A DNA stretch of 51,292 nt, from contig WELA01001856.1 of the NCBI GenBank assembly GCA_009602735.1, forward strand, positions 9,272 through 60,563, given 5' to 3'. Shown piece after piece: positions 1 to 51,292 of this stretch (position 1 is the first letter of the stretch; each line of letters opens with the position of its first letter). A program made the translations under genes and the position numbers. This stretch comes from Mesotaenium endlicherianum. Taxonomy: Eukaryota. The notes under the pieces were generated by a model, which saw only the letters and a program-made list of their open reading frames with translations, ran no database searches and was not told the DNA's origin.

Positions 1-492
1 AGATAGATAAAGTACTTAGTAAAACAGAATACTTTATCTATTCAAGACAAGGATCTTTGAACACAAGTGGTAGCTTCTTGAAAGAGAGATGGCTTCTTGA
101 AAGTTAATATATTTTTGGATTTAGGCAAGTACAAGAGTGATTCTCGAATGTCTTTCTATGTTCTAGCTCTTGTTTATATACTTTCTACATAAGTAATTTC
201 TAGGAAGGTGTATGTTGATGTGTTGGCACCCAACACATCCCAAAACTTGCCACCTCTTTCTAGAATAATGTACACATGTCCTTTTGACCCAAAAATGGCA
301 CATCTGACTTTTGCCACATGGAGTTCTTCTAGGTCTTTCCTCTAACTTCGAAAATGCCTTGGAAGGTTCAAAGGACATGAACCAAGTTACTAGAGTACCT
401 ATTCACACTTGACTCCACACAATACTACTCCAAATATATTTGAAATCATTAAAATATATGCGAACTAATACATAATAACTCAAATCGCTACA
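1..492 (-). mobile_element. LTR of Gypsy family A (cut by window edge), inserted into the accessory region of element B
   Basis: Near-exact reverse complement of the LTR at 29174-29672. Begins TGTAGCGATTTGAG on the minus strand at 492. Family B sequence resumes at 493 (TCTTGGCTCCTTAGG, uninterrupted in the copy near 44094). Confidence 0.9.
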
Positions 493-1791
493 TCTTGGCT
501 CCTTAGGAAGCCCTGCTCGTGCCTGCCCCGGGATCTGCTGAGTATCAGCTCCTGGTGCTTCTCCTCTGCCTTGTTCTTCTTCCTCATCCTCCTCATCTTC
601 CTCCTCTGAGAGGGTAGGAGTCGCGTCCAGTAAGTCGTCCTGCTCCCTGGTAGACATGGAGAAATCTACTGACCTCCTTTTCTTAGGGCGAGGTCGAGGT
701 TGCTTGGCCTTCAGCCTGCTGATAACTATTTAGCCTGCATTCTTCACCCATCTGACGAAGGCATGCTTTCCCTTAGAGGAGTAGTCTCTCCCCCTCCTCC
801 TGTGCTCTTTGGTCTCCGCATACATATTACGCAGGCAGCCATTCAGCCTGGGGTCCCAAGGGGCAATGAGAGGTGGTAGGATGAGGTAGCCGTCTAGTCT
901 ATAGTGGAAGTCGTATGGTTGGGCTCGGTCACACTCCTGCTTTTTGTTGGTGACGGTCATCCACCTCCAGTCTGTGGGGTGCTGGTAGTACTGGGGTCCA
1001 TGCTGAGCCTTTCTTAGATTACAAGGGAACCAGTGGAGAGAGAACATCTGCTGTCCTGCTTCTCTGGCCAAGTACTCCCAGCTCCTCCTCTCAACTTCAT
1101 TGTTAGCTGGCAGTAGCGTGAGATAGAATACCGTATCCTCAAAGCTATCTGGCTGCATGCTCACCATCCTGATGAGTCTCTGATCTCCTACTATTCCCGG
1201 TACTGGATCTGGCTTGTTCTCTGAATCAGCTACAAGGTACCGGGCCAGCTCTGCTGTATAGCCCACCATCTTGGCATAATCTTCGTAGAGGACCACAGCA
1301 GTGTGTGTCTTAATGTACCTATCTAGTGCTGCAGCTCCTTCCCTCTGTAAAAGTGTTGTTTGTTCCAGCTTGTTGATCTCCTGGGCTGCCAGTAATGCTT
1401 CCTTCAGGTTATCAAAGGTTTGGCCACCCACCACAGTATATCTGTATGTGGCCAAGCTCTTTCGGCTGTCTGCTTCAGCCTTCTTCCTTCTCTCCTCCTC
1501 AGCCTTCGCCGCTTCTTCTTGTTGTTTCTTCTGTCTCTCCTCCTCAGCCTTCGCCGCTTCTTCTTGTTGTTTCTTCTATCTCTTCTCCTCAGCTTTCCTG
1601 AGGTTTTCCGCTTCTTGCTCCTTCTTCCTCTGTGCTTCTTCTGCCGCCTCTTGTTGTCTGCGGACCCTTTCTTGTTCTCCCCTGGTGAGGGACGTCGCCG
1701 CCAGCTCCTTCTGGTATTGCTCCATCGTCCTCTTGGCTTCTTCTGCCTTATGCTTTTTGTCTTCCTTTGTGTGGTGGGAGCCATCCTGCAC
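493..1791 (-). pseudogene. Accessory ORF region of family B downstream of pol (coiled-coil + unknown globular segment + acidic tail)
   Basis: ORF-track segments 1576-1791, 730-1455 and 403-657 share one frame and are separated only by single stops. Homologous sequence at 50711-50950 and 44094-44188. Confidence 0.7.
1491..1596. repeat. 45-bp coding tandem repeat (~2.3 copies) encoding an E/K/Q/A-rich coiled coil
   Basis: TCTCCTCCTCAGCCTTCGCCGCTTCTTCTTGTTGTTTCTTCT(G/A)TC at 1491 and 1536, with a partial copy at 1581. Confidence 0.9.
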
Positions 1792-2147
1792 ATGTAACTA
1801 GGGCAATTTAGTAGTATCTCGATCTTTGGCACAAGAGTTGCAGGAAAGGAAGCAATTTTGTATTATTATGGTAGATTTGTTCCCGTTTACCTTACAGGAT
1901 GATTGCTAGGAGTTTACGTAGTTGCGGTGCGCTAGAAATAAACGTATGAATGTGTTTAAGGTGCGTTAAGTAATGTATTGCTGTGCGAGTCCCTTTTTCA
2001 TTCCGCCAAAGTTGTTTTATGTGGGCCAGGCTGTCCCATCTGTCACTATGCTAACACTAAGAATTCACATAACCGTCCCTTTCTCGCTTTCGCACACTAA
2101 CTGTTATATATTTTCCCCTCCCACTTAAGTGCAGACATGACCTCCTG

Positions 2148-5100
2148 TCACCATCCCGTGTCAACTGAAATGAAAATTAGGGAGGGGCTCCAGCCGTCCA
2201 AAGGTGGAACCGTTGCAACGCCCCTTTGGCATTGGTCAAAATGGTCCTTAAATTCCCAAGTATCCCTAGAGGCGTCGTAACATTTCCATCGGATCAAATA
2301 CTTCATGACATATTTAGATGATCGACGGACAAAGCGAACTTCTAAATTTTCCCGAACCTCATATTCCTTAGGGTCACCATCCATGACAGCGAAGACCGGT
2401 CCCGATTGGACAGGTAACCAACCCGTGAACAGTGTGTCACCTTTGATGTACGGTTCCAGGAACAAGACATTAAAGACTGGGTGACCCTTGTATTCCGCTG
2501 ACATGTTCAGTTTGTAAGCATTCTGACCGACACAACGCACCACCGAGTATGGACCGACCCAGACCAGACCAAGCTTTTTCTTGACCACATTAGGTAGGTA
2601 CAGGTGTTGAGAATGCAGTTGACCAAATCGCCCTTAGAAAATGTCAGCTCTCGACGGTGCTGATTAGCGTAGTTTTGTTGATTTTGTTGGACTTTGTGCA
2701 AGGTTGATTGGACTTCTGATAAAGTGTTGGCAAACTCCTGAGTTAACTGGAGAGACACGGAATTGTCAATCTCCTCTGGGTGAGTTAAAGACTCCCCTAG
2801 CACATCTGAAGAAGACTTAGGGACTCTACCTAAACTAAGTTCAAAAGGGGTCTTTCCCGTTGACGCGTGCACCGCACTATTGACTGCAAACTGAATTTGA
2901 GGCAACAGGTCATCCCAATCGTCTTGTTTTTGGTTAATATATGCTCTCAGCACCTCTTGCGGAACTCTGTTAGTTCTCTCAGTCTGCCCATCAGTCTGAG
3001 GGTGGTTTTCTGTGCTGAGCAGCTGTTTGACTCCCATCAACCCCATTAAAGCTCTCCAGAATTTAGAGGTAAATTTTGCGTCTCTGTTTGAGATGATATT
3101 AGAGGGTAGCCCATGTTGGCATACTACATGGTTGTAGAACTGTCTCGCAGTTTCGAGTGCAGTTACTTTGACGTTTGTGGGGATGAAAATGACCATTTTA
3201 GTCAGTTTATCCATGAATATCAGTATCGAATCATGCCCATTGGCAGTTCTTGGTAGAGTTACCACCCAGTCCATGAATATCGTTTCCCAGCGTCCTGCTG
3301 GGATGGGCAGTGGTTGTAAGAGACCCCCGGGTGGTGTGTGCCTAGACTTTTTCCTCTGGCACTGATCACAGGACTTAACATAGTTTAAGACCTCCCGAGG
3401 CAACCCATGCCGATGATAATGTTTTGCCAGTTTGCCAACAGTTTTGGCCTGCCCGAATGCCCACCCAGTGAATTGTCATGTGCGTGACTCCGTAAGAGTG
3501 TTAGTAGGAATGACCAACTTCAGCCGGCCTGAAGCGGTTTCAGTCACCGAGACCCCTCCCTTAAGCCTATACCCGAGTGCAGTAGCAGGACACATACCAT
3601 CCGTGGGGCTGGGCTCAAATGTTGGGTCAGAAAGGTAGGCTTCCTAAGTTATTCAAGGAAGGACTTTTTGACCTTTAGTGAAGTGAGTGCAAAAAGGACT
3701 TCATCTACAGCATGCTGGCTAAAGTTCCTTTCTCGCAAGTCAGGTCTTCTGGAGAGTGCATCAGCAGGGATTTGTAGTCAATCTGAACTTGGAATTGCTC
3801 CAGCATCTGGCTCTAGCGGTTCTTCCTCCTCAACAGCTTGACTTCTTCTTAAAGTGAGTCACAGCTAAATGATCTGTAATCACCTTCAAAGCTTTACCAT
3901 GTAAGTATGCTCTCCACTGTTTGAGCAAGCAATTCATTATAGCAAGCAATTCATTATCATGCACATAATAGATAATTTCAGCTGGGTTGAATTTCATAGA
4001 CTCATACAGCACAGGGGGCCACTCCTGCCGTACCTTACCCTCCTTTGTGGTTTGGTCAGCAGGCTGCAACAAAATAGCACCCATGGCAAAGTCAGAAGCA
4101 TCAGTAACCACCTGCACAGGTTTGCTGGGGTCATACACGGCTAGGACTGGGGCAGAACAAAGAGCATCTTTAAGGGTCTGGAAGGCAACCTGTTGCTCTT
4201 CCCCCCACACATACCCTACATCTTTCTTAGTGAGGTCAGTTGGTTCACTCTTTGCTCTCCACATAAGACAAGCCATAAGTACGTTGCCAGGGTGGCTGAC
4301 TCCCAGGTAATCGATCAATCCTATGATCTACTTCCCTCTTAGGGGTAAGTCCTGGAGGCATATTAAAAACATCAGCATACTGCGCAACAATTTTTGCAGC
4401 ATTAGGGTGCTCCGGAGGGCTTACCTTTTTCTCGACCACTTCTTCACGTTGAGGAGGTACCTCTCTTAGCAGCAGACAAAACATTTTATCTTTCTTCTCG
4501 TTCCAGCTTTTGACGAATTCCATTGCATTCAGCAATTTGCATCCTTCTAGAAGCCTCTTCTTTTCCTTCATTTGCCATCCATACAAGACAAGAGGAAGAG
4601 CACTGGTGGGTGCCAAGTTAGTCTGCCCATCGCTGGCTCCTCTCACTTTAACTGTACCCCTGCTCCATCACACTTCAGCTTGATGTCTATTAAGCCAGGA
4701 CCTGCCTAGCACGAGATCATAAAAGCCAGTGTTGAGTAACTCAAACGTAAGCGTTTCAGTTAGAACTGCAATGCCAGAACCTAACTGGACCTCAATGCGC
4801 TTGGTTATAATTCCTCCCGGGATACTTGAGGCATCTCCAAGGAATATTTTTCTATTCTCTTTGGTGACAGTAGGCAGCCTTAGCCGCTTAAGTAAGTCCT
4901 TATGGATAAAAGTATGTGACGCCCCTCCGTCAACAAATGCCCTCACCTTCTTACCTGCAATCATGCTATGCAGTAGGATAGGGGGGACTGTCTTTTCCTG
5001 ACTTTCGCATTGTTTTCCTGACTTAGCAAAGAAATGTTGGACATCAGGTGGAACAAGATCAGCCAGAGTGTGCACTCTCAGGTCGTCTATATTGCTGATG

Positions 5101-5333
5101 GTCTCCTTTATCTGGTTGTCAGGCGTGCATAGTGAATCCAGTTCAGCAGGACCCATAATACCTGCTGCGAGGGCAGCTAGTGACGAATCACTATCTCTAG
5201 CATCCTCACAGTCAGTAGACTGGATTACTGACTGCTGTTGTCTTTTAAGGGATGGTCCTTTCTCTCGACCTTTGGAAGGTGCTTGACTGGACACTGCTCT
5301 CTGAAGTGGCCCATTTGCTGGCAATGGAAGCAA
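2148..5333 (-). pseudogene. pol: pol of element B (protease, RT core deleted, RNase H, integrase, chromodomain)
   Basis: Protease FVDGGASHTFI; RNase H VVTDASDFAMGAIL; integrase CDQCQ and HPQTDGQTER; chromodomain EYEV...YLIRWKCYDASRDTWE. Contains frameshifts and stops. Confidence 0.9.
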
Positions 5334-6657
5334 ACAGACTTTGCTGAGCGTGGCCTCGGCTTAGTCCTACCACCACCTCTTCCATAGCCACCTCGAGAGT
5401 AACCACCTCTCCCTCTAGACTGTATAGCATAATACTCATACTCGTACTCATTACCCTGATCATCCTCAGCCTGGTGTCCTTCAATTGCATTGTAGGAACC
5501 GTGAGGCTTTTTGACAATCTTAGACATCAAAGCATTACCCTGGCGCTTGAGATTGAAGTGCTGCTGATCCCGGGCATCAGCATCCTGGATCAAGCCAGCC
5601 AGTTTCTCATATTTCTTTTCAGCAAAATGACCTGAGACCTCGGATTTCAAGCCATACCTGAAGTATGCTATCCTATCCGCTCTGGCAAGTCGGGCTTTTT
5701 CATCATGTTTTTTTGGAACTTCTGAGCAGACTCAGCAACTGAAGTGGTCTGCTTCAGTGTCAAGGAGATCATCGCATAGATAGCTTTTTCCTGCTGATTG
5801 ATGACATCAAATTTCTCATGCAGTTTCTCGACAAAATCTACCCAAGTAGGGTCACTGAGTTGCTGAGCCTTACGCTCTACTTTCCAATAGAGCCACCAGT
5901 CTGCTGCACTGCCTTTCACTAGAGCACCAGTGTGCCTGACCTTCTCGTAATCCTGCAGCTCTGGGTAGTTCACCAGCCACTGCTCAACATCAGCGAGAAA
6001 CTTGATCAGGTAATACTTTCTGTTTCCTTCAGGATCATAGTCCTAGGGAGGTTTAGGCTTACTAGGTCCTCTGCCACCACCACCAGTGGTTGAAGAACCC
6101 AGTTGGTCTCTGTCCTGCAGCAGGGACATTATGATTCTTTTGTCCTCCTCTTGAGACTGATACATGCTCGCCAATTGCGATTGCATTTGCACATACAATG
6201 CTCCCAAATCTACACTCTGAGGTGGGAGTCTAGCAACTGCAGCAGCAGCAGTGGCATCCACTCGCTGAGGAGTGTCCCCAGTAGTCCCTCTCGCTTCTGC
6301 AGCAGCAATTTCTGCCGCATTCAGCCGGTCACGAATTTGACCTAGGGGTACATTGAGTTGTACAGCAGGAGGTGGGTTCAGAACATTGGCCCTTGTTGCC
6401 ATAAGATCCTCTACAGTGCGCTCGTTCGCTGGCTGTCCTTCCCTCCTTTCTGTATCATCAGTAGCTTTTGCTAATCGGTCAGCTTCTAATTTGACTCTCT
6501 CCTCTTCGGCCTGTTGTGCTGCAACCGCAGCAACAGGTGCTGCCTCTTCTGCAGCTTCTCTAGGTGCAATATCTGCCACTGCTTCAGAGTAGGTACGGGT
6601 TCCCGCTACATGGCTTTCAGCCTGGTTTTTGACATTCTCGTTATCCTGGTTCTCCAT
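5225..6657 (-). pseudogene. gag: gag of element B
   Basis: Capsid-like KGSAADWW...TWVDFVEKLHEKF and zinc knuckle CFHCQQMGHFREQC. Broken by a stop and a frameshift. Confidence 0.88.
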
Positions 6658-6717
6658 GCCTCGGGAGTTGCTAGTTTAAGACCTTGTCCTTACCGTACAA
6701 GGAAGACTACGATAAGT

Positions 6718-6729
6718 GCTTCGATACCA
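6718..6729 (-). promoter_or_regulatory. Primer-binding site of element B (tRNA-Met-like)
   Basis: TGGTATCGAAGC on the minus strand, 1 nt from the LTR end. Confidence 0.8.
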
Positions 6730-6730
6730 C

Positions 6731-7340
6731 TGAACTGAATCGACTTACCCAAATAAACGATTAATTATTAATGAAGACGTTTATATCAACAAGTAATCTT
6801 CATGGAATTTTTTGTTAACTAATTAAACAGCAAAAGACAACACACTAGCAGTGGACAATACTCGTAAGTCAAATGCAAGTAAACTAGCATCAATGATGCA
6901 ATCAGTAAACTCATACATAGGCAAGGCCAGAAGACAGTGCATATCAATGGCTTCTCGTCTTGGATTCAAATCTCTCTCAGTAAGCTGTACAAGAGAGTTG
7001 ACCTCGTTTCCGAATGCCGAACTCAAGAGCAATAGCTAGCATATATACATGGAATGAGTTTACTGTTCAACGGCAAGTGCATTGGCACCGCCTATCGGGG
7101 AGTTAACCACGCTGGCAGGACCTCAGTTAACCAAATCCACCGCCATCTCCCATCATCCCGAATCGCCATCTATCCTAGGGATGTCATCTGGCCATTCATC
7201 TAGCATACCACACTTCGATGCATATCTAGGCAATTCGCTGCTACCGAGTACAGAAGTCAGCTGGCTCTCAAAGAATGTGTCAGCAAGCTGACTTCATGTT
7301 GACTTCAGCTTGCTGCTTCGGGCTGATTCATTAAACTGAT
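6731..7340 (-). repeat. 5' LTR of element B (outer ~110 bp missing)
   Basis: Homologous to 42849-43430. Similarity stops at ~7340. Confidence 0.85.
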
Positions 7341-7361
7341 ATTTTGACAGATTGGCCAAGT

Positions 7362-7465
7362 GGTCACCCATGCCCATCTTGTCCTGCGCTTCGGTCGCTT
7401 ATCATACTTTCTGGTTTAGGTTTCGAGCGGTCACCCATCCCAGTATTGCCGGTCGGTCGCTTATC
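7362..7465 (-). promoter_or_regulatory. Two tandem 5S-rRNA internal-control-region-like motifs in the leader of D
   Basis: Minus strand reads GATAAGCG-N14-CAAGATGGGCATGGGTGACC (7362-7403) and GATAAGCG-N9-CAATACTGGGATGGGTGACC (7429-7465). Confidence 0.6.
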
Positions 7466-7987
7466 ATTTTTCTCTGTGTTCCAGCACTACCGCGGCTGCC
7501 CTATTTAGATCAATACTGGTGCCGATGCTGCTGCTGTATTACTCGCTAGCACCGAAAACATCCTCAACGGTCCCGTAGGCCAACTAGGCGCTGGCGGCGT
7601 TTTGCCAACTGAACCCCTTTCTCCACGAGAGAATTTTTGCTGAAATTAACAACGCCGCTTGATTCTTTTTCAGGGCGTGGAGCCCAGGTTTTGTGGAAGC
7701 TTGTTGGGTCCACCTTAGACTTTTGTGGTGAAGAGCGCCTGTTCCTTCAGCCCGTCGCACACAAAAGCCCCTTTGCACACAAAAGGGGTTCAGGAAGGAC
7801 TTCCTTTCTGTTTCCCACCCATCCCACCCAACATGTGTTTTTGGATTCTATGCGTGTTTTTCGATGTGGACAAGGGATTTTTGCCAAAGAGTCTTTCCCA
7901 TGACATTGTCGCACTTGTCATTCTCCGGAAATAGACTCGCGCACAATTTTGTGTTTCAACCACATTGTCGTCCATACGTGTTGACGT

Positions 7988-8907
7988 TGTAACGTTTCTG
8001 CTTTTCAAGAGGATCTTTCCTCTGTATTCAAGGAGTATTTAATTAAAGTGGAAAGAAAATCTGCATACTTGTGCGAATTGACAAATACTTGAGAAAAAAG
8101 CGGAAATGAAAACTAACGTAGTGTGTGCTTGTGAGAGTTGCACTCACAATGACTCTTGCGAGTATTTATATTTGCAAATCGTGAGGCACTGGAGTGCTTC
8201 GAGTCACCACCTAGGGCACTTGTTCAAGTTCAATGAAAAAGGTCGTAGGGGTACGACCCATTCAGCCGAATGCTCGAAACGCGCCGTTTGGGGGTTTGGA
8301 GACTCTCCAACGATTTTCGAAAAACCGTTTCACGCCAAACGGGCGTTTTCGCGTTCGCGCGACTTTTGAAAAGTCGCGACCGTTCGCGGAGTCGCGTACA
8401 AATGCTTTCGTCATGAACCGGGAGTTATAAGTAAGTACTTCGCCAATCGGTTAGCTGTGAACGTTTCAAACGACGAGTTGCGGGTTCGAATCCGCTCGGA
8501 TGCAAAGTCGCTTTGCATATTATGTGTCGTTTGACTTCTACGACTGTTTCTTCGTATTAACGACTGGTCGAAAATGCGAAATCTATGACTGTGCATCATC
8601 CGAAATAATGACAATCATATCAACTTAATCAATCCGAGATTTATTAAGTTATCATCTCATAGTTAGCCAAAGTAACTTTATGAATAATTACGTTGTACTT
8701 TTGCAAAGTAGTCAAGTTACGTTACGACGCTTTTTGCAATAGTATCTCGGTCGTTTCGCCAATTACCAGGAATTAATCGGCACACGCGTGTGGCGAATAA
8801 TTGAATATGATGCAATCATTTATCGAATGATATGATAAATAGTATAACGTACTTTAGGTAATTGGAAAAACGTCCCAAATACGCCTAAAATAGCTGGGAT
8901 CGTTACA
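7988..8907 (-). repeat. 3' LTR of element C
   Basis: Direct repeat of 14664-15578. Adjacent PPT at 8908-8919 (AGGGGGGAGGAG on the minus strand). Confidence 0.95.
8433..8504 (+). promoter_or_regulatory. tRNA-like A-box/B-box module inside the C LTR
   Basis: TCGCCAATCGGTTAG (A-box/D-loop-like), then a consensus B box GGTTCGAATCC (8483-8493) in a GCGG/CCGC stem at tRNA-like spacing. No good acceptor stem. Confidence 0.6.
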
Positions 8908-9046
8908 CTCCTCCCCCCTAAAAGAACTTAACGTCCTCGTTAAGCGTACGTCTTCCAAGTCTGAATGTGTCCATATTAGCCTTGAGTAGCGGAAAACATT
9001 GGTGAACGATTGGACTATGCATCATCACAGTGACAGAAAAGAGCGA

Positions 9047-12000
9047 TTATTTGGCCGCGTCTCTTTTGCCTTTGTGCCATGGTTTACGAAGAGCGCTTGA
9101 TAGCACACCTACCTCGGCACATAGGTCTTGAGCTTGAGCCCATCCTAACCAATATCTTTGAACTAAGTCCTTACAATTAAGGAGGATCTCATCCTGAGCT
9201 TCATACGAATTCCAACTAGAATCGTAATCTAGCCATAAATCCAAAAGCTCCACTCTGGGAGGCCAGGTATAGCGATGTCCTAAGAATTCCTCTACATCCC
9301 AGGCCTTATTATCATTGTCGACTTCCAATGCTGGTGCTTGCGGCTGATAGCGACCATCAGACCTAAACAATTTTAGTAAACTGACATGGAACACAGAATG
9401 CATTCGCCCCATGGATTTAGGCAAATCCAGTCGGTATGCAACAGGTCCAACCTTTGCAATAACGGAAAAAGGGCCTACCCAACAAGCCAGAAGCTTGCAC
9501 TTTCCCGGGTGCTTGAGTTGTAGGTTTTTAGTTTGCAAAAGTACTTTATTGCCAACTTGAAAACTTAACTCAGTCCTGTGCGTGTCAGCAAACGTTTTTT
9601 GTCGGTCTCGAGTAGCGGCCAAGGCCCACTTCGCGATTTTGTGCACCTGTTGAAGAGAATGGCAAAATAGGAGTGCACTTGGTACTCTCATGGTTGACAT
9701 CCCCACCTGACCTTGAACGACTTGTGTCAGGGGAGTGTGCGAATGTTGCCCATAGTTAAGGAAAAATGGAGTTCTCTTGACACTTTCCTGATAAGCATTA
9801 TTAACTGCGAACTCTGCAACTGAAAGGAGGGCGTCCTAGTTGTCTTGGCGAGGATTCACATCATGCCTAAGGAATTGTTGCAGAACGCGGTTCAAGCGCT
9901 CTGTCTGACCATCGGTCTGAGGATGGAAGCTAGTTGACATCTTAAGGTTCGTGCCAAAATGCGAGCGAACTTCCTGCCAGAAGTGGCTCGTAAATCTACT
10001 ATCACGATCACTTATGATTTCTTTCAGCATACCATGTAACTTGACCACGTGATCCACGAAGAGACGTGCGGTCTCGACTGCATCAAGTGATGGTTTAGTG
10101 GCCACAAAGGTGCACCATCTTAGTGAAACGATCCACGATCCTTAACACCCCATTGTGTCCTGTATCGGTGGTAGGCAATCCCACGACAAAGTCGAGACTT
10201 ATGCTTTCCCAAGGAGCACATGCAAGTTCCAATAGTTGCAACTTCCCAACTGGCAACGTATTGCTCGGCTTATTCCTCTGTTATGTTGCGCAGTTGACGA
10301 TGTACTCAGCAACATCAACCTTGAGAGACGGCCAAATGTACCCTCGGCGCAAAGCGTGTGTGGTTTTGGTAATTCCATGATGACCAAAGTAAGGAGAGTC
10401 ATGGGCTTCTCGTAGTAGCTCATGTCTTACTCGGCTTTCTGGGACAGCAATGCGCCCATTGTGCCACCAAAAACCGTCCTCAAACATATAGTCTGAGTGT
10501 TCATTCCTTTTATCCATATTGTCCATCGTCTCGGCTACACCGCTCAAGTCAGTACCCTGGAGATCTAGGAAAAACGGATCTTTGAGATAGCCTTCATGAA
10601 ATAGTTGATGCAAGTCAAGTACTTCAAAGGTTTGCATGCTACCCAAATCGGGTTGGCCCGCGTCACCAGGCCGTGCAACGCCAGCCGTCTGGGGGGGTAC
10701 AGCAGAATCAAGGGTGGCCGCCCTTGAAACCTGACCGGTTTGTCCTTGCAAACTAGCAACAGTCTCCAACATCAAGTGGTGAAGGGGAATGTAACTTAGA
10801 GGGTCCGCAACATTATTGCGACCAGGGCGATACGCCCGATTAAAGTGGAATCGTTGCAAAAACTCAGGCCATCTCGTCTGGCGCCTCGATAGCGTTGGCT
10901 GTATTTAAAAGAAGGTATTTGGGCAGTGATCCGTAACCACTGTCAAACCCTTGCGGCCTTCCAAATAACATCGCCAAGTCTTTAAAGCGTATATGACTGC
11001 CCAGAGCTCCTGCTCTGTCGTTGAGTATTTTTGTTCGGCAGGTGTCAGCTTTTGACTCTCAAAGCCGATAGGCTTGCCTGCTTGCAGCAGAACAGCCCCT
11101 ATTCCAACACCAGATGCATCGGCGACTACCTCGTAAGGCAAGTCGGGATCGGCTAATGAAAGAAGTGGCGCATGAGTGAGTGCATACTTAATGCGCTCGA
11201 ACGCAATCTGCGTAGTCTCATTCCAAATGAACGTCTTATTTTTCCTGGTCAGAGCAGTGAGTGGCGCGGCCATCACTGAGTAACCTTGCATAAACTTACG
11301 AAAGTAGTTTGCAAACCCAAGGAAGGAACGTACAGTATGCACATCTTTCGGGACAGGCCAATCTGCGACACACGCAATCTTGGCTTGATCAGGGCGCACC
11401 CCTTTCGAACCCACTATATGTCCGAGGTACAACAGTTCATCCTTCAGGAAGGAACAATTCTTGAGCTTAGCACACATGTGTTGCTCACGAAGGATTTGCA
11501 ACACCAATTCAAGGTGCTTGTAATGCTCGTCCTTGTTCTTTGAATAGACCAAGACATTGTTGAGGTAAACCTGGACGAATTTCCCCAAGTAAGGTCTAAA
11601 CAAATCGTTCATCGTACTTTGGAATGTCGCTGGTGCATTGGTAAGTCCAAAACTTAGGACTTTGTATTGGAAGTGCCCAATAGGCGTCCGAAACGCTGTC
11701 TTGGGGACATCCTCAGGTGTGATTCGTGTCTGATGATAGCCTTGGGCTAAATCAAACGAGGAGAACACACAGGCCCCCGGCAGCGAATCAAACAAATCAT
11801 CAATGCGAGGCAACAAATAGCGGTTCTTGACCGTTATATTGTTCAACGCACGATAACCAATGCACATTCCAAGCGTCCCATCTTTCTTTTGAACAAATAG
11901 GATGGGCGCCCCAAATGCAGAAGAGCTCGGCTCAATCCATCCTTTCGCAAGCAAATTGCTAAGTTGGTCCTTCATTTCGTTCATTTCCAACGGAATGAGG

Positions 12001-13150
12001 CGATAAATCGGTCGCCGAGTCGGTGGAGAATTGGGAATCAGAGGAATCGTATGTCCAATACCCCTATTAGGCGGAAACCCGACTGGTATTTCATGTGGAA
12101 AGACTGATTTGTACTTTTGCAAAAGAGCAGAAAGTGCAGCTTTAAGTGTCTCTTCATAACGAATCACGTCTAACACGGGCTCTTCCGTAAAGAGCTTAGT
12201 GGAAGTGACGGGGGAATCAGGTCGCAGTAATCCAAAGAAAATATTTTGACCTTGTTTTGCCAAACGTCTAGCTTGCTTGATGGATAATAGAAGAGTCTTC
12301 GAAGGACTGTCTATGGCCATATCGGGCTTAAGAGACTGGAGAGTAATCGTTCTTGTCCCTTTGCGAACAATGCATGTCTTTTGATTAAAGTCAAGCAATG
12401 CACTTGTCTGCGTAAGCCAAGTCGTACCCAAAATTGCATCAATACCATCGGGCAATTCTGTGACGTAGAATTATTCGTAGCCAATGTATGATTGCACTTT
12501 GAGCTGCAACTTTATTTTTCCAATAATACAAGCTAACGAGCCATCGCCAAGGCGAAGGTCCTTGACCTTGAGTGTTGGAATCAACTTCATCCCGTGTGCA
12601 AAACGTGCACTAATGAAGCTCACTGATGCGCCTGAATAAATGATTGTAGATCATGACTTGCCTGAAACTTTCGCGTCAAACGTCATACTTAACCCCAAAG
12701 AAGCTTTATGCATCACTAGCAATGTCCTCGCATTGAGAGGAATGTGAGAAATTTGGAGGTCCTTTACCAAAATCCCATTTTGCATTGCCGATCGCGCTTG
12801 AAACCGAGTAATCGGGTCAGAGTACAAGCGTTTTTGCATGAATGCAGCAATATAAATTGGTGCAAGACACGTGTGCATCTTTCGTAATCGAGACAAATGT
12901 TTGTAACACTTGTCAAGGTTAGGATCATGCGGCTGAAAGTGCGAGAACATGGAATCATGGACGCACTCGAGTCCAAGAACTCATCAAAGCTCAACACTTG
13001 CATACAAATATATCAATTTCAAAGTATATTTATATTGGGTATGCCAGAGTGGACAAGAACCTTTGGTGCATGCGCACAAACACCGAGACTTTCCTGCTCA
13101 CTAAGTCGTGTTGTCAATAGCTCAGAAGGAGGCCTTGCAGCTATCTCCTG
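9047..13150 (-). pseudogene. pol: pol of element C (unknown N-terminal domain, protease, RT, RNase H, integrase, divergent chromodomain)
   Basis: RT FGLTNAPATFQ...YLNN (from YLDD); RNase H VADASGVGIGAVL; integrase HHGITKT...CAT and FHPQTDGQTER; C-terminal WDVEEFLGHR...W..YDSSWNSYE. Confidence 0.92.
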
Positions 13151-13158
13151 AGCTATTC

Positions 13159-14383
13159 TTATAAAGGCCCCTTGCCTTTACCCTTAGGATCGTTCCTCAA
13201 ATCCTTCTTATTAGAACAGGCCGAGATCGTATGCCCATGTTTCCCACAGCCAAAACACAGCCCCGCTGTCATCATGCGATTGCGAGCCTCTGTGTGATCT
13301 ATCTTGCCTATCTTGGAAGGGGGGCCATTGGATCTAAGGCCAGTGCCCGCACCATTAGGATAGGTTCTCTTTGGAGCGGAATTGCTAGTAATAGGAAACG
13401 AAGGTGGAGGACGTGACAGGCGGTTCGTCTTCTTCGGCGTAGTAACCGTCTCCTCTTGAGCTAACGTCTCAGTATAACGAATGAGATCGGCGATGGCTGT
13501 CCATTCCAAACTTGTGACTGGGTTTGCGTTGAGATTAGCGTACGCTGGCTGGAGTCCCAAGCGAAAAAGGTGAATTTGCATCCCCGTGTCGACTGGAACA
13601 TCTACAATTTGGGCGACAAAAATACAAAACTTGTTGACGTACGTCTCAATAATGCCCGTATGTTTGAGTTGAAGCAACTTATCTCGGGCTAACTTCGATG
13701 GGTTGTGACGCCCAAAGGAGTTGCGTAACTCTGAACTAAACTCCTCGAATGTCATGGGCTCCCTGTTAGCCCCATGCCATAACTGTGATGCGTCCCCCTT
13801 AAGAAAAAGTGGAAGCCATCATGGCTTGGTCGGCGGGAGCGACTTTAGCTAACGCAAAGAAGGTTTTAAGTTCTTTGAGAAAACGGCGTACGTCAGAACC
13901 TAGGCCGCCTTGAAACTTTTAGAGCGTTGAAGGCTTCTAAGAAGGTGTTGGTGCCGCGGCCTGCCCAGGGATGGCAGCTGGGGCTGGCGGGTTGACGTTG
14001 TTGCCTGCGGTCCCAGATGGGCCTGGCATCCCTTGGGCAGCCTGTAAGAAAGGACCAAGCGAAGGGTGACTGTCCATGGCAGCAACGAAGCGAGTGACAA
14101 GGTTGGCCAACTTAGTATGAGTGGCCTCAGCGAGATTAACACAGTCTTCTGTACGACCAATGACATCTGACAAAGTACTAAGAGCCATTGTCATGGTTTG
14201 ACTGTCAGTTGTCAAGGCCGTGAAGCGTTGTAACATTGTCTGCTGGAAAGTGCGCGGCGAGATTGGCTCGGTGGGCGGTCCTCCAGCAGAGCCGTTGTTG
14301 ACGACAGGAACGTGAAGAGCAGCAGCGGCAGCAATAGCCGCAGCGGCAGTAGCAGTAGCGTCGGCACGTTTGTCGGTGTCCAT
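13159..14383 (-). pseudogene. gag: gag of element C
   Basis: MTFEEFSSELRNSF...ARDKLLQLKHTG and knuckle CFGCGKHGHTISAC. Frameshifted. Confidence 0.88.
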
Positions 14384-14441
14384 AGGAAAGCCGAGGTAGC
14401 GCCAAAGAAGAGAGAAAAAAACTTCCGTCGGAAGTGGCTAC

Positions 14442-14561
14442 GATAAGCGAACGTAGGTTCGAGCAAAACTGGAATGGGTGACCGTCCATTACGAAGAATT
14501 TCCCCAAACGGATTTCTACGATATGCGATCGTAGCCCAGGGCAGTACTGGGATGGGTGACC
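14442..14561 (+). promoter_or_regulatory. Two tandem 5S-rRNA internal-control-region-like motifs in the leader of C (antisense to element)
   Basis: GATAAGCG-N14-CAAAACTGGAATGGGTGACC (14442-14483) and GATATGCG-N14-CAGTACTGGGATGGGTGACC (14520-14561), compared with plant 5S GTTAAGCG-N14-TAGTACTAGGATGGGTGACC (recalled consensus). Confidence 0.7.
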
Positions 14562-14650
14562 CTCCTAGTACAAAAAGTATCCCAAAATATCTTTCCCAAA
14601 TATACTCCAACCACTTAAAAAAAAAAAAATCCTTGCAGAAACCGAGATCG

Positions 14651-14662
14651 GCTCCGGTACCA
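14651..14662 (-). promoter_or_regulatory. Primer-binding site of element C
   Basis: TGGTACCGGAGC on the minus strand next to the 5' LTR. Confidence 0.8.
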
Positions 14663-14663
14663 A

Positions 14664-15578
14664 TGTAACGTTTTTGCTTTTCAAGAGGATCTTTCCTCGG
14701 TATTCAAGGAATATTTAATTGAAGTGGAAAGAAAATCTGCATACTTGTGCAAATTGACGAATACTTGAAATAGCGGAATTGAAAACTAACGTAGAATGTG
14801 TGCTTGTGAGAGTTGCACTCACAATGACTCTTGCGAGTATTTATACTTGCAAATCGTGAGGCACTGGAGTGCTTCGAGTCACCACCTAGGGCACTAGTTC
14901 ATGTTCAACGAAAACGGTCGAAGGGGTACGACCCATTCGGCCGAATGCTCGAAACGCGCCGTTTGGCGGTCTGGAGACTTTTCGACGGTTTCCAAAAAAC
15001 TGTTTCACGCCAAACGGACGTTTTCAACGCAACTTTTGAAAAGTCGCGACCGTTTGCAGAGTCGCGTACAAATGCTTTCGTCATGAACCGGGAGTTATAA
15101 GTAACTACTTCGCCAATCGGTTAGCTGTGAACGTTTGAAACGACGAGTTGCGGGTTCGAATCCGCTCGGATGCAAAGTTGCTTTGCATATTATGTGTCGT
15201 TTGACTTTTACGACTGTTTCTTCGTATTAACGACTGGTCGAAAATGCGAAATCTATGACTGTGCATTATCCGAAACAATGACAATCATATCAACTTAATC
15301 AAGCCGAGATTTATTAACTTATCATCTCATAGTTAACCAAAGTAATTTTATGAATAATTACGTTGTACTTTTGCGAAGTAGTCGAGTTACATTACGACGC
15401 TTTTTGCAATAGTATCTCGGTCGTTTCGCCAATCGACCAGGAATTAATCGGCACACGCGTATGGCGAATAATTGAATATGATGCAATTATTTTTCAAATA
15501 ACATGATAAATAGTATAATGTACTTTAGGTAACCGGGACAACGTCCCAATTACGCCTAATATAGCTCGGATCGTTACA
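14664..15578 (-). repeat. 5' LTR of element C
   Basis: Direct repeat of 7988-8907. Contains the same tRNA-like module (B box 15153-15163). Confidence 0.95.
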
Positions 15579-15759
15579 AACGTGTTTTGACTCGGTTTGA
15601 CGTGTTTGCTTGACTTTGGGTCGATTTTGTTGCTCATTTGAGTTTGTGGATTGTTTCACATTCTCTACTGCTGTGGTACGATGCTTTTTCTCTCTCTCTT
15701 CGACCTGGATTTGAAACTCAAATCATGTCAAGGTTGGCATCGCATTTTTCTTGATAAGT

Positions 15760-18700
15760 GCCAATTTCTTATAAGCTATCGACAACACTTTTTGGTGCAC
15801 AGGAAATTCTCGGTGTTTGCTCGCGACCGCCAGAAATCCTTGTTCTCTTAGGCGTACCATATACAATTATATTTTGCTTAGAATATATTGGTATGCAAGT
15901 GTTGAGCTTTGTCGAGTTTACGAAACTTGAATGCATACATGCTTGTATGTTTTTGCACTTTCAGCTGAATGACCGTGATCTTGCACAGTATTACGAACAC
16001 TTGTCCATTTTAGGTTGATCAAATAGGTATTTTGCACCAATATATATTGCTGCATTCACTAAACGACCCAGTGGACTTGAACGTGTCGCTCAGTTTCCCA
16101 CTGGTTTAACGATGCCAGTGTAGGTGACACTTGGCTTAAGCAGACAAGGGCATTGTTGGACTATGGTCAGAGTACGTGCATTGTCCACAAGAGGGATAAG
16201 AAGACCACACTTCACTCTCTGAAGAAACCCAGGAGTATAAATAGTCCTTCAAAGACTCTTCTACTCTCTGTCAAGCAAGCTCGACGATTGGTTAAGCACG
16301 GTCAATAGGTTCTTTATGAACTCCCGCGCCAAGCTCCCACAGAGGTTTCTTCTTTGCTTTTTAAGGAAGAGTCAAAATTGGACGTCCCTGGTCATATTGC
16401 AACACTAACAGCTGAATTGTCTTCTCTTCAGCAGAAGTACAAGTCAGTGTCTCCCACCTGACAGAGGTACGGGATATACTATTCCTCTTCTTCCAGACGT
16501 CCAACCTACTTGGCGGCCAATTTACCGGCTCAATTCGATGGAGGTGAAAGAGATGAAGACCCAATTTGCCGACTTGCTGTCAAAAGGATGGATTAAGCCG
16601 AGCTCTTCTCTGATTGGGGCACCCATCCTCTTCGTCCAGAAGAAGATGGCAGCCTACGAATGTGCATTGATTATTGAGCGTTGAATAACATAACGGTCAA
16701 TAACCGCTATTTGTTACCTCGCATGATTTGTTTGATTCGCTGCAAGTAGTAGCACAGGTTTTCTCCTTGCTTGATCTAACTTAAGACTATCATCAAATTC
16801 AAATCACACAAGAGGGCGTTCCCAAGACAGCGTTTCGGACGCCTACTGGCTACCTCCATACAAAGTCCTAAGTTTTGGACTTACCAATGCACCAGCGACA
16901 TTCCAAAGCACAATGAACGATGTGTTTAGACCTTACTTGGGTAAGCTCGTCCCGGTTTACCTTGACGATATTGTGGTCTATTCAAAGACGGAGGTCGAGC
17001 ATTACAAGCACCAAGAGTTGGTGTTGCAGATCCTTTGTGAGCAACAGCTTTATGCCAAGCTCAAGAAACGTTCCTTCCATAAGAATGAACTTTTGTATCT
17101 TCGACATATCATTGGCTCGATAGGGATACGACCAAACCCGGCCAAAATTGCATGCATTGCGAACATGTTGGTCCCAATAGATGTACATACTGTCCGTTCA
17201 ATCTTGGGGTTTGCTAACTATTCTTGCAAGTTTATGCAAGGTTATTCAATGATGGCCGAGCCACTCACTCCTCTGACAAGGAACAATGTGCCCTTCATTT
17301 GGATTGAGATTACGCAATTTGCAATTGAGCCCATTTTGTATGCCCTCACTCATGCGTCGGTTCTAACATTGGCCGATCCAAACCAGCCTTACGAGGTAGT
17401 GGCGGATGTGTCTGGTGTTGAAATAGGGGCTGTACAGCCGCAGGCAGGTCAGCCTAATAGTTTTGAGAGTCGAAAGCTGACACCTGCCGAACAAAACTAC
17501 TCAACGACAGAGCAGGAGCTTCGGGCAGTTATACACGCTTTAAAGATCTGGCGTTGTTACTTGGAAGGCTGCAAAGCCCTGATGGTGGTTACGGACCACT
17601 GCTCAAATACCTTCTTCCAAGTCCAACTCACTTTACCAAGACGACAAACAAGATGGCCGGAGTTCCTCCAGCGATTCCACTTTACTTGGGCATATCGCCC
17701 TGCGTGTAACAATGTTGCGGACCTGCTAAGTCAAATCCCTCAAGAAGTTCTCTTGCTTCAGGGGCACTTGGCAGAGGAAGACAAACGAATCGGTCAGGCT
17801 TCAAGGGCGGCCACCCTTGATCTGCTGTACCACCCCCAATGCTTGCTGCCTATAAGCCTGGTGAAGCGGGCACACCCGTCTTGTGTAGCATAGCTACTTC
17901 TGACTCGCTTGACCTGCATCAACTGATTACAGAGGGCTACACCAATAACCTGTTTTTCCTATATCGCCTGGGTACTGGCTTGAACGGTGTAGCCGTAATG
18001 ATGGACAATATGGACAAAAGGAAAGAGTTTTTTGTGGCACAATGGGCGCATTATGGTTCCAGAAGGCCAAGTCAGACATGTTCTACTACAAGAAGCACAT
18101 GACTCTTCTTACTCAGGTCATCATGGTATAATTAAAACAACCCAGCAGTTGCACCGAGGGTACACATGGTCGTCCCTCATAGTTGATGTTGCCAAATATA
18201 TCACCAACTGTGCGACTTGTCAGAGGAACAAGCCGAGCAATGCGTTGCCCGCAAGGAAGCTACATCCTTTCAAACTTGCAGGTGTCCCTTGGGAAAGTAT
18301 TAGTCTCGACTTCATCGTGGACCTGCCGACCACCGACAAGTGCCACAATGGGGTGTCGACGACCATAGATCGCTTCACTAAGATGGTGCACTTTTTGGCC
18401 ACTAAACCATCATGTGATGCCAAAGAGACAGCGGGTCTCTTTGTCGATCATGTGTTCAAGCTACATTGGATGCCAAAGGAAATCATAAACCATGGTGACA
18501 GTAGATTTACGAGCCACTTCTGGCAGAATGTTTGCTCGTACTTCGGCACAAAGCTTAAGATATGCACAAGCTTTCATCCTCAGACGCATGGCCAAACTGA
18601 ACGTTTGAATCGCGTTCTTTAACAGTTCCTAAGGCATTATGTGAATCCTCGGCAAGACAATTGGGATACCGTCTTCTCCATTGTAGAGTTCGCTGTTAAG

Positions 18701-19460
18701 CTTACCAGGAATGTGTTGAGGAAACCTCGTTTTTCCTCAGCAATGGGCGTCATCCGCACACTCCGCTACACGCCATGGTCACCGATGCGGCGGGGAGTTG
18801 TCCATGGAATTTCCAAGCGTACGCCTCTTTCTCCACTCTCTTTAAGAGGTGCACAGACAGGCAAAGTTGGCCTTAGTCGCTACTCAAGACAGACAGAAAA
18901 ATTTTGCTGACACACAGAGGCAAGAGTTGAGTTTTGACGTCGGCAATAAAGTACTTTTGCAAACTAAAAATTTGCAACTCAAGCACCCTCAAAACAGCAA
19001 GCTTGTGCCTCGATGAGTAGGCCCTTTTCTCGTTATTGCACGGGTTGGTCCCGTTGCATACCGACTAGATTTGCCTAAATTCATGGGGCGGACACATTCT
19101 GTGTTCCATGTCAATCTACTCAAACTGTTTAGGTCTGACGGTTCATTATCAGACACAGCCGCCAGAGTTGGAACTCACCGACGATGATATAGCCTGGGAC
19201 GTGAAGGATGTCTTAGGACATCAATTTACCCGTCATAAGCCTCCACGAGTGGAGCTTTTGATCGAGTGGCTAGATTACGATTCCAATTGGACTTTGTACA
19301 AATCGCAGGACAAAATTGTACTTAATTGTAGTGATCTATAGTTCAGCAATACTGGTTACGATGGGCCAAAGCTTGACGGCTCTCTGGACAGAGAAAGTTG
19401 CTGTCTGCTCCTGATCCTAAACCAATAGATAAATGCAAAAGAGCCGCGGCTATATAATCG
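15760..19460 (+). pseudogene. pol: pol of element D (protease active site deleted; RT, RNase H, integrase, divergent chromodomain)
   Basis: VYLDDIVVYS; RNase H VADVSGVEIGAV; HHGIIKT...CATCQ; FHPQTHGQTER; WDVKDVLGH...IEWLDYDSNW. Many stops and frameshifts. Confidence 0.9.
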
Positions 19461-19584
19461 GTCTTTTCCACCATTGCCTGGATTGCAGAACTTGTGTTCG
19501 ACTCACTATGGGCAAGTCTCACACACATTAAAGCTTAAGAGACTACCTTAACGTGGACGTTAAAATCTTTTTAGGGGGAAGAAG

Positions 19585-20226
19585 TGTAGCGATCCAAGCC
19601 TTTTTGGCATATTCAGGATATTTTCCTAATTTCCTAAAATACGTTATACTTTTAAATCGATGAAAGATTGCATTTTGACAAATTTCTAGCCACACACGTG
19701 TGTCGACTAATTTCGGTCGATTGGCGAAGCGACCAGCAAATTTATTGATAACATACCTTCGATATTTTGCAAAAGAATACTGTAATTAATCATAAAGTTA
19801 CTGTGATTGATTGCAAACAATTAAGTTGATTAATTAAGGATGAATTTCCTCATTATGACTTTCATTATTTCAGACAATGACTGTCACGATGTTTCAACTT
19901 GATGACGATCGTTAAACCAAACGAAAATCCATATCGGTGACCCGAGGGAGACACCGGTGGGAATTAAACTCGCGACCTCCTGGCCGCGTCAGCACAATTC
20001 CACGACAATCGTAATTCAAACGGAAACCAATCAACAATGTTACTTTGTACTCGGAGGCATTCAAAACCTTGTCCTTTGTTTGAAACGTTTACACCTAACA
20101 ATAGGCCAAAGAGTTTTGGTGAACTCCCGGTTCATGTCAAACGTATAGGTACGCGACTAACCGAATAGTTGCGACTTTTTCGGAAATTCGCAAAAACACG
20201 AAAACGCCCTTTTGGCGCGAAACGGA
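19585..20226 (+). repeat. 3' LTR of element D (truncated)
   Basis: Starts TGTAGCGATCC after the PPT. Similar to the reverse complement of the C LTR until ~20226. Confidence 0.8.
19945..20115 (-). promoter_or_regulatory. Two degenerate tRNA-like modules in the D LTR
   Basis: Minus strand: TGGCCTATTGTTAGG...CGTTTCAAAC...AGGTTTTGAATGCCT (homologue of the C module), then GAGGTCGCGAGTTTAATTCCCAC (variable loop + T-arm-like). Confidence 0.45.
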
Positions 20227-20857
20227 TCAACAACTTGCCTGGTGCGCCTCAGGAGCGACACTGGAGCGCCACCTGGGGGTCCAGCACATGTCCCGCTAGT
20301 CCTTGCTGCCATCCCAACGCATGCCCCAGAGCACGCACTGACGTCGACCCTTGCACCAGCCCCAGATGCGCCCGGGACAATAGCCGCACCCGACGCCTTC
20401 GTCTGCTGCGCACAGACACGACCACTTGGCAGTAGTCCGGCGGCACACGCGGCCACGCGCGAGCACCCACTTGTGGCAGGTGCTGGCTGTGCAGCAGGCG
20501 CGCCCAAGCGCAACGAACTCGACCAGGGACGGCGTACAGAGGAGGCCCCACGCCTGCCTTGCTCCTTCCGCATCCTGGACCCCCCCCAACAACCCAGTCA
20601 CGCCAGCACCGTACGCACTCGCATCGCCAGTGATGACGGTGCAGCTCAGCGCCAAGGTGCTATAGTTCGCACTGCACCGCATGCTGGCGGTATCATTTGT
20701 TGAGCTCGGCGTGACGTTGGAGGCGACCCGGCAAGTCGCCCAGCTGATGCTACGCTCCCGGTGCCCGACCAAACGCCAATAGGCCGACAGCAGGAGCTTC
20801 CGCGGTGATGCTCTCAGCCCCCGCTCGACCCCCACACGAGCGCAGGTTGATCTCTAG

Positions 20858-21290
20858 CCCCAAAGTCGCGTTTCTGGACAACGCGCAAGGGATTGTGCTG
20901 GTCAACAAGCAGGCCCCTCAGCGCATTATGTTTGACACCGGCGCACAGCCAATTCTGATCAGTCACAGCTAGCTCCGGCAGCTGAGCCTCTTAGCAGCTG
21001 ACCTGGAGGATTCGCCCATGCGGATCCGACCTGCGACAAGAACATCCGCGTCCGTGACAGGGCGCACCCGGCTGGCGCTCGTCTTTACCATTTGCCCTGG
21101 GACCAAGGATGAGACGACAATCCATCGTCACGCGCTAGTGACGCGCTCTGAAACCTTTGACGTCCTCTTGGGGCAGGACGTACTTGTCCCCATTAGAGCC
21201 GCGGTGGACAACTGGACGGAGCAGGCACACTTTTGGTGCGACTAGCGCACGGGAGGCACGCGCACGGCCTCATTGCCATTGAACATTGTG
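20858..21290 (+). pseudogene. Aspartic protease domain of element F
   Basis: Manual translation RIMFDTGAQPILIS...FDVLLGQDVL (DTGA at 20934-20945), with in-frame stops. Confidence 0.85.
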
Positions 21291-23242
21291 GACCAGCGGC
21301 CCACAGCAGCAGCCCTCTACGGCTTCACGGCGCTCGGCGACAATGAGGACCGACCGGCGTCACCCAAATGCGCAAGGGCAGCCTAGAGGAGGACGACGTT
21401 ATTGTCGGGGTCGACTTGCTCCAGCCCCAGGACGAGGAGCCAGAGCTACCAAGCGCGGAGCTATACCTTACTCCACAGCAGCAGACGGAGCTGCTGGTAG
21501 CGCAAGCCCGCAAGTCTGTGCGCATCTATGCAGCACAGCTTGCCACGATGCCCCAGATTACCGCACCAGCGACCGCCGCCTCCGACATCGCTGCCACGGC
21601 AGTGGCCATAATCGCTAGGGCCCACAAGCTCCACGCCGTTGCGGCAGGCACGAGCCTACCGCCCGCACAAGAGCCTCCTCCGCTCGAGAGAGCTTGTTTG
21701 CCCAACGCGCGGTCCGACGTCCGCATGCAAGAGGAGGTACAAGTTGGACTGGCCATGCAACTCCAGATGGCGTCCCAACCACCTTCACCGTCGCTGCACA
21801 CTGACGACTCCGATCGCCGTACAACCACTTTAGAGGAGGAGGCCATGCGCCACGCGACCTACGACCCGGTGACAAACGAGGAGTTGTACAAGCGCACGCC
21901 AAACAAGCCCTACAAGGGACCGCGAGGGTCGCAGGCTCGGCCCGTCACTTCCGCTGCTTGCATCCGCCGCAGGCCCACAAGGCCCCCAGGCATCAGCACG
22001 CTGACAGGGCCCCCAGGCTTCAACAGGCCTGCCGGATCGCCCGGGTTTGAGCACTCGTCAGCAGCCGGTCTGTTGGGCTTCAGTCGATCAGCGTCCGCCC
22101 GGTCTGGGAAGGCCTATTGTTGTGCGGCAGGTCCCTGGTGCCGGCCCGGGCATGACTGCTCCACCAAGGCTAGCTGTCACAATCTCTCGCGCCTGCCGTA
22201 CAGAAGAGGCACCGACAATGCCCGCTCCGGCGCTCACGCCTGCACCGCCGCGACATCCGTCTCCTTCAGCACTGGCGCACAGGCAGCCCGCGCGATGGCC
22301 AGCGTACCTAGCACTGCGATGACCGCGGTGCCGGCTGTACGTTCCGTCCTTCGTCTCAAGCCAGGCCGCAAACTGCGCAGTTGGCGCCCAGCTGTTACCC
22401 CGCCGTAGTCCGGCACAACTTGCGCAGCGAGCGCAGCCTCACACCCCTGCACAGTCTGCGCAGAGAGCGCAGCCTCACGCCTCCGCCGCATCACGGCCAA
22501 CCAGTCACCCCTCCATAACGTGACACTTGCGGCCGGTATGCCACGCCGCCCTACCGCGACAATCGTGACCGAGCAGCCACTCCACAATACTGCAAGGTGA
22601 ATGACCGAGAGAACGGCCCATAGTCTACGACTTACGCCTCCCACGCTCCTTACAACTGGCGCTTGCCGCCTCCGCGCATTCACCTCGCCGGCAACGGACC
22701 TGGCGACTCACCTTCCTCCAAGGTGGCCCGCACCACCCGCGCATGCGACTCTCGGCCCGGTTGACCCTCAATAGTGGGCGACAACCTGGCACGCCGCCAC
22801 CAACGGCTTGACGACCACCTGCCGCTCCACTCTCAGCTCCATGCCCGAGTACAGCTGGCGCCTCGCCAGCCAGTGCGCGCACGCTCGTTTTCCTACCGCA
22901 CAGAGCCCGCTGGCAGTGACAATCCAGTGGACCTCCCTTTCCACCAGCGCCAGCAGGCCTCCCACGATCCTCACCTGTACCTGCCGCAGCGACCCATCTT
23001 GAACCAGCTTACGTACTCCGCCTCTCATACGCAGGATCGCGCTTGGTGGCAACTCACCTGTGTACGCATGGCCCAGTCCCTCTGGACTCCGGTACCCTTG
23101 CTCATCTTGCAGGACGCCCAGGATAGGTAGCGACAGTACCAAGCCCACGCGCGCGTCGCACAGCCCCAGCCACTGGCTAGGCCTCTTCCGCATCTTACGC
23201 GCAACTGCGCTGCCCGCGCAGTCGCTCCTCTCCGCATGGAAC

Positions 23243-23592
23243 CAAGGTTACGCCGTACGTTCATACGCTTAATACGCTAGATACACTAGTTCGCTAAATT
23301 CATTACAGCAAAAACTGCTTGATACGCTTAGTACGCATCACAATTTACGCCTTATTTTACGGCATGTGTACAAAATTAGTCCAATCGACTTTTTTGAGAA
23401 ACTTGAAGGCATATGACACTTATTAGAACGGTACACCATGCTTTGAATACAATCTCTTGACCTGCCCCCTCCAAACAAAAAAGTTTCATTTTTACACTTC
23501 AATTTTATCCAAATATGCTTAATGCGCTATACGCTATTTATACGCTGAATACGCCTAATTTTTTGGGCTCATACGCGTATGGCGTAACCTTG
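23243..23592. mobile_element. 350-bp MITE, probably hAT superfamily
   Basis: TIR CAAGGTTACGCC(G/A)TACG; 8-bp TSD CATGGAAC/CATGGAAT; AT-rich interior with many TACGC subterminal repeats. Removing it restores the F reading frame. Confidence 0.9.
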
Positions 23593-23593
23593 C

Positions 23594-24847
23594 ATGGAAT
23601 TGAACCAGCACAGCGTGGCCCGTATGTACCTGCCGACAGCAGCACCCGGTGATCCTGCTATGGGCCTACGCCTGCTGCCGACGCCAATCTACACGGACCA
23701 GCTGGATGAGGGGCCAGGCGGCATCGTTCTAGTGGAGTTGTTTGCCGGCATTGCCGCTCGGTTGCTGGCTACAATTCATGCTGGCATTCCCGTCCGGCGA
23801 TACGTCTACGTCGACCTTGACCCCGAGGCGCAGCAGGTTGCCCGACGTCAGATGGCGCTCTTTCAGGAGCGCTTCCCTGACATCTTCTTTGCACGCGCCT
23901 TCCACCACGCGCAAATTGACTGGCCCCTGGACATTCGCAAAATCACCAACGAGCACGTGACGCGCCCCAGCCCAGTGGACCTCGTCATCGCTGGTTGGGA
24001 GTGCCAGGGGTTCTCCATTGCAGGCCGCAGCGGTGCCCTCAGTGACCCGCGCACGGCACTCTTCTGGCACCTCCTTTGCGTCCTCAACCAGGTTGTGACG
24101 CGCCAGCCACCTCACTCCCTCGCGTGGATATTGAAGAATGTGGCAGTGCGTGACGACAAGCGAGCCAATGTGCGCGCCAACTTTGAGCTTTGCAGCAGCT
24201 ACCTTGGGCGCGAGGCCGTCATCGATGCCGCACAAATTGGGTCCTTCGCCCACCGCGTGCGGGCCTACATCACCAACCTCGCTATGCCAGGCACACTGGA
24301 GGCCCTGGCAGCCGCGCACCCACGCTATGACCGCAACGTCGACTCCATCCTCGACGTTGCTTGGCTGGCCCAGCGCATTACGGCCCAGCCCCATCCATCC
24401 CGGGCCCAGTGTGAGGTGCTTGGCGACGTCACCCGCGCTCTGCCGACATATGTCAGCCGCTATGACAGCGCGGCTCACATCGACGCGGCCCGCGGCGTGA
24501 TCATCCACCTTTACTCTGGCCTGTACGAGCGGCCGCGCGCCGTGGAGATGGAGCGCGCCATGGGCTTCCCGCCGCATTTGACCCAGGTGGATGGCATCAC
24601 CAAGGTCAACCGCGTTTGGCTCTTGCGGCAGGACATTGATGTCAACGTCTTGACCTGGATTCTTTTGCAGACGCAGGCCTTGACTCCCCTCTATCTGGAG
24701 GCCCGACATCTCGAGTTCCCTCGCCGCATAGACACGCCAGACAATAGCTCCTTTGAGGACAACAGCACTCGCCCTCCACCAAGTACCCGTTGGCGCTCCC
24801 CACGAGAAGGGCCTGCCCCCCAGACCCCTCCTCATCGCCCGTACTAG
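23594..24847 (+). pseudogene. C5-cytosine DNA methyltransferase domain within the F polyprotein
   Basis: Motif I VELFAGI; motif II YVDLD; motif IV DLVIAGWECQGFS (catalytic Cys); motif VI ILKNV (ENV with E>K); motif VIII HRVRAY; motif IX EMERAMGFP. Confidence 0.9.
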
Positions 24848-25139
24848 CTGCCACCCGCCTCCGACGCCGACTCTGCCCAGTGGGGGGGGGACGGCAGAGG
24901 GAGGAGGCACATCGGGCCAAGAATCCACATCGCTCCCTCTTTCTTTTTCCTCCTGCACGCCAGCCAGCCCCTACATGTCAGCTGGCAAGCCGCAGGACAG
25001 GTGCCAGCAGGAGCAGGTGCAGGGCATCCGCTCTCTGCCAGCAGGCAGGCGACGCCAGCAAGGGGGCCCGCAAGGGGGCAGAGCTCTGCAACACAGGAGG
25101 TGACAGGTGCAAGGCAGGCGCCACCTCCAGCAGCCCCTA

Positions 25140-26611
25140 CGTGGAAGCTGGGGGGGACCCTTGCTTCAGAGGAGGCAGCGCAGCTAACAGAGATGCTTGA
25201 TGCTCGGCGCAGTGCTTGCTTTGCCAGCGGCATGCACAACTTAGAGCGCTACACTGGCGACCCCATGAGATTGCGCCTCACGTCCAATGTGCCCATCTTC
25301 CAGTAACGATACCGCTACAGTCACTATGAGGACGGCTTTATCAGCACGCACACAGGCAAGCTGGAGGACAACCAGCTTGTTTGGGAGTCCTCCTCTACCT
25401 ACGCGGCCCCCACAATCATGCCGGCTAAGAAGGATGCCACAGACAACTGGTCTGAAAAGAGGATGTGCTGTGACTATTGTAAGCTGAACGAGGTCATTGA
25501 GCAGAACAGATATCCTATGCCTACCCTTGACAAGATTTTCGACGCCATTGGCACGTGCACATGGTTCTCAGTGTTGGACTTGAGATAGGGCTTCAACCAG
25601 ATACCTATTGCGCAGAAGGACCAGCATTAGACGGCGTTCTGGGGGGCACAGCGCCTCTACAAGTGGAGGGTGATGCCCTTCGGGCTGAAGATCGCTCTAG
25701 CTACCTTCCAGCGGGTCATGGATAAGGAGCTGGCGAGGCTATCCTTTACCTGATGCTACATTGATGACGTGCTTGTCTTCAGTGAGACGTTTGAGGAGCA
25801 CGTGGCGCACATTACCGCTGTCCTGGACCGCTTGGAGGCCGTTGGGCTCAAGTGCTATCCAAGGAAGTGCACCATTGGGACCCGAGAAGTGGAGTACCTT
25901 AAGCATCTCCTCTCCTCCAGCGGATTGGCGTCACAGCTGGCCAAGATCTCGGCCATCACAGGCATCTTGCCACCTACCAACATCTCGCAACTTAGGGCCT
26001 TCTTTGGGATTGCCAACTACCACCGTCGTTTTGTGGTTGGCTTCAGCGAGCTTGCTAAGCCACTCAACGATTTGCTGCGGAAGGGGGTGGCCTACTTATG
26101 GGGAGCAGAGCAGCAGGCGGCGTTCGATAAGCTCAAGAAGCTGCTAGTGAGCGTCCCAGTGCTGCGGCGGTCTGACCATACTAAGCCCTTCATCCTCCAC
26201 ACCAACTGGTCTTAGTCATGGCTGGGAGCATAGCTGGTTTAGGAGCCCGACGGCTGCGAGCACGTGGTGGTGTACGTTAGCCGCAGCAACAACCGCGCCG
26301 CGGCCAACTATGGCTCTTATGAGGGGGAGTGCCTGGCAGCGGTCTGGGCGATTGTGCACTTTGGGCACTACCTCTACGGCACCCGCTTCCGTCTCGTCAT
26401 CGACCATCAGCCGCTCAAGTGGCTTATGATGTCGGAGCGCCTTACAAACAAGTACGCGCGGTGGGCACTCATCCTGCAGGATTACACCTTTGACGTGCAC
26501 CACCGCCCAGGCCTGACCAACATGGACGCCGACGGCCTCAGCCGCAACCCGCTGCCTTCTTCCAGGGATCTGACAGTGGCCCGACACGATGAGGACAAGC
26601 CACTAGCCTAG
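25140..26611 (+). pseudogene. Reverse transcriptase and RNase H of element F
   Basis: KRMCCDY..LN, YPMP, VLDL, MPFGL, YIDD (25757-25768), YGSYEGECLAAVWA...IDHQPL. Same frame as the DNMT domain, with point stops. Confidence 0.92.
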
Positions 26612-27424
26612 CATGCGGCTGCCTTCTTGGCCCTCACAATGGACAGCGATGCGCGGCCCGCGGGGCTCACCGACCGCTACCTGGTGGTGGTCAACACGAG
26701 GCGTCTGGCGTTGGCAACAGCAGCAGAGCAGGACAGCTGGCAGAGCGAGTCCAAGGACGTGTGGGACGATGGCGCGTTGCTGCAATACGTCGCCGCTAAG
26801 GAGCTAGCGCCAGGCATGGACGCAAGGGAGCGTGACCGCGTCCTCAAGCGCAGTCGGGATTTTGTCTTCATGGAGGGTCAAGTAAGTCGTGTGATGGCCG
26901 ACGGCTCCGTCCTGGAGGTCCCTGATATTGCTATACGCAGCCAGCTGGTGCGCACTGTTCATGAGGCCCTTAGACACTTTGGTGTCAAGCGCAATCTCAG
27001 CCTGTTGCAGGCAGAGTACTGGTGGCTTGGCATGGCTAAGGTCATGGCCGACGTCGTCAGCAGCTGCACTCTCTGTGACCGTGTGAGCTCGAGCTTCACA
27101 ACGCTCACTGTTGCCCTCAGCCCCTGCCCATTTAGGGGATGTTCTATTGGTGGATGTTGAACTTGGCCGGGGAGTTGCCCAAGTCCCGCCGAGGTAACCT
27201 CTACATCTTGCTAATGATCAAGATCTTGTCCAAGTGGATCGAGCTCGTGCCCTTGCCCAGCAAGACCAGTGAGGGGATCGCTCAGGCGTTCCTTGATCAA
27301 GTCCCTAGCTGTAGTGATTTGAGTTATTATATACTATTTTCCATATATTGTTATGTTTTCAAATATATTTGGAGTAGTACTGTGTGGAGTCAAGTGTGAA
27401 TAGGCACTTTGGTAGCACAAGAAG

Positions 27425-28618
27425 ATGGCCGATCCTCAAGACCAACAGCAAGCTTTCGAAGGAAGCCCTTCCTCTCCAAGACACCCTCCTCCAGCACCTA
27501 TGGGAGAGCCCACTCAAGAAAATCTGCAACAACAAGAAGCACCACAAGGAGGAGCACACCCTCCTCCAGTGTCAATGGGAGAGCCTACTCAAGGAAATCT
27601 GCAACAACAAGAAGCACCACAAGGAGGACCACCGTCAAATCCCGTGTCAACCACTATAGCAAAGTTGACCCCACCACAAGGAGTTGCGCAAATGAGTGGG
27701 CAGCCTTCCTAGTGACCGTCCACAACCAAGTGGGCTTGGCCACCTATGAAGCAACCGTGCAAGCGTCAAGAGAAGCTATGGCTGCCATAGTTGCCCCTAT
27801 TGCGAGCAATGCTCAAAATCCAGCCCCTGCTGAAGCGCCTCCACAAGAGCCAACGAGAGCAAGGAAACTCATCAAGCCCGGCAAACCCGACACTTTCAAC
27901 CCCGAAAAAGGTGCCAACCTGAAGTTATGGCTCTACCAAGTGGAGACGTACCTCGCATTCCTTGAAGTACCCGAGGAGGACTACGTTCCCTTTGCCGTTA
28001 CCTTACTTAGAGGAGCAGCAACATCATGGTGGCGTAACTATCAAGCGGCTATAAATCAAGCTATGGCGCACCCCATGCTCGGCCAAGAGCCCCCACCATC
28101 ATATGCAAGATGGGCAGATTTTTGTGAGGCCCTCAAGAAGCAATTCATGCCCATAAATGCGGATAAGATTGCCCCAGGAAAGCTCCACCATCTCAAGCAA
28201 ACGACGTCCGTTCAAGAGTATCCATCCAGATTTCACGCCCTCACTCTTGAGATCCCCAACATGTCTCTCGAGGAGAAGATTGACCGTTACATCTTTGGCC
28301 TCAAACCCAAGGTGGCAAAGGAAGTGGAGTTACGCGACTTAACGGACTTCTCAAAGATCATTGAAGTGGCCCAAAAGGTGGATACCTTGGATTTCAAGCA
28401 CTCCGTGCCTTCATCTTCACGGGTACCGACGACGCGGGTGTACGCAGCCCCTTCCACATCCGAATCTGGACCCACACCCATGGAAATCGGAGTTATCAAA
28501 AGGGACCCCGCGGCTGCCCGGAAGAGTGGAAGACCCTCCAATGACACTTATGATGCAAGAAACCAGCAAGGAGTGAAAGCAAGACTCTCCCCGGCTGAAA
28601 AAGAAGCTCTCATGACGG
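27425..28618 (+). pseudogene. gag: gag of element A (frameshifted; runs into gap)
   Basis: KPDTF...WLYQVETY...LRGAATSWW...GLKPKV...GPTPMEIG. Confidence 0.88.
27482..27631. repeat. 75-bp coding tandem duplication in gag N-terminus of A
   Basis: HPPPAPMGEPTQENLQQQEAPQGGA / HPPPVSMGEPTQGNLQQQEAPQGGP. Confidence 0.9.
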
Positions 28619-28942
28619 NNNNNNNNNNNNNNNNNNNNNNNNNNNNNNNNNNNNNNNNNNNNNNNNNNNNNNNNNNNNNNNNNNNNNNNNNNNNNNNNNN
28701 NNNNNNNNNNNNNNNNNNNNNNNNNNNNNNNNNNNNNNNNNNNNNNNNNNNNNNNNNNNNNNNNNNNNNNNNNNNNNNNNNNNNNNNNNNNNNNNNNNNN
28801 NNNNNNNNNNNNNNNNNNNNNNNNNNNNNNNNNNNNNNNNNNNNNNNNNNNNNNNNNNNNNNNNNNNNNNNNNNNNNNNNNNNNNNNNNNNNNNNNNNNN
28901 NNNNNNNNNNNNNNNNNNNNNNNNNNNNNNNNNNNNNNNNNN
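28619..28942. other. Assembly gap (324 N)
   Basis: Run of N. Confidence 1.
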
Positions 28943-29009
28943 TGGGCCAACTTGTACAATTTTCTTCATCATTATGGAGTAGGCTAGCCAATAAGGTCAC
29001 ACCACCTAC

Positions 29010-29140
29010 GACCTTGCCTAGTCTACCTTACATGTGTAGCACCTGACTTGGCGCCTTTGACTAGTCCTCTTCACATGTGTGGCATCTGACTTGAAACTGT
29101 TGACTAGTTTGCTCCACATGTGTAAGACCTGACTTGACGC
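29010..29140. repeat. ~43-bp degenerate tandem repeat (x3) in the 3' UTR of A
   Basis: ACATGTGT....(C/T)CTGACTTG recurs three times at ~43-bp spacing. Confidence 0.75.
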
Positions 29141-29173
29141 GCCGAGACGTCGCTTTTTCCATCAGGGGGGTGA

Positions 29174-29672
29174 TGTAGTGATTTGAGCTATTTTATATTA
29201 GTTTGCATATATTTTAATATTTTCAAATATATTTGGAGTAGTATTGTGTGGAGTCAAGTGTGAATAGGTACTCTAGTAACTTGGTTCATGTCCTTTGAAC
29301 CTTCCAAGGCATTTTCGAAGTTAGAGGAAAGACCTAGAAGAACTCCATGTGGCAAAAGTCAAATGTGCCATTTTTAGGTCAAAAGGACATGTGTACATTA
29401 TTCTAGAAAGAGGTGGCAAGTTTTGGGATGTGTTGGGTGCCAACACATCAACGTACACTTTCCTAGAAATTACTTATGTAGCAAGTATATAAACAAGAGC
29501 TAGAACATAGAAAGACATTCCAGAATCACTCTTGTACTTGCCAAAATCCAGAAATATATCAACTCTCAAGAAGTCATCTCTCTTTGAAGAAGCTACCCCT
29601 TGTGTTCAAAGATCCTTGTCTTGAATAAAGTATTCTATTTTACTAAGTACTTTATCTATCTGTTTCACTACA
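29174..29672 (+). repeat. 3' LTR of element A (499 bp)
   Basis: TG...CA termini. Matches 27310-27405 and the reverse complement of 1-492. Confidence 0.95.
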
Positions 29673-30415
29673 TTAGCCGTTTTGGCGGCTGCGTTGAGGT
29701 GCTAACCAATCAGGGCAAGGAGTTTCAGGGCAGCTTTCAGAAGCTGCTGAAGCGCTCCATGATCGACCACCGCACCACCTCCCGCAATCACCCCCAGGCT
29801 GATGGCCTTGCAAAGCGCATGGTAGAGACCGTCAAGCTGGGGCTGCGTAAGTACTGCCAGAACCACAACAGCACCCATTGAGACAACGCACTCCCGTGGC
29901 TAGCTATGGGATACAAGTTCAGTCGCCAGGCCTCCTTAGCCTCCCATTCTCCCTACTTCCTCCTTTATGAACGCCAGCCAATCCTGCCAGCCGCAGCCAG
30001 GACCGTGGCGGAGAGTGTTCTGGACTTGGACATTCCCGACACATGGAGTGCTCTTATTGGGCTATGCGCACAGCTGTTCCAGGGCCTGATGCCCATGGCC
30101 ATGGACAACCTCAGTATCGCTCAGCATTGCAACACGCTCGGGTATGCCATGACTCGTGGAGGAGCCTACCGTCCCCGGGTAGTACAATTTTCCGCCGGTG
30201 ACTTCGTGTACCTGCGTTGCTGGACGAAGAACACCCTCGACACCAGCAGCTCGCCGATCATTCTGCGCGTCAAGCGTGCCTTGGCGTTAGGAGTATAGGA
30301 GCTAGAAGGCGCAGATGGCCGCCTTCACAAGAACCACACAAAGAACTGTGGTCCATGCCACCTTCCTTACCTTGATGTGCAGGTTTGTCCCCACGATGCG
30401 CGGCCGCCCAAAGAC

Positions 30416-30556
30416 TGGGCGTGCCAGATCTGCCACAGCCTTGGCAAGGAGGCCAAGGTGCTGCTCTGCGAGAGCTGCAACCTTGGCTTCCACATCGGCT
30501 GCCTCGACCCCACACTGGTGCGTGTCCCTGCTGGAGACTGGATTTGTAGGGACTGC
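30416..30556 (+). pseudogene. PHD finger at the C-terminus of F integrase
   Basis: CQIC...LLCESC..GFHIGC...VPAGDWICRDC is a C4HC3 pattern, in frame with the integrase C-terminus. Confidence 0.92.
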
Positions 30557-30645
30557 TTTGAGTCAGCTAGCAGTAGCATTATCAGCTCATCAGCCAGACG
30601 CTGAGAGCTAGGGGGGGAATTAAAACATTTGACATCTGACCTTCT

Positions 30646-31744
30646 TTTTTGGCCATAAGGTCGCAGGCATTTTTTCTTTCTCCATAACAAGTCTTGCTTG
30701 CCCCCTTGTGTGTTGCTTATATACACTAGACGTGTCTGACCTCATAATGCACGACAGCTGTCATGACTCATTAGGTCAGGACCGTCGGCCCTGACAAAAC
30801 ACACGTGCGTCGACCATCGACTTAGGAAAGCCGGCTTTGACCTTGCTTCACGTGTTTATATGTTGACCTTAGCTAGTATTCCAAATTGCTAAAGTGTAGA
30901 GCGTCGCGTCACCTTCTGAACGGCATCAGTTGCGCGCCCTTTGGTCAAGTATCGAGCAAGATATCCGCGATTTAGTCCGCGCCACCTACCGGCCCCTAGC
31001 GAATTTCACCAAAAGCCACTTTGTGACTCAATGTGCCCAAAGGTCACATTGTTGGCTCCTCGCAACTCCAAAGACCTCTAGCCATTAGCACATAAATCCG
31101 CGAGCTTGATAAAGTACACTTAGCATGCATAAGCATAGTATATGAGCACCATTTGAGCTACAACTTGGTGACTGCATCACTCATTTGTAGAGGAAACTTC
31201 CTCACATTTCAAATCTACTTTTGAGGCATTATCTAGGTAGCATTGGTCAAGGTAAGCTCCGCCAATGAGAGCCATGCATCCGCTTACTTGCACTATATTT
31301 GATTGGTATGTGTCGTGTTTAGCCAATAAGGGAGCTAGTACGTGCCTTGCCTCCTCTTTCGTGGACCTAAGAGAGCCTGCTAGTGTGACTGTGTGCATTG
31401 AATGCGCCGCCTTCAGCGCCGGTTTTTCACGGAGTATATGGCAATAGATGCCCTTAGCAAGAAATTTGTTTAGAAGTCAATTATGCCAATTGTAAGTCAC
31501 AAAGTTATTAATAAAGGTTACACTTTTATCTCTCGTGTTTTCAGGACCACTAAGTCTCTCTCTTGTGAAGAGCAAGCCCTCCTGGCTTCCAGTCACTAAA
31601 AGAACTTCACAAGTGGTGAGCCAAGTCACAGCTTTTTGGCCATAAAGCCGCAGGCATCTTTGCTTTCTCCATAGCAAGTCTTTCTTGCCCCCTTGTGTGT
31701 TGCTTATATTAGATTAGATGCGTCCGACCTCATAATGCACGACA
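30646..31744 (+). repeat. LTR-like unit 30759-31744 preceded by a copy of its own last ~110 bp (30646-30756)
   Basis: Termini TGTCATG...CACGACA. Direct repeat TTTTTGGCCATAAG...ATAATGCACGACA at 30646-30756 and 31633-31744. No TSD found. Confidence 0.6.
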
Positions 31745-32884
31745 TAAACAACAAGGTGAAAACAGGCTCAAAATACCAACAGAATGGAGATTTGAGTGCA
31801 GATACAACCGTCAAACACTAACAAAACTAGAACAAGTACAAGAACTAAAAGACCAAGTTAAGCAAGAGAGAGAAGAAGGGGAGGGAGGGGAGCAAGTGAA
31901 CCTCATCAGATCTGCACATTAAATTTGAATGAGGTGGAAGTTGCTAGAATTCACATTAAAAAATGACCTCGAGGGCACAAAACATGAGAACATGAACACA
32001 AAAAACAACGCAAGATGAACAAAAAGTTGAGAGCGTGCTCAATTAGTCAGTTCAATGTAAATAAAAATTGAAATACAACCCTCCACAAACTAAGAAGCAC
32101 ATCAACAAGTCGAAGTAGTACAGGAACAATATAAGGCATTGGAAGTCGGAAGGGAGGGAGTGAGTGAACCTAAGAAGATGTAGCTACTGAATATGAAAGA
32201 GCTAACAGTTTCTTGTGTCCTCCCTAGAATCCAGAAGAACATGACAACCAAGACGCACAACACGCACACATGAGGATGACAAGCAGACTAGTATAATCAG
32301 GATTTGAATTTGAATACACCTCTTAAGTACAAAGTACTAGAAATTTGAGACAAACTTCAAAGAGCAATAAGAGCAAGCAATAAGAGCAAAATACAAGAGC
32401 ACATAATAACAGAGGTCAGTAACAAGTCGCAATAGTAATTTGCCACAAAATGAAGCTGCACAATGAAATGTATGTGGCTGGAGACTTGCTAAGTAGACCT
32501 CGGGTTTGGCCTCAATTGTGTTTGTGCCTGTGCAATAACCAAAATTCAGATGCAACTGCATGGGATGCAAGCTAGAGTCCACAATTGGTGGACAAAGATT
32601 TGCGGCCAAAGATTGGTGACCAAAGATTGGTGACCAGGGTTTGCAAAGTTTTAAAGTTATCGCCGTTACAGAAAAACCTGTCACATTCAACTGTATATTT
32701 TCAATGGCGTCGATCGACGCGTTTTGTGGACTGACGATGAAAAAACCCAATGCTTACAGACGTCAAGGACATCAAAACGTCCCTCGGTGGTGCGCATGAG
32801 TGAAGCACATGTTGAACACCTTGTTATGCGAACCACCCCAATACGCTTCTTTGAGCGTACAATGGTCGACCAGTTTGCGAACGG

Positions 32885-35123
32885 TGCAACCCTGTTCCAT
32901 AGTACCCTTGGGAGGAGGTTGATATGTACTTCACCACATCGTTACGAGTTAGTGGTCAAGGGCACGATGCAGTATGGGTTGTGTCAAATAGACTCAGCAA
33001 AATGGCTCACTTCATTCCTATGAAGGAGACTTCTTCAACAGCAGATGTGGCACGGCTATATTTTTAATCATATCTTTGGACTACATGGATTGCGGAAGCT
33101 AATTGTTTCAAATGGGGATCCAAGATTTACTAGAAACAATTTTGACGATTATTGTTTACTTTGATGGGGACCAAGTTGAGTATGAGCACTTCCTATAATC
33201 CTCAGAGAGACGAGCAGAGTGAGAGACGCAATAGAACTTTGCAAACAGTGCTCAGGAGTTTATTGTGGAAAACCTTTCATAGTGGAACAAAAAGCTGCCA
33301 GTGTTAGAGTGTGTCTTGAACAACAGCATGCAAGGAACAACCAAGCAGTAAACATTCACTATGGTTTATAGGAGAGAAGTATATCATTCAGGGATCATCT
33401 TGCTCGAGAAGGCCAAGGAGACTTAGGTTCCTACTACACAAGCTTTATGGAGCAGATAGCAAAGACTTGGGACATGGCAAAGACTTGCATTCGAAAAGCA
33501 CCGGAAGAGCACGTCAAGCATGCTAACAAGCACAAGAGGGAAGTGACATTTTATGTGGGCAACAAAGTACTCTTCTCAACTGAGAATCTACCTTTCATAG
33601 GCAAGAGGAAACTGCGGGCACGACTTACAGGTCCATTTGTGTTGCTCAAGAAGGTGAATTTGGTGGCCTTTAAGTTGGAGCTTTCCTCAAACTGGGATTT
33701 ACGTGATGTGTTCCACGAGACTTACCTGCGGCCATACGTTGACCCAAATGAACGACATCCAAGACAACTACCTACACCGCCACCAATGGAAGAGATTGAT
33801 AATGTTTTGGAGTGTGAAGTGGAAGCAATTGTTAGCAATCGTCGAGTTAAGCTACGTTAACGATTTGTTCAAGAAAATCAGGTCAAGTGGAAAAGCTACC
33901 ATGCGGATGACGACACTTGGGAGCCAGAGACCAACTTGACTCATCGTAAGAATAAGTGAGGTGTTATCGACAGAACGCGTCGAGGACGTTGCGCCTAGAG
34001 AAGAGGGATAATGTCAGATCAAAGAATTGTAGAGTGCACTTTTGAGGTCTTTTTGAAGTAAAATTTGTCGAATTTGATCGAGTTTTGAAAAAATTAATAA
34101 TTTTTGAAGTTGTACTCATCTTAATGTCGATAGACAACTGTCCTTAATTCGCGAAGAGCGCGACCTTTGGCTTTACCAACAGTGTTGAGCTATATGGGCC
34201 CTTACAATGAATTTAAAACTTCACGTGATTTCGCTTGACGCGGAGTTGACGCGGAGTGCCGAAAAGGTCGAATTCCCTAGAAGTTTCTGTTTAACCTAGC
34301 GTGCCCAAGGTAGAATATTTCATAGATTTTTGTGCATGTATGTGGACGTCAAATCAACCCGACACGTCACATGAAGCTGATCTCTCACACTCATGGATAT
34401 TTTAGAAGGGAGGATTTGACAAACACTTGAAGTTTTTGTTGCAAAACAACCCTCCCTCCTAGAGAGGAGTTAGGTCAGAGAACTATAAATAGGCATAATT
34501 TCTTCATTTCTCATCAATTTTCAATTTTGTAAAATTTCTACGGATTTGTGTTGACATGGTCGTCCATCCTTTTTTATTTTTGAGCATTTTCTTGCCACCC
34601 AGAATGCATAGTAACTTTTCAAAGCATTTTCATTGATATGCCGCTGCCCTCTAGAGCATGATTGCAACTAGTTTGGTTCCTCTTGAGTTAGGACGCTTCC
34701 ACTAGGGCACCCTAGTTTTGAAATACTCGCGTATTGGCCTAGCTTGCCGTACCGATACTCCGTCTCGCATACGTATACGTAACAATTATTTTTTTGGGGA
34801 AGAATATTGGTCCTTTTTTTTTGTTTAACACCAAATAAATTTTTCTCTTTTACAGGCAAATGGTTCACATTTTTTTTTTTCTCGACCATCTATTCTTGAC
34901 GCGCTCGTCATTGTCCACCTAACGCGATCGACAAAACTTACAATTTTCAAACTTTCCAAAAGTTAAATTAGCAAACAACTTTCTACTAAGTTCACAAGCT
35001 TGGCGTATTTTGGCGTATTTTACGTACGATTTTGACACACCTGTATATACGTATCTGTACAGACCGTATCCGTACAGGCCGTATGTGTATGCTAAAACTA
35101 GGTAGGGCAGTCTGCCCCTTTCA
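32885..35123 (+). mobile_element. 3' remnant of chromovirus G (old relative of E): integrase-chromodomain, PPT, LTR 34012-35123
   Basis: KMAHFIPM, MEQIAKTWDMAKTC and ECEVEAIV resemble E pol. The LTR resembles the reverse complement of the E LTR, ending GGGCA.TCTGCCCCTTTCA. Confidence 0.85.
34711..35102. mobile_element. 392-bp MITE inserted in the G LTR
   Basis: Imperfect TIR CCTAGTTTT...ATAC; 8-bp TSD TAGGGCAC/TAGGGCAG; CGTA/TACG subterminal repeats. The LTR resumes after it. Confidence 0.8.
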
Positions 35124-36651
35124 TTTCTTGTGCCGTGCATTATTCATGTACCTGTCATAATCAATCCTAATAGAGGCAACCTTTTGTCTTTGAGAGCCGT
35201 GTGATGTCTGTCCTGTTGTCCTTCTTATTGCCCTTACTTCTTTCATTTGAAGGACGCTATGTTTTTCCTATTGTGTAATGGGCACCCCTTCTCCTTAAAC
35301 ACTTTTGCTTCATTAGGTGGACTTATCTTCTCCACAACTTGTGATACACCTGCTTGCATTGTTGCACACGAGATGCTTCTTGTGGCTCCTGCACGCTTGC
35401 AGCTTTCACCCAAGAGTTGATTTGCCCTCCTAATGGAGTCAAAAAATTTCCACTATATTGCATAAGAAACTAGCCTTATCATTATTTCCTTTTTTTGCTT
35501 GCACATCTTTGCCACAATATTGTTCTTGCTTGTAGGATCAAGTAAACTATATAGCCAGTGCCATGTGGTGCCCAAATCACAAGCAAAAAGTTTATATCGA
35601 ATTGTTTTCCACTCCACCTTGTTTCCCTTATCAATTGATCCACTAGTTCAAGCATCGGTTGAATCGAACCTCAACCACATGATTGACCTTTTGCTTCCAT
35701 GTTGGACCTCTTTTAGTGTTGTACTTCGAATTGGTCATGAAGGCACATCTGACTCAGTATGAGTCGCAGTAGACACAGTACATTCCCTTGTAGCCTTTTG
35801 CTTAACCCAATCATGCACAAGCAGCAAAGGTAGGTAGCACTATAGAGTACTTTCCCAGTGGCCTTTGACCCATCCCAATTATGAACATGGAGCATAATGT
35901 TCAAACTCTTTTTTGGTCATTTCACTTTCTGAAGTTGCATATTGCCATTTAGGTCATCCATTCACATGACAAAATGAATACACTTATGCACTAGATCCAC
36001 ACTTTTCTCGTGCAAGTGAGTGTGATTCTACATGAGTTTTAATCAAGCCGGATTCATTGGGGGGGCTTAAGACATCTCCAACACTCACATCTTCCCTATT
36101 TCAACACATTTAACCTTGTGTTAAGTAACCTGGTTAACAACGTGTTGAAAGTCAATTTCATATCATGATCTTAAAGCTTGTTCAATGTATCAACACCACC
36201 GTGTCGTGTCTTTGTCGTCATGCTACTTGGGAGTTCTACATGCTTGTGGCTTACTAAATTTGCTGTTAAAAACTTTATTTCCAAACTTTTTGTGCCGAGT
36301 TTATTTTGCATGTGACATTCACCCCAGTCACGCTTGGTGCAAATGATGGAACGACACAACATCTTTAAAAGAGTGGTCAAGACATGTCTATCTATGAGGT
36401 GCACATATAATTGCAAAAGTACGAGACAATTTCGGTAATTTGTGAGCTACTTTCTCTTACGCCTCCACCAGAACGAACATCCATGTTTTAAGACCTTGCA
36501 ACGTATCTCAAATGAAGAGCATAACCCATCTCTTGGCAGCTCATCATTTTTATGGAGGTGGCCTAAGCCTTACATATAAGTGCAATGGCGCAAATTGGAA
36601 GTTGCCAACTACATCCTGCTATTGAGCAACAAAAACGTGCATGGTTTGATG

Positions 36652-39600
36652 TCAAGCATCTCCCCCAGCTTTGCCTTTAGTTGCGGCAACTACCTTTGCA
36701 CGCTGTGCCAACGCGTCTGCATTATGCTTCACTCTTGCAATGTGGCATGTAACTTGAGCAGCTCCTTCCATGCCTAACCGCTTTGTATGCTCGATAAGAA
36801 CCAGTAGAAAAGACTTCAGATCTCGTATGTGGATGTAAACAAGGTCAACTGCCTGACCCAAATAACGCATTGCTTGATACCGAGCAGATCCAACATTACA
36901 GGTAAGTGATCTAGCTGCCTCTTTGAAGCTGTGATCAACATGTGACACAAATTTGTTGCCATTGATGGCTTTCAGCACAGCCATATGGAAACTTGCAACT
37001 CTTGCCTTTATCTCCTTCAAGCCTGGAGTTGGCCGCTGCACAGGAGAAGCCTCCCTAGCTCTTTGCACCAAAGCATTAGCACCCTCTTCACCAAATTGTA
37101 CCTCCAGCTTGCGGCGAATCTCCTCTAGCTGCAGAGCTTGGGCCTCAGCTTTCTGGGTCGCCTCCTCAGTACGTGACCTGCAGTGGGATCATTAAGACTA
37201 AATCATGCATTAAGCAAAAGCACTTGCATACAAGTAGTCAGCAAATTGCTGTTGTATTTCTGCACCGTGAACATCTTGTAGCAGATGTTACGGAACAAGA
37301 CTTACTTGGCAGCAGCAAGTTGTTCCCTCTCAAGATCAATCTGTTGCCGCTCACTGCGTGCAGACTGCTGCTGCAGCTCAACTTCCATCTGCAACATGTA
37401 AGCAGCCCCCTGCTCCGCAGCAAGCCTTTTCTGCGAGGACAACAGCTGTTGGGCTGTTTCCTCAACTTGAGCTTGTCTGCGCACCAATTCCTCCTTCTCT
37501 TTTCCCAATGCCTCCTGATACCCACATGAAAACCCCCTTCTCTTCTCTTCAATAAGAGGTTTCCACAAAATGCAAAAAGGGGGAAGACCCTTTTGTCAGG
37601 TCACATAACACTCCGCAATTTGACATACAACATGCTACTGCTCAACCAGAATAATACATGGAGAAAGCTTGTGTCATACACAGACCTTGAGATATGACCC
37701 CATGTGCTCCTCCCATTTTTCCCTCTCCTGCTGAAGCTCCAGCACAAGAGAAGTCCGGAAAGCCTCAGATTCCTTGAGTAGCTCTTCAGCTCCTTGCCTA
37801 TGCATTCTCTCTATTCCTAGCTCTTGCTCTGCTCTCTGCTCAGCAGCTTCAGCAGCAGCAGCAGCTTCAACTGCAGCCTCAGCAATTTTTTCTGCATCAA
37901 GGCGTGCCAGCTCCTCGGACACAATATCACCGGCTTCACCATAAGCAAGAGCGATGGCAGCCTGGCCATGGGTCACCGGTTTGCTTGGCTCAAATCTCCT
38001 TGTGTAACCTGACAACCCCACAGTCCCCAGGCTTTCAGGTATTTCAGCATAACTGCAACAAATGTATGCATGTACATTCATAATCTACAACAAGGTCAAG
38101 GTCAGCAACGTCAGTGAACCTACATGGAGAAGGAATGGACTGGCCAAGAACAGTTACCAAAAGCAGACGATATCATGCTACCATCACCCTGAAGGATGTC
38201 AAAGGCCACAGCTGGTAGAGCATCAATGTCAATGCGGTCCACATCTATCAGCCCTGACACCGCCCTCAAGATCTGCACACCACCCAGTTCCCTCTTCATA
38301 CTCAATTCACTCGGCCGTAAAAATTTACCAGGTCACCAGGTCCACAATGTGAAGCTTGTGGCCAAATTGTTCAACCAGGCCATGAATGCGCGGAACTGAC
38401 TCTGAAGGAGACAACTCAATCATCACTCGCTAGTAAATGTACCCAGAAAACTCACGCTGGCTTGCTATTGAGATGCTCCACTGCATATGGCTTGGTCATG
38501 GCGATAACCAACAAATGATGACGCTCTGACTTCACCACCCAAAGTGCAGACAGCATACCTTCCTACACGTCTCAATGCGAGTGCTTACTTGGGTGCAACC
38601 ATTACTTGCTCCATCCAACCTAGAAGTCATGAAAACATAGGATGTGCAAAGATGAAGCAGGGGATACCTGTTTATCAGGAGCAGGAAGTGTCCTTTGTTC
38701 CAGAGCTATTTTCCAACTGATCAAATCCTGCCTTCTCACAGGGCTGCTCCCACAGCACAGATGTTTAACTTAAAACATAAACATTCACCAACCAAATATA
38801 CAAGAACCCATCAAAAGACCACAAGTACAACGAGTACAACGTCGATTCTATTCTTCAACCACAATCGGGCACCTATGTCGAATCTTTGAAACCCCACAGT
38901 CCTTTAAACCTGCAGCTGCAAGTGCCAAGCGAGAGAAGTACCTGTCTGGAAGGAAACGATCAGATAGAGCACTACTAACACCGCTGCCAGCCTGGCCATC
39001 GTTCTCATTGTTTATGACATCCATGTGCGACAGGCGGCTCTTAATCAGACCAGCCTCAGCAAGCCCTACACCGCATAACAGGTACGTCACATTTATTTCA
39101 GAATTATTAAGAAATGCACCAGCCAATCTATGAAGGGCCGCATATCAATCAATAGGATAAGAAACGTCCCAACTTTGCAGAAATTTAGCAGACCCTGGAC
39201 TTGAATGGTCACAGCCTTCTCCGCTGCCACCAAAAACATTGACTGACTTCTTGATTAAATTATTGGCAGCTGACCTTGAATATATGGAAAATCGGGGTCT
39301 TCGGCTGAAACATCCTGAAATGCAAGCTCTGTCACATTCTCGATATACATAGCAGGAAAAACCTTCCGAGCTGAGCTACTGCACATGCCACAAATGGAAT
39401 GCATCAATGAGGACCACCAATGACCCACAACAAACAAAACTCTCAAGCCAAATGCCCAGCCTGCCCTGCCACCACCTAACACTGCAACAAAAAAAGAAGA
39501 AAAGTTCCACAAGAGTTTGACACGCAAACAACATGCAAAAGGGAATGTCATCCAGCTCGTTTACAACATAGCCACCTGCAGTCACCCCACTACCCTCTCT

Positions 39601-41876
39601 GGTTACCCCGTGTAGCGACCAATAGACTTTCTTTCAGAAAACCTTGATACCAGCTAGGTCAGTAAGTACACAGTAGGTTATGGCACACCTGCTTAAGGTG
39701 CTGCTGGCCGTGATTAGCCACCGGGCATACTCTCTCCTTGTACATATATCTCCAGCAACTATATCTCCTTCAATAACCTGCAACGCACCTCCTTGTATTT
39801 CACTTACAGCAGATATAGCTACAAAATACAAATCGGCCCAATCAGCAAAGATGCGGACTACGAAGCACAAATTGTCAGTTTGAAAAACACTACGCAAAAC
39901 TAAAACAAAAATCAGATTTTTATCATACCACTATTCAAATGGCTGGCGAGGTAGGCAGATAACCATCCGGGTCCTTCAACAAGACAGAAAATGATATACA
40001 GCAAGCTGTATTCCTGATGCTACAAAATTCCAGTACCTTTAAAGCCTGAAGTGCTTCAAGAGCTTGAGCTTGAGATTGATCGACAGCTGCCGCCACGATA
40101 ACCTTGGGTACTGAAACCTCTAGGCCTGCACCGTTCCTGGATGAGAAGACTGGGGCAGGTGTTAAGTGGGCAGAGCTTTGGCTGGTCTTGAGAGCCACAT
40201 CAGGTGTTGAAGCGCCTGTTATTCCTGTGAGGTCAGATTCTTGAAGCCCGGCATCTGTGGCAGCAGCTTGGAGAGCCCTGAAAAAAGGAAGCAGGGGATC
40301 GCCTGGATTCTCTTGTCCTTCATGCACAAAGAAATCGGTTCCGTGCCTTCCTATTTTTTCATCACCTTTATCCTCCACCACCTCCATGCTCTTCTCAACA
40401 GATCTTGTACGGGATGGTACTAAGTTCTGTTGCAGTTCCCTGTCTGCGATGCTCGCAATGGACTTTCTTGTGGTCTGTTTGGCACCATTCTGTTCATCAT
40501 CATTTGATATTTCAACTTCTGGAGTCCCCAGTAATTCTCCTCGTTCCTCCTGCGGTCCTAGCCAAATACCTTCATCTTGGTCTCGTTGGCTGGGTTCAAA
40601 AAGAGGGCGGGGGTCCTGACCACCACCAAGACTACCGCTTCCTGCTGCTCCCTTCAAAGCCTCAGGGTGACAAGGTAGAGCAACTTGTGGGAGCACATCA
40701 CCTACAGCATTCTTCTTTTCACCTTCTCCCTCAAAACGGCGCTGTTCCGTAGCCCCTCTATAGGTTCTTAGATCGTCATCTCCTATGCCAATTAATCCGT
40801 CACTTGAGCAGGTGTCATCATTGTGTTCCGTGTTGACAATACTATTTCCACCTTCATGAGTGCTGACAAAATTTTCCGTACCTGAAACATTATCTACAGA
40901 GTCAGCATCTCCATTCTACCTTAGCAGGCCATGAACTAGGTTCACCGTCTGATGCTCTGGAGGAAGATCATCACACTCAATCATAGAACCTGGTACAGAA
41001 GTTAGAAATACTGTTCCTGACACGAACAAAGTGGGTAGGGGCATATGAGCAGAACTTCCTGTAACCAAATCCCAACCCCAAGCCGCGACCTCACATTGAC
41101 ATAATGTAATATATGAAAGATAAAAGTTCATGCAAAAATGATGTCCTCAACTGCGGATGTGCCTTATAATCCTGTTTCAGGAGGCACCATGAGCAGAAAC
41201 TCAAGTAGAAGACAAGTCATGATTTCGAGTAGAGTATACCTCTTCTTTGCAATGCAGTATAGCTGAAGAGACCAATCCCAACTGCGAGTGCAACTCCGGC
41301 AACTACTTCAGGGAGTCCTGCACACAAACGATATGTTTCCGGGTAAGCCATCCACCACGAGATGCTCGACAAGAGCTTGCATTCAACCTATAATAAAGCC
41401 CTCGCGGGAAAAAAAAAAAAAAAAAGAGTGATAAAATGGACACGCATACCAGCATGTACAAAGACATCAGTCAACGTCCTGTCTAAACCCAGGGGCGTGG
41501 ACCAGCCACTGCACTCCTCCATCTCTTTCTTCTCCGGAGGCAGCCAGGAGTTGAACCCGGAGTGCTGTTGTCCAGAAACTTCAATATCTGGACTGGCGAG
41601 GTCAAGGTTCTCTTGCACCGTATCGTCTGACGTAGATTCAGGGGAAACTGCCTTCCTCCAGTTACCGGCTTTTGTTTTTATACCCCTGATGCCTTTCATT
41701 CGAAATGAGGGTAGACGACGAGTCCCGACAGGCCATGGCGAGACATGTCTGAACGCATCATTGGTGGGCTTCATAGAAGACAATATTGGTCCTAGAAAGC
41801 GGGACTCCTGTAGGCGCGGGTGCACACTGAGCCCCAGCCATACAGCGCCAGGCAGAAGCAAACATGACGTCCCCAT
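36652..41876 (-). CDS. Host gene: plastid-targeted SLH (S-layer homology) domain membrane protein with C-terminal coiled coil (At5g23890/At5g52410-like), ~12 exons
   Basis: Phase-compatible GT-AG exons: 41876-41450, 41317-41240 (TM helix), 40881-40037, 39777-39689, 39378-39275, 39065-38942, 38743-38668, 38272-38158, 38008-37686, 37514-37306, 37177-36652 (a further small exon may exist). Family motifs recognised from memory: CTRREYARWL, KVFPAMYIENVTELAF.D...EDPDF..IQGLAEAGLI, RQDLISWK, KPVT.GQAAIAL..GEA.DIVSEELAR. Confidence 0.9.
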
Positions 41877-42848
41877 TAAGAGCAGAAGCACTACACTAGT
41901 TAGCTCGACAATTTTCCGAAGCCCCGTCGACTTGTAGAAGCCGGAGAGGCAGAGCTGAAAGACAGCCCGATCGAGAGACGCTTATAATAGTTCCCAAACC
42001 TCTTGTCCTTTCGTCCAGGGCTCCTGAACGATTAGGGTCAAACTAGACTTCTACCATCAACACTATGCAGACACAACGAGTACGCCTGCCTGACGCCTGC
42101 GTACACCCGCTGTCGCAACTTGTAGATTTCAAAACTGCCGACCACCCACACAAGTTCAGCGTCTTAGCATGTCGACAACGCGGTGGCTCGAGGCGCGCTC
42201 TTACGTGTACAGGACACCAACGCAAAATAAAAATGTGGAATGAATTGGAGATTAAATCTAAGTTTAATGATTTACACGTCAGGGGAAAATGAAGGAGAAA
42301 GCGGGCAAAATTCCTTTCTCTACGTTTGAGAAAAGAGCTCTGCTCTGCACCTCTCTCCTCTCACTACTTGAATAAAAACTCTTGCAGATGTCTTCACAAT
42401 TCTGCAAGAAATTCATTAAGTTCATAAGAAACCCGCCCAACCACCCCTTTGAACAAATCACAGACAATTCGATAACCAAACATAGTCAGACAAAAGATAT
42501 ACACTAGAAACTCAAACAAACAACAAAAAAAACCACATTTCCTACGAAATACAGAAGTCAAGAGAGATACAACACGCATATACGTCATAGAATGCACACA
42601 CTTTGACACATAATTAAGCACAGTACGTAGCGGATACACAAAAGTCAAATAAGTGATATACAAGAGTGCTTTTGCTGCCTAGTTTTATGGGCAAAATGCA
42701 GTGAGAACAAAAGTTACTGTGATGTTCCTAACCTTTGGATGTTGATCGTGTATATGGATTAGCAGCCAGAGAGTGGGTGAAATCTAGTAGGATGATTAAG
42801 GTGCAACCAATTGGTAAGAAAAAGTACATTGGAGAAAGAAGAAGTTGA

Positions 42849-43544
42849 CCAAATAGGCGATTAATAATTAATGAAGATCTTCATATCAGCAAGTAATCTT
42901 TATGGTATTTTTTGTTAACTGATTAAACAGCAGGAGACAACACACTAGCAGTGGACAATTCTCGTAAGTCAAATGCAAGTTAACTAGCATCAATAATGCA
43001 ATCAGTAAACTCATACATAGGCAGGTCAGAAGACAGTGCATATCAATGGCTTCTCGCCTTGGATTCAGATATCTCTCCGTAAGCTATACAAGAGAGTTGG
43101 CCTCGTTTTCGAATGCCGAACTCGAGAGCATTAGCTAGCATACGTACATGGAATGAGTTACTGTTCAACGGCCAGTGCGATGGCACCGCCTACCCGGGAG
43201 TTAACCACGCTGGCAAGACCTCGGTTAACCAAATCCACCGCCATCTCCCATCATCCCGAATCGCCATTTATCCTAGGGATGTCATCTGGCCATTCATCTA
43301 GCATACCACACTTAGATGCATATCTAGGCAGTTTGCTGTTAGTACGAAAGTCAGCTGGCTGTCAAAGAATGTGTCAGCAAGCTAACTTAAGTTGACTTCA
43401 GCCTGCTGCTTCCGGCTGAGTCATGAAACTGATGATTATATAAAGTTCAGCAGACTGAATGTTGACTAAAATTCAGCAGACTAAACTTATTTAACTCTTA
43501 TATTTAAATGAGTATTATATCTACCAATATACTGATTCATTACA
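42849..43544 (-). repeat. 3' LTR of family B copy 2
   Basis: Starts TGTAATGAATC on the minus strand at 43544 after the PPT-like GCTGGAGGGAT. The last ~18 bp are missing relative to copy 1. Confidence 0.85.
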
Positions 43545-43661
43545 ATCCCTCCAGCTTAACTTTTTGTCGCGTCGACATTATTAAACTGCAGAAGTGCCCG
43601 GTCAGGGAACTGAACAGGACCAGCCTTCTCCCCCCGCCTGCCTCTTGCTTCACACTGTTGC

Positions 43662-44188
43662 CTAGGGGGTCGTCCCTGGGGCTTCGGGATCAGGAGACTG
43701 AGATCTGCACCTAAACCTGAACAACCCTCTAAGTCTGTCAGCTGGCCTTCTAAAAAACCCTGTTTGTTCTAAAGTTGGACCTCGAGGAGAACGAAGGATG
43801 GTAGCCTGCTCTTCAACCACCTGGACGTTGATCCCCACATAGACAGGCATTCCAGTAGGATGCTGAAATACATTGGCAAGAGGTACATGTCCCTGAGCGA
43901 AGGGGGAGGCCGGAATACCCCTGGCCACCCCGCGTGTCCCTCTTCTGGCAACCCTGTCCTTTGGGGATTTCTGCCTTTGTCTGCTGCCAAGTACAGTCAG
44001 ATCAGCTTCTTCCCATGCTTGGGCAGGTGGGCTGGGGGAGCGAGTGCGGGGTCCTGTTGTATCCATCACCGTGATCACATTTCCTACACCTGATCTTGGC
44101 TCCTTAGGAAGCTTTGTTCCTGCCTGCCCCAAGATCTCTTGGGTATCAGCTCCTGGTGCTTCTCCTTTGCCTTGTTCTTCTTCCTCAA
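43662..44188 (-). pseudogene. Distal part of the family B accessory ORF
   Basis: Continues the EEEEQG.GEAPGADTQ...LPKEPR frame seen at 493-657 into the 156-aa ORF 43662-44132. Confidence 0.65.
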
Positions 44189-44931
44189 TGAAAGGCGCAA
44201 AGTGCCCTAGCGGAAGCGTAGTGACTCACGAGGAAAACAACTAGTTGCAATCATACTAAAGAGTGCAGCGGCATATCACTAAGAAAGCTCAGAAAAAATA
44301 CTCAACATTTTGAGTAGCAGGAAACTGCTCACAAATGATGTAGGATGAAAGGCTTTATCACTTCAAACCCGTAGAAATTTACAGAAATGAAAACTCATAA
44401 GAAACAAAGAAGTTATGCCTATTTATAATATTCTGCCTAAGTGCTCCTCCCTAGGAGGAGGCTGCAGAAATTCCTAAGTGTTCGTCAAATCGTCCCTTCC
44501 AGAATATTCGTGAGTAAGCCAGATCAGTCTAATCTGACGTGTCGGGCCGAATTGACGTCCACATACATGCATCGACATTACTAGAATATTATATCTTAGA
44601 CGCGCTAGGCTAAATCGAAACTTCCAGGTAAATTGACCTAGTCGGCATTCCGCGTCAGCCGAACTTACGTGAAGGTTCAAGTTCATTGTAACAGGCCAGA
44701 TCGCTCAACGCTGTCGGTCAATCCGACGGTTGCGCTCACCGCGAATTAAGGACAGTCGTAACCGACCTCAAAACTAATTAATATTCGGACATCCAGAACT
44801 CTCTCAATACTTGACCAAATTCGATGAATTTTTTATCAAAATGATCACAAAAATGCATTCTACATTACTATACAATCAAAACATACTTTCATGAAACTCA
44901 AAAATGCACTTTATAAACCTATGACGTTACA
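44189..44931 (-). repeat. 3' LTR of element E
   Basis: Direct repeat of 49966-50710 with TG...CA termini. Confidence 0.95.
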
Positions 44932-47900
44932 TAATCCCCCTCCTTAAGATGCGACGTCCTCGACACATTCTGCAGATAATGTCTCAACTTACTCTTACAA
45001 TAAGTCAAGTTGGCCTCTGGCTCCCAAGTGTTGTCGCCCGCATGGTAGCCTTTCCACTTGACCAGATACTCTTGAACAAATTGTTGACCTCGCTTGACTC
45101 GCCGATCGCCGATAATCGCCTCCACTTCATACTCCAATTGATCATCGATCTCGACCGGTGGTGGCGGTGTAGGTAGTCGTCCTGAATGTCCTTTATTTGG
45201 GTCATTGTATGGCCGCAGACAACTGACATGGAACATATCATGGATACGCCAGCCTGAAGGAAGCTCCAACTTGTAGGTCACTGGATAAACCTGCTTGAGC
45301 ACCACAAAGGGACCTGTGAACCGTGCCCGCAGATTCCTTTTGCCTGTGAAAGGTGAATTCTCTGTTGACAAGAGTACTTTGTCACCCACATGGAATGTCA
45401 CTTCCCTCCTGTGCTTGTTAGCATGCTTGACCTGCTCTTCCTGTGCCTTCCGAACACACGTCTTCGCCATATCCCAAGTGTTGGCCATCTGCTCCATAAA
45501 AGCTTGTGTAGTAGGAACCTGAGTCTCCTTGGTCTTCTCCAACAAGATGTACCCTGGATGATATACTTCTCTCCCATAAACCATAGCGAATGGTGACTGC
45601 TTGGTCGATCCCTGCATGCTGTTGTTGTAGGCAAACTCCAATCCTGGCAACTTCTTGTCCCACTCTGAAGGGTCCTCCACAGTGAAACTCCCGAGCACCT
45701 CTTTGAGAGTTCTGTTGAGCCTGTCACTCTGCCCTTCTGTCTGAGGATGATAGGAAGTGCTCATACTCAACTTGGTCCCCATCACAGTAAATAATGACCA
45801 CCAAAAGTTACTAGTAAATCGCGGATCCCGGTTTGAAACAATCACCGTCGGCAACTCATGTAGCTTGAAAATATGATCAAAGAACAGCCGTGCCACATCT
45901 GCTGCCGTAGAAGTCTCGTTCATGGGAATGAAGTGAGCCATCTTGCTGAGTCTATCAGACACAACCCATACTGCAACGTGCCTTTGACCACTCACTGGTA
46001 AAGATGTGACAAAGTCCATAGCAATTTGTACCCAAGGATACTCTGGAATAGGTAGGGGCTGCAATGTACCTCCCTTCTTTTGATTTGGTGTCTTGTTACG
46101 CTGGCACGCATCGCAACTCTTGATCTACTCCTCGATGCCCTTGTCCATATTTCTCCATTAGTATTCTCGCTTCAGCACGCTTGCCGTCTTCTCCCTTCCA
46201 AAGTGTCCGGCATATAAGCAATCATGATGCTCCGCAAGTAGTAAGTCTCGTAGCTCCTCGATGTCAGGTATCACCACTCTCTTGGAATCACCATAATACC
46301 ATATGCCGTCCTTCTTATGCATACTCGAGTTGGACTCAGCTGCTCCACCATCAGCAAACTCTGGGTCGTCCTCATAACCACTCTGAAGCTTCTCCTTGAA
46401 GTTCATATTCTCTTTGATGACCGAGACAGCCGCAAGGTCACACCTTCTAAATAAAGCGTCTGCAGGGTTGGTCTTCCCAGGTAAGTACTCAATCTTATGG
46501 TCGAATTGTTGCAGAAACTCCATCCACCTTGCCTGTCTTGGTGTGAACGTTGGCTGCGTCATGAACTTTTCCAAGCTCTTGTAGTCGGTCTTGATGAACA
46601 CCTTCCGGCCGTCCACATAACATCGCCAAATCCTCAAAGCCTGGATAATAGCCAACATCTCTCGCTCGCGTGCTGCATAATTCTGCTCCGCAGGACTCAA
46701 TTTCTTGCTCTCATATACCACAGGCTGCAATCCTTTGCCCTGGTCCTGGAGAAGAATGGCTCCCACTGCAAAGTTTGATGCGTCCGTGATGATGGTGAAG
46801 GAAGCTCTGGTTTTGCAATTGCCAACACAGGCGCCTGTGTCAACAACTCCTCAAAGGCTTGCTGCTCCTTGTCACCTCATAGCCACTTCTCCTGCTTCTT
46901 CAACATGTCCGTGAGCGGTGCACACAGCTTGGCAAATCCTTCAATGAAACGTCAATAATAAGTCGCCATGCCGAGAAAACTCCTGAGCTGATGAATATCA
47001 GCAGGTACCGGCCAATCTCTGACTGCTTGCACCTTCTTCTGCTCCACCTTGACTCCTTCAGCCCCCACTATGTGCCTAACAAACTCGACGTCCTTGAGAC
47101 AAAAGTCGCACTTGCTCATCTTCCCATATAGCTTTTGATCTCTCAAGACCTCCAACACCTTCCTCAAATGCTCCACATGCTCTTCCAAGGTCTTCGAATG
47201 GATCAGGATGTCGTCCAAAAATACCACCACAAATTGGTCCAAGTAGGGTCTGAAGATACGATTCACGAGTCCATGAATTTAGCAGGTGCATTAGGTAATC
47301 CAAAAGGCATGACTGCGAACTCGAACAAACCATAGCGAGTCCTGAAAGCAGTCTTCTCAACGTCTCCTTCTGCAATCCGTACTTGGTGATAGCCACTCCT
47401 CAAATCGATCTTCGAAAAATACTTCGCCCCGACAAGCCTGTCAATCAACTCGTCCACTCGTGGAAGTGGATACCTGTTCTTGATGGTGACCTTGTTGAGA
47501 GCCCGATAGTTGACACACATCCTCATAGTCCCATCCTTCTTCTTCATAAATAAGACTGGCGCTGCAAATGGAGACTCGCTGGGTCGGATGAATCCCTTCT
47601 CCAATAACTCTGTGAGCTGCTTCTTCAACTCAACCAACTCCGGCAACGATTCTCGATAGGCGGGTCTCACTGGTGGCTTGCTTCTTGGTTCCAACTCGAC
47701 CTTGTGCTCCCTAGCTCTCTGTGGAGGTAATCCTGCAGGTAGCTCCTCAAAATATACGCACTTGAACTCCTCCAACATCGTTATAAATTGGGCAGGCATC
47801 TCAGCAGGCTTCTTCTCTTGAGCAGTTGGGCTCTGCTCCTTCTGAGCAAGGGGATCAGACACCACTACTTGCTCCGTCGGCGATGTACATTCGCCCAGGC

Positions 47901-48850
47901 TGTTAGAATTCACGCTTGCTCCATCTGATGACCTGGCCAGGGCCATTAAAACAAGGTACATCTCCTTCACCTGATTCGCCCTGCATAGCTTCTTAACTGG
48001 CAGGCTCGACAGAAGACAGTTACTTGTGGTCGTGTCTACCTCCACCTTTTTCGCTGTCTCCATTCGACCATCACGCCCTTGGACCGTCACTTGTCACAAG
48101 CGTGCTGTCACCTCCGCCCTCAGCTTACTGCTATTATGAGGGAAGTGTCTCTGAGGCCCTTGAACTCCTCCAACAGCGTCTTAATTTGGGCAGGCATCTT
48201 AGCAGGCTTCTTGTCTTGAGCAGTTGGGCTCTGCTCCTTCTGAGCAAGGGGATCAAACACCACTACTTGCTCCTTTGGCGATGTACATTTGCCCAGGTTG
48301 TTAGGATTCACGCTTGCTCCATCTGATGACCTGGCCAGGGCCATCGAAACAAGGTACATCTCCTTCACCTGATTCGCCCTGCATAGCTTCTTAATTGGCA
48401 GGCTCAACAGAAGACTTGTGGTCGTGTCTACCTCCACCTTTTTCGCTGTCTCCATTCAACCATCACGCCCTTGGACCTTCACTTGTCCTGTGCTCCAGTG
48501 CACTTGAAAGTTGGCTTTTCTTAGCCATGGTTGGCCCAATATCACCTCATGGTGACCCAACTCTGCCTGCTCCATGACTTCCTTACTCCGGTGCCCCGCT
48601 ACTTCCACGTGAGTAGCTTCCGTAGGTGCACCACACTTGAGTCTCTGCCCATTCGCCACAACTGCCTCCTTAGGCTCATAATGCTTCTGCACAAGGATTC
48701 GCCACTCTTTCACCAGCTTCTTGTGCACAAAGTTTGCACTTGTGCCACTGTCGACCATACACTTTGCTTTGTTGCCGTCGACCACTCCTTCCACGATGAT
48801 AGGCTTGTTAACATCTCGTCTTTCGCTTCTTGGCAGGCTCCTGGGGATAA
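44919..48850 (-). pseudogene. pol: pol of element E (protease, RT, RNase H, integrase, canonical chromodomain)
   Basis: [59 protein letters not shown]...YLVKWKGYHAGDNTWEPEANL. Confidence 0.93.
47761..48487. repeat. Diverged ~330-bp tandem duplication in E pol with a 63-bp filler
   Basis: 47761-48095 versus 48159-48487, with unrelated sequence at 48096-48158. Confidence 0.9.
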
Positions 48851-48899
48851 CCTCCTTGTGAGTTCTCGTCTTCACGCCAGTAGACACCCCAAAACGACA

Positions 48900-49928
48900 T
48901 ACTGGCGTCCTCCTTTTTCCTGCTGTTGAGGTTGCTTCGCCTTCAAATAATAGTCTCGAGCCAGTTTCCAAGCTTGCCGCAATGATAGTAGGGTCCTCTC
49001 GGCTTGAAATTCTGCTGCCTGCGCTGTTACTGCACAAGTCCCAACTCCATAGGTACTGGGCCTTGAACACTTGTGCTTGGCGCTTGAGATCCAAAGTGTC
49101 GATATCCTCCAAAGTTGTGGCTGCCCCACTGCCTGTGACTATAGTCCACAGCGTCGACCCTTGTTGCCAATGCCATCAATTCTCCAAGACTTGTAGGGTT
49201 CTTGAGCGCCACTTCCTTGGCCATAGTTGGCTTGAGTTCCCTCTTGAACTTATCCATCATCTCTGACTCGTGCATGGATGGACATTGAAGCACCAGCTCG
49301 TTGAAGCGCGATAGATACTCTTGAACGCTTGCTCGTTGACAAAGGCGCACCAAGAGATCTCGAGCGGTAGCCTCGGGTGCAATAGGTTGAAATTGCCTCT
49401 TCAAGCCTTCAAATAGCTGATCAACACTAGCAGGAACTCCAGACAGCTGCTCTTCTCGTTCATACCAAGCTCCAGCACTCTTCTGCAGCAAAGTTATGAC
49501 AAAGGCGACTTGCCTGTGGGGCGTGAGCGCAAAATACTCCATAAACTTCTTCACTCCCAAATCCATTGATGAACAGGCGGCGATCCACGCTCTCTTGTAT
49601 ACACTTTAGGCTTAGGCGCACGCACTCCCGATGCGGGTGGAATAGCTGGTTGCACCACTGGGTTAACATGAATTGGTGGCACAACAGCTGTAGGTGCCGA
49701 ACACGTCGAAGCGGTGTTCCCCATAACAACTCGCACCATTCTCTCCACCTCCGCGCGCATATTTTGTTGAAATTGGACGTAAATTTCTCCTCCAATTGCA
49801 TTTGCTATTGACCTTAGCATCGCCTGCATCTCTCGTTGCTCTCTGGTCATCGTTGGTGCTGCCTTTTGCCCCGCGCGCTCAACATGCTCGACATTTTCTT
49901 TTCCTCCAGCTGCCGGCTGCGACTCCAC
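48900..49928 (-). pseudogene. gag: gag of element E
   Basis: RAPKPKVY...LLQKSAGAWY...ARDLLVRLCQ...GPVPMELG. Frameshifted. Confidence 0.88.
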
Positions 49929-49965
49929 AATAAAATATGCAAACTAACCCAGCTCCGATACCAAA

Positions 49966-50710
49966 TGAAAGGAGCAGAGTGCCCTAGCGGAAGCGTAGTG
50001 ACTCACGAGGAAAAGAATTAGTTGCAATCATACTAAAGAGTGCAGCGGCATATCACTAAGAAAGCTTAGGAAAATTACTCAACATTTTGAGTAGCAAGAA
50101 ACTGCTCACAAATGATGTAGGATGAAAGGCCTTGTCATTACAAACCCGTAGACATGTACAGAAGTGAAAAATCATGAGAAACAAAGTAGTTATGCCTATT
50201 TATAATTTCCAGCCTAAGTGCTCCTTCCCAGGAGGAAGCTACGGATTTTTGTAAGTGTTCGTCAAATCGTCCCTTCCAGAATATTCGTGAGTAAGCCATA
50301 TCAGTCTCATGTGATGTGTCAGGCCGAATTGACGTCCACGTACATGCATCAACATTACTAAAATATTCTATTTTAGACGCGCTAGGCTAAATCGAAACTT
50401 TCAGGTAAATCGACCTAGTCGGCATTCTGCGTCAGCCAAACTTCCGTGAAGGTTTGAGTTCATTATAACGGGCAAGATCAATCAACGCTGTCCGTCAATC
50501 CGACGGTCGCGCTCACCGCGAATTAAGGACAATCGTCAACCGGCCTCAAAACTAATTAAACTTCGGAAATCCATAACTCTCTCATTATTTGACCAAATTC
50601 AATGAAATTTATATCAAAAATGATCACAAAAATGCATTCTACAGTACTATACAATCAACACATACTCTCATGAAACTCAAGAATGAACTTTATAAACCTA
50701 TGACCTTACA
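49966..50710 (-). repeat. 5' LTR of element E
   Basis: Adjacent to the PBS. Direct repeat of 44189-44931. Confidence 0.95.
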
Positions 50711-50965
50711 CTCATCCTCCTTATCTTCCTCCTCTAAGAGGGTAGGAGTCTCGTACAGTAAGTCGTCCTGCTCCTTGATAGACATGAAGAAATAAACTGA
50801 CCTCCCTTTGTTAGGGCGAGCTGGAGGTTGCTTGGCCTTCAGCCTGCTGATACCTATCTAGCCTGTATTCTTCACCCATTTGACGAAGGCATGCTTTCCA
50901 TTTGAGGAGTTGTCTCTCCCCCTCCTCCTGTGCTCTTTGGTCTACGCATTCATAATACTCGTAAA

Positions 50966-51270
50966 TGCTCTTCAACCACTTGGGTATTGATGCCCACATA
51001 GACAGGCATTCCAGTAGGATGCTGAAATACATTGGCTAGAGGTACATGCCCCTGAGCGGAGGGGGAGGCTGGCATACCTCTGGCCCACCCGCGTGTCCCT
51101 CTTCTGGCACCTGTGTCCTCTGGGGAATTCTGTCTGTGTCTGCTGCCCAGTACCGTCAGATCAGCTTCTTCCCCTGCTTGGGCAGGTGGGCTGGGGGAGC
51201 GAGCGCAGGGTCCAATTGTCGCCATAACGGGGATCACATTCCACACACCTGATTGTGGTTCTTTAGGAAG
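50966..51270 (-). repeat. Second, diverged copy of family B accessory segment 43808-44110
   Basis: Both encode LPKEP.SGV.NVI.VM.T.GP..RSPSPPAQA.EEADLTVLGSR...GHVPLANVFQHPTGMPVYVGIN.QVVEE. Confidence 0.85.
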
Positions 51271-51292
51271 TGCCACTGCCTCTCGCTGGGTA

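Follow-up and report, generated by a model that had tools for sequence, protein, structure and literature searches.

A decayed Ty3/Gypsy retrotransposon of the KnitGypsy-Dnmt3 kind, carrying a DNMT3-like methyltransferase and a PHD finger, in Mesotaenium endlicherianum

The window, that is, the whole stretch of 51,292 nucleotides analyzed here (Mesotaenium endlicherianum, assembly GCA_009602735.1, contig WELA01001856.1, positions 9,272 to 60,563, forward strand), contains a decayed Ty3/Gypsy element in a streptophyte genome. Pfam domain matches and the polypurine tract (PPT) confirm the order proposed in the initial annotation: protease (PR), spacer, cytosine methyltransferase (DNMT), reverse transcriptase (RT), RNase H, integrase (IN), PHD finger and PPT. 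The Ty3/Gypsy core order PR-RT-RNase H-IN is thus present, and the features are the following:

20523..20882, plus strand, remnant of the Gag/PR boundary (tblastn matches of type-A relatives start at 20523-20835)
20883..21218, plus strand, aspartyl protease with DTG motif (Pfam RVP_2, E 6e-6)
21219..23242, plus strand, long spacer, rich in GC and changing frame, present in other copies of this genome too
23243..23592, no strand assigned, 350-bp MITE bounded by terminal inverted repeats, its 8-bp TSD identical at 7/8 positions
23714..24673, plus strand, DNMT3-like C5 cytosine methyltransferase with unpermuted motifs I-X, frame open
24845..24853, plus strand, in-frame TAG in the DNMT-RT linker, candidate programmed stop (3' hexamer matches CARYYA at 5/6)
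25397..25915, plus strand, reverse transcriptase with YIDD and stops (Pfam RVT_1 at 25451-25900, E 4e-27)
26174..26560, plus strand, RNase H with stops (Pfam RT_RNaseH, E 5e-28)
26930..27309, plus strand, integrase, comprising the zinc motif and the opening part of the core (Pfam Integrase_H2C2 at 26930-27091, E 2e-11)
27310..29672, plus strand, nested high-copy LTR retrotransposon (5-bp TSD matching at 4/5)
29675..30400, plus strand, remaining integrase, other residues standing for the second Asp and the Glu of its DDE triad
30422..30556, plus strand, PHD finger (Pfam PHD, E 2.5e-10; 8/8 zinc ligands present in the alignment)
30606..30617, plus strand, polypurine tract, motif identical to that of related loci
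30646..30756, plus strand, repeat B1 (89% identity to B2 over 112 columns)
30750..30765, no strand assigned, palindromic B/A junction with core GACA-GC-TGTC, conserved family-wide
30759..31632, plus strand, repeat A2, likely the promoter-bearing LTR part (conserved 14-mer at 31593)
31633..31744, plus strand, repeat B2, right end of the element (repeat match to B1)

The element therefore extends to 31744 and not to 30620, as first given, while repeat A1 and the beginning of gag, both on the 5' side, fall outside the window. An LTR of another family, recognized by LTR similarity, ends near 20225. Searches of the window returned no second match to A2 and no tRNA genes. An SLH-domain gene neighbors the element, its exons matching Sphagnum, Diphasiastrum and Papaver about equally (50-58% summed identity). 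The element's RT falls outside the three DNMT-less Gypsy RTs of the window. A DIRS (tyrosine-recombinase) identity was rejected on the H2C2 and rve integrase of the element and its relatives and on the 4-bp TSDs of the latter, and a chromovirus or EpiLTR identity on the PHD, not chromodomain, at the integrase C-terminus and on a Pfam search that gave no Dam match.

Coding stops, a frameshift, a nested insertion and replaced catalytic residues bear out the earlier judgment that this copy is dead. PR has a stop inside its frame (20970) and another just downstream (21243). The integrase zinc motif, initially placed at 26627, lies at 26930; the core has a frameshift near 27130, and its first catalytic Asp is replaced. 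The nested element consists of a 5' LTR shortened to 105 bp, gag, a 324-N gap and a 3' LTR of ~500 bp, and contigs connect 27304 to 29673-29675, skipping it.

Without the MITE, the spacer measures 2156 nt against a median PR-DNMT distance of 445 nt in 43 related loci, about five times as long; a spacer of ~2.2 kb is atypical for the family. A Pfam search of two spacer ORFs found no known domain, no tandem array of note was found in the spacer, and its contig depth was 457-1768 versus 63-74 for exact contigs. The MITE is presumably hAT-like, judging by TSD length, and three DNA contigs connect 23202 to 23604, skipping it, the letters in between not being known. The proposal that its removal restores the frame holds in part: subtracting 350 + 8 = 358 nt brings 22774 in frame, but the segment 22774-23242 has a stop at 23128. 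From the DNMT through the IN zinc motif there is a single frame with nine stops, whereas PR lies in a different one. Two or more frame changes separate PR from the DNMT, so their continuity is shown in relatives only.

The stop-free DNMT frame (23588-24844, 419 codons) matches Pfam DNA_methylase above the cutoff (32 bits against 22, E 1.2e-7), which upholds the claim of a C5 enzyme, and sequence, profile and predicted fold agree on the DNMT3 type. Its best sequence match is DNMT3A (E 4e-10), whose profile scores 76 bits versus 38 for HhaI and 35 for DRM. A fold model (pLDDT 86) has DNMT3A as its best Foldseek match (E 5e-19, TM 0.70), and the domain is accordingly predicted to fold like DNMT3A. 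Plant DRM identity was rejected on the unpermuted motif order and the low DRM profile score. In the window copy the enzyme is broken: the catalytic Cys is retained, but the motif-VI Glu, a catalytic residue, is Lys, and the conserved glycines of motifs I and X are missing. Both Cys and Glu are kept in 147/147 relatives.

The DNMT is a multi-copy component of a wider family. Gypsy domains accompany the DNMT in 115 of 157 homologues, the other 42 consisting of the DNMT alone, and it precedes RT in 55 of 80 related loci. The PR-DNMT order recurs in the Klebsormidium nitens protein GAQ93235.1, at 32% identity, and the highest DNMT identity is 38%. In a tree without host DNMT3, the window DNMT has a long branch of unresolved position within the type-A entries, in the company of Klebsormidium, Closterium and Mesostigma and away from phage DNMTs; IMG/VR yielded only distant matches (27 loci, 24-52% over short N-terminal stretches), six of which served as outgroup. 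In a second and larger clade, type-B, to which Scenedesmus belongs, the DNMT follows RNase H and precedes integrase; 90 of the 157 proteins place it directly N-terminal to integrase-PHD, and the linker lacks an in-frame stop in 9 of 11 loci. Across eight between-subfamily pairs of relatives, dN/dS was 0.10-0.17, showing purifying selection on the DNMT there; within-family values of 0.35-0.63 come from five pairs of decayed copies and are uninformative, and two pairs were saturated.

These data bear on whether the DNMT might instead be a neighboring gene or a captured passenger, or might result from a chimeric assembly. The insertions, the N gap and the unusually long spacer of this copy would suit such an origin, but the same order recurs in those 55 loci and in named algal proteins, DNMT contig depth equals that of PR, and the domain is intronless, has neither flanking repeats nor termini of its own, and is under purifying selection in relatives. 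We regard this explanation as refuted by the homologue census and as extremely improbable; the DNMT belongs to the element, as first claimed. Of the refuting observations listed in the initial annotation, those that were checked did not occur, selection having been assessed in relatives. The precedent invoked for Klebsormidium is equally sound, since de Mendoza et al. (2018) described KnitGypsy-Dnmt3 from K. nitens (PMC5890265). The element is a dead copy from an old Viridiplantae Ty3/Gypsy lineage of that kind.

The view that the DNMT belongs to Pol and that point stops alone interrupt the frame is not supported as it was worded. DNMT, RT and RNase H do share a frame here, but a stop separates DNMT from RT, as it does in most undecayed relatives, where its context is conserved. 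Exactly one DNMT-RT stop in a TMV-type readthrough context occurs in 6 of 7 undecayed type-A loci, which makes it more likely that the DNMT ends the Gag-PR frame. A linker stop followed by CAR is found in 37 of 42 type-A loci, many of them near-copies of one family, and in 6/7 undecayed ones, five of which have the exact CARYYA; this hexamer follows 0.2% of background stops and 0/11 in type-B loci. L036 and L037 have one DNMT-RT stop each. DNMT to RT is open without a stop in P0007 of Closterium, in P0022, P0165 and P0170, and in L087, so readthrough is not universal. In the window, 1 of 13 other stops equals the 5/6 score of the stop at 24845, which may be programmed.

The repeats are split in the arrangement A-coding-B-A-B. 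Its 3' portion B1-A2-B2 is present in the window with a junction identical to that of relatives, and RNA reads from other copies diverge from the window sequence at 31634. The complete arrangement, with A1 and a TSD, is found in L066 and L095; in the window, A1 and the TSD lie outside or were lost. The palindromic junction is common to type-A and type-B, and type-A elements terminate in its two halves, flanked by a 4-bp TSD, which suggests integration from end-joined cDNA cut internally. HIV-1 integrase has been shown in vitro to use an internal palindromic site (available text of PMC1905944), and a Gypsy integrase may use one as its normal route. Cuts at the other junction account for 0/11 distinct left ends, though they would be expected now and then from a circle whose two junctions are equal, and this counts against the circle-cutting step. 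L077, L078 and L087 have terminal repeats, which we did not accept as circle evidence, since assemblers create such ends from repeats. Five of ten relatives clearly possess a complement of the post-A motif suited to self-priming (15-15.5 of 17), whereas the window, at 11.5 of 18, only equals the shuffled median. Lacking two equal LTRs, such elements would tend to be missed by LTR-pair finders, to judge by the criteria in the accessible part of PMC6317226.

The PHD open reading frame terminates at TGA 30602. Its nearest solved structures include PHDs of the KDM5, BHC80, AIRE, BAZ2 and UHRF1 types, which are readers of unmodified H3 tails, and the finger on the integrase tail is predicted to read histones. 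Chromoviruses carry a chromodomain at this position, and REM1 is placed with PHD-bearing Gypsy elements of Chlamydomonas. In DNMT3A, the ADD domain couples reading of H3K4me0 to de novo methylation. DNMT and PHD-integrase could likewise act jointly at the insertion site, marking the new copy and its flanks. The open linker by which the type-B DNMT adjoins integrase-PHD and the H3-reading types of the PHD's structural neighbors are in keeping with such coupling, but in the window architecture the two domains stand ~1,900 codons apart with a likely leaky stop in between, and a PHD finger is described in a Chlamydomonas Gypsy without a listed DNMT in the available text of PMC9940879. We consider it rather unlikely. 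As for the putative self-contained epigenetic toolkit of the initial annotation, its writer is short of a catalytic residue in this copy.

By a slight balance of probability, we favor the reading that the lineage's DNMT is packaged in the particle and that its putative substrate is the newly made cDNA of the element itself, methylated prior to integration and probably at CG. Gag-PR-DNMT would be the first translation product and RT-RNase H-IN-PHD would arise by readthrough of the leaky stop; the enzyme would thus be about as abundant as Gag, and the protease would release it. The cDNA ends would then be joined and the integrase would cut the internal palindrome, inserting A-internal-B-A-B with a 4-bp TSD. 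Pre-methylation could let long-lived free DNA pass as host DNA, and the PHD would act on its own and direct integrase to H3 tails that lack methylation at K4. In favor of this reading stand the DNMT3-type sequence, profile and fold, the invariant catalytic residues and purifying selection in relatives, and the CG methylation by SymbioDIRS-Dnmt3 domains in yeast. That the DNMT may stand either ahead of RT or ahead of IN accords with its acting on cDNA shared within the particle. Against it, no RNA reads covered 23670-25337 in three runs, 6-13% of each being read. CpG depletion was rejected as a sign of self-methylation, as no extra CpG loss was seen: the observed/expected ratio was 0.96 for the DNMT and 0.63-0.72 for RT-IN, while four elements of the window that lack a DNMT gave 0.43-0.84.

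That result would also suit a DNMT acting in trans or as a brake. Such an enzyme would silence the element itself or its rivals, or would bind DNA or RNA with no need to methylate cDNA, and would be retained for limiting the harm done to the host. Gag-level expression would give far more enzyme than one cDNA requires. Furthermore, KnitGypsy-Dnmt3 produced no methylation in yeast, an outcome that its authors call inconclusive and that also counts against the favored reading, and this option is among those listed in the available text (PMC5890265). The invariance of all catalytic residues, however, argues against a purely binding role, and nothing indicates expression outside the particle; this, too, seems an improbable account.

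Packaging and cDNA methylation can be set in a broader and more speculative scheme, which we consider possible but appreciably less probable than the packaging reading itself. A pan-green-plant Gypsy clade, following a life cycle peculiar to it, would descend from a single DNMT3 capture before the chlorophyte-streptophyte split, the domain later moving between two places: the slot from RNase H to IN, and the terminus of a Gag-PR frame that ends in a leaky stop. The clade's DDE integrase would routinely insert end-joined circular cDNA by cutting the palindrome conserved throughout green plants, and abundant packaged DNMT would methylate that DNA, possibly also choosing which of two identical palindromes is cut. 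Transposons are the usual targets of DNA methylation; a putative de novo methyltransferase of their own, retained under selection across green plants, suggests that the mark can serve the parasite. Comparative anatomy makes three questions testable: stoichiometry, as a leaky stop would place the enzyme at Gag level; substrate, as end-joined cDNA; and the possible routine use of an internal palindromic site by a Gypsy integrase.

Since the Gypsy-DNMT3 kind is already published, the finding itself is not new. KnitGypsy-Dnmt3 resembles the window element in its intronless, unpermuted DNMT3-like domain within a Gypsy polyprotein, in purifying selection and in DIRS-like A-coding-B-A-B repeats (available text of PMC5890265). 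The window element differs in forming a long branch without a close relative, in a PR-DNMT spacer about five times longer, in its host and in its lineage's likely readthrough stop after the DNMT. It also has a PHD, a word missing from the text and readable supplements of PMC5890265, whose Fig. 4c may show one. The available portions of PMC11982613 and PMC10952607 hold nothing on such elements.

In Symbiodinium, SymbioDIRS-Dnmt3 and SymbioLINE-Dnmt are likewise retrotransposons bearing a C5 DNMT, SymbioDIRS sharing both the DNMT3 type and the repeat layout, and SymbioDIRS-Dnmt3 domains performed de novo CG methylation in yeast (PMC5890265, available text). These elements use a tyrosine recombinase or a LINE endonuclease, whereas the window element has a DDE integrase; the capture was independent. 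Gypsy-7a_cRei of Chlamydomonas is, similarly, a green-lineage Gypsy whose PHD finger is proposed to affect targeting, but it has no DNMT among the domains listed in the available text (PMC9940879). The EpiLTRs of Cymbomonas and Euglena are LTR elements that combine a DNA methyltransferase with a chromatin reader, so the "epigenetic toolkit" idea is already in print (bioRxiv 10.64898/2026.05.21.726589, as far as its available text goes). They carry DAM, a DNMT4-sister enzyme and a chromodomain, whereas the window element, devoid of DAM, joins a DNMT3-like enzyme to a PHD finger.

The initial annotation placed protease (PR), cytosine methyltransferase (DNMT), reverse transcriptase (RT), RNase H, integrase (IN) and a PHD finger, in that order, in one Ty3/Gypsy element, an architecture borne out by six-frame reading and a Pfam scan of the window. 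RT, RNase H and the integrase zinc motif share the DNMT's frame, with nine stops. The element comprises the following features, A and B being its split terminal repeats, numbered by copy.

20883-21218, PR (Pfam scan)
23243-23592, MITE of 350 bp with inverted ends and an 8-bp target-site duplication (TSD) matching at 7 of 8 positions
23588-24844, stop-free frame of the C5 methyltransferase (six-frame reading and Pfam)
27310-29672, nested LTR element interrupting the integrase core
30422-30556, PHD finger (Pfam scan)
30606, PPT, upstream of B1
30646-30756, B1
30759-31632, A2
31633-31744, B2, 89% identical to B1

Excising the MITE was also said to restore the upstream segment. The frame is indeed regained, because MITE and TSD together shift it by 358 nt, but a stop persists at 23128. 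In the integrase core, a frameshift lies near 27130, and none of the three DDE residues of its relatives is present. Contig joints that skip the MITE or the nested element occur in one DNA run, possibly from the source sample. In this run, summed contig depth, which is not a copy number, reached 4,400-5,100 over the DNMT and 3,600 over PR, whereas exact contigs had 63-74. The family therefore exists in multiple copies, and the DNMT is carried along in them. The nested LTR family shows summed depth of up to 850,000, RNA reads in both directions and a further LTR at 1-498 (minus strand).

Decayed Gypsy elements without a DNMT lie at 730-6700, 7988-15578 (LTRs differing by about 0.07 substitutions per site), 15700-20225, 32900-34700 and 43800-51292, some with ends that look chromodomain-like by eye. 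The sole host gene recognised in the window is a multi-exon gene for a plastid SLH-domain protein (37500-41981, minus strand), approximately equidistant from moss, lycophyte and angiosperm homologues, which makes the host a streptophyte; an ORF at 36652-37188 (minus strand) resembles, by eye, an RNase H-like protein.

The DNMT is of DNMT3 affinity. Its best solved match by sequence is DNMT3A (E 4e-10), profile scores are 76 bits for DNMT3A, 38 for HhaI and 35 for DRM, and the structural model (pLDDT 86.2, pTM 0.88) has DNMT3A as its top fold match (Foldseek E 5e-19, TM 0.70). Motifs run unpermuted from I to X. All 147 full-length relatives have the catalytic Cys and the motif-VI Glu; in the window copy, the Cys is kept, the Glu is replaced by Lys, and conserved glycines of motifs I and X are gone. 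Judged from these losses, the DNMT of this copy is non-functional despite its open frame. Among related loci, DNMT dN/dS was 0.10-0.17 in eight between-subfamily pairs and 0.35-0.63 in five pairs of decayed near-copies; two more pairs were saturated.

Three RNA runs were sampled, 6-13% of each being read. Within this sample, reads 99% alike to the window were few (12 of 357, 28 of 779 and 83 of 1,392), and none fell on 23670-25337. Reads of a diverged copy covered part of the spacer (21585-22418) in all three runs, with none on the DNMT. Many reads diverge from the window's sequence at 31634, as expected if transcripts of other copies continue from A into their internal region.

In a full homologue scan, 376 clusters reached E 1e-10 or better, and the best 150 of them were pooled with matches of another search. 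The resulting 157 homologues comprise 25 of type A (DNMT after PR or before RT, the window's type), 90 of type B (RT-RNase H-DNMT-IN-PHD; for example, P0068 and P0177) and 42 with DNMT alone. The named proteins among 20 looked up belong to Klebsormidium nitens, Closterium and Mesostigma for type A and to Scenedesmus for type B, where they carry the name 'pol'. A type-B polyprotein that NCBI assigns to a bacterial MAG (P0012) is likely algal contamination. P0137, counted as type A, carries its DNMT before PR; its polyprotein reads weak Dam match, DNMT, PR, RT, RNase H, IN and SH3. Its RT lies outside the clade and its DNMT near the Klebsormidium enzyme, and it may possibly be an element like the EpiLTRs of Cymbomonas and Euglena with a DNMT3-type enzyme.

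Eighty metagenome loci divide into 55 of type A, 12 of type B (L065, L067, L072, L074-L078, L089, L091, L101 and L103) and 13 unclassified, and 10 of the 80 show the complete PR-DNMT-RT-RNase H-IN-PHD order. PR and DNMT lie a median of 445 nt apart in 43 loci but 2,156 nt apart in the window, a long spacer that thus sets the window's subfamily apart. In quick trees built with 59 of 89 type-B rows omitted and no host DNMT3, type B forms a supported clade for both DNMT (98; type-A L087 inside) and RT (98; type-A P0149 inside). In the RT tree, the window's sequence branches first within a type-A group (support 94); in the DNMT tree, it sits on a long branch of unsettled position. A single DNMT capture followed by relocation between the two slots would fit these sequences; two separate captures are the alternative.

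The DNMT-RT linker carries a recurrent stop. Two loci (L036 and L037) are open from PR to PHD except for exactly one stop each, in this linker. Seven type-A loci have kept both DNMT and RT free of decay. In six of them, the linker contains one stop with CAR directly after it, extended to full CARYYA in five; the seventh, L087, has no linker stop. Overall, 37 of 42 type-A loci show stop plus CAR, many being near-copies of one family, while the background among stops is 3% for CAR and 0.2% for CARYYA, and none of 11 type-B linkers has CARYYA after a stop. CARYYA or CAACCC contexts were seen in L030, L035, L036, L037, L082, L107, L079 and the L028 family, and the K. nitens proteins P0028 and P0070/P0174 likewise terminate nine residues past the DNMT. 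UAG-CARYYA is described in the available text as the readthrough signal of tobacco mosaic virus (PMC4132726, PMC2754532). The window's own stop at 24845 matches the consensus at 5 of 6 positions, as does one of its 13 other stops, so that it is a candidate programmed stop on the strength of its relatives. This conserved context suggests that, in some members of the clade, the DNMT likely forms the end of a Gag-PR frame; in Closterium P0007 and P0022/P0165/P0170, it continues into RT without a stop.

The complete layout, A-coding-B-A-B, occurs in L066 and L095; the window lacks A1 because an LTR of another family abuts at about 20225. A 4-bp TSD is perfect in four of five loci with both ends located, and the fifth matches at 3 of 4 positions. 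The B|A junction (30750-30765) is a palindrome whose halves are the element ends of those loci. This 16-mer recurs within three mismatches in 10 of 80 loci (L028, L036, L037, L053, L066, L067, L072, L074, L095 and L106), and the match is exact in two, L028 and type-B L072. Shuffling the window 100 times gave no match within one mismatch. The A|B joint, unlike the B|A junction, is variable. In three independent truncated forms (L052/L081, L059 and L051/L056), the B start is joined to differing sequence on its upstream side and so resembles a free cDNA end. A constant palindrome with a variable joint fits a pathway in which the ends of a linear B-A-internal-B-A cDNA would be joined and integrase would then cut at the internal palindrome. 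HIV-1 integrase cuts its circle junction in vitro, according to the accessible text (PMC1905944). The alternative palindrome cut appears in none of 11 distinct left ends, which the end-joining model leaves unexplained. Four loci (L039, L044, L055 with a 4-bp TSD, and L094) end after a single B, and either B1/B2 recombination or insertion of a one-LTR circle could account for them.

The element is real and belongs to the already published Gypsy-DNMT3 kind. In the literature searched, its terms appeared only in the accessible text of de Mendoza et al. 2018 (PMC5890265), where KnitGypsy-Dnmt3 is described as carrying its DNMT within Pol, with DIRS-like repeats, a Ka/Ks <0.2 and an enzyme that showed no activity in yeast, and of a 2026 preprint (bioRxiv 10.64898/2026.05.21.726589) mentioning streptophyte Gypsy-DNMT3 and EpiLTRs. 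According to the part available of another paper, land plants, tracheophytes for example, lack such elements (PMC6338049). The interest lies mainly in the likely readthrough stop, the chlorophyte (type-B) arrangement and the proposed palindromic integration site, all seen in relatives; no description of these was found in a search by title and abstract start, with most subscription papers, theses and Repbase outside it. As to function, we lean somewhat towards a particle-borne enzyme that would methylate the element's own cDNA. Coupling of the DNMT to the target site seems rather unlikely, and action in trans or as a brake is about equally improbable.

All zinc ligands of the window's PHD finger are intact in alignment, and its nearest solved counterparts include KMT2C/D, CHD4, KAT6A, KDM5, BHC80, BAZ2, AIRE and UHRF1, many of which are readers of unmodified H3 tails. 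Chlamydomonas Gypsy-7a_cRei, as far as the available text describes it, carries a PHD finger and has no DNMT among its domains (PMC9940879).
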